From contig CAMRUG010000003.1 of the NCBI GenBank assembly GCA_947053925.1, positions 64,205 to 128,204 on the forward strand: a stretch of 64,000 nt of DNA. The letters run 5' to 3'. Positions 1-64,000 of the stretch are shown one piece after another. The translations under genes were made by a program, and so were the position numbers. Origin of the DNA: an uncultured Clostridia bacterium (GTDB lineage: Bacteria > Bacillota > Clostridia > Christensenellales > CAG-314). The number at the start of each line of letters is the position of its first letter. The stretch's first letter is position 1. The notes beneath the pieces are model-generated. The model ran no database searches. It saw only the letters and a list, made by a program, of their open reading frames with translations, and was not told the DNA's origin.

Positions 1-670
1 TTAAAATATTTGCCGTATTTTCTATGTAGCAGACGTTTGTTCCAGTGCCGTATATATAACCCAGATACGCAGAATACTGTTTGTCCGAATTTGCCATTCC
101 GCCGAGAAGGGTGGCTACGGTGTCGTTGAGAATAACGATTTTACGCTCTGCGTTGTCGAACTTTTTGCAAGCGGACAGCGTCTCATATCCCACCTTTGTA
201 CCGATTACTTCGGGAGCGTTAACTTCTTTACTGAACATTACGACTTCGCCGTCAATGTCAGCGCCCATATTTACCTGATAGGAAAAACAAAAGCCTATAT
301 TAGTTGCACCGCTTAAATGTCCCTTTATTCTTTCCGCAATTGTGTCGTAAAATTCTTCCTTGCCAAAATGCGTTCCGTCCGAGGCGGGCATTTTGCTCTT
401 TTCCAACTTTTCGATAACGACTTTGCCGTTACCGTCAAAATAGCCTGTAGCAACGCGGAAATTAGTTCCGCCGGCATCTATCAATACGCGCCTGTCGTTA
501 TATTTAATCAACGAACGGTTAACGTCCATCAGATATGTGGGAATCATCGGCATACCGCCTGCGCCTTTGAGTCCCAAACCCATTTTATAAATAAAATCGT
601 CGATACGACTCTTTACTTCTATACTTTCCGCGCTTTGGTTATGTTTCTTTAAAAATTCCTTTGCCGTCAT
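1..670 (-). CDS. hexokinase-family sugar kinase (partial; C-terminus lies beyond the window start)
   Basis: Absent from the ORF track because it runs off the edge. My minus-strand translation from the ATG at 670 gives MTAKEFLKKHNQSAESIEVKSRIDDFIYKMGLGLKGAGGMPMIPTYLMDVNRSLIKYNDRRVLIDAGGTNFRVATGYFDGNGK. This contains the hexokinase DxGGTNFRV phosphate-binding signature. The ATG overlaps the stop of the upstream gene (ATGA). Confidence 0.8.
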   Translation of the reverse strand, partial: MTAKEFLKKHNQSAESIEVKSRIDDFIYKMGLGLKGAGGMPMIPTYLMDVNRSLIKYNDRRVLIDAGGTNFRVATGYFDGNGKVVIEKLEKSKMPASDGTHFGKEEFYDTIAERIKGHLSGATNIGFCFSYQVNMGADIDGEVVMFSKEVNAPEVIGTKVGYETLSACKKFDNAERKIVILNDTVATLLGGMANSDKQYSAYLGYIYGTGTNVCYIENTANIL

Positions 671-1611
671 AGTTTACCTTCCAAAAATTTATTGACGCTA
701 ACCTTAGAAATCAATCTCTGCTCTACCAGTTCGTCGACTTTTTTCTCGCGCAAAATATCCTGCTCAGTTCTGTCATCACAGTAGATATATACATTCGCCT
801 TAGTCAATTTGGTAACGTATCTGCCGCCGTTTTCTTTAATTAGTTTTACAATGCTGTACAACTGTTCCGAATCGGACAACTCAAGCGACCTTGCAAGGCA
901 AAATGCCGTATTGTTGTATTTATCGGATTTTTTAGCAATATCGGAAGCGTATTCTTTTATCTTAGCCCACGCTATCTGCGTTACGCGTTTTTTTGACACC
1001 TGTCCGTCCAACGACACGGGGCGTTCCATTTTAAAATTGTTGTTTACTCCCTTGCGGATGTTGTACTTTTCCAGTAATCCGTCAACAGACAAATTGCTTT
1101 CCTGCACTAGATACTTCAACGTCATCATAGTAGCATAGGCGTCTTCTTCCGAATTATGCTGAGTAAATTCAACCCCTATTTCCGCCGCTATCTTATCCAG
1201 TCCTCTTACATTCTTTTCGCCCTTGTATAACCTGTACAAAAGTTGAGAGCAAATAAATTCAAAGTTAATAGACGGCAACTTGTATCTTTTGCAAGCCTCG
1301 TTCAGCATCCTTACGTCGGCATCCACTGCGTGTCCTAAAACCGTATATTCGGAGTCTTCTAGCAGTACCTTGATTTTGCCGTAAACTTGTGAAAAATCGG
1401 GAGAAGAATCCAACAGTTTTTTATCTAAGTGCAAGTCTATACCCACGTTTTTACGCGTGCCGTTTAGGTTATACCGCGTTTTGGGATTTATCCAAACATT
1501 CTCTCGGCTCACAATATTAAACTGTCCGTCGGCAATTACTATACCTATACTGCATATACTTGACGGTTGATAACCGTTTGCCGCCTCTATGTCAAAAGCC
1601 AAATATTTCAT
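667..1611 (-). CDS. DEDDh (DnaQ-like) 3'-5' exonuclease domain protein
   Basis: N-terminal FDIE (ExoI), GHAVDADVRML (ExoII) and HNSEEDAYAT (ExoIII, H-x4-D) motifs. The C-terminal ~120 aa are of unknown function. Confidence 0.7.
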   Translation of the reverse strand: MKYLAFDIEAANGYQPSSICSIGIVIADGQFNIVSRENVWINPKTRYNLNGTRKNVGIDLHLDKKLLDSSPDFSQVYGKIKVLLEDSEYTVLGHAVDADVRMLNEACKRYKLPSINFEFICSQLLYRLYKGEKNVRGLDKIAAEIGVEFTQHNSEEDAYATMMTLKYLVQESNLSVDGLLEKYNIRKGVNNNFKMERPVSLDGQVSKKRVTQIAWAKIKEYASDIAKKSDKYNNTAFCLARSLELSDSEQLYSIVKLIKENGGRYVTKLTKANVYIYCDDRTEQDILREKKVDELVEQRLISKVSVNKFLEGKL

Positions 1612-1958
1612 AATTTTTACCTGGTTAATACTTTACCAAATTAACGGAAAAATAGCAACAATTAATTACATATTGAACAAGGCGCACTTAAAATATTTGC
1701 CCGGTTTTTTATTTTCGGCTTTACGCATTACGAAGTTAATAATTTCAGAATAATCTTTCGTCCAAAACGGAAAATCAAAGACAACGCCGCCCAACAGTTA
1801 CGAATTGCATTTGGGTAAAAACTCTGCAAAAAGGTAGAACCGACTACTGTTAAAAAAGTCCTGCCGCAAAAATTACAGCAAGACTAGTTTATTTTTAATT
1901 TGCAGTTTAATACATTAACAAATGCGGATATCGGCATATAAACAATCAAACAACAGTT

Positions 1959-2426
1959 TTACTTTTTGCGTTTTTGATCGTGAGTATTACTTTCGGCATC
2001 TAAAATAACGGACGGCAACATAGGTTGCGCTATAACAGGCAAATTGGATTGTTTTTTATTCTTGACGATAAACTTGATTGCTACTACTAACTGCCAAATA
2101 CCTACAGAAATTAAAAACGCAGCAAAACACATTCGCAAAATCTTGTTCGTCGCCATATCCGCACACAGCGCGCCCGCCACTGCCATAGCGACGGCAGGGA
2201 TAATTATCCACCAAATATGCCCTGTTTTGATTAGTTTGTTTTTAGCGTGAAAACCCAGAGCGACACAGCACATAGGTAAAAAACTTATTAAATTTATTGC
2301 TTGTATAGTCTTTTGCTCCAAATCTAAAAAAGACAACAGCGGCGTAAGCAATGTGCCGCCGCCCATTCCCATTCCGCCTATTATTCCCGAAAGAAAGCCG
2401 AACAAAATCAGTAAAAATATTTGCAT
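1959..2426 (-). CDS. TSUP (TauE/SafE) family membrane transporter, half-size
   Basis: MQIFLLILFGFLSGIIGGMGMGGGTLLTPLL is the typical glycine-rich TM1 of the TSUP family. I place the start at ATG 2426 (GGAGAA RBS upstream) rather than at the track start 2510. Confidence 0.65.
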   Translation of the reverse strand: MQIFLLILFGFLSGIIGGMGMGGGTLLTPLLSFLDLEQKTIQAINLISFLPMCCVALGFHAKNKLIKTGHIWWIIIPAVAMAVAGALCADMATNKILRMCFAAFLISVGIWQLVVAIKFIVKNKKQSNLPVIAQPMLPSVILDAESNTHDQKRKK

Positions 2427-2633
2427 ATTATTCTCCTTATCAGTTACGCGAACTCCGCAGCCGAAAACATTTGATTTCGACTTGATTTTTTTAGTAACAA
2501 CCGTCATCAAACATATTTAAAGAGAAACTAAACAGTTTTTTAAGCGGTTAAAATTTTAAACACTTATGCGTAACGGCGAAAAATTCATTACTCATATTTA
2601 ATTAAACAAAACAGCAAACGCAGGGTGGCGTTT

Positions 2634-2999
2634 TCAAAAAAACATCTTTATTCCGCCGGCAATTAAAACTATTGCAAATATAATCTTGATTACGTTGCTT
2701 TTAAGTTTTGAAAGCAATAATGCGCCTACGATGCCGCCCGTAACAACGCCAAGCGTTACCCACAGAGTAGGAGTCCAATCGACAAGACCCTTAAAAATAT
2801 ATACCGCCGCGCTTACGAGTGTAAGAGGCAGAATTACAAGCAATGCCGTAGCCTGAGCGTTTTTTTGATTGAGTTTAATAGCCGACAGCAGTAATGCGAC
2901 GACTATAACGCCTCCTCCGCCGCCTAAAAAGCCGTTTACAAAACCTGCAACAGCCGAAAATATCACTAAAATCCATTTGTTTTTGGCAGATAAATTCAT
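2634..2999 (-). CDS. TSUP (TauE/SafE) family membrane transporter, half-size
   Basis: VAGFVNGFLGGGGGVIVVALLL motif and about 4 TM segments. The likely start is ATG 2999, preceded by GGAG; the track start at 3011 is a TTG. Confidence 0.65.
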   Translation of the reverse strand: MNLSAKNKWILVIFSAVAGFVNGFLGGGGGVIVVALLLSAIKLNQKNAQATALLVILPLTLVSAAVYIFKGLVDWTPTLWVTLGVVTGGIVGALLLSKLKSNVIKIIFAIVLIAGGIKMFF

Positions 3000-3118
3000 T
3001 TTATTCTCCAAATTACGCTTTGTTTGTCTTAATTTGATTGACCTTTAATTTAGTTTGTATTAAAATGTCTTTATATATGTAAAAGTATGCTAATTTTACA
3101 ATGAGGTACTTATAAGTT

Positions 3119-5659
3119 ATGAACAAGAAAAATGCAACAAAATTCGTTATGTCGGAAAGCACAAAAAGAACGGTAATAATTACGGCTATATGTTTAGTGG
3201 CTGTAATCGTTATATCTATTGTTCTTGCAGTTATGTTAAAACCGACGATAATCGACCCTGACACTAACAATCCCGACAATACACCGTCGTCAAACCTGAC
3301 TATCAAAAACGGCGACTTTGCTATTGTAAGATCTGAAGACACAACTTACCCTATGAGCGCTCTTAACTGGACGAAATACGGTTACAAATCTCCCGAAGGA
3401 AGTTCTCACAACTTTGAAACAATTGGAACTACCGAAAAAGTTGTTATGGGTACGGTAGATACCTCCGAAGAGAATTGGTCTAAAGTAGTAGAAGATATTG
3501 CTATCGAAAGTATAACAAACGTATCAAATCCCGGTACTCCTAGCAGCAGTACTCAAAATGACAACGTTTATATGATTGCAACAAAAGAACCTTCTTCTGC
3601 AAGCATTATTTCGGACAGTTTCTCTATACCTGCCACAACATCTTCTAAAATTACAGTATGGCTTAACACCTATCAACTTAAAGAAGGTTCGACAGCCACA
3701 ATAATGATTCAAAAATACACCACTACGCCTAACGCGCTTGAAGAAAACCGCTATGCGTACAAATTTGACATTCCCAAATCGGAAAACGACGAATGGATTG
3801 CATACGAATTCCACGTATTCAACCGTCAAACGAGTTCTCAATCGGTTAGATGCAGTGTCGGTATCGGTAATGTTTACGAAGCAGACAAAGAGTCCGAAGG
3901 CATTTTGTTCATTGACGATATCGAATACGAAGCAATAACCGCTAACGATTACCGCGAATATGTTGATGCAGACGGAATCGATCCCGAAGACAAGTCGTAT
4001 TACGCTATTACCAAAGAAGATAAGAAAGATAACAAAAAGTCCGAATATCTTACTCTTGTAGCGCAAGGCTCTACGCAGGTAGAATTTTTAGATACGGCAG
4101 ATAAGTATCTTAACGAAGCTATCGTAGACGGCAAAAAATATTCTCCGTTTACCGTACGCGAAGATTACAACAGAGACGGTCAACCGAGCGGCTTTGGAAT
4201 TTACAAACTTACTAACGACGGTACTGTACGCACCCCGCAAGTTTTAGGACTCGATAGTTCCATTCATTTGCAGATAACGCCTAACACACAAGACTACCAT
4301 CATATAAGTTTTTGGGTAAGAACCGATTCTGACAAAAACGCTCTTGCAAAAGCAAAAGTTTATGTTCAAAGTAAAGCCGATTCCGAAACGGAATACACCA
4401 CGTTATCTAACGGGACTATAATTATTGAAACAAGTCAAGAAATAGTTACCGATACAAACAACGGCTGGACGAAGTACGATATTTACCTTAAACCCGCATA
4501 TACAGGTAACGAAATCCGTATTTTGTTCGCTTTCGGAGATATTGACGGTTATCCCGAGGAAACTGCAAAGTATGTTCCCAAAGGAACGATGTACGTTACA
4601 ACGCCCGAACACGAAGCAATTTCTTCCGACACGTACGAAAGCGCAAGCAACGGTACTTACGTTAAGACATACAGTTTGATAGGTTCTGTTGCTAGTACAA
4701 TAACGGCAAACGGTTCTTTCTCGACTCACACATCGTCAACCGAAAACCAACCTTCCAGTTGGACACCGGTTTTCGCAGGAGAAAACGCAATTTATAAAGA
4801 CGGACAAGGCGACCGTATCCCCTCCAACGTAAAAACAGACGTTAACGCCGTTCAGGGAAGCGGTATTGAATTTAACAGCCCGATTGCTTCTCTTATAGAC
4901 GACAATGCCAAAAACGTATTAAAGATTGTTACTAACGGCACAAGTTTCGGATATATATCCAATAATATCACGCTTTCAAAAAATACCGTTTACGCAATTT
5001 CCGTAATAGCAAAAGTCGAAAACGGACAAAAACCTTATATTTATCTTATCAATAACGATAAAGCAAGAGATGACGGCGCGATTATGGCAAGTGTAACCGA
5101 GCAGTACGCTTCGGACGCGAATATTGACAATACACTATTCGGAGATCCTACCAACGAACAAATGGGTAACGGTTGGGTACGCTACTATATAATTGTAGTT
5201 ACAGGAACTACTGCTCTTGAACACGTTCGCATTGCACTGTTCAACGGTTCAATCGAAGGCGACACGACAAATTCAACAGTATATTACGACGATGTTAAAC
5301 TAACGGCGCTCGGAACGTATTCTGTCGGCGAAGATACGGAAAATAAAGACGCTACCGAATATGCAGTAACGTGGAAAGAAAATGACGGCTATGGCGACTT
5401 GTTTGAAAAAATCAACGAAGAAACGGACAGATTTGAAGACTTGGGAGTAACGCTTGTTGAACCGACAGATGAAGAATGGAAAGAAATGAAGACCATTCCC
5501 GAAGACGAAGACGACAAGAGCGACGATACAAACAGTCCTATCAAAAAGAGAGAAGTTGACTATGCACTACTGTTTTCGATACTCTCCAGCGTAATCTTGG
5601 TTGCCGCGTTAGCAGTTGTAGTCGTTGTAAGAATCTTCAAAAAAAGAAAACAACAATAA
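3119..5659 (+). CDS. large membrane-anchored surface protein with repeated CBM4/9-like (NGDF/NGSF ... W) modules
   Basis: 846 aa. N-terminal TM (VIITAICLVAVIVISIVLAV) and C-terminal TM (ALLFSILSSVILVAALAVVVVV followed by RIFKKRKQQ). Internal segments begin IKNGDFAIV and ANGSFSTH, as in carbohydrate-binding jelly-roll modules. An acidic stalk precedes the C-terminal anchor. Confidence 0.45.
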   Translation: MNKKNATKFVMSESTKRTVIITAICLVAVIVISIVLAVMLKPTIIDPDTNNPDNTPSSNLTIKNGDFAIVRSEDTTYPMSALNWTKYGYKSPEGSSHNFETIGTTEKVVMGTVDTSEENWSKVVEDIAIESITNVSNPGTPSSSTQNDNVYMIATKEPSSASIISDSFSIPATTSSKITVWLNTYQLKEGSTATIMIQKYTTTPNALEENRYAYKFDIPKSENDEWIAYEFHVFNRQTSSQSVRCSVGIGNVYEADKESEGILFIDDIEYEAITANDYREYVDADGIDPEDKSYYAITKEDKKDNKKSEYLTLVAQGSTQVEFLDTADKYLNEAIVDGKKYSPFTVREDYNRDGQPSGFGIYKLTNDGTVRTPQVLGLDSSIHLQITPNTQDYHHISFWVRTDSDKNALAKAKVYVQSKADSETEYTTLSNGTIIIETSQEIVTDTNNGWTKYDIYLKPAYTGNEIRILFAFGDIDGYPEETAKYVPKGTMYVTTPEHEAISSDTYESASNGTYVKTYSLIGSVASTITANGSFSTHTSSTENQPSSWTPVFAGENAIYKDGQGDRIPSNVKTDVNAVQGSGIEFNSPIASLIDDNAKNVLKIVTNGTSFGYISNNITLSKNTVYAISVIAKVENGQKPYIYLINNDKARDDGAIMASVTEQYASDANIDNTLFGDPTNEQMGNGWVRYYIIVVTGTTALEHVRIALFNGSIEGDTTNSTVYYDDVKLTALGTYSVGEDTENKDATEYAVTWKENDGYGDLFEKINEETDRFEDLGVTLVEPTDEEWKEMKTIPEDEDDKSDDTNSPIKKREVDYALLFSILSSVILVAALAVVVVVRIFKKRKQQ

Positions 5660-5680
5660 TCAATAACCTATAAGTAAAAA

Positions 5681-5710
5681 GTTGCATTCAATCTAGAATG
5701 CAACTTTTTT
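5681..5710 (+). terminator. rho-independent terminator
   Basis: gttgcattc-aatcta-gaatgcaac stem-loop followed by TTTTTT, 20 nt after the stop of the 846-aa ORF. Confidence 0.75.
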
Positions 5711-5845
5711 ATTGTATACAGAAAACAAGCACGCTGTCTTGTTTTAAACATACAGCGCGCCGCGTTAACTCTTTACTGCAATATGCCTAAAAAATGCAGT
5801 TATTACCGTAATATTTGTTGTTATAAATTCGTCGGCATATAATTT

Positions 5846-6349
5846 TTAGCTCTGATTTATCAATGCAGCATAGACTAATTCCGAAACTTGAAGCGACGTA
5901 AGACCGTCTGTTTCTATTGCAATATCCTGCGCACAAAGGGCGTAAACGGCATTTCTTTGCGCTAAAATTTTGTCCAGCTCACTTATACTCAAATTATCGA
6001 ATAACGGCCGTGAAGTCCCGTCAAGGCGGTCAAAAACGGTTTTAGCGTTTACTTTAAGCCAAACAATGGTAGATTCTTTTGCCAACGCTTCAAATTCTTT
6101 AAGCGTTGCGCTACCGCCGCCGCAAGCGATTACTGTATTTTCGATACCGTAACACGAATCAAGCGCACGACTTTCAAAATTGCGGAATTCCTTTTCGCCG
6201 CATTCAGTAAAAATATCCTTTATCGAACAACCTGCCAACCGTGTTATTTCATCGTCTATATCTACAAAATCATACCCCAGTTTTTTTGCTAAAATTTTTC
6301 CTACGGACGTCTTGTATGAACAAGCAAAGCCTATTAAAACGATTTTCAT
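5846..6349 (-). CDS. aroK: shikimate kinase (non-canonical Walker A)
   Basis: 167 aa with overall AroK layout (MKIVLIGF...KTSVGKILAKKLGYDFVDIDDEI, ...GGG). Last gene of the aro operon; it overlaps aroQ by 4 nt. The P-loop reads GFACSYKT instead of GxxGxGK(S/T). Confidence 0.75.
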   Translation of the reverse strand: MKIVLIGFACSYKTSVGKILAKKLGYDFVDIDDEITRLAGCSIKDIFTECGEKEFRNFESRALDSCYGIENTVIACGGGSATLKEFEALAKESTIVWLKVNAKTVFDRLDGTSRPLFDNLSISELDKILAQRNAVYALCAQDIAIETDGLTSLQVSELVYAALINQS

Positions 6350-6780
6350 TGCGCAACACTCAACCTACTCACCAAATAATCTACGGCATCATAATAACTC
6401 TGTATACCCTTGCCGTAAAAACAAGCCGAGCAAACGTCGCGCAACACGTCCGTATGACGGAAGTTTTCACGCGCATATATATCCGACATATGCACTTCGA
6501 CAACTGGGATATCGATACATTCGATACAATCGCGCAAGGCATAACTGTAATGGCTGTATGCGCCCGCGTTAAAAATTATACCGGCACAGTTTGCTTGCTG
6601 TAAAATATTGACGAGCTTGCCCTCTTCGTTATTCTGCGCGCAAACAACTTCCGCACCTAAACGCTTGGCATATTCGGATACTTTTTTTTGCAAAGCGTCT
6701 AGTGTATCCGTTCCGTAAAACTCCGTTTTACGCTTGCCTAACATATTCATATTTACGCCGTTAAGCAGTAGTATTCTCAT
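6346..6780 (-). CDS. aroQ: type II 3-dehydroquinate dehydratase
   Basis: MRILLLNGVNMNMLGKRKTEFYG ... NAGAYSHYSYALRD ... VEVHMSDIYARENFRH are the hallmark AroQ motifs. Confidence 0.9.
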   Translation of the reverse strand: MRILLLNGVNMNMLGKRKTEFYGTDTLDALQKKVSEYAKRLGAEVVCAQNNEEGKLVNILQQANCAGIIFNAGAYSHYSYALRDCIECIDIPVVEVHMSDIYARENFRHTDVLRDVCSACFYGKGIQSYYDAVDYLVSRLSVAQ

Positions 6781-8774
6781 TTGTTTTTTTCTCCCAAACG
6801 CTTACTTTCAACATATTTTAAAAATCCGTCAAAATCGTCCTGAGTACGGGTATCCGTCCAAAGCGCAAAACTTTTTGCTCCCTGATGATACAGCATTTCC
6901 AATCCGCTTACAACAGGGATATGACGGCGGCGGGCTTTTTCGGCAAGTCCGCTATAACCCTTATAGTCTGCAACAAAAACAAACTCTGCGCTTTCAGGCA
7001 GTCCCATACCCTGTTCAAATTCGCACTCTGGAACAAAACTTAACACTCCGTACGGCTTTTCGAGTTGATTTTCCAGATTGTACTTTTCTGTCAGTTCTTC
7101 TGCGTGCAACGCCGTTCGGTTCAGTACTTTCATCTGTGCGTTATACAACTGCAATTCGATTATGCACCTTTCGGCGGCGCCTCCTGCGCCCACTATCAAT
7201 AATTGTTTGTTGCGTATATCTATTTTTCTGTTGAATAACGATTTTGTTATACCGTAACCGTCAGTTGACTGCGGAAGAATATTTTTACCCACGGTATTGA
7301 CCGAAACGCAATTTGATTCTAACAATTTTGAAACCCTGCGCTTAAAAGGCATTGTGATATTCAGCCCGTCGAATTTGTCTATAATTTCAAGTAATTTACC
7401 GTCGGAAATAACGTCTGACAGCGTAACTGCTTTGTATTCACAGGCAATATTTGAACCTCGCGACAAGTAACGCATAAGCACGGGAGACAAACTCGTACCG
7501 ACATCGCTGCCAATTAAACCGAACTTTAATACATTTAAACCCAGCGACTGATAAAACGCAGGGAATGAAACGTCAAACGGAGCGTCATCTATACTTCCGC
7601 CGCCGCAAGCGATTGACAAAACCGCTTGACACATTGCAATGCGGTGATCGCCGAAACTTGTAAATTCCGGCAAAACGGGGCGTTGACCGTTGGATATAAT
7701 TGTCAGGTCTTTACCGTCAAAAACCGCTTTTTGTCCGCATACCGCCGCAATATGCTCTATGGCGCGGATACGGTTACATTCCTTATTTTGCAATTCGGCA
7801 ACGTTACGGAAAACGTGCGTTCCCTTTATTAACATCGCCATACTTGCAAGCGCAGGAATTTCGTCTATGCCGTCGGCTACGTCCTGCTCATCGGCATACA
7901 GCGGATTTAAAATGCTATTTTCGACAACGATACTGCCGACTTCTTCGCCGAATTGCAAGCGGACGTTTTTTATCTTGATATTCGCTTCGCTCTTTGTCAA
8001 AACGTTTAAAAAGCCTATACGACTGTCGTTTAACAAAACGTTATCTACCGTTACTTCGCTGTTTGTAAGCAATGCCAACGCCACCAAATACGCGGCAGAC
8101 GAAACATCGTTCGGCACGGTAATATCAAACGCTTTTACAGTACTTTTAGTTACCGCCGCCGTTACGCCGTCCGTTTTGATATCTGCGCCGCAATAATCAA
8201 GTAACAATTCCGTATGGTTGCGCGTAGGTATACTTTCGACATACTGCGTTGTGCCGTCGGCAAACAGTCCTGCAATCAAAACCGCAGACTTAACCTGCGC
8301 TGAATTGACTTGGGCATAAAACGTATTGCCTCTGAGTTTTCCGCCGAGGCATTCAAACAAGCCGTCTTCGATTACAGAAATATCCGCACCCATAGTTTTT
8401 AAAGGAGTTACCACTCTGTCCATAGGGCGTCTGACAAGGGAATTATCCCCCGTAAATTTTGCTTTTACGCCAAGTCCTGCCACAAGCCCCGCAAGCAGCC
8501 GAGCCGTCGTTCCGCTGTTTTCGCAATCTAATACCACGTTGCCGTTTGGCTTTTTTATCGGGGTAACGGTTGCCGTCGTACCGTTTAGATTTATTGTCGC
8601 GCCCAACTTACGGAGGCATATGACGGTAGTCAAAACGTCTGAGCAAATTGACAAATTGCGAATGACGCTCTCTCTATCGGCAACAGACGCCAATATGAGC
8701 GCGCGGTGAGAGATTGATTTGTCTCCGCCTATATAGTCTGGGCAAAATTTAAATTGTCCGTTTAAGTTAAGCAT
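6777..8774 (-). CDS. aroA: bifunctional EPSP synthase / shikimate dehydrogenase (AroA-AroE fusion)
   Basis: The N-terminal ~420 aa carry the EPSP synthase motifs KSISHRALILASVA and ENSGTTARLLAGL. The C-terminal ~245 aa carry the shikimate dehydrogenase motifs GLIGSDVGTSLSPVLM, NITMPFK, VNTV and LIVGAGGAA. Confidence 0.85.
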   Translation of the reverse strand: MLNLNGQFKFCPDYIGGDKSISHRALILASVADRESVIRNLSICSDVLTTVICLRKLGATINLNGTTATVTPIKKPNGNVVLDCENSGTTARLLAGLVAGLGVKAKFTGDNSLVRRPMDRVVTPLKTMGADISVIEDGLFECLGGKLRGNTFYAQVNSAQVKSAVLIAGLFADGTTQYVESIPTRNHTELLLDYCGADIKTDGVTAAVTKSTVKAFDITVPNDVSSAAYLVALALLTNSEVTVDNVLLNDSRIGFLNVLTKSEANIKIKNVRLQFGEEVGSIVVENSILNPLYADEQDVADGIDEIPALASMAMLIKGTHVFRNVAELQNKECNRIRAIEHIAAVCGQKAVFDGKDLTIISNGQRPVLPEFTSFGDHRIAMCQAVLSIACGGGSIDDAPFDVSFPAFYQSLGLNVLKFGLIGSDVGTSLSPVLMRYLSRGSNIACEYKAVTLSDVISDGKLLEIIDKFDGLNITMPFKRRVSKLLESNCVSVNTVGKNILPQSTDGYGITKSLFNRKIDIRNKQLLIVGAGGAAERCIIELQLYNAQMKVLNRTALHAEELTEKYNLENQLEKPYGVLSFVPECEFEQGMGLPESAEFVFVADYKGYSGLAEKARRRHIPVVSGLEMLYHQGAKSFALWTDTRTQDDFDGFLKYVESKRLGEKNK

Positions 8775-8792
8775 TGTTCCTTTCCTTAGTAA

Positions 8793-9692
8793 TTATAATA
8801 ACGATTTGACGGTATCTAACGGCAAACAAACGGTTTCAAATTTATCGGGTAAAACAAATGAAATATTGCCGTCGGTGTTTTTCTTGTCGTTTGACGTCAA
8901 ATTCAAAATTTCGTCTGTCAAAGGATACACCGTAAAACGTGTTAGTATTTCCCGCTGCCATTTGTCTAAATAATTTTTGGTACATAATTTCAGTTTGTAT
9001 GCAAGCAACGTTTCGTAATACAAGCCGTTTGCAACCGCCTCGCCGTGCGTGAGATTTAAAGACAATTCCATAGCGTGCCCTACTGTATGTCCGAAGTTAA
9101 GTTTGCGCCTAATGCCCAAATCGTACATATCGGCATTGCACAATTCCGTTTTGTAACTTACGCACGCTTTGATTAAATCAAGCATATCCTTTCCGCACGC
9201 ATTATCGATTCCTGCGCTTAACATACGGTATTTTAAAAGTTCGCCCTGTCCGTCCGTTAATTGCCTTTTACTAAGCGTTTTTAAAAAATCAGTATCTATA
9301 TTGACATCGGCATTGTAAAACGAGCCTACGGCGTTTTTTACCGTTCCCAAGTTTATTGCAGTTTTGCCGCCGATAGCGGCGTCTATTTGCGCAACAAGAG
9401 TGGTCGGCACAACCGTCAAATTTACGCCGCGCTTATATACGCTTGCCGCAAAACCTACAACGTCGCTTACGCTGCCGCCGCCTACCGCAACAATGCGTCC
9501 TTGTCGCTCAAGGTTTTTACTCAAAAACCACTCGCAAAGTTTTTCGACATAACAAAAACTCTTTGCTTGTTCTCCCTGCGGCAATAAGTAAACGTTGTCG
9601 CTTGCTATTCCGTAAAGACCGCTCAACTTTTCATCGGTAACAATCAAATAATCTTTGTAATCGTTTAAATTGAATTTTTTGAAATTTACCAT
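8793..9692 (-). CDS. aroB: 3-dehydroquinate synthase (short form, 299 aa)
   Basis: GGGSVSDVVGFAASVYKRGVNLTVVPTTLVAQIDAAIGGKTAINL and HTVGHAME motifs, in aro operon context. Confidence 0.8.
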   Translation of the reverse strand: MVNFKKFNLNDYKDYLIVTDEKLSGLYGIASDNVYLLPQGEQAKSFCYVEKLCEWFLSKNLERQGRIVAVGGGSVSDVVGFAASVYKRGVNLTVVPTTLVAQIDAAIGGKTAINLGTVKNAVGSFYNADVNIDTDFLKTLSKRQLTDGQGELLKYRMLSAGIDNACGKDMLDLIKACVSYKTELCNADMYDLGIRRKLNFGHTVGHAMELSLNLTHGEAVANGLYYETLLAYKLKLCTKNYLDKWQREILTRFTVYPLTDEILNLTSNDKKNTDGNISFVLPDKFETVCLPLDTVKSLL

Positions 9693-10736
9693 TTAAAATT
9701 TACCTTGCTTTAATAACTGATTAAGCAAAACGTAAGCCAAAATATTATCGGCAATCACGCCGACATTAGGAACTACGCAAGTATCGGCGCGTTCGTAATG
9801 CTGTATAACAGTCCGTTTTGTTACATTGTCTACCGTTTCTACTCCTTTGACCGTAGGTACGGGTTTGACTGTTAAATGACACAAAATATCGCGCCCGTTT
9901 GTTATACCTGCCACAATACCGCCGCAATTATCGGTACCGTATACTATTTTTCCGTTTTCGAGCTTTAATTTGTCCGCGCACTCGATGCCTGTCAGACCTG
10001 CGTATTTTTCTCCTATTCCGAAAGTTATTCCCTTTACAGACGGTATTCCCATAAGATTGGCGGATATTACCGCATCCAAACGTTCGCTGTACGGTAATGC
10101 TTCGCCTATGCCCATTTCTACGCCCGTTGCTCCTACGGCAACCGTTCCGCCGAGACTGTTACCCGTTTGAGCAACAGCGGTAATTTTGTCCAGCATCAAA
10201 TTTGTCGCATACCTGCACGGACAATGCAACAAAGCAAAATGTTCCTCGCGTTCAGATACTCCGAAACGGTATCTGTTGCGCGAAGCAATACCGCCGATTT
10301 TTTCGACATAGTGATAAGTGGAAATATTTTTACTTGCTAAAAGTTGTTTACAGATTGCGCCCAAAACGACATAGCAGACACTGCTTCTTGCCGAAGCCTG
10401 CTCGTTAAGTTCGCGGACGCTTTGTCCGTAACGAGCTTGTCCGACTAAATCTATATGTCCGCTTCTGAGAGCGGTAATTTCGGGACGGATTTCGATACTG
10501 TGATTAGGCACAAAAAATTCCAAATCGCCGCTGACAGTAACCGTATCGCTCTCAAAGCCTACAAAACTAACGATGTCATCGTATTGCTGTCTTCCGCTAC
10601 GCCCTACGCCGCTTTTACGCAACTTAAGTTGCTCGTTAACGTATGCAACGCTAAAAGACGCTCCTTCAGGCAATCCCGATATTTTGCCGCCGTATCCTTC
10701 GCCGTGCGACTTGCCGTAAAATTCAAAAGTTATCAT
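9693..10736 (-). CDS. aroC: chorismate synthase
   Basis: FGKSHGEGYGGKISGLP ... LRKSGVGRSGRQ ... RADTCVVP are chorismate synthase signatures. Confidence 0.9.
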   Translation of the reverse strand: MITFEFYGKSHGEGYGGKISGLPEGASFSVAYVNEQLKLRKSGVGRSGRQQYDDIVSFVGFESDTVTVSGDLEFFVPNHSIEIRPEITALRSGHIDLVGQARYGQSVRELNEQASARSSVCYVVLGAICKQLLASKNISTYHYVEKIGGIASRNRYRFGVSEREEHFALLHCPCRYATNLMLDKITAVAQTGNSLGGTVAVGATGVEMGIGEALPYSERLDAVISANLMGIPSVKGITFGIGEKYAGLTGIECADKLKLENGKIVYGTDNCGGIVAGITNGRDILCHLTVKPVPTVKGVETVDNVTKRTVIQHYERADTCVVPNVGVIADNILAYVLLNQLLKQGKF

Positions 10737-10771
10737 ACCAAAATTTATAAATACATTTTAAAATTGCAGAA

Positions 10772-12130
10772 TTATTTCCAACTTGACGGGCACGTTCGGT
10801 TATTTTTAAACCATTCGGTGTCTTTCAGTTTTACGTCCGACTCGGAAAAATACATTGACACTTGACCATTTGTGCACGCGTACACTATATTGCCGTTTAG
10901 CGAAGCAAAACCGACGTCTTTGTACGAATCGCCGTTCTTTTCGATTTCGCCGACAGTCGTAACGTAAACGGCGTCGGTATAAGGCGCAATACGGTTAATA
11001 AACTTTTGCGCAGGGAATGTGTTTTCGAGTTTTTTAGTATACTCTACACTGCCTGCACAACAGCAAATGCAAATACACTGAGGCTTTATTTTGTGCAGTA
11101 ACGACGCGCTTGCGGCAGTATAAGAACCGTGATGCCCGCCCTTGTATAACTGAACTTCGGGTAAATCAGGATTGCTGTTGACAAGCGACGTTTCGCCGCT
11201 GTCTTCTAAATCGCCTGTTAAAAGATAATGGTTGTCGCCCTGAGTAATAAGCACGCAAACGGAATAATTGTTTTCGTTAGACGTTTCCTGTTCGTAATAC
11301 TTTTGGTAAAGTATCTCCATTGTTACAGAGCCGTCGCCCGTCAAGTCGTAAACTTTCTGCGCGCCGTTTGCATTGTTTACGCAATCGAGAGCGGTATATA
11401 CGTTTGCGCCTTTCTGCTGTGCTTGGTCGCGCTTTGCGCAAAAATCTTTGTAAACTTGACTTGTTGCGTTTGTGCGGGAAAATTGAATGATATTCTCGCA
11501 TTCGTATCTGTCAAATATGCCTTGCGCCTCCTTTGTGCCTACAAAACCAGCAATATGGTCCTGATGGGCGTGAGTGGCTATGACGTATTCCAACTTGTTG
11601 TCGGTACAATAATTGTCGACATACTCGGCAATAGTTTCGGCACTGCCCGCTCTAGAACCGGCGTCGATTAAAATATCCGTTTCGCCTGCCTTTATATACA
11701 CCGAGTCGCCAGTAAAATTGTTGCCTAATTCCAAAAAGTGAATGGACAACTGCTCGTTTTTGATTGCCGCAACATCGTAAGTATTGCTGTTAAATTTTAA
11801 AGTATTGTCGGATATTATAAGCGGATCGAACCAACCCTTATAATAACCTACGCAACCTATGACAACAAAAGCAATTATTAAAATAACGGTAAGAACGATA
11901 AAAAACTTTTTCTGTTTTTTATTAGACGCTCTGCTTGCGCTTGTGGCAGTCGCCGCGACAATGCCCGTAAGCGCGTCCTTGTTCTCTTTAAAATTTTTAG
12001 ACGTATCGTACTTTTTTGCCGCCTTTACCACGCGGTTTACATTGGCTTTGGTCGTGCTTTTGCCGCCCGACTTCTTTTTTGCCGAACTGCCGGAAGTCTT
12101 TTTGTTACCGCCGTCGGATTTGTTTGCCAT
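10772..12130 (-). CDS. membrane-anchored MBL-fold metallo-hydrolase (ComEC C-terminal-domain-like)
   Basis: HAHQDHIAGF metal-binding motif and later GGHHGS. A Lys/Ser-rich N-terminus is followed by one TM. I place the start at ATG 12130 (GGGAGG RBS); the longer track ORF (to 12274) overlaps the upstream paralogue. Confidence 0.7.
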   Translation of the reverse strand: MANKSDGGNKKTSGSSAKKKSGGKSTTKANVNRVVKAAKKYDTSKNFKENKDALTGIVAATATSASRASNKKQKKFFIVLTVILIIAFVVIGCVGYYKGWFDPLIISDNTLKFNSNTYDVAAIKNEQLSIHFLELGNNFTGDSVYIKAGETDILIDAGSRAGSAETIAEYVDNYCTDNKLEYVIATHAHQDHIAGFVGTKEAQGIFDRYECENIIQFSRTNATSQVYKDFCAKRDQAQQKGANVYTALDCVNNANGAQKVYDLTGDGSVTMEILYQKYYEQETSNENNYSVCVLITQGDNHYLLTGDLEDSGETSLVNSNPDLPEVQLYKGGHHGSYTAASASLLHKIKPQCICICCCAGSVEYTKKLENTFPAQKFINRIAPYTDAVYVTTVGEIEKNGDSYKDVGFASLNGNIVYACTNGQVSMYFSESDVKLKDTEWFKNNRTCPSSWK

Positions 12131-12155
12131 ACGTTTTCCTCCCTGCCAAAATATT

Positions 12156-13880
12156 TTATGCCGTTTGCTGTCCGGTAGTTTCTTCCTGTTTTTTCCACGC
12201 CTCGGGGCATATCCTGTTTTGATTAAACCATTCGGTATCTTTAAACAAGGTATTATTGTTAGTACAGTTAACAAAAACGCCTTTTTCGTTGGACGTTACA
12301 CAAATATTGCCATTGAGAGGCGTAGAACTTGAGCCTTCAACGTTTACGTTTGTTAAAAACACCATATCCGTTTGCACGGCAATGCGGTCTATCGCTTCCT
12401 GAGCGGGAAAATTGTACTTTTTGTCGCCGCAGCAAGTGCAGATACAGACAAGTTTGGGCGTTATTGCCGCCATTAACTCCTGAGAAGAAGATGTGTCGCT
12501 GCCGTGATGTCCGCCCTTATACAAAACGCAATGGGGAAGCGGCTTTTCGATACTGTTATAATACTGTACCATTGCTCTTTCACCGTTTGACTCCAAATCG
12601 CCTGTAAATAAGTAATGGTTGACATATTTGTCGTTATCGGGGTTTTCTGCGTTTGTATTGTCGTAGTTCTGTCCGTACTGGTTAAACATAACGCATACCG
12701 AGTTTGAGTTTTCATCGCTCTTTATCGGAGACGCATAGTACTTGTTATATACTATCTCCATTTCGATATAATCGGTAAGTTTTATTTTGCGTCCGCTTTC
12801 GTTGTTCCACCACTCTAACGCCGTTATTACGTTTGCGCCGTTTTGCTTTTGAACGTCGCACTTCGCTTCAAAATCTTTGCTTACCTGCGAAGTCGTGTTT
12901 CTGTTTGCATAACGGATGATATTTTCGCATTTATACCTGTCCAGTATTCCCGAAACGGTACTGTTGCCTACAAAACCCGAAATGTGGTCTTCGTGCGCGT
13001 GAGTAGCAATGACGTATTCTAACACGCCGTCTGTGCAGTAATTAGAAATGTATTTGTCTATTGTTGCCGCGCTGGAATAGGTACTTCCTGCGTCAATAAG
13101 AATATCCGTGTCGCCTGCCTTGATGAAAACGCTGTCGCCTGCCAAATTGTTTTCAAACGCTATAAAATGTATTTGCAACTCGTCTTGGACATAGGACGTA
13201 TTTGTAATTTTGACAGAACCGTCCTGCTGCAAAATACCGTATTTGCCGTAATTTGCAACTTCGGGAGTTTTTTCTTTTACGGTAATTTCTACAACACAGC
13301 CGACTTTTATTCCGTCAGTGTAGGTTACGTTTACGCGCTTTACTCCAAATGTGGACGAGTCAAAACCGCTTACTTCAAAATCGGTTACGGCTTTATCGGT
13401 TGTATCGCTGTAATACGCCGTTACTTCTATATCTGCTTTGTTGAGAGTACCGCCGATTTCAATTTCCGGTCCGTTGTAAACCGCAGTAATAGAAACCAGC
13501 GTTACGGGTTCAGGATTTGTTTCAACAACCTTTACAGTAACGGTTGTGGTTTTTGTTACGTTATTTTCCGTATAACTGATTGTTACAACCTTGTCGCCTG
13601 CTGTTTCCGAACTGAACCCCGACAGTTCAAAGTTCGTTACGGTTTTATCGGAATTGTCGCTGTACTTTGCAGTAACGGTAATTTTGCTCTTTTCGAGAGC
13701 ACCGCCTACTTCTATACCGTCCCCGTTATATACTGCCGATATTGAATCTAACTTAACAAATATATTACACGCAATTAAGCCTGCGCCGCACACAACAAGC
13801 ACAGCAACAAGCAAAATAACAAAAAGCCTTTTAAATGCGTATAAGTTTAATTTTTCAGAACTTTTCATAATCTTCTCCAA
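12156..13880 (-). CDS. membrane-anchored MBL-fold metallo-hydrolase with two Ig-like repeats
   Basis: HAHEDHISGF and GGHHGS motifs; paralogue of the downstream gene. It has an N-terminal TM and two ~85-aa tandem repeats (I(S/T)AVYNG..IE(V/I)GG.L.K..I.VTA.YSD..DK.VT(N/D)FE(L/V)SGF). Confidence 0.7.
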   Translation of the reverse strand: MEKIMKSSEKLNLYAFKRLFVILLVAVLVVCGAGLIACNIFVKLDSISAVYNGDGIEVGGALEKSKITVTAKYSDNSDKTVTNFELSGFSSETAGDKVVTISYTENNVTKTTTVTVKVVETNPEPVTLVSITAVYNGPEIEIGGTLNKADIEVTAYYSDTTDKAVTDFEVSGFDSSTFGVKRVNVTYTDGIKVGCVVEITVKEKTPEVANYGKYGILQQDGSVKITNTSYVQDELQIHFIAFENNLAGDSVFIKAGDTDILIDAGSTYSSAATIDKYISNYCTDGVLEYVIATHAHEDHISGFVGNSTVSGILDRYKCENIIRYANRNTTSQVSKDFEAKCDVQKQNGANVITALEWWNNESGRKIKLTDYIEMEIVYNKYYASPIKSDENSNSVCVMFNQYGQNYDNTNAENPDNDKYVNHYLFTGDLESNGERAMVQYYNSIEKPLPHCVLYKGGHHGSDTSSSQELMAAITPKLVCICTCCGDKKYNFPAQEAIDRIAVQTDMVFLTNVNVEGSSSTPLNGNICVTSNEKGVFVNCTNNNTLFKDTEWFNQNRICPEAWKKQEETTGQQTA

Positions 13881-13890
13881 CCGTATTAGT

Positions 13891-14703
13891 TTAGCGTATC
13901 AGTAACAACTCTCTGATTTCGGACATTTTTTCCATTGCGGAGCGGTAACCCTCTTCCACCATTTGGTCTATATTGTCAAGACTTGTGTTTTTGTATTCGG
14001 AAAGTTCGGGTTCTATTACCAAATCGCTGTTTAAAAGCCCTTTGTACATTGTAGACTTTGTAGTTATATTCCACGTTGCCACAAGCGTATCTTTAAGTTT
14101 TTTAGACTTTGTTCCGCTTCCGCGGTTGTGATTCAAGTCCACCCCTATCACAATGTCCGCGCCCATTTGCCTACACACGTCCGCAGGCATATTGTTCAAG
14201 AGTCCGCCGTCAACAAGCAGCATACCGTCAAGTTCGACGGGCTTAAACAGCATCGGTACTGCACAGGATGCCGAAACTGCGCGCGCAACGCTACCTTCGT
14301 TTAACACAACTTCCCGTCCGCTGGATATGTCCACTGCAACCGCACAAAAGGGCATATTCAGTTCGTTAAAACTTTTGCCCGACAGCAGTCTGTCGGCTAT
14401 AGCCTCTACATTTGCAGATTCCGACCGCAAGACTAATTTCGAGTTTACAATATCTTTACGGCGCAAAGTTTTGGCTTCCTCAAGCATTTGTTCGCAAGTG
14501 ATACCTGCCGCATACATTGCTCCCACAATACTGCCTGCGCTTGTGCCCGCAACGCAATCGAATTTTATACGCGACTGCTCGAATGCGCGCAAAACGCCTA
14601 TGTGAGCAAAACCTCTTGTTCCGCCGCCCGAAAGCGCCAGCCCTAGTTTGTAACGGGATTTTATAAAACCGTCGCCGTTTTGTTTACGCTTAAATAATGC
14701 CAT
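13891..14703 (-). CDS. patatin-like phospholipase
   Basis: GLALSGGGTRG oxyanion motif, GTSAG (GxSxG) nucleophile elbow and VDGGLLNNMP (DGG). Start chosen at ATG 14703 (MALFKRK). Confidence 0.85.
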   Translation of the reverse strand: MALFKRKQNGDGFIKSRYKLGLALSGGGTRGFAHIGVLRAFEQSRIKFDCVAGTSAGSIVGAMYAAGITCEQMLEEAKTLRRKDIVNSKLVLRSESANVEAIADRLLSGKSFNELNMPFCAVAVDISSGREVVLNEGSVARAVSASCAVPMLFKPVELDGMLLVDGGLLNNMPADVCRQMGADIVIGVDLNHNRGSGTKSKKLKDTLVATWNITTKSTMYKGLLNSDLVIEPELSEYKNTSLDNIDQMVEEGYRSAMEKMSEIRELLLIR

Positions 14704-14876
14704 ATAATAAATTATATAATACATTGTCAAATTTTGCAATGCTTTAAAATTAACGGATATTAACAACGGTCGTTAAAAATAATATATTCTGCTATCAACA
14801 GTACGCGAAAAGCAAAAGGACGCTTTGCATTGCAAAACGTCCCTTGGTTTGTTGTAGTTAATTTACGTTTTAATTG

Positions 14877-16664
14877 TCAGTCAACGTTCATTATTTGAGT
14901 TTCAACATTTGTAACAACGCCAGTAAAATCAATCCTATATTCATGCGACCACGAAAATCTATAAGACGAATCGCTTATATTAAATGATTGCTCTACATAA
15001 TTATTAATATAACGCACATCTACAGGGTCCAATTCAAGTATCGCATCAATATTTACCCTTTCGCCTGTATCCAATTTTACAATAAATGTTACTTGTATCT
15101 TTTCTATTTTATTGTCATGATTTTCATCAAAATATACGATATTTACTGAAGAATCATTGATCAATGCCGCATTGTTATGATTGGGATATATATCTCGTAA
15201 TTGAAAAGCAAAAGCATCATATACCTTATTGTAATTATCTTCTAAAATTCGATTGCCATGTCGCGTGTTATATGAATTCAAAAATTCGTCAAATGTCATT
15301 TCGTTTTGAAATTCGTCCGTTTTGCGTAGTCCGCAATTCTTACAATACAGTAACATACATTCGTTGTGGTTATTATAATAAAAATAATTATGGTATGGAG
15401 GAATTATTAGCGGTCCAAAGCGTTGTTCAGCAATATAATTAGGACACCATTCATCTTCATATTCACTCATTATACCTGAATACCACCGGTGCGTTATTTT
15501 ACAACCATCGCAATCTTTGCAATACCAATATCCTGCATTTCCTTCCTCTGTACAACTTATTTTCGGTTGCATGTATACTGCATTGCTATGCGGACATGCT
15601 TCAATAACATAATCAGGCAATGACATTTCTACCCTAGCGAAAGCGACACCCGAAAAACATATAATTGGAATAATATATAAAACTGCAAATACCATGCCGG
15701 AAATTGACATCTTTTTACCGCGATCGTCGAATTTGACTCGCCTCTTGAAACCTATGATATCAAATGACAAAAACGATATTACGCTACATGGTACCAAAAT
15801 ACCTATTGCGAACATAAAATACAACCCTTGCAATGTTTCCGGATAGTGAATGAAACAAAAATACACGCTCATTCCCAACGCGCCCAATCCTCCAAAGACC
15901 GAGCATACAAAACCTGCTATCGCCCATTTGTTTTTGGGAGGTTTAGGTTTTTTAATACCTTTTTCCTCGTCAGTCATTTCTGACACGGGAGGAAGCGTTT
16001 CGGCGTCTTCTACAAAGGTATGAGATATTGTCCACTTTTTGCTTTTTACAATCAGCCAAAAAGAATAAATACCAAGCGTTACAACGGTCAGCAAAGTCCA
16101 CAATATACGTTTGCCGAAGTACTGCATACCCGTACCGTCAAAGTACATTGTATGCCCGTCTATTGTTTTGTGTTTTGCATACCAACGTTCCTTGTAGCAA
16201 TGCGCCCAATAGAAGCCAATGGTCAGAGTAATGACCGTTACTAAATTTGCTACGAAATTGATACCGAACAGTTGATACCACTTGCCGTCAAAGTGAGATT
16301 GATTGTTTTCCTCGTCTGCCTCTACTCCCTCAAAATGGATATGCTTTGTTTGCCACTCTATTATCAGCAACCTGCCCTTTATCAAAAAATAGATACCTAA
16401 CGTTATTATGCTCAACAATACCCACTTGATATAATTGCCGAACAGTTGACGCGCTTTGCCGTCAAATACTAAACGTCTGCCGTTAATGTATGTATGCGAG
16501 GCTTCCCAACGCATACGCCAGCACACCATTGCGGGATATGCCAACCCTAAAGTAATAAACGTAACGAACCCCGACAACAACCCTCTGAAAAAGTTAGCAA
16601 ACGCACCGCCCGTAAACGTAGATTGGTCGGGCGTGAGGTTTTCGACTTTTTTGTTTTTTGCCAT
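14877..16664 (-). CDS. polytopic membrane protein with an N-terminal DUF898/YjgN-like region and a Cys-rich C-terminal domain
   Basis: Two YjgN-like repeats (FTGGAFANFFRGLL...GLAYPAMVCWRMRW...GRRLVFDG and ...GHTMYFDGTG.QYFGK). More TM segments follow, then a soluble tail with CxxC-type pairs (CKDCDGC, CKNCG). Confidence 0.55.
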   Translation of the reverse strand: MAKNKKVENLTPDQSTFTGGAFANFFRGLLSGFVTFITLGLAYPAMVCWRMRWEASHTYINGRRLVFDGKARQLFGNYIKWVLLSIITLGIYFLIKGRLLIIEWQTKHIHFEGVEADEENNQSHFDGKWYQLFGINFVANLVTVITLTIGFYWAHCYKERWYAKHKTIDGHTMYFDGTGMQYFGKRILWTLLTVVTLGIYSFWLIVKSKKWTISHTFVEDAETLPPVSEMTDEEKGIKKPKPPKNKWAIAGFVCSVFGGLGALGMSVYFCFIHYPETLQGLYFMFAIGILVPCSVISFLSFDIIGFKRRVKFDDRGKKMSISGMVFAVLYIIPIICFSGVAFARVEMSLPDYVIEACPHSNAVYMQPKISCTEEGNAGYWYCKDCDGCKITHRWYSGIMSEYEDEWCPNYIAEQRFGPLIIPPYHNYFYYNNHNECMLLYCKNCGLRKTDEFQNEMTFDEFLNSYNTRHGNRILEDNYNKVYDAFAFQLRDIYPNHNNAALINDSSVNIVYFDENHDNKIEKIQVTFIVKLDTGERVNIDAILELDPVDVRYINNYVEQSFNISDSSYRFSWSHEYRIDFTGVVTNVETQIMNVD

Positions 16665-16696
16665 AGTTTTTCCCTCCTATGTAGTAATGTAACACA

Positions 16697-16727
16697 AGTA
16701 TACCCCCCCCCGATTAGAAAAAGTCAA
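16697..16727 (-). promoter_or_regulatory. sigmaA-like promoter with a G9 tract in the -35/-10 spacer
   Basis: The minus strand reads TTGACT-t-tttctaatc-GGGGGGGGG-TATACT, a 19-nt spacer. A GGAGG RBS and the ATG at 16664 lie downstream. Confidence 0.55.
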
Positions 16728-16807
16728 GTCATTTTTTTGAATTGCCGCAACGCAAAAAATAACAGCCTCCGCAAAACTGCAGAGACTGCTAAAATATTAT
16801 TTAAATA

Positions 16808-17350
16808 TTACTTTTTAAAATAACGGTTATACAATCCTTCAAAGGCTTTTCCGTGGCGGGCTTCGTCTCGAGCCATTTCGTGAACGGTATCGTGGATAGC
16901 GTCCAATCCTGCTGCCTTTGCGCGCTTTGCAAGGTCAGTTTTGCCCATCGTTGCGCCGTTTTCCGCTTCGATACGCATAGCAAGGTTTTTAGCGGTGCTG
17001 TCGGTTACAACTTCGCCCAACAGTTCGGCAAATTTAGCGGCGTGTTCGGCTTCTTCGTAAGCAGCCTTTTCCCAATAGAGTCCGATTTCGGGATAACCTT
17101 CGCGGAAAGCAACGCGAGCCATAGCAAGGTACATACCAACTTCGCTGCATTCGCCGTTAAAGTTAGCGCGAAGATCATCGATTATATCTTGAGAAACGCC
17201 TTGAGCAACGCCTACAACGTGTTCCGCCGCCCAACTGAGTTCGCCTGCTTGCGCAACAAACTTTTCCTTAGGGGCTTTGCATTGGGGACATCTTTCGGGG
17301 GCTTCCGTTCCTTCGTGAACGTATCCGCATACAGAACATACAAATTTCAT
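16808..17350 (-). CDS. rbr: reverse rubrerythrin (N-terminal rubredoxin-like domain + ferritin-like di-iron domain)
   Basis: [31 protein letters not shown] is followed by a four-helix di-iron domain with ExxH pairs ([19 protein letters not shown]). Start at ATG 17350 with an AGGAGA RBS. Confidence 0.85.
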
Positions 17351-17505
17351 TTTTAAAATTCTCCTATTTATTTTTTGCGGCATATAAATGCCTATTTAAT
17401 ACTTTATTTTACAGAAAATATATCCGCAGTAAATCAAATCTGCCTATAAAATACTTTTTATCATATTGGGGCAAATTAAAACAATGCGTTACATTACAAT
17501 GCGGC

Positions 17506-17619
17506 TTATTCTTCTTCAAGCGTAAAATCTTCTGCGCCTACTCCGCACAACGGGCAGATTTCGGGCGCTTCTTCGCCTTCGTGAACATATCCGCATACAT
17601 TACAAATCCATCTTTTCAT
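17506..17619 (-). CDS. 37-aa rubredoxin-like mini-protein (below the ORF-track cutoff)
   Basis: My translation is [37 protein letters not shown], with two CxxC knuckles as in rubredoxin. An AGGAGA RBS lies 7 nt upstream. It sits 12 nt downstream of the Fur-family gene. Confidence 0.6.
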   Translation of the reverse strand: MKRWICNVCGYVHEGEEAPEICPLCGVGAEDFTLEEE

Positions 17620-17631
17620 TTGATTTCTCCT

Positions 17632-18015
17632 TTATTGTTTATTTTGACTTGCGTCTTTATTATTACGACATTCGTCGCAACAGCCGTAAAAAGTTATCTC
17701 GTAACGGTCAACGCCTGCAATACTATGTTTAACGTCAACTTGAGACATATCGATATCTACGATTTTACCGCAGCAACTGCAAACTAAATGCGCGTGGTCG
17801 GAGACGTTTGCGTCGTATCTCTCCGCATATCCTTCCGCGCTTAACTTTTTTATTTTGCCGATACTAAGCAATTCTTGTAAATTGCGGTAAACCGTTGCTA
17901 TGCTTATGTTGGGAATAATCTCGCGCGTTCGGGCGTATATCCACGCAACGTCGGGGTGCGATGTGGTTTGACACAGCACATTGTACACCGCTTCGCGCTG
18001 TTTAGAAAATCTCAT
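17632..18015 (-). CDS. Fur-family transcriptional regulator (PerR-like by context)
   Basis: Winged-helix N-terminus (ATVYRNLQEL), HAHLVCSCCGKI and CCDECR metal sites. It is linked to rubredoxin-like and rubrerythrin genes. Confidence 0.85.
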   Translation of the reverse strand: MRFSKQREAVYNVLCQTTSHPDVAWIYARTREIIPNISIATVYRNLQELLSIGKIKKLSAEGYAERYDANVSDHAHLVCSCCGKIVDIDMSQVDVKHSIAGVDRYEITFYGCCDECRNNKDASQNKQ

Positions 18016-18040
18016 TGAAAGTTATCCTTTAATAATTATA

Positions 18041-18055
18041 TGATAAACTTTATCA
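18041..18055. promoter_or_regulatory. 7-1-7 Fur-family operator (TGATAAAcTTTATCA)
   Basis: Perfect inverted repeat 26 nt upstream of the Fur-family ATG. It closely resembles the B. subtilis Fur/PerR 7-1-7 boxes (TGATAATnATTATCA / TTATAATnATTATAA). Confidence 0.5.
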
Positions 18056-18223
18056 TTTATTTTGTCAATAGTTATTTTTATAATTTTTATAAAAATGTTT
18101 TAATTTTAGTACGGCGCTGCACTTTTACCGAATAATACTCCGCAAAACAAACTTTGACAACCGACACGGACAGAGACATTTAAAACGCTTGATAAAATAC
18201 CGCAAAGCGTTTACAATATTGTT

Positions 18224-18958
18224 ATGAATATGCAACAAATGCTCTCGCCCTTCAGACGGGCGATACAAGATTACAAAATGATAGAAAGCGGCGACAAAAT
18301 TGCCGTAGGAGTTTCCGGCGGCAAGGACAGTCTTGTTTTGCTGACGTTACTTGCCGAATATCAAAAATATTTTGACTGCAAATTCGACCTTATGGCGGTT
18401 ACGGTGGATATGGGGTTTACGGAAAATGCTTACACCCCTATTACTCAATACTGCAAAAAACTGGGAGTAGAATACTCCGTCGTAAAAACGGATATTGCCG
18501 AAATTATATTCGATATCCGTAAAGAGAAAAACCCTTGCAGTTTGTGCGCCAAAATGCGGCGCGGAGCGTTAAACAGCGAGATTACAAGCAGGGGGTTTAA
18601 CAAACTTGCACTAGGACACCACAAAGACGACGTTGTAGAAACGTTTTTGCTAAGTTTGTTTTACGAAGGCAGACTGAATACATTTCAGCCCAAGTCGTAT
18701 ATGTCAAGAAGCGGAGTAACGCTTATACGCCCTATGATTTACCTTGCGGAAAAGGATATTTCGGGCTTGGCAAAGACAATGCCCGTAGTACACAATCCTT
18801 GCCCTGCAAACAAACACACCGAGCGCGAAAGTATGAAACAACTGCTTGCCGACTTATCTAAAAAGTACCCTAACCTTTCGGAAAAATTTGCCAACGCCGT
18901 TATGCACCCCGAACGTTACAATTTGTGGGACAGCATCGACACAGACGGCAAAAAATAA
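18224..18958 (+). CDS. ttcA: tRNA 2-thiocytidine biosynthesis protein TtcA-family PP-loop ATPase
   Basis: VGVSGGKDSLVLL PP-loop, CSLCAKMRRG and a later CPANK cysteine motif. Confidence 0.8.
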   Translation: MNMQQMLSPFRRAIQDYKMIESGDKIAVGVSGGKDSLVLLTLLAEYQKYFDCKFDLMAVTVDMGFTENAYTPITQYCKKLGVEYSVVKTDIAEIIFDIRKEKNPCSLCAKMRRGALNSEITSRGFNKLALGHHKDDVVETFLLSLFYEGRLNTFQPKSYMSRSGVTLIRPMIYLAEKDISGLAKTMPVVHNPCPANKHTERESMKQLLADLSKKYPNLSEKFANAVMHPERYNLWDSIDTDGKK

Positions 18959-19225
18959 ATATGCTTTTACAAACCGTTCTCAAGTCAATTTAAACAATCT
19001 TTTGCATATTCAGGGTGCGCACTGATGTAGCAATTTGCACTAAAAACGGCACTGAATACATTTTAAAAATAAAACATATCGTATGCAGCAACAATATTTA
19101 TAATTACAATCCGCTTAGCAAATTTAGTGTTAAGCGGAATTTTCTTATTATATAAAAATCAAAAATTCGGTCTAAAATTGCAAATTCCGACATTTAATAT
19201 ATCAACACCACTGTCGGAGACGTTA

Positions 19226-19474
19226 ATGAAAGACTATATTGCGGAACGCGTAACGGATATTGCAACATACCTGTTAAAAAACAAGTGTACCGTACGCGAA
19301 GTCGCAAAGGTATACTGCGTGAGCAAATCGACAGCGCACAAGGACCTTGCCGAACGGCTTCCGCAAATTGACAAACAACTGTATAACGACGTTTACGAAA
19401 TACTGCGCGATAACTGGGACGACCGCTACATTCGCGGCGGCGAAGCCACAAAAAGGAAGTATAAAAGTGAATAA
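19226..19474 (+). CDS. spoIIID: stage III sporulation transcriptional regulator SpoIIID
   Basis: MKDYIAERVTDIATYLLKNKCTVREVAKVYCVSKSTAHKDLAERLPQIDKQLYNDVYEIL...RGGEATKRKYK aligns by eye along its whole length with B. subtilis SpoIIID. Start at ATG 19226 with a GGAGA RBS. Confidence 0.85.
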   Translation: MKDYIAERVTDIATYLLKNKCTVREVAKVYCVSKSTAHKDLAERLPQIDKQLYNDVYEILRDNWDDRYIRGGEATKRKYKSE

Positions 19475-20004
19475 AATTAAAAATAAAAATGCAAAAACCC
19501 GACTAAACCGTAAAAAGTTTAATCGGGTTATTTTGTTTAAAGCAGTTGTATGCATGACTTAAACTGCGAAAAAAAATTTCGATAATTTCTTACAATGAAA
19601 CAATAGCCGGCGCGTATATATTTTACACACTTCAAAGCACGATATTAAAACGGATATACACAAACGATAAGTTAAATTAAACCCAACCTTGTGATACCGA
19701 GAGCGAGTGTGTTCGCAACAAAAAGAAAAATTACTTTCGCTTACCGGTAACTCAGTAATTTTTGTTGCGCTGCGCTGCAAGTATCTGCAACGAGAACGCA
19801 ACTCCGTTGCGGACGAAGCAAAGCCTTTTTTTAGCCGAATGCACGAGCAACAAAGTTTAAACAATGTCCTTCCGCTTGACACAAGAGCGAGTGGTTCGCC
19901 CGAGCGACAATTTTAATTAAACGTATCCGCTTAACACTGGAGCGAGTGTGTATACGTTTTACGCCTCGCGAAGCGCGAAGTTAAAACGGATACACACGAG
20001 CGAC

Positions 20005-21009
20005 TTACCAATGGTTTTTCGCGTGTTCGCAAAACGCCAAAAACGGCGGGACATACAGACGTTGACCGTCGTCCAAAACGACGTAGCCGCACCACAAGCC
20101 GAAACGCTGATGACAACTGTTGTTTACAATTACAGCCTTTGTAGTAGTATAGTTGTCGTAGAGCATTTCGACGTCGAAAACAAACCGCCCTTCGTCATCT
20201 GTATAGCGGTAGTCATCGCCAATCTGCATTTCCTCTACCTTGCCGAGTTTGTACGCTTTGTTATCGTAAAAAAACATATTTTCGGTAGCGGCAGAAGTAT
20301 TTCCGAAACCCCAGCCTATATTAAAGCCGAAGTGTTTGCCGTCGACAACCGTTCCGCCGTTGCCCCACACCCAACTGTGAGAATACGGCCATACGCCGCG
20401 CCCCCAGTCCAAAAGACCAAAGCCGTTGTGTATTTCATACGCCATATCGTCAATACGGCATCGTCCGCTTGCAACAAAACAGTTTTCCTTGTAGTTGAGA
20501 TACCACTGATGACGGTTGGCAAAAGGAGTGGCAATTACCATTTTGTCCTTATTTGCAGAGCAGTTTGTAAGCAAAACGTCAATTTCTGCTTTTAAACCTT
20601 TTTTACCCACGCAACTTAAAGACAACCGTCTGGACTTTTCGGTTACTTCAAACTGACATAGAATATTGTCGGAAAAATATTTCAACGTGCTTGGTGTTTC
20701 GGGATTTTCGGACATTTTGTTTTTAAATGCGTTTTTAAACAAAATCTGTTTGCCTACGCTACGGCGTTTACCCGTATCAAGGTCGATAAGCGTTGCCGAA
20801 ACGGACGTAGCATAAGAAATATGCCCCATTGTCATCTGCAAGACGATATGCCCGAAGTGGATTTGGTAAAAATCCCATTCCTTTAACCTTAGCGGAGGGC
20901 ATTTAACGCGCTTGCGGTCATAAACGTAAAGCATACGTTTGGCATAACCTGCGTTGGATAACGCGCCCGACTTATTAAGTAATTTTTGTGTTGTAACTAT
21001 CTCGTTCAT
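20005..21009 (-). CDS. DUF2804-like protein
   Basis: 334 aa; N-terminal LLNKSGALSNAGYAKRMLYVYDRKRVKCPPLRLKEWDFYQI resembles DUF2804 family N-termini as I recall them. No catalytic motif recognised. Confidence 0.45.
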   Translation of the reverse strand: MNEIVTTQKLLNKSGALSNAGYAKRMLYVYDRKRVKCPPLRLKEWDFYQIHFGHIVLQMTMGHISYATSVSATLIDLDTGKRRSVGKQILFKNAFKNKMSENPETPSTLKYFSDNILCQFEVTEKSRRLSLSCVGKKGLKAEIDVLLTNCSANKDKMVIATPFANRHQWYLNYKENCFVASGRCRIDDMAYEIHNGFGLLDWGRGVWPYSHSWVWGNGGTVVDGKHFGFNIGWGFGNTSAATENMFFYDNKAYKLGKVEEMQIGDDYRYTDDEGRFVFDVEMLYDNYTTTKAVIVNNSCHQRFGLWCGYVVLDDGQRLYVPPFLAFCEHAKNHW

Positions 21010-21016
21010 AACTCAC

Positions 21017-21802
21017 TCAGTTTTTATTTCTTTGAAACAGCATAAGCAGGCGCAGTATCAACTCCAAAATTTCCACATACAAATATACAAGGGTCGTTAC
21101 AAGCGAAAACGCCACATTCCACTCGTACTTTTTGTCGGCACCGCTTTGTACTAAAATGTCTATATTTTGCAAATCCCATGTGAGCATAATCGTAGCCCAA
21201 ATTATACAAACTGCGGAAATGCCGAGTTGTATCCAAAAGTAAAACGTTTCGGCATAAGTAAACACTCCGAAAGCGCTAAGCGCCCACATAACAAGTTGTA
21301 CAATAATAAGGCTGAAAAACGCTATCATAATACAGCGCATAAACTTACTGCTGATTTTAACTTCCAGCAATTTGTTGACCGCAACGGATATAAGGAACAC
21401 TATTGCCGTACCCAACAGCGCGGCAATGGATATACCGAAACCGACGAATATATCTACAAACAGCGATAAACAACCTAAAAGCCCGCCCTGCAATACCGAA
21501 TAGATTATGCCTAGCACCTTGGCTGTTGACGGAACAAAAGCGATTACAAGCGACATAATCAGCAAAGGCAGAGTACACGCCGCAGTAGCAATGCCTACGC
21601 CGATGAGCGCAGAAGCAAGATCGTTTTTCATACACAAATAAACAACCAGTTCTGTTGCCAAGGCAGAGAGCATTGTAAGTACACCGTAAATTGCGGCTTT
21701 GCCGTAAACTCCCTTGTAGGTTGCAGGCTGTGTTTCCATACCCATTTCGCCGCGACCGGATTTTGCCACCCAACGTCTAAGCGACGGATTGCCCATTCTC
21801 AT
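21017..21802 (-). CDS. Bax-inhibitor-1/YccA-like polytopic membrane protein
   Basis: MRMGNPSLRR N-terminus followed by ~7 TM segments. Start at ATG 21802 with an AAGGAGA RBS. Confidence 0.45.
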   Translation of the reverse strand: MRMGNPSLRRWVAKSGRGEMGMETQPATYKGVYGKAAIYGVLTMLSALATELVVYLCMKNDLASALIGVGIATAACTLPLLIMSLVIAFVPSTAKVLGIIYSVLQGGLLGCLSLFVDIFVGFGISIAALLGTAIVFLISVAVNKLLEVKISSKFMRCIMIAFFSLIIVQLVMWALSAFGVFTYAETFYFWIQLGISAVCIIWATIMLTWDLQNIDILVQSGADKKYEWNVAFSLVTTLVYLYVEILELILRLLMLFQRNKN

Positions 21803-22012
21803 AGTAGTATTTCTCCTTATGTTGAGTATTTTACCATAATCTGGTAAATAATGCAAGTTTAACATTATGTTATAAACGCTACACCATTATATGTTATTTT
21901 AAACACGTATAATTAAAGCAACATTAAATTTAGATACAATACGGCATAATTTTGTTAAAAATATAAGCCAAATAGCATAATTGCGCAAATGTTTACAATT
22001 ATATCAACTTGC

Positions 22013-22041
22013 TTGACAAAAAAGCGTTAAAAAACTAGAAT
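22013..22041 (+). promoter_or_regulatory. sigmaA-type promoter (TTGACA-17-TAGAAT)
   Basis: Near-consensus hexamers with 17-nt spacing, ~180 nt upstream of glyQS. Confidence 0.5.
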
Positions 22042-22223
22042 AGAATAAAAATTGCTTTCGCTTTATATCGGCTCGACAATTTTTGTTGCAAAGGACAACA
22101 ATAACAATATAAAAATCTTAAACGGCATATAATGCAACGATTGCATATATATACACTTGTGCAAATGCAAGTGAGTTGATTTGAAAACCGTTAAATGTTT
22201 AAAACAGGAGATTTATATAAATT

Positions 22224-23612
22224 ATGGCAGAATTGACAATGGACAAACTGGTAAATCTTGCAAAAGGACGCGGCTTTGTATATTCCGGCAGTGAAATATA
22301 CGGCGGGCTTTCCAACTCGTGGGATTACGGTCCGTTAGGAGTAGAACTTAAAAACAACATAAAACAGGCGTGGTACCGTAAATTCGTAAAAGAACACCCG
22401 CTAAACGTCGGACTTGACTCGGCAATTATAATGAATCCCAGAACATGGGAAGCGACGGGACACTTGGCAGGTTTTTCCGACCCGCTTATGGACTGCAAAA
22501 GTTGTAAAACTCGTTACCGCGCGGACAATTTGATTGAAGAATACCAAGCGAAACACAATCTTGAAAATACGGTTGCAAGTATGTCGGACGACGATATGTC
22601 TAAGTACATTTCCGAACACCAAATACACTGTCCCGTGTGCGGCAAGTGCGACTTTACGCCTATACGCAAATTTAATCTTATGTTTAAGACGTTTATCGGC
22701 GTAACGGAAAACTCCACTTCTACCGTTTACTTGCGCCCTGAAACGGCTCAAGGTATTTTTGTCAATTTCAAAAATATCTGCCGTACAACCCGCAAAAAAG
22801 TACCTTTCGGCGTAGGACAAATAGGTAAGGCGTTCCGCAACGAAATAACCCCCGGAAACTTTATCTTCCGCCAAAGAGAATTCGAGCAAATGGAAATGGA
22901 ATTTTTCTGCAAGCCGAACACTGACCTTGAATGGTTTGACTACTGGAAAAACTTCTGCAAACAGTGGTTACTCGACCTAGGTATGAAAGAGGAAAATTTG
23001 CGTCTGCGCGACCACGACAAAGACGAACTGTGCTTTTACAGCAAAGCCACAACCGACTTTGAAGTTAAATTCCCGTTCGGTTGGGGAGAACTGTGGGGAA
23101 TCGCCGACAGAACGGACTACGACCTTACGCGCCATCAGGAAACGGCAGGTCAACCGCTTGATTATACCGACCCGATTACAAACGAAAAATATATTCCGTA
23201 CGTTATCGAACCGAGTTTGGGCGTAGACAGAGCGTTTTTGGCATTTTTAAGCAACGCATACGACGAAGAAGTTGTCGGCGACAATGATACGCGCGTTGTA
23301 CTTCACTTGCACCCCGAACTTGCACCCGTTAAGGTATGCGTACTGCCGCTGTCTAAAAAATTGGGAGACAAGGCAAGCGAAATATACAACGATTTACTTA
23401 AAGAGTTTGCTTGCGAATACGACGAAGCGGGAAGCATCGGCAAACGCTACCGCCGTCAGGACGAAATAGGTACACCCTACTGCGTTACGGTAGACTTCGA
23501 TACAGAAACGGACAACGCCGTTACGGTACGCGACCGCGACACAATGCAACAGGAACGCATACCGCTTGCCGAACTTAAAGAGTATTTGAAAGCAAGAATA
23601 AATATTTTTTAA
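22224..23612 (+). CDS. glyQS: glycine--tRNA ligase (alpha2 type)
   Basis: [45 protein letters not shown] and the class II motifs ([11 protein letters not shown]) are characteristic of GlyQS. Confidence 0.95.
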
Positions 23613-23620
23613 ATATCGAT

Positions 23621-23653
23621 GAGAAACGCAAACAAATGCGTTTCTCTTTTTTT
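23621..23653 (+). terminator. rho-independent terminator
   Basis: gagaaacgca-aacaaa-tgcgtttctc followed by a T7 run, directly after glyQS. Confidence 0.8.
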
Positions 23654-23892
23654 GAATATTTAATTTGTTCGTAAAGGTTATTATTTGTAGTTTGTCAAAA
23701 TGACAATACAATTCATATTGTTTCATATACAAAAAAATAGCGCTTTGATTTGTAATAACAAACCAGTTAAAATATCTTTTTTTACTCCAAAATTATTCTT
23801 GCAAAAACGCTCAAAAAGCATTATAATTAGAAAATCGACGCTTTATAATCAAGTTTTATAATAATGACTACGCGCCGATTAGGAGACAGTTA

Positions 23893-26037
23893 ATGGATAT
23901 AAATCTAAAAATTACCGAAGAACTAGACGTTGCAAAATGGCAAGTTGACGCGGCGGTAAACTTAATTGACGAAGGGAATACTATTCCGTTTATTTCGCGT
24001 TACCGTAAAGAAGTTACAGGACAGCTTAACGACGAACAATTACGCAAACTTTACGAAAGACTGACTTATCTAAGAAACCTTGAAGAAAAGAAAGAACAGG
24101 TTTTAAAAAGCATTGACGAACAAGGGCTTTTAACGGATGAACTGCGTGAATCAATCTTAAATGCCGAAACTCAAGTAGCCGTCGACGACCTTTACCGTCC
24201 GTACCGTCCTAAACGCCGTACACGCGCTATTGTCGCCAAAGAGAAAGGGCTTGAACCGCTTGCAAATATAATTTTATTGCAGGAAACCGACAAAAACGCA
24301 AAAGAACTTGCAAAAGAATATATAAACGAAGAAAAAGGCGTCAAAACCGCCAAAGACGCGTTACAAGGAGCGTTGGATATAATTGCCGAAATAATATCGG
24401 ACAATGCCGATTACCGCAAGGACATCCGCGAATTGACGTTCAGACTGGGAAAACTGGTCTCGGCGGCAAAGAAGCCCGACGTTAAAACCGTATACGACAA
24501 CTACTACGCCTACGAAGAAGACTTGACCAAAATTGCCGGACACCGCGTACTTGCGGTAAACCGTGGCGAAACGGAGAAAATTTTAACCGTAAAAATATCT
24601 GCTCCGACGGAACTTATCAACGATTACCTTGTTCGGCATATTATTATACGAGATAATCCCAATACTAAACCTTTGCTCGAACTGGCAATTGCCGACAGTT
24701 ACACCCGTTTAATCGCGCCCAGTATCGAAACGGAAATACGTAATATGCTTACAGAAAAAGCCGAAGAAGGCGCCATTGCGGTATTCGGTAAGAATCTCGA
24801 ACAATTGCTTATGCAGCCGCCCGTTACCGGACAAGTAGTTCTAGGGTGGGACCCCGCATTCCGCACTGGCTGTAAACTTGCAGTTGTAGACGGAACGGGA
24901 AAAGTGTTAGATACCACGGTAATATATCCTACCGCACCCACTACTCCAGAAAAAATAGCAAAAGCAAAATTGACTCTCAGTCAGCTAATAAAAAAATACA
25001 ATATCACCTTAATTTCTCTAGGCAACGGCACGGCTTCGCGTGAAAGCGAGCAGATTATCGTCGAATTGCTGCACGAAACCGGTCTGCCCGTCCAATACGT
25101 TATCGTAAACGAAGCGGGCGCTTCGGTTTACTCTGCAAGCAAGTTGGCAACAGAAGAATTTCCCGAATTTGACGTAGGTCAGCGCAGTGCGGCAAGTATT
25201 GCAAGGAGACTTCAAGACCCGCTTGCAGAACTCGTTAAAATCGACCCTAAATCTATAGGCGTAGGTCAATACCAACACGATATGAACCAAAAGAAACTGG
25301 GAGAAACTCTCGAAGGGGTGGTAGAAGACTGCGTAAACAAAGTCGGCGTAGACCTAAACACTGCTTCCGCACCGCTATTGACTTACATTTCCGGAATCAA
25401 CAGTTCTATAGCAAAAAATATCGTTACTTACCGTGAACAAAACGGACGGTTTACAAGCAGAGAACAACTGCTTAAAGTCGACAAACTGGGAGCAAAAGCG
25501 TACGAGCAATGCGCAGGCTTTTTGCGTATAACGGGCGGGGACAATCCCCTTGACGCCACAAGCGTGCACCCTGAAAGTTATGAAGCGGCGACTAAGTTTA
25601 TGGAACTGGAACACATTTCTCCCGAGAGTATAGGAAACCTTAACGGACTTTCGAAAACGGTTAAAAATTACGAGAAACTTGCAGACAAACTCGGCGTAGG
25701 AGAATTGACGTTGCGCGACATCGTTGCCGAACTGGAAAAACCCGCGCGCGACCCGCGCGAAGAAATGCCCAAACCTATTTTAAGAAGCGACGTCCTTGAA
25801 ATGAAAGACTTAAAAGAGGGAATGTTACTTAAAGGAACAGTACGCAACGTTATCGACTTCGGCGTGTTTGTAGATATAGGCGTACACCAAGACGGATTGG
25901 TACATATATCGCAACTTTCGGCGACTAAATTTGTAAAACATCCGCTGGAAGTAGTAAAAGTAGGAGATATCGTAGACATAAAAGTTTTAGGCGTAGACCT
26001 AGATAAAAAACGCATTTCTCTTACAATGAAAATATAA
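23893..26037 (+). CDS. tex: Tex-like transcription accessory protein (S1 domain at C-terminus)
   Basis: 714 aa; the N-terminus has TIPFISRYRKEVTG, followed by YqgF/RuvC-like and HhH regions. The C-terminal S1 domain contains GTVRNVIDFGVFVDIGVHQDGLVHISQL. Confidence 0.9.
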   Translation: MDINLKITEELDVAKWQVDAAVNLIDEGNTIPFISRYRKEVTGQLNDEQLRKLYERLTYLRNLEEKKEQVLKSIDEQGLLTDELRESILNAETQVAVDDLYRPYRPKRRTRAIVAKEKGLEPLANIILLQETDKNAKELAKEYINEEKGVKTAKDALQGALDIIAEIISDNADYRKDIRELTFRLGKLVSAAKKPDVKTVYDNYYAYEEDLTKIAGHRVLAVNRGETEKILTVKISAPTELINDYLVRHIIIRDNPNTKPLLELAIADSYTRLIAPSIETEIRNMLTEKAEEGAIAVFGKNLEQLLMQPPVTGQVVLGWDPAFRTGCKLAVVDGTGKVLDTTVIYPTAPTTPEKIAKAKLTLSQLIKKYNITLISLGNGTASRESEQIIVELLHETGLPVQYVIVNEAGASVYSASKLATEEFPEFDVGQRSAASIARRLQDPLAELVKIDPKSIGVGQYQHDMNQKKLGETLEGVVEDCVNKVGVDLNTASAPLLTYISGINSSIAKNIVTYREQNGRFTSREQLLKVDKLGAKAYEQCAGFLRITGGDNPLDATSVHPESYEAATKFMELEHISPESIGNLNGLSKTVKNYEKLADKLGVGELTLRDIVAELEKPARDPREEMPKPILRSDVLEMKDLKEGMLLKGTVRNVIDFGVFVDIGVHQDGLVHISQLSATKFVKHPLEVVKVGDIVDIKVLGVDLDKKRISLTMKI

Positions 26038-26326
26038 CTTATTATTAAGAACAAACGGGTTGACATATTGCCGACCCGTTTTAAATTGCACATACTAACG
26101 TTTGTATTAGAAACTGTATAATATTTAGAGAAACACTGCTTAGAATTTAATCTTTTGTAATGTATTTAAACAACGCATTATCCTTGTATGGAAAATACAC
26201 ATAAATAAGTTATGTGAATATAAAGACACAATACTTATGAAATTTCTATACTTTAGAGCAGGATATTCTAATCACAAAGCATACTGCCAATTGTACTCAA
26301 GTAATAATTGTTACGCGCTTTGTATA

Positions 26327-26533
26327 CTAATAGTCAACTAAACCCAATAGATAATCGGCGGAAACGTCGAAGAATTCTGCCGCCGCTTTAATATTGCTTG
26401 CAGTAGGCTCGCTTTTGCCGCGCTCCCACAAAGCGATAGCGCTTTGATTGACGCCTATTGCACTTGCAAGTTCAATTTGCGTAATATTGTTTTCATCACG
26501 CAAATTTTTTAGTCTTATTGCAAATAACGTCAT
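26327..26533 (-). CDS. XRE-family helix-turn-helix protein
   Basis: LKNLRDENNITQIELASAIGVNQSAIALWERGKSEP is a classic Cro/C1 HTH. Confidence 0.75.
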   Translation of the reverse strand: MTLFAIRLKNLRDENNITQIELASAIGVNQSAIALWERGKSEPTASNIKAAAEFFDVSADYLLGLVDY

Positions 26534-26742
26534 TGCGTGTAGTCCGCTCTACCCAATAGATAATCGCAACTTACGTTAAAATAATCTGCCAACTTTACTA
26601 AGTACGAAATTTTCGGTTCGTTTCTCTCATCCAGCCAGTTTAACACACATTGATTAGATACGCCTACGATTTTGGCTACTCTGTAAGCGGTAATGCCTTC
26701 TTCCTTTATTAACTTTTTCAATCTTTCGCTAAACACTTTCAT
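26530..26742 (-). CDS. XRE-family helix-turn-helix protein
   Basis: MKVFSERLKKLIKEEGITAYRVAKIVGVSNQCVLNWLDERNEP. The stop overlaps the start of the downstream XRE gene. The start is uncertain; the track gives a TTG at 26787. Confidence 0.65.
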   Translation of the reverse strand: MKVFSERLKKLIKEEGITAYRVAKIVGVSNQCVLNWLDERNEPKISYLVKLADYFNVSCDYLLGRADYTQ

Positions 26743-27084
26743 AAAATAAGTATACAAGTTTTTTTGAGCATATATTTGACTAGTCAAGAAAACTTGACTA
26801 TAATATACATTATAAGATTTGACAGATTTTATGCTTTGACCGACTAAGTTACCTTTAGAATCGGTAACTCTACAGTAAAAGTTTTAGGCAAGTTTGCTGA
26901 AGCAGGACGCAAGGCAATAGCAAGAAATTATACAAATCGCAACAAAACACAGATGAAGTCGTTGATTGTATTGTTTTTAATTGCTATTCTCATTAACAAT
27001 GTCATTATGTAAAGAAGTGTAACTAGAACTTTATATATTGTAGTATAAACATTTAAAACAAATTTATTAAAAGGAATTATTGAA

Positions 27085-27282
27085 ATGGAAATAAATACTC
27101 AACTTATCGAACAATATATTAAAAATAACAATATTTCTAAAGCGGAGTTTTGTAAACAATGCAATATATCTTCGCAGACACTTCGCCAAATTTTGAGCAA
27201 CGAACGGACAAATATGACATACAGCATTATAAATATTGCCGACATTTTAAATGTAGAAATAAACGATTTGTTACTAAAATAA
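27085..27282 (+). CDS. XRE-family helix-turn-helix protein
   Basis: IKNNNISKAEFCKQCNISSQTLRQILSNE is an HTH. The gene is divergent from the two XRE genes above. Confidence 0.65.
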   Translation: MEINTQLIEQYIKNNNISKAEFCKQCNISSQTLRQILSNERTNMTYSIINIADILNVEINDLLLK

Positions 27283-27348
27283 ATATTCCCAAAAAAGAAA
27301 CATCCCGACATAGTTTTGTCGGGATGTTTAACTATGGTTAGTTCAATA

Positions 27349-28995
27349 CTATTCATCCACTTCGGCAAAACAACTTCCGCCGATAAATTCGCGCAACAAT
27401 GAATTGCACGGAACCCATTTTTCATCCATTTCTTTGAAGTATTTCAAAAACTTAATGAGTCTGTTAGCAGTTATATAGTGAGCGCTATCCGACTTCACTT
27501 CCTGAAGCGCGGGCAGAGCGTACTTTTTTAAAACGCACAATTCGTAAGTCAATGCCGAGTTAAACACATAGTTACAGCCTTCCTGATAGGGATATATCCA
27601 CTTAAACTCGCCGCGGCGAACACTCGGCCACATTTCCAGCGTTCTTTCTGCCGAAGCGTTGCGGTATTTTTTGTCGCGAACTATGCGGCGGAGCAATCTT
27701 ATATCGGTATAACTTATCGGGTTATGATAATCGAGATTTATCTGGAATTGCGGCGCAATATAAATTTTAAACTTTTGGTGTTTTGTTACCGTATAAGTCA
27801 ATTGATCGTTAAGCGCGTGTATACCTTCAATAATGATAGGCGTGTCGGGCGTTATTTTAGTTTTTATACCTGTTGCCGCCCTACCGTTACCGAATTGGTA
27901 ATTTGGCAATTCAACCTCCTCGCCCTCGATAAGCGCTTGCATGTGCTCGTTAAACAATTTCACATCCAAAGCATCAATATGTTCAAAATCAGGGTCTCCG
28001 TACTCGTCGACGGGAATTTGGTTTCTGTCCTTATAATACATATCCAACGAAATTCGGAGCGGTTTTATTCCGCGAGACATAAGTTCTATCTTTAATCTGT
28101 TGGAGAAAGTTGTTTTGCCCGAACTTGACGGACCGGCAATGCAAATAAGGCGGATATTCTCGATATCCTGAGCAATAAGTCCTCCCAACTCGTGCAGCAT
28201 ACCGTTGTGCAAAGTTTCGTTCATATTGATAAAATCCACATAAGTGTCTTCGGTAACGTGCTCGTTCATCTTAGACACCAAATCGGCATTACACAACTTT
28301 GCCCACTTGTGCGCGTTGCGCAATACGCGCGAGAAAGTCGGTTCGTCGTTAAATTCGGGGATAACTCCCTTGGCTTCGTAGCGGGGATATTGTACAATTA
28401 AATTTCCGTCATAACAAAACAGATTGTAACTCTTTAAATATCCCGTAGACGGCGTCATATATCCGAACATATAGTTAAGATAGTCGCCGCACTTATAAAA
28501 ATGACATATTTTCTCAGGACGGTATTTAAGCGTTTCTGCCTTGTCAATTTCGCCTTGACTGACAAAATAGTCATACGCTTCTTCTTTGGTGAGCGAAGTT
28601 TTAACAAAGGGCAAATCTGCTTTTACAAGTCTGTCCAATTCCTTACAAACGGCGTTTAACATTTTTTTGTCTATTACCGTTTTAGGGTCTAACACCGTAA
28701 TCATCAACGAACGCGAAATAGCGTAGCAAATCTTTATTTGATAATTAGGATAAAGATTGTGAAACGCCATAGCAAGCAGATATCTCAAACTAGTTTCGTA
28801 CACTTTAACAGCGTCGGGCGAAGTTAAATCCAGCAATTTCACATCGGCGTCATAGCAAAGTTCGTAAGTTAACTCGCGCAGTCTGTTATTAACTTTAACC
28901 GCCATATATTTTTTGTCCGAATTGTCCGCCAAATTAAGCACAGGCGTGCGTTCGTCCAAACGGTAAGTTTTGTCAGAAATATTTATAGTAAACAT
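27349..28995 (-). CDS. uridine/cytidine-kinase-family nucleoside kinase with an N-terminal ThrRS-like (TGS/second additional domain) extension
   Basis: P-loop ICIAGPSSSGKTTFSNRL in the C-terminal half. The N-terminal ~250 aa resemble the tRNA-synthetase-like domain seen in long Firmicute Udk homologues. Confidence 0.7.
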   Translation of the reverse strand: MFTINISDKTYRLDERTPVLNLADNSDKKYMAVKVNNRLRELTYELCYDADVKLLDLTSPDAVKVYETSLRYLLAMAFHNLYPNYQIKICYAISRSLMITVLDPKTVIDKKMLNAVCKELDRLVKADLPFVKTSLTKEEAYDYFVSQGEIDKAETLKYRPEKICHFYKCGDYLNYMFGYMTPSTGYLKSYNLFCYDGNLIVQYPRYEAKGVIPEFNDEPTFSRVLRNAHKWAKLCNADLVSKMNEHVTEDTYVDFINMNETLHNGMLHELGGLIAQDIENIRLICIAGPSSSGKTTFSNRLKIELMSRGIKPLRISLDMYYKDRNQIPVDEYGDPDFEHIDALDVKLFNEHMQALIEGEEVELPNYQFGNGRAATGIKTKITPDTPIIIEGIHALNDQLTYTVTKHQKFKIYIAPQFQINLDYHNPISYTDIRLLRRIVRDKKYRNASAERTLEMWPSVRRGEFKWIYPYQEGCNYVFNSALTYELCVLKKYALPALQEVKSDSAHYITANRLIKFLKYFKEMDEKWVPCNSLLREFIGGSCFAEVDE

Positions 28996-29648
28996 TTTGT
29001 TCTCCTTGTGTCTGTAATTACGACACTTCTGATTAAATTTTATTAAAAAAACAATTTAATAATCTACAGCTTATAAATTTATTATACTAGACATTGCTGA
29101 ATATAACTTACAGAAATAACTCTTTACGCTGTCTGCTTGCAAAATTTTATTACCGATATAAACTATATCCTTTTGATTGGCTATTGCCAACAGTTTAAAC
29201 TAATATGCAATCTCTAAAATAATGCCGTATATTATTAAACATTTTTAATTGTCAATTTTTGTCCGAGTCAAAAGATACACACACTCAGTATCAATTCACA
29301 AATTTATTTTTATACGTAATTGTATGCCGACAGTATCTTATCTTGACAGGCACTGTATCTTACCATATTTTAAAAGCAAAGTCAATAGCAAATAAAAAAT
29401 AAACTATACAATTTAGCGCTATAACATATAAAAATTTTTAATAACAAGTAAATTATCAAAACACAATAAAACAACACATACAAAATTTGTTACACGAAAC
29501 AGCTTTTAAAAACAAATCTTGCCATACTATACTCTATTGAAAACAAAAAGTATTTATTTTACTTTATAAACTATTGGTAGTATAATACAAAAAACATATT
29601 GAGACAATAAACGATAATTTAACAAATATATTAAAGGGAGACGGATTT

Positions 29649-30257
29649 ATGAATGCGGAATTTAAAATCAACGGGAAACAAATCGAAACCGAAAGACTGA
29701 TATTAAGACCGTTTAAGCAATCCGATTTGAACGATTTTTTTGAATATGCTTCGGTCGAAGGCGTTGGAGAAATGGCGGGTTGGCAGCATCACGAAAACAA
29801 AGATATAAGTCAGCGTATATTGGATTCGTTTATATCCGAAGATAAAACTTTTGCCATCTGTTTAAAAAGCAATAATAAAGTAATCGGTTCGTTAGGCATT
29901 GAAAAATACGGATTAGAAGATAAATTAACCGAATTTAACAATTTGAAAGGCAGAGAAATCGGCTATGTATTAAGCAAAGATTATTGGGGACAAGGTTTAA
30001 TGCCGGAAGCAGTTAAAGCAATAATCGACTATTTATTTGTAGATCTCGATTTTGACTTTTTAACTTGCGGATATTTTACTTTTAACAATCAATCTAAAAG
30101 AGTTCAGGAAAAATGCGGCTTCAAGCCGTACAGAAAACTCGAATTGGAAACGCAATTAGGCACAAAAGAGCAAACGCTATTAAATCTTCTTCTTAATCCC
30201 AGCAAAAAACTCAATTTGGTTTATTCTCATCCTGAAACTTTAATTTACAAAAAATAG
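29649..30257 (+). CDS. GNAT-family N-acetyltransferase (RimJ/RimL-like)
   Basis: ETERLILRPFKQSDLNDFFEY and the later YWGQGLMPEAVKAIIDYLF motif A region. Confidence 0.8.
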   Translation: MNAEFKINGKQIETERLILRPFKQSDLNDFFEYASVEGVGEMAGWQHHENKDISQRILDSFISEDKTFAICLKSNNKVIGSLGIEKYGLEDKLTEFNNLKGREIGYVLSKDYWGQGLMPEAVKAIIDYLFVDLDFDFLTCGYFTFNNQSKRVQEKCGFKPYRKLELETQLGTKEQTLLNLLLNPSKKLNLVYSHPETLIYKK

Positions 30258-30301
30258 ACAAATTTAAACAACAAAATTTTACAAATTATCGGATATTAAA
30301 A

Positions 30302-30335
30302 ATAGCGGGGAACTTTAACAATCCCCGCTATTTTA
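30302..30335. terminator. bidirectional rho-independent terminator
   Basis: atagcgggga ... tccccgctat 10-bp stem flanked by A/T runs, between convergent genes. Confidence 0.75.
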
Positions 30336-30373
30336 TAATTGATTTTAAATTACTAGATAAGCCTTGGCTTAAA

Positions 30374-30892
30374 TTACATTTTGACAGGCTCGGGATAAAT
30401 TTCTCCGAAAGTATCTACGGTTACCGTTTTCATTACCTGCTTTTCGTAAGGACGGTCTGAGTAATCGGTATACTGATCGGCTATTTCGTCAACGACGTCC
30501 ATTCCGTCAATGACCTTACCGAAAGCCGCATACGCTCCGTCTAAATGAGGCGAATTTTGGTGCATAATAAAAAACTGACTGCCGGCGCTGTTAGGATTCA
30601 TTGCCCGCGCCATAGAAATCACTCCGCGCTCGTGCTTTAAACCGTTATTAAAGCCGTTTTGACTGAATTCGCCTTTAATAGAATAATTCGGTCCGCCCGT
30701 TCCGCGTCCGTCGGGACAGCCGCCCTGAATCATAAAGCCGCGAATTACACGGTGGAATATAAGTCCGTTATAAAAGCCCTTGTTTACCAAACTTATAAAA
30801 TTGTTGACGGTATTGGGTGCAATTTGCGGATACAGTTCTACAACGATTTTTTTGCCGTTTTCCATTGTAATTGTTACTTGCGGATTATTCAT
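30374..30892 (-). CDS. ppiB: cyclophilin-type peptidyl-prolyl cis-trans isomerase
   Basis: FHRVIRGFMIQGGCPDGRGTGGP and SAGSQFFI motifs. Confidence 0.9.
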   Translation of the reverse strand: MNNPQVTITMENGKKIVVELYPQIAPNTVNNFISLVNKGFYNGLIFHRVIRGFMIQGGCPDGRGTGGPNYSIKGEFSQNGFNNGLKHERGVISMARAMNPNSAGSQFFIMHQNSPHLDGAYAAFGKVIDGMDVVDEIADQYTDYSDRPYEKQVMKTVTVDTFGEIYPEPVKM

Positions 30893-31427
30893 AAAATTCT
30901 CCTTAAAATAAAACTGTACAAATTATAAATGAATAGAATAAAAATGTCAATGTAATATTTTTACACATTGAACTGAGTTGAGCGAGAATAACATAACTTA
31001 CACTACTGATACAGGTCGCCGTTAATCTTGTATTTTGTCAATATATTTAATTGCCTTACATTGAAATTGTGAATTTTTAAATTTATAGAGTTGTGTAATA
31101 TCTGTTTGAGACAATTTACATTATAAAACTTGAAGTACTCTCAAAATAATCAATCTTCGAGTTGTCTCTATTGAGTTGCAACTTTGTTTGACTTTATCTG
31201 TACGTTTTTGTATAATTTATATAATAGCAACTTAACGACAATTAAAACGATTAACTACTATTAAGTACTGTTAACCACTATTATACATCACATAACACGA
31301 ACCGTTAATATGTATGTGATATATAATATGATTTCAATTTTGATACCGCAAATAAAGTATTTGCTACCATTGTATTTTGCATCGCAATATGCCGTATTTT
31401 GTCGGTATTTGATTAAAGGAGACTACT

Positions 31428-32660
31428 ATGATTACAAACAAACAAATGGAAAAATTTGCCGAACTTGCCGTAAGAGTGGGCGCAAATATGCAACAAGGAC
31501 AGGAAGTCGTTATCCGTGCGGACGTAAACTGTCAGGACTTTGTTCATTTGATTGCCGCAAAAGCCTACGAATTCGGCGCAAAAAAAGTACATATCGAATG
31601 GCGCGACGAAAAACTAGACAGATTGAGTATGCTTAATGCCGACAAAGAAGCGATATGCGATATTCCGTCCTATCAGACGGCAATGTGGGATTATTCTGTT
31701 TCTCACAAGTGCTGTTTAATCTCCATATCGGCAGAGGACCCGAACAAATACAAAAACTGCGACGCCGACAAACTGTCCGCTTACCAAGTGGCTTTTCAAA
31801 CGGCAAGGCAGATGTTCCGTAACGCTACTATGTCTAACTACTTACGCTGGACTATCGTTTCAATCCCCACACCCGAATGGGCAAAACAGGTATTCCCTAA
31901 CGAGGACGTAGCCGTTGCTATTGACAAAATGTGGAATGCTATCGGACACATTATGCGCTTAGACCAAGACGACCCTACCGCAGCGTGGAAAAAACATATC
32001 GATACGCTCGTTAAGCGCGCAGAGTTTTTAAACAAACACAATTTTGAATTTATGCATATGACAAACTCACACGGAACGGACTTAACCGTCGGACTTGCAA
32101 CGGACCACATTTGGGTCGCCGCTCAGGAAGAAGGACAGGACGGTATTCCGTTTACTGCAAATATGCCTACGGAAGAAGTTTTTACCGCTCCGCACTGCCG
32201 CAAAATAAACGGTACTGTAGTAAACGCTTTGCCTCTTGTAAATAACGGCAATATCATAGACAATTTTAAAATAACTTTTAAAGACGGCAAGGTTGTAGAT
32301 TATTCTGCAGAGGTCGGTTATGACGCGTTAAAAGGACTGCTAACAAGCGATGACGGAGTACTGTCTTTAGGAGAAATTGCTTTGATTGGCAAACACTCGC
32401 CCATTGCCGAAAGCGGAATACTGTTCTACAATACGCTGTTTGACGAAAATGCAAGTTGTCATCTTGCATTCGGCGCAAGTTACCCCACAACGGTAAAAGG
32501 CGGCACAGATATGAAAAAAGACGAACTGTTAAAACACGGTATGAATCAAAGCATCCAACACGTTGATTTTATGGTCGGAACAAAAGACCTTAATATCGAC
32601 GGAATAGGCTACGACGGAAAAATTACGCCTATCTTCCGCGACGGCGAGTGGGTAATATAA
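31428..32660 (+). CDS. M29-family aminopeptidase (AmpS/PepS-like)
   Basis: 410 aa; N-terminal KFAELAVRVGANMQQGQEVVIRA and C-terminal DENASCHLAFG motifs typical of thermophilic metalloprotease M29. Confidence 0.8.
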   Translation: MITNKQMEKFAELAVRVGANMQQGQEVVIRADVNCQDFVHLIAAKAYEFGAKKVHIEWRDEKLDRLSMLNADKEAICDIPSYQTAMWDYSVSHKCCLISISAEDPNKYKNCDADKLSAYQVAFQTARQMFRNATMSNYLRWTIVSIPTPEWAKQVFPNEDVAVAIDKMWNAIGHIMRLDQDDPTAAWKKHIDTLVKRAEFLNKHNFEFMHMTNSHGTDLTVGLATDHIWVAAQEEGQDGIPFTANMPTEEVFTAPHCRKINGTVVNALPLVNNGNIIDNFKITFKDGKVVDYSAEVGYDALKGLLTSDDGVLSLGEIALIGKHSPIAESGILFYNTLFDENASCHLAFGASYPTTVKGGTDMKKDELLKHGMNQSIQHVDFMVGTKDLNIDGIGYDGKITPIFRDGEWVI

Positions 32661-32725
32661 ATTTAGGTTTGCGTAAAAATAATTACCGCATTAAAATGTC
32701 CAAAACTCACCTATAAAGGTCAACT

Positions 32726-33229
32726 ATGAAAAATACCTTTAAACAAACATTACTAAACATTGTCGGTAGCGAATTGGAACAAATAGGATTTAACTTGATT
32801 TCCACCAATGGATATCCTGTTTACCACAGAAGAACAGATGAACTCATAGAAATTATACAGTTTAGTAAAGCAAAATACGAAACTTACATTACAGTAGGAA
32901 TTGCCACGGTTTATTTAAATAATTCAAAAGAATTTTCAAATATAAGCTATCCTGCTTTTAATGAATTTTCCGACGGAGATTTAAATAAAATAACGGTTGA
33001 TGACTGTATAAAAAAACACTACTTAAAGGGAAATATCGGCAATGCGTTTCATTTCGGCAACATATATTTTGTTTTAGGAATGGGCATAATGGGCATTTCG
33101 GATAACACTAAAAAGCCGTTTGGTATAAGATTAAAGAAATATAAAGACACAACATTCGTTAATGTTTGCGAGTTGATTAACAAAAAACTTAAAAAGTATT
33201 TTGAAATGGTTGAAATAAAAAAGTGTTAA
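32726..33229 (+). CDS. hypothetical protein
   Basis: 167-aa ORF with plausible composition; no motif recognised. Confidence 0.4.
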   Translation: MKNTFKQTLLNIVGSELEQIGFNLISTNGYPVYHRRTDELIEIIQFSKAKYETYITVGIATVYLNNSKEFSNISYPAFNEFSDGDLNKITVDDCIKKHYLKGNIGNAFHFGNIYFVLGMGIMGISDNTKKPFGIRLKKYKDTTFVNVCELINKKLKKYFEMVEIKKC

Positions 33230-33310
33230 TATATTTTAAATTTGCTAAAAAACTGACAGGGACTGCACCAATGCAGTCCCTGAATTTTTAACAACGCTTA
33301 AATGCAGATA

Positions 33311-34927
33311 TTACTTGTCTTCCTGTACATCGCTATCGCTTTGACGGTTAGACGCAAGCGAAGAATCATCGGCAACACTGCCTATAATTACGCTTTCGCA
33401 AACAAGTACCGGCTTTTCTTTTTTACGTTGGATAATTTTTATAACGAATACCGAGCCCACAAACAGCAATATTGCCGTTGCAAGCGAAATTACAGCACAC
33501 CACGCAATGCCGAGATTTGCCGAAGCGCCTGCAACCAAATATGACAAAAAAGTTATTCCTGCTATCAATCCTGCATAAGGCATTTGCGTTTTAACGTGAT
33601 TAACGTGATTACAGTTTGCTCCCGTTGACGACAATATAGTAGTATCGGATATAGGCGAAATATGGTCTCCGAATACTGCTCCGCCAAGCGTTGCAGATAC
33701 GGTTACAAGAGTTATTGCATTTACGTCTGTGCCTAGGATTGTAGTAGCGATAGGTATAAGCACGGTAAACGTACCCCACGATGTACCTGTAGCGAACGCT
33801 ATACCGCACGCAAGCAAAAAGAATACGGCAGGGAAAAACGCACCGAGAGATACTCCCGTCAAAGTGTTTTGCACAAATCCGCGCGCATCGAGATAACCGC
33901 CCTTAGAGCCCATAATAGCCGAAAGCGTCCACGCAAACGTTAAAATCAGTATTGCCGAAGCCATTGTTTTAAAGCCCTCGGCAACGCTGGACATAATATC
34001 TTTAAACGAAACGGCGCGAGCGATAAGATAGTAGACAACAACAATAACCAAAGCGATTGTAGAGCCTATTGCAAGACTCATACCTGCATCACAATTTGCA
34101 AATGCTTCGACAATGTTAGCGCCTTTAAAAATACCGCCTGTGTACAGCATACCAAAAATACAGCAAACTATAAGTACCGCAACGGGAATAATAAGATTGC
34201 GAACTTTGCCGTTTGACGACGGTATTATTACCGTTTCCTGTCCGTCAAAATGTTTACCTGCGTCAACGTCGCCCGTTTGCTCTGCAATTTTATCATCTTT
34301 ACGCATTTTTCCGAAAGAAATACCTAACGCGCAAAAAACAAAAACCATTACGATTGTTAGTAAAGCGTAGATATTAAACGGTATCGTTAAAACGAAAATG
34401 GTCATATCGTTGCCTTGCAATTGTCCCATAACTGCCGCCGCCCAAGATGAAATCGGCGCAATTATGCATACGGGCGCGGCGGTACTGTCTATTATCCAAG
34501 CAAGTTTGGAGTGAGAAACCTTGAACTTATCCGTTACGGGTCTCATAACCGAACCGACTGTAAGACAATTGAAATAGTCGTCTACAAAGACCAAACAACC
34601 CAGCAACGCCGTTGCGCACAAAGCACCGCGTTGTGATTTGATTTTGCGCTGTGCCCACGCGCCGTATGCCGCTGCTCCGCCCGACTTTTGCATCAGAATA
34701 ACGAATATTCCCAAGACAACTAAAAACACTAAAATTGACGCATTTTCGCCCAATTTTTCACTCATTACCGTAAACATTGTTTCTAGAGCGTACAGAGGAT
34801 TGCCGCTTGCGTAAAACATAGCTCCAACAAAAATTCCTGCAAATAACGACAAATACACTTGCCTTGTTACAAGTGCCAAAACTATTGCCACAATTGCAGG
34901 TACAAATGCCCAAAATGTTCCTATCAT
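33311..34927 (-). CDS. NhaC-family Na+/H+ antiporter-type transporter (putative lysine transporter by riboswitch context)
   Basis: Polytopic membrane protein with an NhaC-like N-terminus, MIGTFWAFVPAIVAIVLALVTRQVYLSLFAGIFVG. Start set at ATG 34927 (GGAAGG RBS); the track start 34954 lies inside the leader terminator U-tract. Confidence 0.8.
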   Translation of the reverse strand: MIGTFWAFVPAIVAIVLALVTRQVYLSLFAGIFVGAMFYASGNPLYALETMFTVMSEKLGENASILVFLVVLGIFVILMQKSGGAAAYGAWAQRKIKSQRGALCATALLGCLVFVDDYFNCLTVGSVMRPVTDKFKVSHSKLAWIIDSTAAPVCIIAPISSWAAAVMGQLQGNDMTIFVLTIPFNIYALLTIVMVFVFCALGISFGKMRKDDKIAEQTGDVDAGKHFDGQETVIIPSSNGKVRNLIIPVAVLIVCCIFGMLYTGGIFKGANIVEAFANCDAGMSLAIGSTIALVIVVVYYLIARAVSFKDIMSSVAEGFKTMASAILILTFAWTLSAIMGSKGGYLDARGFVQNTLTGVSLGAFFPAVFFLLACGIAFATGTSWGTFTVLIPIATTILGTDVNAITLVTVSATLGGAVFGDHISPISDTTILSSTGANCNHVNHVKTQMPYAGLIAGITFLSYLVAGASANLGIAWCAVISLATAILLFVGSVFVIKIIQRKKEKPVLVCESVIIGSVADDSSLASNRQSDSDVQEDK

Positions 34928-34955
34928 TTTAACCGCCTTCCAACAAAAACTCAAT

Positions 34956-35165
34956 AAAAAAATCGCGAACTATTAAACGTCGCGACAAAAGCGGTAACAT
35001 CTAATAGCGCAACACACTCAAAGTGTGACAGTCGCAAAGATATTCTCCTTGCGCCCAGCAAGTCTGCCGTTAGGGACAGCAAACCGCTTCGGCAGTTTTT
35101 CCTTTACCGTTAAGACCCTTTAACCCTTTTATCTTAACTTATCTTAAAAACCGCGCCTCTATCTT
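34956..35165 (-). promoter_or_regulatory. lysine riboswitch (L-box) with intrinsic terminator
   Basis: The minus strand reads GATAGAGGCGCGG...CTGCCGAAGCGG...TGCTGGGCGCAAGGAG...GACTGTCACAC. These blocks match the conserved blocks of the B. subtilis lysC L-box (GATAGAGGTGCG / GCCGAAG / TGCTGGCCGTGC / GGCTGTCA). It ends in a TCGCGA...TCGCGA hairpin plus U7. Confidence 0.8.
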
Positions 35166-35328
35166 GATTTATTTATTTGTAAATAAATTATATATGAACG
35201 GCATAATTTGTGTCAAATAATTTAATATGATTTTTAAAATTATATCAGTTTGCCATTATATTGAACAAGTTACATAAAAAAATAAAACTCTCAAACCGAG
35301 AGTTTTACCGTAAACGCATTGAACAACG

Positions 35329-36111
35329 TTACATATTGGGAATATCCCCTACTCCGTTTAAAATCAGACGCGGACGGAAAGGAAAACGTTCGACCGTTTC
35401 ACGGGAAGATACTCCCGACAAGACCAGTACCGAATCGAGTCCGCTTTCGGTGGCGGCAATTATATCCGTATCCATTCTGTCGCCTATCATTGCAACGTCA
35501 GGCGAATGTATACCGAACTTATGGAACCGCGACATTGCCGCGCGCATCATCAGAGGATTGGGTTTACCGACATAATATGCCTTGCGGTTTGTTGCATATT
35601 CGATAGGCGCAACAAGTGCTTTACAAGCAGGAATTTCGCCGTGTTCTGTAGGCGTTGTCAAGTCGGAATTCGTACCGATTAAACGCGCCCCGCGGTTTAC
35701 CAGTTTGGTGGCTTTTTTTATGCTTTCAAAATTGTAATTTTCCGTTTCGCCTATTACAACATACTCGGGGTCGACGTCATTTAAAGTAATGCCAACATCG
35801 TACAAGGCGTTTGTAAGCCCTGCGTCGCCGATAACGTATGCCGTGGACGCGCCTTGCGCCTTTAAAAAGCTTGCCGTAGCAAGCGCGGCGGTATGAAAGT
35901 TAGATTCGTCCACTTTAAGCCCCATACGAGCCAACTTTTGCTGAAGTTCCTTAGGCGACTTTTGACTGTTATTTGTTAAAAATAAAAACTTTTTATCGTT
36001 TTTGTGCAGCCAGTCGACAAATTCTTTAACGCCGCTAAGCAACGTATTTCCGTGGTATATAACGCCGTCCATATCGCAAATAAAACCTTTTTTGTTGCGC
36101 AATGTTTCCAT
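35329..36111 (-). CDS. HAD-IIA family phosphatase (NagD-like)
   Basis: FICDMDGVIYHGN (DxDG motif I), LTNNS and a C-terminal GDRMDTDI motif. Confidence 0.8.
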   Translation of the reverse strand: METLRNKKGFICDMDGVIYHGNTLLSGVKEFVDWLHKNDKKFLFLTNNSQKSPKELQQKLARMGLKVDESNFHTAALATASFLKAQGASTAYVIGDAGLTNALYDVGITLNDVDPEYVVIGETENYNFESIKKATKLVNRGARLIGTNSDLTTPTEHGEIPACKALVAPIEYATNRKAYYVGKPNPLMMRAAMSRFHKFGIHSPDVAMIGDRMDTDIIAATESGLDSVLVLSGVSSRETVERFPFRPRLILNGVGDIPNM

Positions 36112-36218
36112 TTTATTTCTCCTATAATCAAACTTTTTTAAAGCCGTAATTTATTTAAGTTTATTTGTTTTACAACTTGATTGTACTATAAACAAAATAA
36201 ATTGTAAAGTTATTACCG

Positions 36219-37028
36219 CTACTTATTGAGCATTGAAAAAATTATGTAGCGTACATATTCTTCCGCTATATCTATATCGGTATTTGCATACAACATACGT
36301 GCGCCTACAACGTCTTCAATTTCGTTTAGCACCCATTTGCCGTTATCAATTATAAAATCGACGCCGACATAATCACACTTTAAATACTTGTATATTTTGG
36401 CGGCAATTTCAATCTGATAATCTGTCGGAACCGCCTTTTGAGCGTTACCGCCGAGAGAGTAATTGCTTTTAAAGTTGTTTGGATTGTGCCGTAAAATGCT
36501 TGCTACAACCTGACCGCCCAACATATACAGCCGCATATCTTTGCCCTGTTCCGAACACGGACGCTGTATAATAAACCGCTTGTTTAACTGCTTAAAACTG
36601 TGCGCAATTTGACCGTATTCGGTCGAGTTGTTTGCCATAAAGACCTCTTTACCGCCGCAACCGTCAATGCTTTTTACAATGCAGGGGTAATTTGAAATAG
36701 ACGAACATTCTGAACCGCTTCGAGTGTCGAGCACAGGGATACCTAACTTTCTGCACATAAGATAGGTCTGCCATTTGTCGTTTGCAATACCGGAAGTCAG
36801 ATAATTGTTAAATACTCTAACGCCGTTATCTTCCAGCCGCTTATTTATATTCGGAGCAATAACGCGTACAATAGCGAAATCGGGGATATTATTTAACGGC
36901 AAATCATCGTTATCGATAACTACAAGTTGTAAATCGACATTTAACGGCTTAAACCCATTTTTCAGTTTGTTTATATACCAATCGTTACGCTTTACGCCCT
37001 GCGCGTTATAAACTAAAATGCCTTTCAT
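36219..37028 (-). CDS. ATP-grasp ligase (RimK-like)
   Basis: ATP-grasp layout: PCIVKSIDGCGGKEVF, DMRLYMLGGQVV and YVGVDFIIDNGKWVLNEIED. Confidence 0.7.
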   Translation of the reverse strand: MKGILVYNAQGVKRNDWYINKLKNGFKPLNVDLQLVVIDNDDLPLNNIPDFAIVRVIAPNINKRLEDNGVRVFNNYLTSGIANDKWQTYLMCRKLGIPVLDTRSGSECSSISNYPCIVKSIDGCGGKEVFMANNSTEYGQIAHSFKQLNKRFIIQRPCSEQGKDMRLYMLGGQVVASILRHNPNNFKSNYSLGGNAQKAVPTDYQIEIAAKIYKYLKCDYVGVDFIIDNGKWVLNEIEDVVGARMLYANTDIDIAEEYVRYIIFSMLNK

Positions 37029-37894
37029 TTTTGTAATTCGCCCAGTATATGTTTTAAAATAAGTTCGCTCATATCCACTCCCGTGCAGTCAAATGTCGAC
37101 TTAAAATGCACGTTAGAATTAACTTCGCAAATATACGGCTTACCGTTGTCGCCCAAAAGTACGTCAACGCCGGCGAAATCCAGCCCCAAAATTTCACACG
37201 CGCGCAAAGCGATATCTTGCTGTTCCCGTGTGGGAGTAATCTGCTTCATTTTAGCGCCGTTAGTAATATTAGAGCGGAAATCGTTATCGTTATAGCGCAA
37301 TAAAGACGCCGCAACTTTGCCGCCCACAACGTTTATTCGGACGTCCTTGCCGCAACTTGAGGCGATAAATTGCTGAAAAAGACAATCTTTGAAATTTATC
37401 TTTTCGATAATACTTTGCGCCTGCTCGAAAGTAGTTGCCAGATATACTTGCTGACCGAAAGAGCCGTATGCTTCCTTTATTACTAGCGGTAAACCTAAAA
37501 TATCTATTGCTTGACGCAAAAAATCCAATTTGTTGTAGCCTACTCCTTCAAAAGTTTTGGGCGCTATAACCGTCTTGGGAATATTTACTTTATTTATTAA
37601 AGCGAGCGCGGTCAGTATTTTGTTGTCGCACAATTCTATTGCTTTTGCCGAATTGTAAACGGGGATATGAAGTTTTTCCATCCTTTGCGCCAAATAAATA
37701 TCCTTATCCCAAAAGATAACAAACTGCGGCAAAACAAACGAAGAAAAACTATCATCGATAGAACATAACAGAGAATCGGTAGTTTTTACTTCTAACTTGA
37801 TATTTAATTTATTGGCGGCTTTTTCAAAAAAGACATACAATTCTTTGAATTTGTTTGAATTGATAAAACTGTTTACCACTAACCAACCTAACAT
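37025..37894 (-). CDS. ATP-grasp ligase (RimK-like), paralogue
   Basis: LPLVIKEAYGSFGQQVY, DVRINVVGGKV and FAGVDVLLGDNGKPYICEVNSN. It overlaps the downstream paralogue by 4 nt. Confidence 0.7.
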   Translation of the reverse strand: MLGWLVVNSFINSNKFKELYVFFEKAANKLNIKLEVKTTDSLLCSIDDSFSSFVLPQFVIFWDKDIYLAQRMEKLHIPVYNSAKAIELCDNKILTALALINKVNIPKTVIAPKTFEGVGYNKLDFLRQAIDILGLPLVIKEAYGSFGQQVYLATTFEQAQSIIEKINFKDCLFQQFIASSCGKDVRINVVGGKVAASLLRYNDNDFRSNITNGAKMKQITPTREQQDIALRACEILGLDFAGVDVLLGDNGKPYICEVNSNVHFKSTFDCTGVDMSELILKHILGELQK

Positions 37895-38185
37895 TTTTTT
37901 AATCTCCGTAAACGCTGTTTAAATTTTGAACTACAAAAATTACGTATACAAATAGTATATCAAAAACCAGAATAAAACACAACGCATTGATTCTTTGTAA
38001 ATAAGTTTGTGTTCACGCATATCCAGTATAACATTTAACTTAAATTCGGACGAGTATTTTGAATTAAAATTCTTTGTTGTAATATCAAAAATGCACTGTC
38101 AAAAGTTTCTAACTTTTGATGTGCATTTCAAAATAAGTTTTAATGCATTTTACTTCGCAATCGAATACAATCTTATCCGCCGAAC

Positions 38186-38605
38186 AATTTGACTAGCTAT
38201 ATGATTACACCATTCTCAAATCTGGGCTCTTTCGGTTTTTTACGATGTTCATTTAAGCACATAGGTAAGATACTGGAAATTGGTCAACATTATAAGCATA
38301 ATATGTTTTGAATTCTACAATCAATTACACCGTTCTCAAACTTACCGCTACCCGTCGTACCTATTACTAATGTCTTATGTCTATATAGAACTACACAATT
38401 CTCAAACACGCGTCCATCGTGTCAAACTCTGCGAATCGTTTTAGACCTATATAGAATTACACCATTCTCAAACGATAGAAGGTAGCAAGATTGTGTATAT
38501 ATAGTTTTAGACCTATATGAAATTACACCATTCTCAAACTACTGCCGATTATGTACCCGACAAGTTTAAATTTTAAACATAATTCGAATTATATCATTCT
38601 CTAAC
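38186..38605 (-). CRISPR. distal (trailer-side) CRISPR block with decaying repeats
   Basis: Six recognisable repeats at 38186-38221, 38305-38341, 38372-38407, 38438-38473, 38504-38539 (identical to consensus) and 38570-38605 (degenerate). Four spacers are exactly 30 nt. One 83-nt interval possibly hides a further decayed repeat. Confidence 0.75.
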
Positions 38606-38612
38606 TTAATTC

Positions 38613-38825
38613 TTAATATATCGCAAAGGGATTTTCTTCATATTTCAAAACTTCTTCCCACGTTAACTTATGCTCAACACAATACTCATAAACGGCATTC
38701 TCATCGTTGTTGAATTTTTCGTACAAAATTTGATTACCCATTACTTGATACAGAGGTATTACAACCGTAGATATTTCTTTTTTGTATCGGTTAAACCAAT
38801 AATTGTTATCGTATTCTCCCATCAT
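38613..38825 (-). CDS. 70-aa acidic hypothetical protein embedded between the two CRISPR blocks
   Basis: MMGEYDNNYWFNRYKKEISTVVIPLYQVMGNQILYEKFNNDENAVYEYCVEHKLTWEEVLKYEENPFAIY. An AAGGAG RBS lies 7 nt upstream of the ATG. It has the same orientation as the cas operon and pre-crRNA, with 12 D/E against 6 K/R. Confidence 0.5.
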   Translation of the reverse strand: MMGEYDNNYWFNRYKKEISTVVIPLYQVMGNQILYEKFNNDENAVYEYCVEHKLTWEEVLKYEENPFAIY

Positions 38826-38884
38826 AAAAGCTCCTTCATATTATTATATATTTCTTCATATTTTGCGTGTGTTCTAAGCAAATA

Positions 38885-40107
38885 ATTTAAAATCTATATG
38901 GAATTACAGCATTCTCAAACACAACGGCAGCTGCACAGCCTGCACCCAAGTTTTAGACCTATATGAAATTACACCATTCTCAAACCCTTTCCATTGCGCA
39001 GTAAAATCGTCTAATGTTTTAGACCTATATGAAATTACACCATTCTCAAACTGCTGTACTTGTCGATGAGCAGTTCTCCGCGTTTTAGACCTATATGAAA
39101 TTACACCATTCTCAAACGCTTATTGACAGAAAGCGCACAAAGATATTGTTTTAGACCTATATGAAATTACACCATTCTCAAACGGAAGAATAGGCAATAT
39201 TCGGTATCCGGCAGTTTTAGACCTATATGAAATTACACCATTCTCAAACACTACTGATACCAGGATAAAACAGTCTTGCGTTTTAGACCTATATGAAATT
39301 ACACCATTCTCAAACTATCAACAAACACAAGCCTATAAATAATACGTTTTAGACCTATATGAAATTACACCATTCTCAAACAAGATTAGTACCAGGATTA
39401 ATGTTATCTTTGTTTTAGACCTATATGAAATTACACCATTCTCAAACCTTTGAATAACTTGTCCGTTGTATGTCAGTGTTTTAGACCTATATGAAATTAC
39501 ACCATTCTCAAACCTTGTTTGTCTTGATTTGCGAAGAATTCTAGTTTTAGACCTATATGAAATTACACCATTCTCAAACAGTTCATTTGGCGGTTGATGT
39601 CGTTTTGTTGTTTTAGACCTATATGAAATTACACCATTCTCAAACTTGCGTTTGCGGAGTATGGCTTTGCGTTTAGTTTTAGACCTATATGAAATTACAC
39701 CATTCTCAAACTTGATGAATGCGGTGGATATGCCGAAAATTGTTTTAGACCTATATGAAATTACACCATTCTCAAACGAGTGGGTATTGGTAAACCCCGA
39801 TATTGTGGTTTTAGACCTATATGAAATTACACCATTCTCAAACCCGCGCCCTGTCTTCTTTGCTTGGCGGTAAGTTTTAGACCTATATGAAATTACACCA
39901 TTCTCAAACTCGCCAGTATATCTTACGCCTTTTAATTTCGTTTTAGACCTATATGAAATTACACCATTCTCAAACCATAGGTTTGAATTTGGGCGAAAAA
40001 TTGAAGTTTTAGACCTATATGAAATTACACCATTCTCAAACACGAGAGCCGATTATATCCACACAACAGGCGTTTTAGACCTATATGAAATTACACCATT
40101 CTCAAAC
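38885..40107 (-). CRISPR. main type II-A CRISPR array (19 repeats, 18 spacers)
   Basis: 18 identical 36-nt repeats (plus strand gttttagacctatatgaaattacaccattctcaaac; transcribed sense GTTTGAGAATGGTGTAATTTCATATAGGTCTAAAAC), first at 40072-40107 and last at 38950-38985. There are 17 spacers of 30 nt and one of 29 nt. The terminal repeat at 38885-38920 is degenerate (6 mismatches, mostly at its 3' end in the transcribed sense). Confidence 0.97.
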
Positions 40108-40215
40108 CTCAAATTTGAAAATTTTTACGATTACCGGTCGCATTAATTCAATATAGGCATTTATAATTTACTAAATTTATCTTAAAAAGTCAAACAATCT
40201 AACGTGTTCATTACC
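40108..40215 (-). promoter_or_regulatory. CRISPR leader with candidate promoter
   Basis: AT-rich 108 nt between the csn2 stop and the first repeat. The minus strand has TTGACT (40188-40193), a 17-nt spacer and TAAATT (40165-40170). Confidence 0.5.
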
Positions 40216-40902
40216 TTAGTCGGTTTGCATAACAGGCAAATACTCGCACCTGTCTTCGTCATAAACGATTATTGCTTCGTCTTTGATTTTTGTTTTGAAA
40301 CTGCTGTCAATACACAAAATACTTATGCCGTTTATCTGACAATGCTTAAACAGCAACGACAATTGCTCGCTGTTTAAATAGCTTCTTAGACTTATACAAA
40401 CGATAACTTTTATTGACGTAAGGCGTGAAAGCAACGAAACGTAATCGCACAACTTTTCAAACAAATTATCGTATTCCTCTAAAAATGCTACGCTTATTGC
40501 TTTTAATAATATTGTAATATCAGCATCGCGTACTGTTAACGGATAATCGATATCTAATGTCAAATCGTTAAAATACATTGTTAACGACGTCAATAGTTCG
40601 TTAGTTGCAACGATATGATTTTCGTCAAATGCTAATTTTTTTAAGTTATCCTGTAATATTGCGGTCGCTTTTTTATCGTTTAAGTTCATATTGTGATAAT
40701 CAGCCAAATATACCGCATATTTGGCAAAATCAATATCCTGGCCTCCGCTTATAAGTCTCCACTTGCCCTGCTGCCCTTTGACTTGCATACACATATCGCC
40801 TGTAAAAGAAGCAAACATTGCCGAATGTTCGCAAATCAATGACCATGCGTTGCTAATATCAAAGTCTATTTCGTTTTCTAAATCGTAGTTTATTAACTTC
40901 AT
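40216..40902 (-). CDS. csn2: Csn2 (type II-A adaptation protein)
   Basis: 228-aa ORF immediately after cas2 and before the leader. Its size and position match short Csn2, and its layout resembles S. pyogenes Csn2 by eye. Confidence 0.8.
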   Translation of the reverse strand: MKLINYDLENEIDFDISNAWSLICEHSAMFASFTGDMCMQVKGQQGKWRLISGGQDIDFAKYAVYLADYHNMNLNDKKATAILQDNLKKLAFDENHIVATNELLTSLTMYFNDLTLDIDYPLTVRDADITILLKAISVAFLEEYDNLFEKLCDYVSLLSRLTSIKVIVCISLRSYLNSEQLSLLFKHCQINGISILCIDSSFKTKIKDEAIIVYDEDRCEYLPVMQTD

Positions 40903-41219
40903 ACCAATATGTATTTGTCTACAGAATCTATTACCTGACTTTTATTTTCACCAACCAAATATACGATATCTGCAAATTGTTTTTCGGTAATTACCATAAT
41001 CTGCACCGTTCCCTTTGCAGGTACTTGGTTTGCCAAATGCCGTTTAACTAGTTCTACCGTAGAACCGTTAAGCGCCAATTTAAAATAAACTGACTTTTGC
41101 ATCATTATAAAACCTTCTTTTATCAAAAAGGTTCTAAATTGCCTATATGCGGTTCTATCAGCCGCCGTTTCCGTAGGCAAATCGAAAAATACAATTATTC
41201 TCATAAATCTAAAACTCAT
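40899..41219 (-). CDS. cas2: Cas2
   Basis: MSFRFMRIIVFFDLPTETAADRTAYRQFRTFLIKEGFIMMQKSVYFKL closely parallels S. pyogenes Cas2 (MSYRYMRMILMFDMPT...). I chose the start at 41219 rather than the track start 41240. Confidence 0.9.
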   Translation of the reverse strand: MSFRFMRIIVFFDLPTETAADRTAYRQFRTFLIKEGFIMMQKSVYFKLALNGSTVELVKRHLANQVPAKGTVQIMVITEKQFADIVYLVGENKSQVIDSVDKYILV

Positions 41220-42084
41220 AACCGCAAAATTGCAACGCATTTACATCGCCGTTTTCTATTGCATAAATAACACGTTTAACATACAACCCTATGGCATTGT
41301 TTAAAGAATACTTCTTATTATCAAATAGTACTTCCTTGTTTATCAACTGCTGTAAAATATGCTTGTGCTCTTTATTAAAACTTTTAACATCCATTTGCAA
41401 AACCGTTCTGTCTACAAACGGACGAAAAGGCTCCATAAGGTCGCAACTCAAATTGAAGTGATTGTATTCGTTGTTGTGATTTATTCCGAAATTTGCAGAA
41501 TAGCCGTTAACTGCAACTTCGCGGTTAAATGCCGATAACAGTATACTGTAACCGTAATCTAACGCGGCATTGGTATCTGTTGCTATTTGCCTTGTAAAAT
41601 CGTTACCGAAAACAGCATTAAAGTAAACTTTCGCCGCGTGTCCTTCTCTGTTGGTAATGTCGCCTTGACGGACATCCGCCATATAATTAAACAACATATC
41701 TGCTTGAGTTTGATGACCGTACTTTTTAAGTACTAACATTTGCTGATAAATTTTATGCCGAACAATTTCCGTCCATATAATTTGTTTATTATATTCTGCC
41801 CAAGCAATCTGCTTTCGCAAACAGCCGCTGGTATCGTAACGTAACGAAGTGGGAACAAGTTCAAAAAACGGATTGTGCTTTTCATCGCAAAATATAACTT
41901 TAATTTTACGACGCGTAAGTTCACACAATAAACTGGCCGTAACCGCTACGGCAACACTTTCTACTATCAACACAGATATTTCCGAAAGATGAATTTTGAC
42001 AGTTTCTTCTCCGCGGCAAACCAAATAATCCAAACGGTGTTCAAGCTTGCATCTGTTTGTTACCGTTACCACGCGCCAACTCAA
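41209..42084 (-). CDS. cas1: Cas1 (type II)
   Basis: 291 aa with the type II Cas1 layout. It overlaps the cas9 stop by 4 nt, and cas2 follows. Confidence 0.93.
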   Translation of the reverse strand: MSWRVVTVTNRCKLEHRLDYLVCRGEETVKIHLSEISVLIVESVAVAVTASLLCELTRRKIKVIFCDEKHNPFFELVPTSLRYDTSGCLRKQIAWAEYNKQIIWTEIVRHKIYQQMLVLKKYGHQTQADMLFNYMADVRQGDITNREGHAAKVYFNAVFGNDFTRQIATDTNAALDYGYSILLSAFNREVAVNGYSANFGINHNNEYNHFNLSCDLMEPFRPFVDRTVLQMDVKSFNKEHKHILQQLINKEVLFDNKKYSLNNAIGLYVKRVIYAIENGDVNALQFCGYEF

Positions 42085-45000
42085 CTGTTATTCTCCTTGT
42101 CAAATTGACTCAGCGGTATTTTTTGTTCAAATATGCCTGTTACGGACCTGTGAACGATACTGATATCGTCCAATGATTCAAATACTGAAGAAGTCAATAT
42201 ATTTCCGCAAGACTTTCCTTCTTCTACCAACGATAAATTACTAGTTGTAGCATTGCACTGCAACGCTTTAGCTATCTCTGCTAGCACAACACACTGTTTT
42301 GCACGACATAAATTGGCAAATTTTTGTCTCAAATTTTCAGTCGACAATTTATGTACAAACGATTGAAGACTTGCCGCACCGCTATATTTGGAAGATGACA
42401 GTTTTTCCATAAATACGTCATATAAGATTTTATTCTGTTCCAACGTAATATCGTCATAATCAGTAACGTTATATGTTTGTTTTTGTACGCTTGCTTTATT
42501 GTATTTTTCTACAACGTTTACCACTTTTTTCAGATACCGTTCGGTTTCTTCATCACAGGCATTTTGCTGCGCAATGCGCCAAATAATTCTGTTACCCGTC
42601 ATTGCAGAAAGAGACAATAATGTATTTCCGAACTCAAACATTGTTTGAACCTTTATTCTAGGTATAAGAATTCTAGCATTTTGTAGCCCGCATTTTTCGC
42701 AATAATCAATTCGGCTTTTGTTATCCAATAATTTGTTCGAATCTTTTGCAGTTACGCCCAACAATTTATAGTAACATTTTTCATTTTGTTCCTTTTTAGT
42801 CTGCTTAACTTGGGTATACTTGACCAGCATATAGTACGCACGTGTTTCGCTGATATAACCGCCGTACTTTGCTGTATCGGACATACATTTGTATTTGCGG
42901 TTTGTGCTGTTCTCTCCCTTTAAAGGAACTAAATTAGCATTGTCGGCGTTTTTCTTTTGCAGTGTGGCTTCGAATAACTGTCCTTTTACCACTTTGCTTT
43001 CGCGAGTGAACAGCACTGCATTACTGCGCATTGTTTTTTCGACTTGCGCCATTGTTCCGTCTTCTCCGGCAATCCATGCTACTACAGATTTATTTTTGAC
43101 ATCGTGTTCAAACAGTTTTGCCGGCGAAACGAGTTTCTCTGTAGGATGGTTTTTCATCCAAAATCTTGCGTTATGCTCATAGCGGACATTATAAACGTTA
43201 CCAACCACTATGTTCAAATAAGCGTCCTTTGCGTGATGCAAGTCGTTAAGCTCACGGCACTTTACAAAACGGGATACGCGCTGTTCTCCCATTTGTTTCG
43301 GCATAGCACGGAAGTCGCTGATATTACCTGCTTTTGACCACACAATTTCGCTCTCGGGAAATACACCTTTAAGTAATTCTATTACTTCCTTAGTTGTTTG
43401 ACGCGTTTCGACAAGTTGCCTGTTAATAAAATCGGCAAGTTCATCATCGGTTAACGGTGTGTTACGGGTTAAACGTCTGTATTTCTCCTCACTCATCAAA
43501 CCTTGCTTCTTCAAGACTAGCCATTTGCTCTCCATTTTTTTGCGTACGCTTTCTTCAATGGGATATGTATCCGTTTTAACTGCATTGTGTGTGCGGTATG
43601 TTAACACAAGATTACTATGAATACTGTCGTCTTTTACTTTACTGCGGGGATATATGTGGTCTTTGTCATACAAATGCAAATTATTGTAATCAATAACATC
43701 TCCCGTATAAATATCAATGCCATTTTGCATAAAGTATAAAAACAACTTGGTATTTTGAAGACTTTCCGGCTTGAGTTCACAAAATTGTTTATAAACATTT
43801 TCGTTGAACATATCATCGCGTTGCTCTTTTAGTTTGTCCAGAGCAGCAGACAACATTTGGTAACGCGACGCATTACGTTTGCGTTCTTCTGACTTATCTT
43901 TTTTGCTATTTGTATCGCGTGCAACTTCTACAAATATTTTAGACGGCGCGCGTCCTAGTATATCGGTCAATTCCTTTACTATACATAGAGTCTGCCATAT
44001 TTGCTTTTTAACGGCAGGAGAACAGTATAATGAGTCGACAACATCATACGAAATCCCGCTAGATATATTATCACGAAGTTGATTGAATCCGTCTTTAAAA
44101 CCGTATACTTCGTTATTCCATATTTCCATAAAGTTATACTGACTGTTCCGCATAGCATCTATTATCGACAAAGTATGCAATTCTCCCGTATCGGGATCTG
44201 TTCCGATACGTTTTGTAAGCATTTCTTTAGAATAACGTCCCCAACCTTTAAGAGACAAGCCCTTGATTATACTGATTTGCTGCTCGGTTAAATAGTCAAA
44301 TTCCTTTTTTAAACGCTTTACTAGATTGTTTTTTTTCGGACCAGCTATGGTAGCATATAGAATTATTTTTTCAATATCTTCTCTGTGTTCTTCAACTCCC
44401 CTTACAGAGCCGTCAAATATTTTGACAAACTGATAGTAGGTACGTCGATGAACAGTTGCACCATCGTCAAAACCATCTATTTCAATTTTGTCATTATCTT
44501 CATATACGTTCTGTAATTTTAACCACTGTTTTAAAATTTTTGCAGTAAGTTTGCTTTCTCCATTTGTAGCATAATACTCCGACAATTTCAATTTTAAATC
44601 GACGCTTAAACGCGTGCCGTTTATTCTGATACAGTTAACAACATTGAGAAAAGCAAATTCCTCGTATAAAAGACTACATTTAGGCAAAACCTTTGCGCCG
44701 TCTACATACGGACATTTATTTGTCATACGCTGAACGAAATTATTCTCTGTGGCAAATAAATCAATTTTTTGTTCGTAATTCCAAGGAAGAATTTTGCCGC
44801 TTTCAGAACGTACTATCCAGTATTTGCCGCTATGATTATTTGTAGGACCAACATAATACGGCATTTTAAACGTCAAAAGCGATTTAATTTTGTCGTACGT
44901 TCTAATACCGCTTTTATCAGTTTCATTGATAAAAGCATAACGCGGATATTGGATAATGTTTTTTAAAATCGTTTCCAACTCTGCCAAATTAAGTTGATAC

Positions 45001-46286
45001 GGCAAAGTGGAATTACGTTTACTAACCTGCTTTGGCATAAACGTACCGTCAGCCATATCCGACAAAATACGTTGCACAGTTTCGTCGTTTTGTGCTTGCT
45101 CATACGAAGTTAATATTGATTTGACGTATTTTACGAAATCTTCATAGCTACGACTTTTAGCTGTTTCCAACAACTGCTTATTGCCGTCAACCTTCTTGCC
45201 GAAATTAACTTTACCGCTATAAGCAGTATAGTTAGTTTCTTTGTCGTTCTTTTTAAACATTAAGTCGTAAGTTTCTTGAGGAAAATACTTTTTTAGCACT
45301 CTTTTTAAATCCGCAAGATCTTTACTATGTTTTTTGTACCTTTCTACCATTCCTTCCGACAAAAAACTATAATTGCCCAAAATTGTTTTTAATTGTGCAT
45401 AATCATAAAGTAATTTAGCGTTTTCGATAAGTATATAGTCATCTTGCAACAACTCTCGATATTCCGATTCTTTTGCTTCCCATTCGCAATCGAAAGTAAC
45501 CGACAGCGAAGTTTCAGTGTCGGGAAACAATGCTTTGATCTTAACGGAATTACCCGCTATCAGTTTTAACACTGCTTCTAATCGGCTGTTTTTAGGTGCA
45601 TCAAAACAATCCTTATAACGCTGTGCGCGTTCGGATTTAGTACCTTTTTCGACTAAACAATTTTGGAATTTTTTAATTATTTCCTTGGTCAAATTTAATT
45701 GCTCAACTTTTTCACTACTTGACAAATAACAGGCAATTGAATTCAAAGGCGCCTCAATATTATCAATAACGCTTACGCTATCGCCTTCTTGCAAAAAGTG
45801 CCCGCGGTATTTGATAATATGATGCAACGCCAGATATACCAATCTCGGATCAGGATCGGTCTCGGTCATCATTGCCAACCGTAAATGGTAAATCGTTTTG
45901 TATTTTTTGTAAAATTCTTTATCGGTATAGTCTTTATCGTTAAACAACGAAAACTTAGTCTTTTCACGTTTGTCGCCGTCATATAAATTGCTGTCTGAAA
46001 GACGTGCGAAAAAATTGCCGTCAATTTGATTGATAACGGGCGCAAAAATTTCTTGCAGCAATTCTATACGCCATTTGCGTCGTTCTAATCTTCTGCGAGA
46101 TTCTCGGCTCAAACGTCTGTTACTTGCAGATTGAGCCGAATCAAACAAACGTACGCCCCACAAATTTTTATTATTTGCGCGTAAAAGTTTATAATTAGTA
46201 TCGGTAACCGCCCAGCCGACTGAATCGGTGCCTATATCCAAGCCCAAATAATAATTTTCGTAATTTCTTTTGTTTTTTTGACTCAT
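42081..46286 (-). CDS. cas9: Cas9 (type II-A, 1401 aa)
   Basis: RuvC-I YYLGLDIGTDSVGWAV; an arginine-rich bridge helix (NRRLSRESRRRLERRKWR); HNH YDKDHIYPRSKVKDDSIHSNLVLTYRTHNAVK. The operon continues with cas1-cas2-csn2. Confidence 0.97.
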   Translation of the reverse strand: MSQKNKRNYENYYLGLDIGTDSVGWAVTDTNYKLLRANNKNLWGVRLFDSAQSASNRRLSRESRRRLERRKWRIELLQEIFAPVINQIDGNFFARLSDSNLYDGDKREKTKFSLFNDKDYTDKEFYKKYKTIYHLRLAMMTETDPDPRLVYLALHHIIKYRGHFLQEGDSVSVIDNIEAPLNSIACYLSSSEKVEQLNLTKEIIKKFQNCLVEKGTKSERAQRYKDCFDAPKNSRLEAVLKLIAGNSVKIKALFPDTETSLSVTFDCEWEAKESEYRELLQDDYILIENAKLLYDYAQLKTILGNYSFLSEGMVERYKKHSKDLADLKRVLKKYFPQETYDLMFKKNDKETNYTAYSGKVNFGKKVDGNKQLLETAKSRSYEDFVKYVKSILTSYEQAQNDETVQRILSDMADGTFMPKQVSKRNSTLPYQLNLAELETILKNIIQYPRYAFINETDKSGIRTYDKIKSLLTFKMPYYVGPTNNHSGKYWIVRSESGKILPWNYEQKIDLFATENNFVQRMTNKCPYVDGAKVLPKCSLLYEEFAFLNVVNCIRINGTRLSVDLKLKLSEYYATNGESKLTAKILKQWLKLQNVYEDNDKIEIDGFDDGATVHRRTYYQFVKIFDGSVRGVEEHREDIEKIILYATIAGPKKNNLVKRLKKEFDYLTEQQISIIKGLSLKGWGRYSKEMLTKRIGTDPDTGELHTLSIIDAMRNSQYNFMEIWNNEVYGFKDGFNQLRDNISSGISYDVVDSLYCSPAVKKQIWQTLCIVKELTDILGRAPSKIFVEVARDTNSKKDKSEERKRNASRYQMLSAALDKLKEQRDDMFNENVYKQFCELKPESLQNTKLFLYFMQNGIDIYTGDVIDYNNLHLYDKDHIYPRSKVKDDSIHSNLVLTYRTHNAVKTDTYPIEESVRKKMESKWLVLKKQGLMSEEKYRRLTRNTPLTDDELADFINRQLVETRQTTKEVIELLKGVFPESEIVWSKAGNISDFRAMPKQMGEQRVSRFVKCRELNDLHHAKDAYLNIVVGNVYNVRYEHNARFWMKNHPTEKLVSPAKLFEHDVKNKSVVAWIAGEDGTMAQVEKTMRSNAVLFTRESKVVKGQLFEATLQKKNADNANLVPLKGENSTNRKYKCMSDTAKYGGYISETRAYYMLVKYTQVKQTKKEQNEKCYYKLLGVTAKDSNKLLDNKSRIDYCEKCGLQNARILIPRIKVQTMFEFGNTLLSLSAMTGNRIIWRIAQQNACDEETERYLKKVVNVVEKYNKASVQKQTYNVTDYDDITLEQNKILYDVFMEKLSSSKYSGAASLQSFVHKLSTENLRQKFANLCRAKQCVVLAEIAKALQCNATTSNLSLVEEGKSCGNILTSSVFESLDDISIVHRSVTGIFEQKIPLSQFDKENNS

Positions 46287-46326
46287 AACTATTGACTCCT
46301 TTGTATAAAACTGCTATCATATATAC

Positions 46327-46425
46327 ATCTATATGAATTACACCAGTTCAAATAAAGATTTATTCTAACCGTCGCTTTTTGCGACACACTGTTATCAGTG
46401 ATACCTGCTTCGGCAGGTTTTTTTT
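46327..46425 (+). ncRNA. predicted tracrRNA (divergent from cas9)
   Basis: Promoter TTGACT (46292-46297), 17-nt spacer, TATCAT (46315-46320). The anti-repeat CTATATGAATTACACCAGTTCAAA (46329-46352) pairs with the 5' 27 nt of the transcribed repeat as 7 + 10 + 5 bp with two bulges. Then come hairpins GTCGC-TTTTT-GCGAC and CCTGC-TTCG-GCAGG followed by U8. Confidence 0.75.
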
Positions 46426-47117
46426 GTGAGATTGATTGCCCAAGTTTGTACTGTAACAATCCTCTCTATTTAATAATAAAATACAAATAATAGTTTTTAA
46501 CGCAACAATCCAAATAAAAACCATATTATTTATTGTTAATTTAATAGATTAAATCAAACAGTGATTATTTTAAATAACGTTATTCTTTTACAACAACTAC
46601 TTATAATGATATCCCTAATATAATACTATGTCAATACAGAACTGAAAAATCAAATATGAATTTATTTAAAAACAATAAAAAATGTCAATTATAGCAAAAT
46701 GAATTCACCTTGATTTTTATTTAATTTTATCATACATATATTTTTAACCTTAGCGGTATTCTTAAAATACTCCTTTGTCTTATTTACCGCTTTTATTGAC
46801 TCTACGTCCATATATAATTATTTTTTGATTGACGTACAAATAAAAAAGTTAAACTTTTTATTGAGAAACATTTTTTGCAGTAAAATAACAATATTAGTCG
46901 ATTTGGTATAAATTAAAAATGTTTTTTACAAACCTAACGGCATTTTGATAAACAGAAAATATTACAAACTTATGTTTAAACACAACTACTAATATTTCTA
47001 AATTTGTTTAGTATTTTTATGCAAAATACACTTTAAAACTTCAATGTTCTTTACGGTGAACATTTTTATCTTATTGCAATACTGAACTGACTGTACAATT
47101 ACAATACAACCAACATT

Positions 47118-48506
47118 CTAAATTGCAATACTGCCTATTTTATTTGCTTTTATATTCTCGTTCCACATATTCTCATTAGCAAATTGAACACAATATAAAT
47201 AGTCTCCGTTGTATTCTTCTCCGTAAATACGCAAAAACACATCGTATTGTCCGCTTTGTAAATTTAATTTTGCAGAACAGTTAAAATTATTTGCACCGTC
47301 AAAATTTTTAACGTTTTCCGTCAGCACTGTCGTGCCGTCTTTATCGGCAAATATAAGTTGAGCATATTTTGCACGGTTAAGATTACCGAATCCGACATTT
47401 TTAATATCGAGCTCAATCTGCAGATTATCGGATTTAGTTGAATACTTAAAAACCGAATTTGTTAAAACGAATCTGTATCCCAAACGGTTTTCTATATATG
47501 TAAAGGCAGGCAAACCGTAATAAATCTTGTCCATTCCGCAATTTGCCGTATATAAACTGTTCTTCCATTTTGTTATTACTTCGTTATTCCACTCTATATT
47601 GAGATAACTCAAATGTAATGTATTCATTTCGGGCAAACAATTTTCGATATTATGCAGACTGCTTGAAGGTATTACTACTTCGCCACCGTAAGGCAAATGA
47701 CCGGTTTGTCTGCTTAAAAACTTTACTTCTCTCTGTCTGTCGGTATATGTTCCCAAGTCATTGTCAGAACCCAAATAACCGTCATTATACAGTCCCAGTC
47801 TGTATTCTTTTTTAGACGAATCTATCGAGTAATTATCAATATCGTTTAGAGATATGCCTAAATAATCGTAAATCATTTTGGGCGTCCGCACAAGAATGGG
47901 AATACTTTGAGTATTAGAAAGCAATGCCTCTATAATCGGCGTTATATTTGCAGCATTTGCAATAGCGCTAGAATGCATTTCTCCCCACGGACCTATTAAC
48001 CCTGCCTCGATAGCCGTTATTGTATTCGGGTAAGAATTAAGTACTACGCATACCTGTTCAATATGTTTTAAAATTACTTGTAAACTTGGCTCTTTGTCTT
48101 TACTTCCGCCGTAATACGGATCGTAAGCAAACCTGACAACAGCGTTTTTGCTGTTGGATTTTAGCAAAGCCAACAAGTCGCCAAGTCCGTCTAAGGCGGC
48201 TTGCGTCAACTGTTTATCTTTCTCTCCGTTTACTGCTTGCGAAAACTCGCTTATATCTATACGCAAATGATATAATTGCGTAGACGGTGAAATTATATTT
48301 TTATTGTAAGCCACACCGTCTTCTGAAACTTTTACAGATATGGGGCGGTAAAAACCTTGGTCGGGGTTATTTATTTTAGCAATACTTTCAACATAATTTA
48401 GCGGTTGTATATGCTTTTGAAGTGAATTGCACGAGTATAAACCCATACATACAAACAACATAGATAAAACTGCAAAACATAATGTTGTAAATCTTTTTAT
48501 TTTCAT
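47118..48506 (-). CDS. putative lipoprotein, glycoside-hydrolase-like (DUF4874/DUF4832-like)
   Basis: Signal peptide with lipobox (MKIKRFTTLCFAVLSMLFVCMGLYSC). NNPDQGFYRP and later DGYLGSDNDLGTY segments resemble DUF4874/DUF4832 proteins as I recall them. Start set at ATG 48506. Confidence 0.4.
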   Translation of the reverse strand: MKIKRFTTLCFAVLSMLFVCMGLYSCNSLQKHIQPLNYVESIAKINNPDQGFYRPISVKVSEDGVAYNKNIISPSTQLYHLRIDISEFSQAVNGEKDKQLTQAALDGLGDLLALLKSNSKNAVVRFAYDPYYGGSKDKEPSLQVILKHIEQVCVVLNSYPNTITAIEAGLIGPWGEMHSSAIANAANITPIIEALLSNTQSIPILVRTPKMIYDYLGISLNDIDNYSIDSSKKEYRLGLYNDGYLGSDNDLGTYTDRQREVKFLSRQTGHLPYGGEVVIPSSSLHNIENCLPEMNTLHLSYLNIEWNNEVITKWKNSLYTANCGMDKIYYGLPAFTYIENRLGYRFVLTNSVFKYSTKSDNLQIELDIKNVGFGNLNRAKYAQLIFADKDGTTVLTENVKNFDGANNFNCSAKLNLQSGQYDVFLRIYGEEYNGDYLYCVQFANENMWNENIKANKIGSIAI

Positions 48507-48833
48507 AATTTTAATACCCGCTACTTTTTTAGGAATAACCTGTCCCCAAAAACCCATTTGATTTTTACAATTACCTTACCCGCATTGTTAAGTTTAGCAT
48601 AATGATTTGTAAACTTTTTTGCGGATTTGAAACATTGACTTTACAAATAAATTTATCATAATTACATTTATATTTCAAGCGTATTAAACATTTGGTGCAA
48701 AATTTAGACTATAATAATTAAATAAAATATGTTTATTATTTTAGACACTATATTTAACTAAATAAATATTCTATATTTTAAGTGTAAGACGTTTACAAAC
48801 AATGTAAACTGTGTTAAAATATGTACACATTTG

Positions 48834-48909
48834 GACGATTAACTCAGCTGGGAGAGTGTCTCCTTGACGTGGAGGAAGTCACAGGTTCGAGTCCTGTATC
48901 GTCCACCAC
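48834..48909 (+). tRNA. tRNA-Val (GAC)
   Basis: It folds by hand into a 76-nt cloverleaf: GGACGAT/ATCGTCC acceptor, ACTC/GAGT D-stem, anticodon loop TTGACGT, T-arm ACAGG-TTCGAGT-CCTGT and an encoded CCA. Confidence 0.9.
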
Positions 48910-50328
48910 TCGTTCGTAAAGCGAACCCGTAGAAAAGTCTGTTACATTGTAACGGACTTTTCCTTTTTTATTGCCGTAATAAATTACTTTATTGACAAAA
49001 GTATCTATAAGTGCCTGTTTGTTTTCGGTTTTGGAATAGTCAAGGTGTTTGAAACGCTTTACGTAATAGCGCAAATCTTCCAACTTAAAATCAAGAATTT
49101 CAGACTCTTCAACTTCAAGTTGCAGTTCGACTTCTTTACGCTCTTTTTCGAGTTGGTCTAATTTTTCAAGAATCGTATTTTTCGCCTTGCCGTCCATAAG
49201 CAGTTGTAAAAGATTATCCGTTGCTTTTTTATTGGCGGTAAGCAATTTTTCTAATCTCGGTACGTTTCCGTTTTTTAGTTCGTTCTGTAAAATTTCGTAT
49301 AGTGCTTGCGAAATCTTATCGATTAGTTTATCGTCAAGCAATTTAAGCGTTTCCTGAATAACTGCATTTTCAATCAAGTCTTTTGAAACTGTTTCTTGCT
49401 TGCAACCGTCTTTTTTGCCGAAACAACGATAATAAGCATATTTCTTGCCTGTATGACTTGTTCCGCTTGCGCCCGTCATAGAACTCTCGCATAGACCGCA
49501 AAAGAGTTTTGTAGTCAACAAAAACGGCTCTCTCGCCTTCTTGGATGAGGGGGCTTTATTGTTTCGTTCTAAACGGCTTTGTACGGCTTCGTAAAGCTCA
49601 TCGGATATAATTTGCGGAATGCCGCCTTTAATTTCTTTATCGTGAAAAATATAATAACCGAGATAGCGGCGATTATGTAGAATACGTTTTACCGTACCGT
49701 GACCGATTGTTTTGCCTTTGTTAAAAATCTTATTGTCAAGCAAAAACTCCTCTATTTCAACAATAGTTTTCCCGTCTGCGTACATTTCAAAAATTTTACG
49801 AACGAATACGGCTTCGCTTTCGTTGATTTGATAGTGTTTGTCTTCGTCTATATAATAACCGAGCGGAATAGCGCCGCCGAAGAATTGACATTTGCTTGCC
49901 GATACTTCGATACCGCGTTTTATCTTCTGCGAGAGTTCGACGGAATAATATTCCGCCATACTTTCGAGTACGCCTTCTACAAGAATACCGCTTGCGTCTT
50001 CGGTTATGTTTTCTTTGGCAGATAAAACGCGCACGCCGTTCTTTTTCAATTTTGCTTTATAAGTTGCGCTATCGTAGCGGTTGCGTGCAAAACGGTCCAA
50101 CTGATAAACAAGAACATACTTGAAAGTCTTTTTCTTGCTATCTTCAATCATACGCAAAAATTCGGGACGCTTATCCGTAGTTCCCGTCAATGCTCTGTCT
50201 ATGTATTCCGCTATTACATTGTAGTCGTTACGCTTGGCAAATTCGTAACACTCTTTTAACTGACCTTCAATTGATTGCTCCGTTTGCGAATGGGAACTGA
50301 ACCGTGCATATATTACGACGTTTACCAT
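48844..50328 (-). CDS. large serine recombinase
   Basis: MVNVVIYARFSSHSQTEQSIEGQ (catalytic Ser motif), DRFARN, a recombinase domain, the zinc ribbon CGLCESSMTG...YYRCFGKKDGC and a coiled-coil. Start at ATG 50328 with a GGAGG-type RBS. The last 22 codons (stop included) overlap tRNA-Val. Confidence 0.9.
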   Translation of the reverse strand: MVNVVIYARFSSHSQTEQSIEGQLKECYEFAKRNDYNVIAEYIDRALTGTTDKRPEFLRMIEDSKKKTFKYVLVYQLDRFARNRYDSATYKAKLKKNGVRVLSAKENITEDASGILVEGVLESMAEYYSVELSQKIKRGIEVSASKCQFFGGAIPLGYYIDEDKHYQINESEAVFVRKIFEMYADGKTIVEIEEFLLDNKIFNKGKTIGHGTVKRILHNRRYLGYYIFHDKEIKGGIPQIISDELYEAVQSRLERNNKAPSSKKAREPFLLTTKLFCGLCESSMTGASGTSHTGKKYAYYRCFGKKDGCKQETVSKDLIENAVIQETLKLLDDKLIDKISQALYEILQNELKNGNVPRLEKLLTANKKATDNLLQLLMDGKAKNTILEKLDQLEKERKEVELQLEVEESEILDFKLEDLRYYVKRFKHLDYSKTENKQALIDTFVNKVIYYGNKKGKVRYNVTDFSTGSLYERVVDDTGLEPVTSSTSRRHSPS

Positions 50329-50352
50329 AAAAATTACTCCTTCCAAAAAGCA

Positions 50353-50423
50353 AAAACGGGTATCCTGTTTCTTTCCGAAATCGTAGCGAAAATCACGAAG
50401 TGAGTCTCGCTCTTATCCTGTTC
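50353..50423 (-). repeat. ~71-nt leader motif, copy 1 (upstream of the recombinase)
   Basis: In the gene sense: gaacaggataag-AGCGA-18 nt-TCGCT-...-aaacagg-ata-cccgttt-TTT, then RBS and ATG. It is the inverted counterpart of 51600-51669. Confidence 0.7.
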
Positions 50424-50498
50424 AAAAATTTAGGACTTTTTCGGCTTTTTAGAGTCAATTATATTTTATCACTTTTACCTAAAAACATCAACAAATAC

Positions 50499-50527
50499 TT
50501 GGCATTTTTTATAAAAAGTGTTATAAT
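50499..50527 (+). promoter_or_regulatory. sigmaA-type promoter (TTGGCA-17-TATAAT)
   Basis: Near-consensus hexamers ~35 nt upstream of the XRE gene. Confidence 0.55.
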
Positions 50528-50560
50528 CTTTACAAGAGTTAAAAGGAGCAATATATTGAT

Positions 50561-50758
50561 ATGACTTTTTCGGAAAAAGTGAAAGCCGTTCGCAATCAAT
50601 TACAATTAACGCAGGAAGAACTCGCCCACAAATTAGGCGTTAGTTTTGCAACGGTTAATCGTTGGGAAAGCGGTTCGTATAAACCGAGCAAAATGGGACA
50701 AAGAATGTTTGAAGAATTTGTAGAAAAGAACAATTTAAATCAGGAGAATAACGAATGA
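50561..50758 (+). CDS. XRE-family helix-turn-helix protein
   Basis: VRNQLQLTQEELAHKLGVSFATVNRWESGSYKPS. Confidence 0.75.
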   Translation: MTFSEKVKAVRNQLQLTQEELAHKLGVSFATVNRWESGSYKPSKMGQRMFEEFVEKNNLNQENNE

Positions 50759-51564
50759 AAAAGTCAATCAACGTACAAGGTTACCCTATCGGAATAAAGG
50801 GTATCGAAAAAGAAAATTATATTTCTTTAACGGATATTGCACGCTTTAAAAATCCGGAAGCGCCTGCCGACGTGGTTAAAAATTGGATGCGTACACGCGC
50901 AACGATAGACTTTCTCGGTCTATGGGAAGAGCTCAATAATCCAAATGTTAACGTGGTCGAAATCGACCAGTTTAAAAATCAAGCGGGGGCAAATGCTTTT
51001 ACGATGTCTCCAAAAAAATGGATTGAAGCGACAAATGCAATCGGTATCTATTCTTCTTCCGGCAAATACGGCGGCGGAACTTTTGCACATCAAGATATAG
51101 CGTTTGAGTTTGCAAGTTGGGTTTCGGCTGAATTTAAGTTGTATCTAATCAAAGAATTCCAGCGGCTTAAAATCAACGAACAAAAAGAACTTGAATGGAA
51201 CAGCAAGCGCGAACTATCAAAAGTTAACTACCATATCCATACCGATGCAATTAAAAGTAATTTAGTCGTTCCGACTTTGAACGATTGGCAAGTCAGTTTC
51301 GTATATGCGTCAGAAGCGGATATACTTAACACTGCTCTATTCGGTAAAACAGCGGCAGATTGGCGAAAAGAAAATCCCGATAAAAAGGGAAACATACGCG
51401 ACTATGCAACCATGGAACAATTGCTTGTAATAGCAAATATGGAAAGTTATAACGCTATTTTAATCGCACAGGGATTACCGCAATCCGAACGATTGAAACT
51501 ATTAAACGCAATGGCTGACAGCCAAATGCAAGTATTGCTGAATAGTCCTAAAAGATTGAAATAA
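50755..51564 (+). CDS. KilA-N domain DNA-binding protein
   Basis: ISLTDIARFKNPEAPADVVKNWMRTRATIDFLGLWEELNNP ... FAHQDIAFEFASWVSAEFKLYLIKEF is typical of KilA-N proteins found next to R-M genes. It overlaps the XRE gene by 4 nt. Confidence 0.6.
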   Translation: MKKSINVQGYPIGIKGIEKENYISLTDIARFKNPEAPADVVKNWMRTRATIDFLGLWEELNNPNVNVVEIDQFKNQAGANAFTMSPKKWIEATNAIGIYSSSGKYGGGTFAHQDIAFEFASWVSAEFKLYLIKEFQRLKINEQKELEWNSKRELSKVNYHIHTDAIKSNLVVPTLNDWQVSFVYASEADILNTALFGKTAADWRKENPDKKGNIRDYATMEQLLVIANMESYNAILIAQGLPQSERLKLLNAMADSQMQVLLNSPKRLK

Positions 51565-51599
51565 GTGAATCAGAGTACTTAAAAATCCCCTTATTTAGG

Positions 51600-51669
51600 G
51601 AACAGGATAAAGGTGGGATTCACTTGGTGTGCATGCCACCCACATAAACACAAACGGGATACCCGTTTT
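51600..51669 (+). repeat. ~70-nt leader motif, copy 2 (upstream of the R-M gene)
   Basis: gaacaggataaa-GGTGG-19 nt-CCACC-...-aaacggg-ata-cccgttt-T, then RBS and ATG 51690. The 30-nt box is 24/30 identical to copy 1, and the hairpin is conserved. Confidence 0.7.
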
Positions 51670-51689
51670 GAGAACAAAAAGGAAATACC

Positions 51690-54600
51690 ATGATTAACAA
51701 AAGTAACTTTAAAGAATTGATTATAAAACTTGGCTTTACGGATAACGGCACATTATTTGTAAAAGAATTCGCGCAATTTTCTTGTTCGATGTCCGTCGAC
51801 TTTGTAAATGAAAAATTAATCTATCCTACTTTTATCGTCGGCAGAGAGCGCAACGATTCTTTTAGCCAAGACGAAAATTTCGTTGTGTTTGAATGTGTAA
51901 ACCGACTTTTAGAAAAAGGTTATCGTCCCGAACATATCGAACTCGAAAAGGTTTGGACTTTGGGACATATTCAAAAAAGCGGGCGTGCCGATATTTGCGT
52001 TTATAATAAAGATAAGTCCGCTATGCTTTTCATCATAGAATGTAAATCTGCAGGTAGAGAGTATAATAAAGCCTTAAAAAACACTTTAAATGACGGCGCA
52101 CAGTTATTTTCCTATTGGCAACAAGAACAATCGACTAAATGGCTTTGCCTTTATCAGTCTGATTATGTGAATAATGAAGTTTGTTACAAAGCGACTACAA
52201 TCAATTGCTCTGACGATAAAAATATAGAAGATTTAGCGAAGAAAGATAAAACCATAAAACTTTATTCTTCCGCCTTTACTGCACCGGAAAAATATTTAGT
52301 ATGGAAAGAAACTTATAATCTTCAAATTCTTGATAATATCATATTTGCAGAAGATACGGTTGCATACGAAATCGGAATAAGGCCTTTACGTAAAAAAGAT
52401 TTAAAAGACTTTTCGCCGGAAGATAAAATAGTAAACCGTTTTGAAGAAATATTGCGCCACAATAACGTAAGCGATAAAGAAAATGCCTTTAATCGGTTAA
52501 TAGCGTTGTTTATTTGTAAACTCGTCGATGAAATAGAAAAATCCGATACAGACGAAGTAGAATTTCAATATAAACTCGGCACAGACACATATGAAAGTCT
52601 GCAAGACAGATTGCAAAGACTTCATAAACAAGGTATGGACGAGTTTATGAAAGAAAAGATTTTCTATGTAGAAAACGATTACGCCGAAAAATTGTTTTTG
52701 CAATACACCGGTTCTAAAAGAAAACAAGCGATAGAAGATTTAAGTAAAACAATAAGAATTTTAAAATTCTATACAAATAACGATTTTGCTTTTAAAGATG
52801 TACATAACGAAGAACTTTTCTTCCAAAACGGTAAAATCTTAGTCGAAGTCGTTCAACTTTTTGAAAATTACAGAATTGTCTATCCTGCAAAACATCAATT
52901 TTTGGGGGATTTGTTCGAACAGTTATTAAATAAAGGTTTTAAGCAAAACGAAGGGCAATTTTTTACTCCTACTCCCATAACCCGTTTTATATGGGATAGT
53001 TTGCCTATTGAAAAAATAATTAAGAACAAAGACAAATACAATTTACCGAGAGTTATCGACTATGCTTGCGGCGCTGGGCATTTCTTAACCGAAGGCGTTG
53101 AAGCAATCAATAGTTATTTTGAACATATCGGTAATGCGGCATTAGTGCAAAATAATGCGTGGGTTGAAACCAATATTTATGGGATAGAGAAGGACTACCG
53201 TTTGGCTCGTGTGTCAAAAGTTTCAATGTTTATGAACGGTGCGGGCGGAGCAAATATTGTTTTTGGGGACGGACTTGAAAACTATCCCGAAAAACAGATT
53301 GAAGCAAATTCGTTTGATATTTTGGTTGCTAATCCGCCGTATTCCGTTGAAGCTTTTAAGCCACATTTAAAATTAAAAAATAATTCTTTTGAATTGTTAA
53401 AAATTATATCTAATAACGGATCGGAAATAGAAACGCTATTTGTTGAACGAATTGCTCAACTTGTAAAGCCAAAAGGTATCGCCGCCGTATTGTTACCTTC
53501 TCCGATACTCTCAAATACTTCATCAAGTTACATTGTAGCACGAGAACAGTTTTTAAAACATTTTCTTATTCGCGCAATTGTCAGTTTAGGTTCGAAAACT
53601 TTTGGGGCAACCGGTACAAATACGGTAATTATGTTTTTGGAAAAACGTGATGAACCGCCCATACAAGAGAAGTTAGTTGAAGATAGTGCTAATGCAATCC
53701 TTTCTAATCTTAATTTAACGGATTGGATTGATAGCGAAATCAAATTACAATATTTATCTCAAATCGGCGTTGCTGATGACGAATACGCTGTATTGATTGA
53801 CGAAAATCAAGATATAAATTTATTGCAAGAATCCGATTATTTTAAAGGATATTTTACCGAATATAACAAAACTAAAAGAAAACAAACGGTAAGAGCGTTT
53901 ATAAAAGAACGGGAATTTAATAAACTCAAATATTTTGCTTTGGTTTGCAAACAAGAAACTTTAATAATCACAGCTCCTGCCGATAATATAAAACAAAAAG
54001 AATTTTTAGGATATGATTGGAGTAATCGCAAGGGTGCCGAAGGAATCGTTATCAATAAATTCGGCGGAATGATGTTTGATGAACAGAACCGATATGCAGA
54101 GAACACATTAGCGTTTCTTATCAAACAATCATTTTTTAACAATAAGTTATCATTGCTAGATAAAGAACATTATTATGCGTATTACGAATTAAAAAATTTA
54201 ATAGATTTTAGTAGATTAGAATTTCATAAAGCGATTAAGATTGTTAATGACAAAAAATTAACAATCAGTAGCAAATACAATTTATTACCGTTGGGACAAA
54301 TCTGCGATGTTCGTATAGGTGGTACTCCTTCTAGAAAAAATATGCAATACTTTACAGGAACTAACTTATGGGTTACCATTGCAGAAATGAATGGTCAAGT
54401 GATTAACGATACTAAAGAGAAAATTACTGAACAAGCAATAAAAAATTCTAACGTAAAACTTATTCCGAAAGGTACAACTCTGTTAAGTTTTAAGTTGAGT
54501 ATTGGGAAAACGGCAATAGCAGGTGTTGATTTATACACAAATGAAGCAATAGCCGCACTTATACCGCTTACAAAAAATTTATTGAATGCGTATTTATTCC

Positions 54601-54857
54601 ATTTATTTCACAGTGGTTTAATAGATTTAACGAATGTTGGAAACAAAGCATTTGGTAAAAGTTTAAATAGCACATATTTAAAAGAAGAAGTAAAAATCCC
54701 AGTACCCCCGCTTGATATTCAAGAAAAGATAATTGCGGAATGTCAAAAAGTTGATGAAGAATATAACTCTACACGCATGACTATCGAAGAATATCGTAGA
54801 AAGATTGAGAAACTATTTCGCGAACTCGACGTAATTTCTGGGGGGGGTATGAGTTAA
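51690..54857 (+). CDS. fused restriction endonuclease - N6-adenine methyltransferase - specificity (TRD1) protein, type IIB/IIG-like; frame ends just after a G8 tract
   Basis: N-terminal PD-(D/E)xK candidate (GRADICVY ... FIIECKS); methylase motif I DYACGAGHFL and motif IV LVANPPYS. The C-terminal HsdS-like TRD is LPLGQICDVRIGGTPSRKN...NEAIAALIP, followed by a conserved helix. Confidence 0.85.
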   Translation: MINKSNFKELIIKLGFTDNGTLFVKEFAQFSCSMSVDFVNEKLIYPTFIVGRERNDSFSQDENFVVFECVNRLLEKGYRPEHIELEKVWTLGHIQKSGRADICVYNKDKSAMLFIIECKSAGREYNKALKNTLNDGAQLFSYWQQEQSTKWLCLYQSDYVNNEVCYKATTINCSDDKNIEDLAKKDKTIKLYSSAFTAPEKYLVWKETYNLQILDNIIFAEDTVAYEIGIRPLRKKDLKDFSPEDKIVNRFEEILRHNNVSDKENAFNRLIALFICKLVDEIEKSDTDEVEFQYKLGTDTYESLQDRLQRLHKQGMDEFMKEKIFYVENDYAEKLFLQYTGSKRKQAIEDLSKTIRILKFYTNNDFAFKDVHNEELFFQNGKILVEVVQLFENYRIVYPAKHQFLGDLFEQLLNKGFKQNEGQFFTPTPITRFIWDSLPIEKIIKNKDKYNLPRVIDYACGAGHFLTEGVEAINSYFEHIGNAALVQNNAWVETNIYGIEKDYRLARVSKVSMFMNGAGGANIVFGDGLENYPEKQIEANSFDILVANPPYSVEAFKPHLKLKNNSFELLKIISNNGSEIETLFVERIAQLVKPKGIAAVLLPSPILSNTSSSYIVAREQFLKHFLIRAIVSLGSKTFGATGTNTVIMFLEKRDEPPIQEKLVEDSANAILSNLNLTDWIDSEIKLQYLSQIGVADDEYAVLIDENQDINLLQESDYFKGYFTEYNKTKRKQTVRAFIKEREFNKLKYFALVCKQETLIITAPADNIKQKEFLGYDWSNRKGAEGIVINKFGGMMFDEQNRYAENTLAFLIKQSFFNNKLSLLDKEHYYAYYELKNLIDFSRLEFHKAIKIVNDKKLTISSKYNLLPLGQICDVRIGGTPSRKNMQYFTGTNLWVTIAEMNGQVINDTKEKITEQAIKNSNVKLIPKGTTLLSFKLSIGKTAIAGVDLYTNEAIAALIPLTKNLLNAYLFHLFHSGLIDLTNVGNKAFGKSLNSTYLKEEVKIPVPPLDIQEKIIAECQKVDEEYNSTRMTIEEYRRKIEKLFRELDVISGGGMS

Positions 54858-54883
54858 GACTATCTGACAGAGAACTATTCAAT

Positions 54884-55363
54884 TTGTTTATCGGAAAGCG
54901 CGTATTAAATAGCGAACTTGTCGAAACAGGATTGCCCGTATTTAGTGCTAATACTTATGAGCCTTTCGGGTATATAAACTCGGATATAGTTAAAGACTTC
55001 TCTACACCTTCGGTTATTTGGGGAATTGACGGGGATTGGATGACGAATACTCTCCCTTCAAATTATGCGTTTTATCCAACGGACCATTGCGGTGTAATTC
55101 GTTTGAAAAAAAGCAATGTAATTGAATACAAATATTTGGCTTGGTTGCTTTTGCAAGAAGGTAAAAAGGCGCGGTTTTCAAGGTCGTATCGGGCTTCAAT
55201 TGATAGGGTAAGTCAAATAAAATTAGCCGTTCCTCCATATGAAAAACAAAAAGAATTTGTTGCTCAAGTTGATGTTTTAGAACAACAAATAGCAGAATTG
55301 GAATCAAAGCTGGGTGCAATAGATAAAGAAAAACAAGACATTATTTCTAAATATTTAAACTGA
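54884..55363 (+). CDS. HsdS-like target recognition domain 2 plus conserved helix (probably the displaced C-terminus of the upstream R-M protein)
   Basis: FIGKRVLNSELVETGLPVFSAN ... TDHCGVIRLK ... KYLAWLLL, then coiled-coil QVDVLEQQIAELESKL. This frame is open from 54809 through the G8 tract (54840-54847). The track start is a TTG, and I saw no RBS upstream of it. Confidence 0.7.
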   Translation: MFIGKRVLNSELVETGLPVFSANTYEPFGYINSDIVKDFSTPSVIWGIDGDWMTNTLPSNYAFYPTDHCGVIRLKKSNVIEYKYLAWLLLQEGKKARFSRSYRASIDRVSQIKLAVPPYEKQKEFVAQVDVLEQQIAELESKLGAIDKEKQDIISKYLN

Positions 55364-55573
55364 TTGGAGTTAAATATGGAACAATCAAAATGGCTGGACG
55401 AAGCATTGGCTTGTTATGAAGAAGAAAAGTCAAAAAACCCAGACTATCTTTCTTTCGATAACACAATGATTAAAGCCTTTGCCCGCCGAATTGTCAGACA
55501 AATAAAAGAACAAATGAAACTCGACAACGAACAATGTGAATTATTGTTAAATGCTATTTTTAAAAGGAGATAA
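55364..55573 (+). CDS. small hypothetical protein
   Basis: 69-aa acidic/helical ORF tightly packed between the S-like ORF and the ImmA-like gene. Confidence 0.4.
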   Translation: MELNMEQSKWLDEALACYEEEKSKNPDYLSFDNTMIKAFARRIVRQIKEQMKLDNEQCELLLNAIFKRR

Positions 55574-55579
55574 TGAGAA

Positions 55580-56737
55580 ATGGCAGAAGCTCTTACAGGC
55601 GTAAACGGCTCAATTATAAAATGGGCTCGCGAATATTACAACATGTCACCAATGGATGCTGCTTACACTATTGGTATTGATTTAGAGCGATATGAAAAAT
55701 GGGAAGAAGGGACAGAGTTTCCCACGTATGCAAAGTTAAAGCAAATAAGTGCTGTATTCCATAAGCCCTGCGCCATTTTCTTCTTTCCTACTCCACCAGA
55801 ATTGCCAAGTATAAAAGGTGATTTGAGAACTCTTCCATCTTCTATTGTGGACACTTTAAGCAAGAATGTAGTTCTTCAATTTGAGAAAGCTAAAGTATAT
55901 CAACTTAATTTGCAAGAGTTATATGGTAGTCGTGAAAGCATAATTGAAAAGTATCAAAATTTACAATTGGACAGAAATGCGCTATGCAAAACATTAAGAC
56001 AGCAATTTGAATTTCCAGTTAGCGCACAAAAAGCAAGAAAATCTGATAAAGTAGTTTTTGAAATATTTAGAGAAAAATTTTATAATTTAGGCATTTATGT
56101 TTTTAAAGATGCTTTTAAAGATAATAGCATATCTGGACTTTGTGTCAACGATAAAAATTATCCTATAATTATAATAAATAATGCGATGTCGTTTGCACGA
56201 CAAAATTTCACATTGTTTCACGAGTTATATCATCTTATTTCTAATACGAGTGGCGTGGAAATTATTCGCGATGAATACTATAATGAACTTAATGACTCTC
56301 AAAAAGCAATAGAGAAAGAATGTGATTGTTTTGCAAATGAATTTTTAGTGCCTACAACAGATTTCGAACTTGAATTAAAAAAACAAGAAATTACAGAAAA
56401 AAGAATTGCAGAATTAGCTACATTGTATTCTGTTAGTAAAGAAGCAATTATGTATAAGCTATATGCGCTTCATATTATTTCAGCAGATGATTATGCCGCA
56501 TTGAAAGAATATTTCTACGGAGATGCTATTCGAAGTAAACAAAATAATGGCGACACAAAGAGCAGTGGGAATTACTATTTTACAAAACTTTCATATTTGG
56601 GGCATCAATATACTGGCGAAGTATTTAGTCAATATTTCTCAGGCAAAATTGATACTTACCGCGCAAGTGAAATGCTATCAAGTAAAGTAGAACATCTCTC
56701 TAAATTGGAAGCGACATTTTTTAGGGGGATTAAATAA
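55580..56737 (+). CDS. ImmA/IrrE-family HTH-Zn-metallopeptidase (COG2856-like)
   Basis: N-terminal XRE-type HTH region (IIKWAREYYNMSPMDAAYTIGIDLERYEKWEEG) and HExxH in FTLFHELYHLISN. Confidence 0.8.
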   Translation: MAEALTGVNGSIIKWAREYYNMSPMDAAYTIGIDLERYEKWEEGTEFPTYAKLKQISAVFHKPCAIFFFPTPPELPSIKGDLRTLPSSIVDTLSKNVVLQFEKAKVYQLNLQELYGSRESIIEKYQNLQLDRNALCKTLRQQFEFPVSAQKARKSDKVVFEIFREKFYNLGIYVFKDAFKDNSISGLCVNDKNYPIIIINNAMSFARQNFTLFHELYHLISNTSGVEIIRDEYYNELNDSQKAIEKECDCFANEFLVPTTDFELELKKQEITEKRIAELATLYSVSKEAIMYKLYALHIISADDYAALKEYFYGDAIRSKQNNGDTKSSGNYYFTKLSYLGHQYTGEVFSQYFSGKIDTYRASEMLSSKVEHLSKLEATFFRGIK

Positions 56738-57219
56738 TGGTTTATGTTATTGATACTTGTGTCTTCCGCAAACTTTTAGATCATTTACCGCGCAAAGGTA
56801 GCTACTTTGAAAAAGTATGGAATAAATTTGAAAATGGAATTATAGCAAAAAATTATATTTCTGTAGATGAATGCTTTAATGAACTAGATAAGCATTACGA
56901 TGATAAAAGTGCAAATGCTCTATGGCTAAAAAAATATAAGAATATGTTCCTATCTCCTACAAACGCGGAATCTTTAATTATAAAGGATATTTTTACATCT
57001 GCCAAAATGAGAGAAAGCGTACATACTAAAAATATTCTTGATAATAGACCTTCCGCGGATGTGTTTTTAGCCGCAAAGGCAAAAACAACAAACGCCATTG
57101 TGGTAACAGTAGAATCATACAAACCTAATTCTGCACAATTACCAAATATATGCGAAAAAATTGGAGTTCAATTTATTAGTTATGACGATTTTATGGAAAT
57201 CTTAATGCAAGATGAATGA
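56737..57219 (+). CDS. DUF4411 (PIN-like) domain protein
   Basis: MVYVIDTCVF N-terminus (PIN-like acidic start). Its size and obligate pairing downstream of an ImmA/IrrE gene match DUF4411. The start overlaps the upstream stop. Confidence 0.55.
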   Translation: MVYVIDTCVFRKLLDHLPRKGSYFEKVWNKFENGIIAKNYISVDECFNELDKHYDDKSANALWLKKYKNMFLSPTNAESLIIKDIFTSAKMRESVHTKNILDNRPSADVFLAAKAKTTNAIVVTVESYKPNSAQLPNICEKIGVQFISYDDFMEILMQDE

Positions 57220-57450
57220 TTCATCAATCCACGCGTTTCGTCCGTTTGTAATTAAAGTTAGGTTCGTTTTTAAGAACGAGCGTTCCACCAAGCGCAGACT
57301 TGCTTATTAGTCGCAACAGATAAGGTACTGAAAACAGTACCTTTTTCTATTGTTTCCTTTTACTGCGTCTGCTTTATCTTAATGATATACGGATAACGAA
57401 ATAATGTAGCGCTCCACTTTGTTTCGCTTACCGTTGCTTAGGCAATCGGA

Positions 57451-57471
57451 CGAGTCCTGTATCGTCCACCA
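57451..57471 (+). repeat. attR core: duplicated 3' end of tRNA-Val
   Basis: cgagtcctgtatcgtccacca is identical to 48889-48909. Confidence 0.85.
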
Positions 57472-57683
57472 AACAATATCCTATTGAAGCCGTAAGGATT
57501 TGAGTGGGTATTGTTTTAGACATTTTATTATTTATCGAAAAACACTGCTTCTATCCCAAGTCAATTTTCCTACTACAGCAAAAGCAATTTCGGAAGCAAT
57601 AATATATGCTTGAATACATTATCAGTTTGTAGTATAATTAAATTCACTTAAAAATAACAAAATCAATTTTACGGTAATACACT

Positions 57684-58355
57684 ATGGAACTGGCAGATAT
57701 AGTTTTTAAAAGAAAAACATACGACGAATCACGTTTGACAGAATACGGTTTTAAAAAAGAACACGACACTCTTATCTACACAACCCCTATTTTAGACGGG
57801 CAATTTTTATTTACGGTAAATATTGTAAACGATAGTATCACAACTGACGTTATAGAACTTTCACTAAACGAGCCCTTTGCCCTTTACCACATAGACGAAG
57901 CTAACGGCGCGTTTGTCGGTCAAATACGGTCAGAAGCAGAAAAAATCCTGTCAGATATTGCAAGCAAATGTTTTGTTACCAGAATTTTTAAAACCGCACA
58001 GGCAAAAATGTGCATTAAATACATACAAAAAAAGTACGACAGCCAGTTAGAATTTTTGTGGCAAAAATTTCCGGATAATGCTATATGGCGTAGGAGCGAC
58101 AACGGCAAATGGTACGGCGCGTTACTTACCGTATCGGCAAAAAAATTAAATATCAATTCTGACGAGACAGTTGAAATAATAGATTTGAGAATGAATCCTG
58201 CAGATAAAGAAATTTTGCTTGACGGTAAAAATTTTTTAGAAGGTTACCATATGAACAAAAATAGCTGGTTTACCGTTATATTAGACGGAAGAGTTCCCGA
58301 CGACAACTTGCAAAAGTTGATTGATAACAGTTTTGTTTTAGCAAAAAAGAAGTAA
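57684..58355 (+). CDS. MmcQ/YjbR-family DNA-binding protein (two-domain)
   Basis: The C-terminal half (LEFLWQKFPDNAIWRRSDNGKWYGALL ... GYHMNKNSWFTVILDG) is typical of YjbR/MmcQ. Confidence 0.65.
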   Translation: MELADIVFKRKTYDESRLTEYGFKKEHDTLIYTTPILDGQFLFTVNIVNDSITTDVIELSLNEPFALYHIDEANGAFVGQIRSEAEKILSDIASKCFVTRIFKTAQAKMCIKYIQKKYDSQLEFLWQKFPDNAIWRRSDNGKWYGALLTVSAKKLNINSDETVEIIDLRMNPADKEILLDGKNFLEGYHMNKNSWFTVILDGRVPDDNLQKLIDNSFVLAKKK

Positions 58356-58541
58356 TATTACAATTCAGCATCAAACAGTATTGTTAAGTAACTTGTGCGT
58401 ATTACCTATTTAGTAAGTGATTAGTGCAATAATAGCATTGGTTAAAAGTATACTAATAAGTATTTGGTTTGTTAGACCAACGAAGCATTTTGTATTATTT
58501 GAATATTTTGACTGTAATTTGTAAAAATTTGTTTCAAATAA

Positions 58542-58570
58542 TTGACACAAAACAATAATAATGTTATTAT
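58542..58570 (+). promoter_or_regulatory. sigmaA-type promoter (TTGACA-17-TATTAT) for the tRNA cluster
   Basis: Consensus -35, 17-nt spacer and a good -10, 25 nt before tRNA-Ala. Confidence 0.55.
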
Positions 58571-58594
58571 TTATAGGCGCTTGACGAATTATAC

Positions 58595-58670
58595 GGGGGT
58601 GTAGCTCAGCTGGGAGAGCACCTGCCTTGCAAGCAGGGGGTCAGCGGTTCGATCCCGCTCATCTCCACCA
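58595..58670 (+). tRNA. tRNA-Ala (TGC)
   Basis: 76-nt cloverleaf: GGGGGTG/CATCTCC acceptor with G3:U70, anticodon loop CTTGCAA, T-arm AGCGG-TTCGATC-CCGCT and CCA. Confidence 0.95.
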
Positions 58671-58782
58671 CTCGTCAAGCGCAATATTAAAGTGTGGCTT
58701 TCAATGCTTAAAGCACTGCATAAATGCGCAATACATTGGGCAACAGCAGAGTAAATGCCCACAACTTAATACTTCCAATTAT

Positions 58783-58813
58783 AGGAGCATAGCTCAGCAG
58801 GTTAGAGCACCAC
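58783..58813 (+). pseudogene. truncated tRNA-Ile 5' fragment (acceptor 5' strand + D-arm + start of the anticodon stem)
   Basis: aggagcatagctcagcaggttagagcaccac is identical to the first 31 nt of tRNA-Ile at 58877, but it lacks a T-arm and a 3' acceptor strand. Its ~42-nt upstream flank is also duplicated. Confidence 0.75.
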
Positions 58814-58876
58814 AATGCAACACAGGGTGGTGAACAACGGCAGAGTAAGTGCCAAAAACTTAATATTTCCAATTAT

Positions 58877-58953
58877 AGGAGCATAGCTCAGCAGGTTAGA
58901 GCACCACCCTGATAAGGTGGGGGTCGGTGGTTCGAGTCCACTTGCTCCTACCA
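58877..58953 (+). tRNA. tRNA-Ile (GAT)
   Basis: 77-nt cloverleaf: AGGAGCA/TGCTCCT acceptor, GCTC/GAGC D-stem, CCACC-CTGATAA-GGTGG anticodon arm, T-loop TTCGAGT and CCA. Confidence 0.9.
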
Positions 58954-59121
58954 AAGTACCGCAAAGCGGTACTTTTTTTATGTTTACAAACAAGCATTGA
59001 ACTTGTTCATAAGCGAAGTTTGTGAGCATAAAAAGTACAATGGCGTAGCCGTTGTTGGTAGGAAAAGAGACGAGAACCGTTAGTTTGTTGAGACCACCAC
59101 CATTACATCGTAGATATAAGG
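58933..59121 (+). repeat. 189-bp direct repeat, copy 1 (tRNA-Ile 3' core + terminator + ~140 bp)
   Basis: About 98% identical by eye to 59258-59444. Differences are a 2-T indel and 2 substitutions. Confidence 0.85.
58956..58979 (+). terminator. rho-independent terminator after tRNA-Ile
   Basis: gtaccgc-aaa-gcggtac followed by T7. It is duplicated at 59281-59302 with T5. Confidence 0.75.
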
Positions 59122-59257
59122 CAAAGTGTTCGCTACGCTTGGCTAAGAAGGTGGGCGACTTTTTTTACTACTGCACCGCAACTTTTTTGTGCAACAGGAA
59201 TTATCGAAATAACGTAGCGCTCCGTTTCACTACGCTTACCCTGCGCTACGCTTGGGA

Positions 59258-59444
59258 CGAGTCCACTTGCTCCTACCAAAGTACCGCAAAGCGGTACTTT
59301 TTATGTTTACAAACAAGCATTGAACTTGTTCATAAGCGAAGTTTGTGAACATAAAAAGTACAATGGCGTAGCCGTTGTTGGTAGGAAAAGAGACGATAAC
59401 CGTTAGTTTGTTGAGACCACCACCATTACATCGTAGATATAAGG
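59258..59444 (+). repeat. direct repeat, copy 2, beginning with a second copy of the 21-bp tRNA-Ile 3' core
   Basis: cgagtccacttgctcctacca at 59258-59278 equals 58933-58953. The downstream 166 bp match copy 1. Confidence 0.85.
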
Positions 59445-59507
59445 TGGTCGGTGATGACGCGATTTGCGTAACAAATACGCTGAGGGGCGTTGCTGACGCT
59501 CCTTGCA

Positions 59508-59528
59508 CGAGTCCACTTGCTCCTACCA
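59508..59528 (+). repeat. third copy of the 21-bp tRNA-Ile 3' core
   Basis: cgagtccacttgctcctacca is identical to 58933-58953 and 59258-59278. A distinct terminator-like hairpin follows (aaacgaaccatcgttt...T-run). Confidence 0.85.
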
Positions 59529-60053
59529 TACCCAACCTAAAACGAACCATCGTTTTGGGTTTTCTTTTTTGTGTTTTTAATTTCAAGTAAAGGTTGTTAT
59601 TTACTTATTTAATTTATATCTTAATTATTTATTGTATTTTAATAAACAGCAATTTATAAAACTACAAATTCCCATAAAGCCAAACGCACGCCACAATCAC
59701 AATATTGTATTTATGTTATATACCATGTTTTGTGATTGTATCTATAGTATAAGCCACCGACACAGTAAATTTGACTTTTTTGACTGTGTAAAAGTATTGA
59801 TTTTAAATTTCAAATATGCTATACTGTTTATGCTAAACAATCATTATAGTCCCAAATTAGGAGTAAGGGCATTTTTTCATTTTATAGAAAAATTTTCAAC
59901 ATTACACAAATTGAATTTGACAAAAATGCAAATTCCTTTTATGTGTGTGTTGGACTATACCCTTACGCATAATGATTGTTTAGCGACTATTGGAGTTTGT
60001 GTTTTTTGTGCGCTTACTTCGGTAGGCGCACTTTTTATTTTACGGAGGAATAT

Positions 60054-60341
60054 ATGGGAGAAACTATTAAAGTAATTATTGTAATTTTGATAACTTTCGT
60101 GATTACTTTTTTTATCATAAAAAAATTTAAAAAGAAAGAGCTAGAAATTGAAGAAGAGACAAAAAATGATGAAATGATAACTAAAACAATTACAGGTGCA
60201 AGAGAATTAGTTGAGATGGCTGCTAACGATTATATTGCTAAAAAAACACGCGAAGGGTATGTCCTTATTTATAAAGCCCCGATTGAAAAATTGTATTGGA
60301 TAGTTTGTTCAACTACAATTACTATGAAAAAGATAAAATAA
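60054..60341 (+). CDS. small membrane-anchored hypothetical protein (95 aa)
   Basis: A GGAGG RBS lies 5 nt before ATG 60054. It has an N-terminal TM (IKVIIVILITFVITFFII). The track's longer frame (59976) lacks an RBS. Confidence 0.4.
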   Translation: MGETIKVIIVILITFVITFFIIKKFKKKELEIEEETKNDEMITKTITGARELVEMAANDYIAKKTREGYVLIYKAPIEKLYWIVCSTTITMKKIK

Positions 60342-60485
60342 TATAAAGACTGCCCGCGATAAATTTAAAATATTACACACAAAAGTATAACAATTAGTAC
60401 AAATAGTTTATAAATACGGTAGTTTTCTAATGAACGAGGTATTCTTTAGTGAATATAATAAAATTACTTTGGAGATGAAAAAAAT

Positions 60486-61100
60486 ATGTCAAAAGGATTA
60501 CTATACTTTGCTCGAAATTCTGCGTTTCAACATTTAATAAAAATAGGCAAAACTACACTTGCTACTTTTGAAGCGCGTGGACTGTCATCGTCTAATGTTC
60601 CCGAACCTTTTGAGGCAATAGCGATTTTTGAATGTGAAGATGTGGATTGGGTAGAAAAAAAGGTGCATAAACAATTTGAACAGTTTAGACATCACTCTCA
60701 AATTTGGCACAAAACAACTGAATTTTTTTGGAGCGGTTGTGTCGAAGAAGCAAAGATATATACACGCGATTTAAAAGGTGTAAAAGAAATTACCAACAGT
60801 GTTACGGAAGTAATCGAAACAACAACAGAGACTGGCGAAAAACAAACTAAAAGATTGCCTAATACAACTTTTGAAATGGTTGGCATTACAATCGGTGAAA
60901 AAATTTATTTTGAAAACGATACAACAAAAGTTGCGATAGTTAAAGATAAAATTAACAAGATTGAGTATGGCGGAAAAACTTACACACTTTCACAGTTGGC
61001 AAGTGAATTGGGCGGTGGCGGACGTGTTAGCGGTTCGTGGTATTTCTTTTATAATGGCAAACGGATATGGGAACTTCGCCCGGATCAACAAGAAAAATAA
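60486..61100 (+). CDS. T5orf172/MUG113 (GIY-YIG-like) domain protein
   Basis: GLLYFARN...IKIGKTT...EKKVHKQFEQFRH...TEFF matches the T5orf172 pattern (KIGxT ... E..lH..f...r ... EFF). Confidence 0.6.
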   Translation: MSKGLLYFARNSAFQHLIKIGKTTLATFEARGLSSSNVPEPFEAIAIFECEDVDWVEKKVHKQFEQFRHHSQIWHKTTEFFWSGCVEEAKIYTRDLKGVKEITNSVTEVIETTTETGEKQTKRLPNTTFEMVGITIGEKIYFENDTTKVAIVKDKINKIEYGGKTYTLSQLASELGGGGRVSGSWYFFYNGKRIWELRPDQQEK

Positions 61101-61179
61101 GTTTACAGATTATCATCTTTTCGTTTTAGGTTGTAATTACTCTACCAGTTGCGGCTTGTTTGTTGTCGCATATAAAAAG

Positions 61180-61202
61180 GGAGACAAAATGTCTCCTTTT
61201 TT
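61180..61202 (+). terminator. rho-independent terminator
   Basis: ggagac-aaaat-gtctcc followed by T6. Confidence 0.65.
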
Positions 61203-61242
61203 GTTATACTTTTTTGCTACTGCACCGCAACTTTTTTGATAA

Positions 61243-62154
61243 TTACTTTTTCTTTTCCTGACGGCGTTTATCGTTTATTACTGTCAATGCCTTTTCGTCT
61301 ATAAGCGTAATGCCTTCTTCTTTGGCGATTTTTACCATTTGCGTCAATGCCGCTTTTAAAAACACTCTCGGAATTTTTACAAGGTTTGCGCACGCTTCAT
61401 CGGTAAATTTAACATCTGGGTCTATCCGAGAAGCGGCATAAATAACCGATTTGACATCTCCATCGCGGGCAGGGATTTTCTCCGCAACGGGCTTTGTGAA
61501 CCTGGTATACCAAAAGTTTGTGCTGTCCCTATAACCGTAATCGACAGGTACACGCGGAAAACTGTTAGCCTTGACTCCGTTAACAATTGCGCTATGGTAT
61601 TTTTCTTGCATTAAAATACGGTCGATTTTTAATATGAAATGTGCGCCGAATTTGCTTGTTATTCCGTTAAAATTACGGTAAGGCGGTTCATACCCCTCCA
61701 AGAACCCTGCCTTGTCTAAATAAGCGTCTTCCAGGTCGCTTGCCCAACTGCATTCAAATACCTGATAGCTTTCTCCGACATATTTCGGTCTGTTCCCTTC
61801 AAGAGTGCTGTCGACAAGCGTAAACAGACAGCCTTTCATTTTTTCTTCCGTAGTATCCCCCGGAAAGCCGAGCCGCACCGCCTCTTTAAAATACTTGCGT
61901 TCGTCAGTGATAAAACTGAGCGTTACTTTGCCGTTACGCAAAATATTTTGTGCAGTGTTAGAACTGTTGCGGCATTCCAAAACCATTGCGTAATAGTCCT
62001 TGCCTGCTATGTAGTATGGAAAGCAAAGCGAATACGCTCCCAAATTAGTTTGTCCGTTTTCGCTAACTGTTCCTACCAAAGTTGTCGGCATAGGAAAGAA
62101 TGCCGAAGTCTGATAAAAATTATCTACGATGCGCAATTCTTTAAGTTTGTTCAT
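61243..62154 (-). CDS. flavin-reductase-like (FMN-binding split-barrel) domain protein
   Basis: The N-terminal FFPMPTTLVGTVSENGQTNLGAYSLCFP ... NTAQNILRNGKVTLSFI resembles the flavin reductase-like domain. The C-terminal ~130 aa are unknown. Confidence 0.45.
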   Translation of the reverse strand: MNKLKELRIVDNFYQTSAFFPMPTTLVGTVSENGQTNLGAYSLCFPYYIAGKDYYAMVLECRNSSNTAQNILRNGKVTLSFITDERKYFKEAVRLGFPGDTTEEKMKGCLFTLVDSTLEGNRPKYVGESYQVFECSWASDLEDAYLDKAGFLEGYEPPYRNFNGITSKFGAHFILKIDRILMQEKYHSAIVNGVKANSFPRVPVDYGYRDSTNFWYTRFTKPVAEKIPARDGDVKSVIYAASRIDPDVKFTDEACANLVKIPRVFLKAALTQMVKIAKEEGITLIDEKALTVINDKRRQEKKK

Positions 62155-62238
62155 TGTTACCTCCGAATATTACAATATATGACTACGTTTTAACTTTCGC
62201 ATATTTAAATTTAAAAACAGTTTAAAGATTAGCCTTTC

Positions 62239-63099
62239 CTAAAACATTACAAGCAAAAAGCCTACAAGCACACCGACAAACACGGCGAGAGCCGGCATTT
62301 TGCTTTTCCACATTAGGATAGATTCGGGCAGTAATTCGCCGAATACGACATACAGCATAGCGCCGCTTGCAAAGCCCAAAGACAACACCAGCATTATATC
62401 GTTAATACCGCCCAAAGCATACCCTATCAGCGCGCCCAAAACCGTAGGAAGTCCGCTAAGCGCCGTTAAAGGCACGGCTTTAACTTTACTCATTCCGCCT
62501 GATATAAGCGGCACAGACACGGACATGCCCTCAGGAATGTTGTGTAATCCGATTACTATCGCCATTATAAAACCGCTGCCCGAAAACAAGTCCGCAGTAA
62601 GGTTAGGCGTGGCGGCATAAGACGCGCCTATTACCATACCTTCGGGAAGATTGTGCAATGCTATTGCAAGCATCATAACAAGTCCCGCTACAAACAAATT
62701 AGATTTTTGCTTTTTGTGCGTTTGCAAATGGTTAGAGTGAATAAGCTCGTCCAAATCGTCTGCTGTTTGAGGATGCGCCTCGTCTATATGCGAGACTTCG
62801 TGATTCGTGCGCTTGTCGATTACTAAGTTGAGCAAATACACTAACGCATAACCGACAATTACTGCCGCAACAACTATCAAGGGCGTATAACTAGGCAAAT
62901 CGCCCGATTTCATCATTTCTATCGGTTCGCTCATCAAATCGAAGCACACCACCGACAGCATTATGCCGCCTGCAAAAGACAGCAGTAAACTGACTATCTT
63001 GTTAGACTCGCGCCGCAACAACGCGCCTACAAGACCGCCCAGTCCCGTACCGATAACGCCGGATATAAACGTAATTACTATAATTGCTAAATAATCCAT
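62239..63099 (-). CDS. ZIP-family divalent metal transporter (ZupT-like)
   Basis: Paired HNLPEGMVIG and HNIPEGMSVS motifs, a His-rich cytoplasmic loop and ~8 TM segments. Confidence 0.85.
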   Translation of the reverse strand: MDYLAIIVITFISGVIGTGLGGLVGALLRRESNKIVSLLLSFAGGIMLSVVCFDLMSEPIEMMKSGDLPSYTPLIVVAAVIVGYALVYLLNLVIDKRTNHEVSHIDEAHPQTADDLDELIHSNHLQTHKKQKSNLFVAGLVMMLAIALHNLPEGMVIGASYAATPNLTADLFSGSGFIMAIVIGLHNIPEGMSVSVPLISGGMSKVKAVPLTALSGLPTVLGALIGYALGGINDIMLVLSLGFASGAMLYVVFGELLPESILMWKSKMPALAVFVGVLVGFLLVMF

Positions 63100-63370
63100 A
63101 ATACTTTTCTTTCGTCCCGATAAAGTTGCATAAAATTGAACCGTGTAATTGTTAAAGTGTTACTAATTTATTGTCAGATTAAACGTGCAGTATTTTAATG
63201 CCGCAGTTTAACTTGCGTTTAATTTGTATTAGAGTTTACGCTAATCATTATTATATCACACATTAGTTATATAGCAAATAAACCTCGCTATTTAATATAA
63301 AATTTTATGTTTTAAAAGTGCAAATTTAAAAAGGGGAACGAGTAAGATCGTCCCCCTTATTGCTTTTAAA

Positions 63371-64000
63371 TCAGCCCTGCCAAAACTCCGTTTGTTCTAC
63401 ATAATTTGTTGCAACTCCGTATGTAGGTGTTTGCAAATTCAAATCTAAAGTTACGTCAAGTATGGATACCAACTTGATATTGCCGCCGAGTTTTGTCAAA
63501 TTGTAATCGCCGTCGTGATATATATTCAAATTTAATTCGCCAAGCATACTGTCGATTGCAGACAAATCTAATTTTAATACAAACGCCTGCGTTTCCGCAT
63601 TATATTCATACCATTTGATTATATCTTCGATACCGAAGTCGCTCTTCTTTTCGCCGTTCATAGCGTCGCGGATTTGACCTTCTATCATATTAGAGAAATT
63701 GACCATTTCTAAAATATAATCGAATGCTCCGTTTGCGAACTCTTGCGTTGTAAGATTTTCCGCCGCGTAATTGCGTTCGTCAATATATACGCCGTTTTTA
63801 GATTTCTCCACTTCTCTTTCAAGAGGACCGATAACGTTTTTGCCGCTTACGCATCTCCAACAATACTTATTGCCTGCAACAAGGTTACAGTCTATATCGT
63901 GCTTAGTGCAATGGTAATACGTTTCGGTTTCGGTATAATATATCGTCTTTTTTATATACGAGTTACGAATTACAGAAATGCGTTCGGTGTCGCCGTTGAA
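63371..64000 (-). CDS. hypothetical protein (partial; N-terminus beyond the window end)
   Basis: I checked codon by codon: the frame of the track ORF (GTG at 63811) stays open upstream to position 64000. The in-window N-terminal part contains Cys pairs (CTKHDIDC, CWRC). Confidence 0.5.
   Translation of the reverse strand, partial: FNGDTERISVIRNSYIKKTIYYTETETYYHCTKHDIDCNLVAGNKYCWRCVSGKNVIGPLEREVEKSKNGVYIDERNYAAENLTTQEFANGAFDYILEMVNFSNMIEGQIRDAMNGEKKSDFGIEDIIKWYEYNAETQAFVLKLDLSAIDSMLGELNLNIYHDGDYNLTKLGGNIKLVSILDVTLDLNLQTPTYGVATNYVEQTEFWQG

Follow-up and report, generated by a model that had tools for sequence, protein, structure and literature searches.

Does a restriction-modification (RM) gene that is interrupted next to a homopolymer represent a decaying system, or a single gene that can be switched? 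This question is raised by two consecutive reading frames in the window (the 64-kb stretch of DNA analyzed here as a whole; all features described below lie on the + strand), which are separated by a run of eight G. Comparison with related loci indicates that slippage in this tract very probably switches the gene between an enzyme with two DNA-recognition domains and one with a single such domain.

Architecture of the split gene

The RM gene rides on an 8.6-kb island integrated at a tRNA-Val(GAC) gene. A 21-nt direct repeat, CGAGTCCTGTATCGTCCACCA, marks both island ends, with the left copy at 48888-48908 forming the 3' end of the tRNA gene and the right copy at 57451-57471. As regards the host, GlyRS shows 82% identity to that of a 'Candidatus Fimimonas merdipullorum' MAG, with further close matches from Clostridia MAGs. 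ORF1 is located at 51690-54857 and encodes, in the present G8 state, a 1055 aa protein to which the initial annotation had assigned a candidate nuclease, a gamma-class NPPY methylase, one target recognition domain (TRD1) and a helix; the HSDR_N_2, N6_Mtase and Methylase_S matches bear this out. The N-terminal PD-(D/E)xK nuclease domain covers aa 56-172 (51855-52205), as supported by the Pfam HSDR_N_2 match (aa 73-131, 28.7 bits against a cut-off of 25) and by alignment with the N-terminus of the BsaXI RM subunit. Its motif residues D101 (51990-51992), E117 and K119 (52038-52046) are invariant across 50 homologues. The gamma-class N6-adenine methyltransferase domain follows at aa 403-659 (52896-53666; Pfam N6_Mtase, aa 403-656, E = 2.7e-31), with motif I DYACGAG at aa 457-463 (53058-53078) and motif IV NPPY at aa 548-551 (53331-53342). 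The HsdS-like TRD1 occupies aa 860-1002 (54267-54695), in accordance with a Methylase_S match at aa 865-1023 and with the S subunit of PDB entry 1yf2. Next to it lies CR1, a helical region conserved in the family (aa 1003-1050, 54696-54839), which ends in ...LFRELDVIS. Its helices were placed at residues 1008-1027 and 1032-1045 and are followed by three glycines at 1051-1053; the underlying AF2 model, of moderate quality for ORF1 (pLDDT 72, pTM 0.56), served only for helix placement in CR1 and for the fold search.

Among solved structures, the RM subunit of BsaXI, a type IIB enzyme, lies closest both by sequence and by fold, and no ATP-dependent translocase or helicase domain was found among the Pfam, NCBIfam and PADLOC matches. 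The two ORFs share a single PADLOC profile of 1271 positions, of which ORF1 covers 1-1066 and ORF2 covers 1105-1270. Reading with one additional G gives two Methylase_S stretches, while the present G8 product has one TRD; TRD1 and TRD2 are unrelated to each other. Judged from domain layout, the fused protein belongs to the single-chain type IIB enzymes of R-M-S organization, the nearest solved relative being the BsaXI RM subunit. This agrees with the AloI/CjeI/TstI-type layout with two TRDs which had been suggested for the fused form, and indeed family members are normally fused proteins of ~1240 aa.

The G8 homopolymer is established at 54840-54847, at the junction between CR1 and TRD2. The TAA stop of ORF1 (54855-54857) comes 10 nt past the last G, giving a C-terminus that reads ...ELDVIS GGG MS, with only Met-Ser as its out-of-frame tail. 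TRD2 and the second conserved helix, CR2 (54848-55363, YELRLSD...ISKYLN), are intact and offset by one base from the ORF1 frame; the frame of ORF2 has no stop from 54809 through the tract up to its stop codon at 55361-55363. The positions of the tract and of the ORF1 stop, as well as the open frame across the tract, had been read in the same way in the initial annotation. Addition of one G (G9) results in a 1224-aa protein with the junction ...ELDVISGGGYELRLSDRELFNLFIGKRV..., and removal of two (G6) in a fused protein of 1223 aa, in line with the ~1220 aa predicted beforehand for 9 or 6 G. The G7 and G10 versions end in ...GGV and ...GGGV, respectively. Tract length thus sets the frame, with G9 fusing the ORFs and G7, G8, G10 and G11 truncating the product. 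Concerning ORF2 as a gene of its own, its earliest start-type codon is the annotated TTG at 54884, and no ATG, GTG or GGAGG-like site exists upstream of it, just as had been claimed. No promoter-like or terminator-like sites were detected between the ORFs, their regional frequency being no higher than in shuffled sequence, and no RNA structure able to stimulate ribosomal frameshifting was found 3' of the tract (z = -0.10). Neither ORF1 nor the displaced TRD2 carries any further lesion. The tract had also been regarded as unusual for this DNA, and it is the sole G run of at least 6 in the 64-kb window, where base composition would give ~0.056 runs of at least 8 G. GGG is the least used Gly codon in this genome (7% in long ORFs), hence codon preference does not account for the homopolymer.

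Tract length in near-identical copies and across the family

Evidence for variation of the tract comes from a sister element with the same flanks. Window and sister element have a neighborhood in common that comprises a serine recombinase, an HTH protein, KilA-N, the RM gene, a 65-aa ORF and an M78 peptidase. The 65-aa downstream ORF was considered as an obligate partner and rejected, as it is present only in the closest lineages and not family-wide. Window positions 54245-54693 have no DNA match to the sister locus L082, and the flanks are 92-94% identical; TRD1 is thus a module that has been swapped between window and sister element. In the latter, the tract is G9 and the gene fused (1231 aa, P0001) at L082, L083 and L090, G10 and split at L089 and L092-L094, and G11 and split at L095 and L096; the G10 product is indexed in 40 blocks of the protein collection. 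Only 0 to 3 substitutions separate these copies in stretches of 2.7 to 6.2 kb, and identity is >99.9% across ~6 kb. Specifically, L089 (G10) and L090 (G9) align over 2666 nt with 0 mismatches and 1 gap. The same was observed over 5830 nt between L084 (SRR33566669, G8, split) and L097 (SRR33566654, G9, fused), again with 0 mismatches and 1 gap; the two runs are of adjacent accession. ERR12553418 and ERR5035236 are further samples carrying the element. At 90% identity, the cluster to which the window protein belongs comprises G8, G9, G10 and G11 products, on ~14, 29, 31 and 6 contigs, respectively. Most of the evidence stems from short-read metagenome assemblies, where some error in homopolymer length is to be expected. 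In the sister lineage, each alternative length recurs across many independent samples. The fused G9 form that the initial annotation had proposed therefore exists naturally in an element with the same flanks, and its suggestion of a phase-variable tract gains support at the population level from the G8, G9, G10 and G11 states of near-identical copies.

The allele of the window itself was recovered in an independent ENA assembly (L081, ERZ13632123), which is 100% identical over 7643 nt with the G8 included, and four blocks of the protein collection list the 1055-aa product of the allele in exact form. The exact G7, G9, G10 and G11 products of this allele are absent from the same collection of 15 billion proteins. 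Because the window allele was seen solely with G8, the polymorphism described above is that of the sister alleles.

We were able to follow the junction through 81 loci of the family. A tract of G6 to G14 is located exactly between CR1 and TRD2 in 44 of them, spanning Bacillota, Bacteroidota, Actinotignum, Treponema, Wolinella and others. These long-tract loci consist of 25 ON and 17 OFF copies, together with L079, which has no class, and L089, which the Fisher test takes as OFF, bringing ON against OFF to 25 vs 18. Cultured carriers with the tract in frame include Johnsonella ignava ATCC 51276 (G9), Actinotignum schaalii AS1054 (G10) and Tissierellia bacterium KA00581 (G9). Frameshifted copies were found in 18/43 long-tract loci vs 2/31 loci with a short or interrupted tract (Fisher p = 6e-4); a split into two ORFs in relatives without a homopolymer, which had been named as an observation that would speak against the switch, is consequently rare. 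In the classified OFF loci with at least 6 G, the displaced TRD2 frame is open for 148 to 178 codons. With regard to a second switch such as that of H. pylori, other G or C runs of at least 7 were found inside the gene in 0 loci, all of them being extragenic (730 kb). Signs of decay at the junction were also seen, with an in-frame TAG and a degenerated tract in L003, a deleted TRD2 in L085 and L086, and a second frameshift in L079. Four natural members (L024, L049, L059, and L067) end directly after CR1 with no TRD2 downstream. Overall, the tract at the CR1/TRD2 junction is conserved family-wide, in both in-frame and out-of-frame states. Concerning phages, IMG/VR contained 0 matches to the window-type junction in a pattern scan, and a protein-based scan of it yielded 3 loci, of which one carries G8 at this position, which argues that the family is not mainly phage-borne.

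A proposed switch and its alternatives

We propose that the G8 run is a hypermutable contingency tract, the length of which would be altered by single bases through slipped-strand mispairing during replication. With 9 G (or 6 or 12), a 1224-aa type IIB enzyme composed of nuclease, methylase, TRD1, CR1, TRD2 and CR2 would be produced, and since TRD1 and TRD2 are unrelated, this fused enzyme is expected to read an asymmetric bipartite site. With 8 or 11 G (tail MS), or with 7 or 10 G (tail V), translation would stop 1 to 2 codons past the glycines, leaving nuclease, methylase, TRD1 and CR1; the window would currently be in this truncated state. That the tract acts as a heritable switch between two protein forms, including the rate and the reversibility that we infer for the strain of the window, is considered highly probable on the grounds of the comparisons described above.

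We consider it most likely that the truncated protein is not dead. Its CR1 helices are expected to pair, forming a homodimer with two RM modules and two TRD1 copies, which would correspond to the layout of HaeIV and to the 2RM:2TRD ratio of BcgI and BsaXI, and this dimer would act on a symmetric site made of TRD1 half-sites. An active truncated homodimer would mean that the tract switches specificity and does not merely turn the enzyme off. For such a switch of specificity, with a homodimer active on a symmetric TRD1 site, we see the chances as evenly balanced; the activity, dimerization and specificity of the truncated form, drawn by analogy, are taken to be at that same even level or marginally above it. 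The natural members without TRD2 favor its activity. Among the points counted for an active truncated form are also the position of the tract exactly after CR1 and there only, the shortness of the out-of-frame tails, which in this lineage comprise 1 to 2 residues, and the lack of relationship between TRD1 and TRD2. How truncation would affect assembly is uncertain, given that AloI and TstI form tetramers. Counted against an active truncated form is the exposure of unmethylated host sites to self-restriction when a cutting enzyme changes its specificity. TstI methylates and cleaves unmodified sites at similar rates, which may mitigate self-restriction (PMC4027205). In its widest form, the proposal is that one gene encodes two active RM enzymes (an AloI-type monomeric unit and a HaeIV-type TRD1 homodimer) and that this is conserved across a family spread horizontally among gut anaerobes of several phyla; we put it forward tentatively, at somewhat less than an even chance.

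A genuine phase-variation tract with an inactive truncated product would amount to plain ON/OFF switching, as in C. jejuni cj0031, and the window would then be OFF. The tract polymorphism fits this explanation equally well, turning off sidesteps the self-restriction that a changed specificity brings, ON copies exceed OFF ones among the long tracts, and repeat tracts in RM genes most often result in ON/OFF switching, cj0031 being an example (PMC4889913). It requires no set position, however, whereas the tract is fixed at the CR1/TRD2 boundary in those 44 of 81 loci and is found nowhere else in the gene. Moreover, intact TRD2-less genes exist in the family, truncated HsdS and HsdM-half-HsdS fusions are active in type I systems (PMC9577141, PMC6158711), and HaeIV is a working single-chain type IIB enzyme with one TRD (PMC3874165). 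An inactive truncated product is accordingly viewed as a quite possible but less likely explanation. A simply broken gene, in which a frameshift at a hotspot has become fixed in a decaying system with no adaptive reversible switching, could be suggested by the fact that the exact allele of the window was seen with G8 only, by the frequent pseudogenization of RM genes and by the junction decay of L003, L085, L086 and L079. Yet ORF1 and the displaced TRD2 are free of other lesions, TRD2 is intact in the classified OFF loci with tracts of at least 6 G, and the tract has been retained across phyla though GGG is the rarest Gly codon. In addition, near-identical elements occupy the ON frame and both OFF frames, which points to frequent changes in both directions and not to one-way decay; a merely broken gene is consequently judged improbable.

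Two further explanations leave the DNA as it stands or question it. RNA polymerase slippage on homopolymer runs is an established phenomenon, and the DNA could stay G8 while TRD2 is rescued at the level of expression, through transcriptional slippage, through -1 frameshifting, or through ORF2 translated from the TTG at 54884 as a half-S in trans. Indeed, the TRD2 frame can be reached by a -1 ribosomal shift or by one extra G in the mRNA, and ORF2 is called as a gene by gene callers. Such a rescue is nonetheless very unlikely, as the sequence behind the tract forms no stable RNA structure, G GGG GGG does not fit the canonical slippery motif X XXY YYZ, the TTG has no preceding ATG, GTG or Shine-Dalgarno-like site, and in the ON relatives the tract stretch is ordinary coding sequence. 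A recoding device is moreover unnecessary, because relatives vary in tract length at the DNA level. Homopolymers are also classic sites of indel errors, and the G8 could be a sequencing or assembly artifact hiding an intact gene, a concern already voiced in the initial annotation. Recovery of the same G8 in ERZ13632123, occurrence of the exact 1055-aa product in four collection blocks and recurrence of each alternative length of the sister lineage in many independent samples render this extremely improbable.

Implications and relation to known systems

When the literature was searched for phase variation in type IIB or BcgI-like enzymes, the precedents that emerged were all of type I, type III or type IIG, and in these searches no paper was found that describes a homopolymer switch in a single-chain type IIB family. 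Both tract states are common in public metagenomes, and a single-chain type IIB family of gut commensals from several phyla carries the homopolymer as a built-in feature between the two halves of its specificity module. Should the truncated form be active, one gene would provide two restriction specificities and two methylomes, and phage resistance, gene flow and possibly gene regulation (as a phasevarion) in the microbiome would be affected. The presence of one catalytic module per two TRDs in single-chain type IIB enzymes has been called a "mystery" in a 2014 review (PMC3874165), and the switch, if both forms are active, would offer a natural experiment on this 1RM:2TRD stoichiometry. For annotation, the two ORFs should be enlisted as one switchable gene and not as a pseudogene with an orphan S fragment.

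In its layout, the system corresponds to the known hsdS switch of the NgoAV type, placed within a single-chain type IIB enzyme. In NgoAV of Neisseria gonorrhoeae, a polyG tract in hsdS (hsdS1/hsdS2) switches between GCAN8TGC (truncated) and GCAN7STCA (fused) (PMC9577141), and repeat tracts in hsdS genes lie invariably between the TRDs, after the coiled coil (Atack et al. 2020 survey, PMC7383803). As in NgoAV, the homopolymer described here comes after the central coiled-coil and before TRD2, one length giving a two-TRD module and the others TRD1 with a helix. The truncated NgoAV product dimerizes and its site changes from bipartite asymmetric to palindromic (PMC9577141, PMC7383803), a behavior that is predicted here by analogy; an engineered HsdM fused to half an HsdS also dimerizes and is active (PMC6158711). 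NgoAV, however, is of type I organization, with separate HsdS, HsdM and ATP-dependent HsdR, whereas the present gene encodes a single fused polypeptide with no motor domain. With nuclease, methylase and specificity module joined in one chain, truncation would also change the RM:TRD ratio from 1:2 to 1:1. Furthermore, the tract is conserved in a multi-phylum family and is not confined to one species, unlike that of NgoAV.

In its fused form the protein resembles AloI, TstI, PpiI and CjeI (R~M~TRD~TRD), having the same module order, two HsdS-like TRDs and no translocase (PMC3874165, PMC4027205), and its size of 1224 to 1260 aa in the family is close to the ~1250 aa given for the AloI type (PMC3874165). 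This likeness is drawn by layout, no phase-variable tract being reported for these four enzymes in PMC3874165 and PMC4027205. HaeIV, listed as 2 x R~M~[GAY] with the symmetric site GAYN5RTC (PMC3874165), has the one-TRD architecture predicted for the truncated product and seen in L024, L049, L059 and L067; the likeness is again one of architecture, as HaeIV is a fixed one-TRD enzyme, unlike the switchable gene presented here. BsaXI (PDB 8w0p, 8w2p) is matched by the nuclease-methylase part with E = 7e-38 in the sequence search and with E = 3e-27 over ~900 columns in the fold search, at ~21% identity, but has a separate S subunit. Among tract-controlled enzymes, cj0031/cj0032 of Campylobacter jejuni is a type IIG fused R-M protein of ~1243 aa with a G9 tract, split by polyG changes, for which phase variation is proven (PMC4889913). 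It differs in having one TRD, a short asymmetric site and ON/OFF behavior, and in a tract that is missing from other homologues, as opposed to the family-wide boundary tract found here. Finally, in the type IIG enzymes JHP1272 and HP1353-HP1354 of Helicobacter pylori, a second, 3'-proximal homopolymer likewise decides whether a C-terminal recognition module is present, and alters specificity but not activity (PMC3936762), although these MmeI-like enzymes recognize a contiguous site and possess an extra partial TRD, a C tract and two switches, with no HsdS-like bipartite modules.

The G tract and the protein it divides

The restriction-modification (RM) gene is parted into two reading frames by a G8 homopolymer at 54840-54847. 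This is the only run of at least six G within the 64-kb window, where about 0.06 runs of at least eight G are expected from base composition and the long ORFs use GGG least of all glycine codons (7%). ORF1 (51690-54857, 1055 aa) ends in ...LFRELDVIS-GGG-MS before a TAA stop codon (54855-54857), and ORF2 runs from a TTG start at 54884 to a stop at 55363, in a frame that is free of stops from 54809 across the tract. One additional G leads to a 1224-aa fusion with the junction ...ELDVISGGGYELRLSDRELFNLFIGKRV..., and the loss of two G to a 1223-aa fusion; the remaining tract lengths meet a stop one or two codons on. The initial annotation had described this tract and these frames, the fusion at 9 or 6 G and an ORF2 with only a TTG start and no ribosome-binding site seen upstream, and since all of these checks agree, its description is accurate to the base; neither a Shine-Dalgarno-like site nor an ATG precedes ORF2. 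The only other long G/C run of the window is a C9 at 16703-16711 (+ strand; G9 on the - strand). The G9 is located within a 19-nt spacer between TTGACT (-35-like) and TATACT (-10-like) hexamers; about 40 nt downstream come the AGGAGGG Shine-Dalgarno site and ATG (16664) that start a 595-aa membrane-protein ORF (14877-16664, - strand). This makes the G9 a candidate for phase variation through a promoter spacer. A change in length would therefore matter at both long G/C runs.

The fused reading harbors an N-terminal PD-(D/E)xK nuclease (Pfam HSDR_N_2, above cut-off), whose residues D101, E117, and K119 are invariant among homologues and aligned with the BsaXI RM subunit, a gamma-class N6-adenine methylase (DYACGAG at aa 457-463, NPPY at aa 548-551) and two HsdS-like target recognition domains (TRD1 and TRD2), each followed by a conserved helical region (CR1 and CR2). 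Domain profile searches detected no translocase domain in it. The PADLOC profile REase_MTase_IIG (1271 positions) matches ORF1 at 1-1066 and ORF2 at 1105-1270, and as one profile spans both, the two ORFs are pieces of a single family member. Among solved structures, the BsaXI RM subunit (a type IIB enzyme) is closest by sequence (E = 7e-38), and also by fold (Foldseek E = 3e-27, about 900 columns) when an AF2 model of ORF1 (pLDDT 72) is the query. The S module has a match in the type I S subunit 1yf2. The CR1 helices of the model occupy aa 1008-1045 and are directly followed by the glycines that the tract encodes (1051-1053). Since TRD1 and TRD2 present no sequence relatedness, the full-length two-TRD enzyme should read an asymmetric bipartite site.

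Distribution of the junction tract in the family

With the fused protein as query, thousands of homologues were retrieved. Among the best 120, most are 1220-1260 aa long with a query coverage of 100%, and about a fifth are 1026-1136 aa (coverage 83-86%) and terminate a few residues past a GG or GGG motif. Fusion is thus the usual state in this family. We assembled 80 loci from one-genome-per-species contigs and added further ones, giving 81 non-redundant loci, in which the junction was placed by the end of CR1, so that the hypervariable TRD2 had no bearing on it. The 80 loci represent Bacillota, Bacteroidota, Actinotignum, Treponema, Synergistaceae, Wolinella, Planctomycetia, and other MAGs, a taxonomic spread that points to horizontal transfer. 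Tracts of G6 to G14 are established exactly at the CR1/TRD2 junction in 44 of the 81, and throughout 730 kb of loci every other G or C run of at least seven lies outside the RM gene. Long-tract loci are in frame in 25 cases and frameshifted in 18 (one is unclassified), and in the classified frameshifted loci with a tract of six G or longer the displaced TRD2 frame stays open for 148-178 codons; with short or interrupted tracts (e.g., GGTGGG, GGCGGG) 29 are in frame and 2 frameshifted (Fisher's exact test, p = 6e-4). Splitting of the gene thus goes with the homopolymer, the opposite of a two-ORF layout in relatives without one (2/31 vs. 18/43), which the initial annotation had named as evidence against a switch.

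Four genomes carry natural one-TRD members (L024, L049, L059, and L067, with junctions at 6255, 6150, 4071, and 6156), in which the gene stops just after CR1 and unrelated DNA lies 3' of the stop. A terminator-like hairpin is located 3' of the CR1 end in L024, and in L059 an ORF of 622 aa that has a ribosome-binding site of its own. At locus L003 (about 6201) the tract has degenerated and holds an in-frame TAG (GCT TAG GGA GGA), with TRD2 intact in the same frame, and at L085 and L086 (about 3213) G5 is followed by AAGAGG and TRD2 is deleted to a 28-codon remnant. The longest tract, an out-of-frame G14, belongs to a Wolinella MAG (L058, about 6189).

The island and its near-identical copies

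An 8.6-kb integrative island (48888-57471) carries the RM gene. Its site is the 3' end of tRNA-Val(GAC), and a 21-nt direct repeat of that 3' end (CGAGTCCTGTATCGTCCACCA, at 48888-48908 and 57451-57471) marks its two borders. The island also encodes a large serine recombinase (48844-50346, - strand), whose ORF extends into the tRNA, an HTH protein (50561-50758), a KilA-N protein (50755-51564; PADLOC candidate PDC-S22, E = 4e-126), an HTH-M78 peptidase (55580-56737) that resembles RmrA and CapP, and a DUF4411/PIN-like protein (56737-57219). Directly 3' of the RM gene, a 65-aa ORF (55376-55573) beginning MEQSKWLDEALACYEEEKSKNPDY... has neither a Pfam nor a PADLOC match; in the closest lineages it stays about 89-90% conserved beside the RM gene, including where genes further downstream differ (contigs L084 and L097), and it is absent in the remaining family. 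Just upstream of the island is a type II CRISPR-Cas locus (39333-46286) with a 1401-aa cas9 (42081-46286, - strand) and smaller ORFs downstream of it, and the region looks like a defence hotspot. The nearest named relative of the glycine-tRNA ligase (22224-23612) is that of a 'Candidatus Fimimonas merdipullorum' MAG (82% identity), a genus placed by NCBI taxonomy in Myxococcaceae incertae sedis; the other close matches of the ligase are Clostridia MAGs. The window comes from an uncultured gut bacterium.

A sister island has the same gene order and is 92-94% identical in DNA apart from TRD1. Between window positions 54245-54693 and the sister copy L082, TRD1 has no DNA similarity, while both of its flanks are 92-94% identical; so clean a module swap predicts that one half-site differs between the two islands. 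The sister junction flanks match those of the window (...GAACTCGACGTgATTTCT-Gn-TATGAGTTAAGA) and three tract lengths were found, namely G9 with a fused 1231-aa protein (L082, L083, L090), G10 with a 1061-aa protein (L089, L092-L094) that is indexed in 40 blocks of the protein collection, and G11 with a 1063-aa protein (L095, L096). These copies have 0-3 substitutions in 2.7-6.2 kb, and the tract is the sole difference between L089 and L090 across 2666 nt. In the 90% cluster with the window protein, G8/G9/G10/G11 products occur on roughly 14/29/31/6 contigs. In a third lineage, contigs of 5829 and 5830 nt from runs of adjacent accession have 0 mismatches, G8 giving the split and G9 the fused form. 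G8 is the only length known for the window's exact allele, the products of its G7, G9, G10, and G11 versions being absent from the protein collection in an exact-match look-up, which is blind to variants with a substitution elsewhere. Judged from these sequences, a tract that changes far faster than substitutions accumulate, and reaches both out-of-frame states, has the population signature of a contingency locus.

A probable slippage switch and its relation to known systems

Slippage would alternate a full-length two-TRD chain and a one-TRD chain ending after CR1, and we consider a heritable switch of this kind very probable. Fixed decay of the RM gene is an unlikely reading beside this variation. 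Even less can be said for recoding or trans-complementation, a very unlikely explanation given that the tract is followed by no RNA structure (z = -0.10), no ATG or Shine-Dalgarno-like site stands before ORF2 and no signals were found between the ORFs. A sequencing or assembly error, on which the initial annotation's proposal would have foundered, is argued against by an independent ENA assembly that also has G8 and is 100% identical over 7643 nt, and it is extremely improbable.

As for the one-TRD protein, it would form a homodimer acting on a symmetric site, with a 2RM:2TRD ratio as in BcgI and BsaXI, and our judgement is evenly balanced on whether slippage may in this way toggle specificity between two active products. 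The toggle is favored by a tract conserved just behind CR1 and at no other place in the gene, by out-of-frame tails of merely 1-2 residues in the window's lineage and by the four genomes whose members end after CR1. By analogy, precedents also speak for it: polyG truncation of HsdS in NgoAV turns GCAN7STCA into palindromic GCAN8TGC (PMC9577141), repeat tracts of hsdS genes are invariably between TRDs (PMC7383803), an engineered HsdM fused to half HsdS is dimeric and active (PMC6158711), and HaeIV, a single-chain type IIB enzyme with one TRD by nature, acts as a dimer on a symmetric site (PMC3874165). On the other hand, changed specificity of a cutting enzyme risks self-restriction. A plain ON/OFF switch would avoid that risk, but it could sit anywhere in the gene; we consider this reading somewhat less probable than the toggle.

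Among gut commensals the proposed junction switch is widespread, and it is strikingly conserved; cultured carriers such as Johnsonella ignava ATCC 51276 and Actinotignum schaalii make it easy to test. In the literature searched (few subscription-journal papers, and without REBASE) neither a phase-variable single-chain type IIB enzyme nor this conserved junction tract was described. In its working the device is comparable to the NgoAV-type hsdS switch, although the protein is a single fused chain without a motor domain, unlike type I systems. By layout, the fused form is likened to the single-chain type IIB enzymes AloI, TstI, and CjeI, and its full-length chain has the puzzling 1RM:2TRD ratio of AloI and CjeI (PMC3874165). 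It differs from cj0031, which has one TRD, ON/OFF behaviour and a tract absent from its homologues (PMC4889913), and from H. pylori type IIG enzymes, MmeI-like proteins to which a second homopolymer adds a partial TRD (PMC3936762). The idea behind the mechanism is familiar; in the single-chain type IIB enzyme class it is new.
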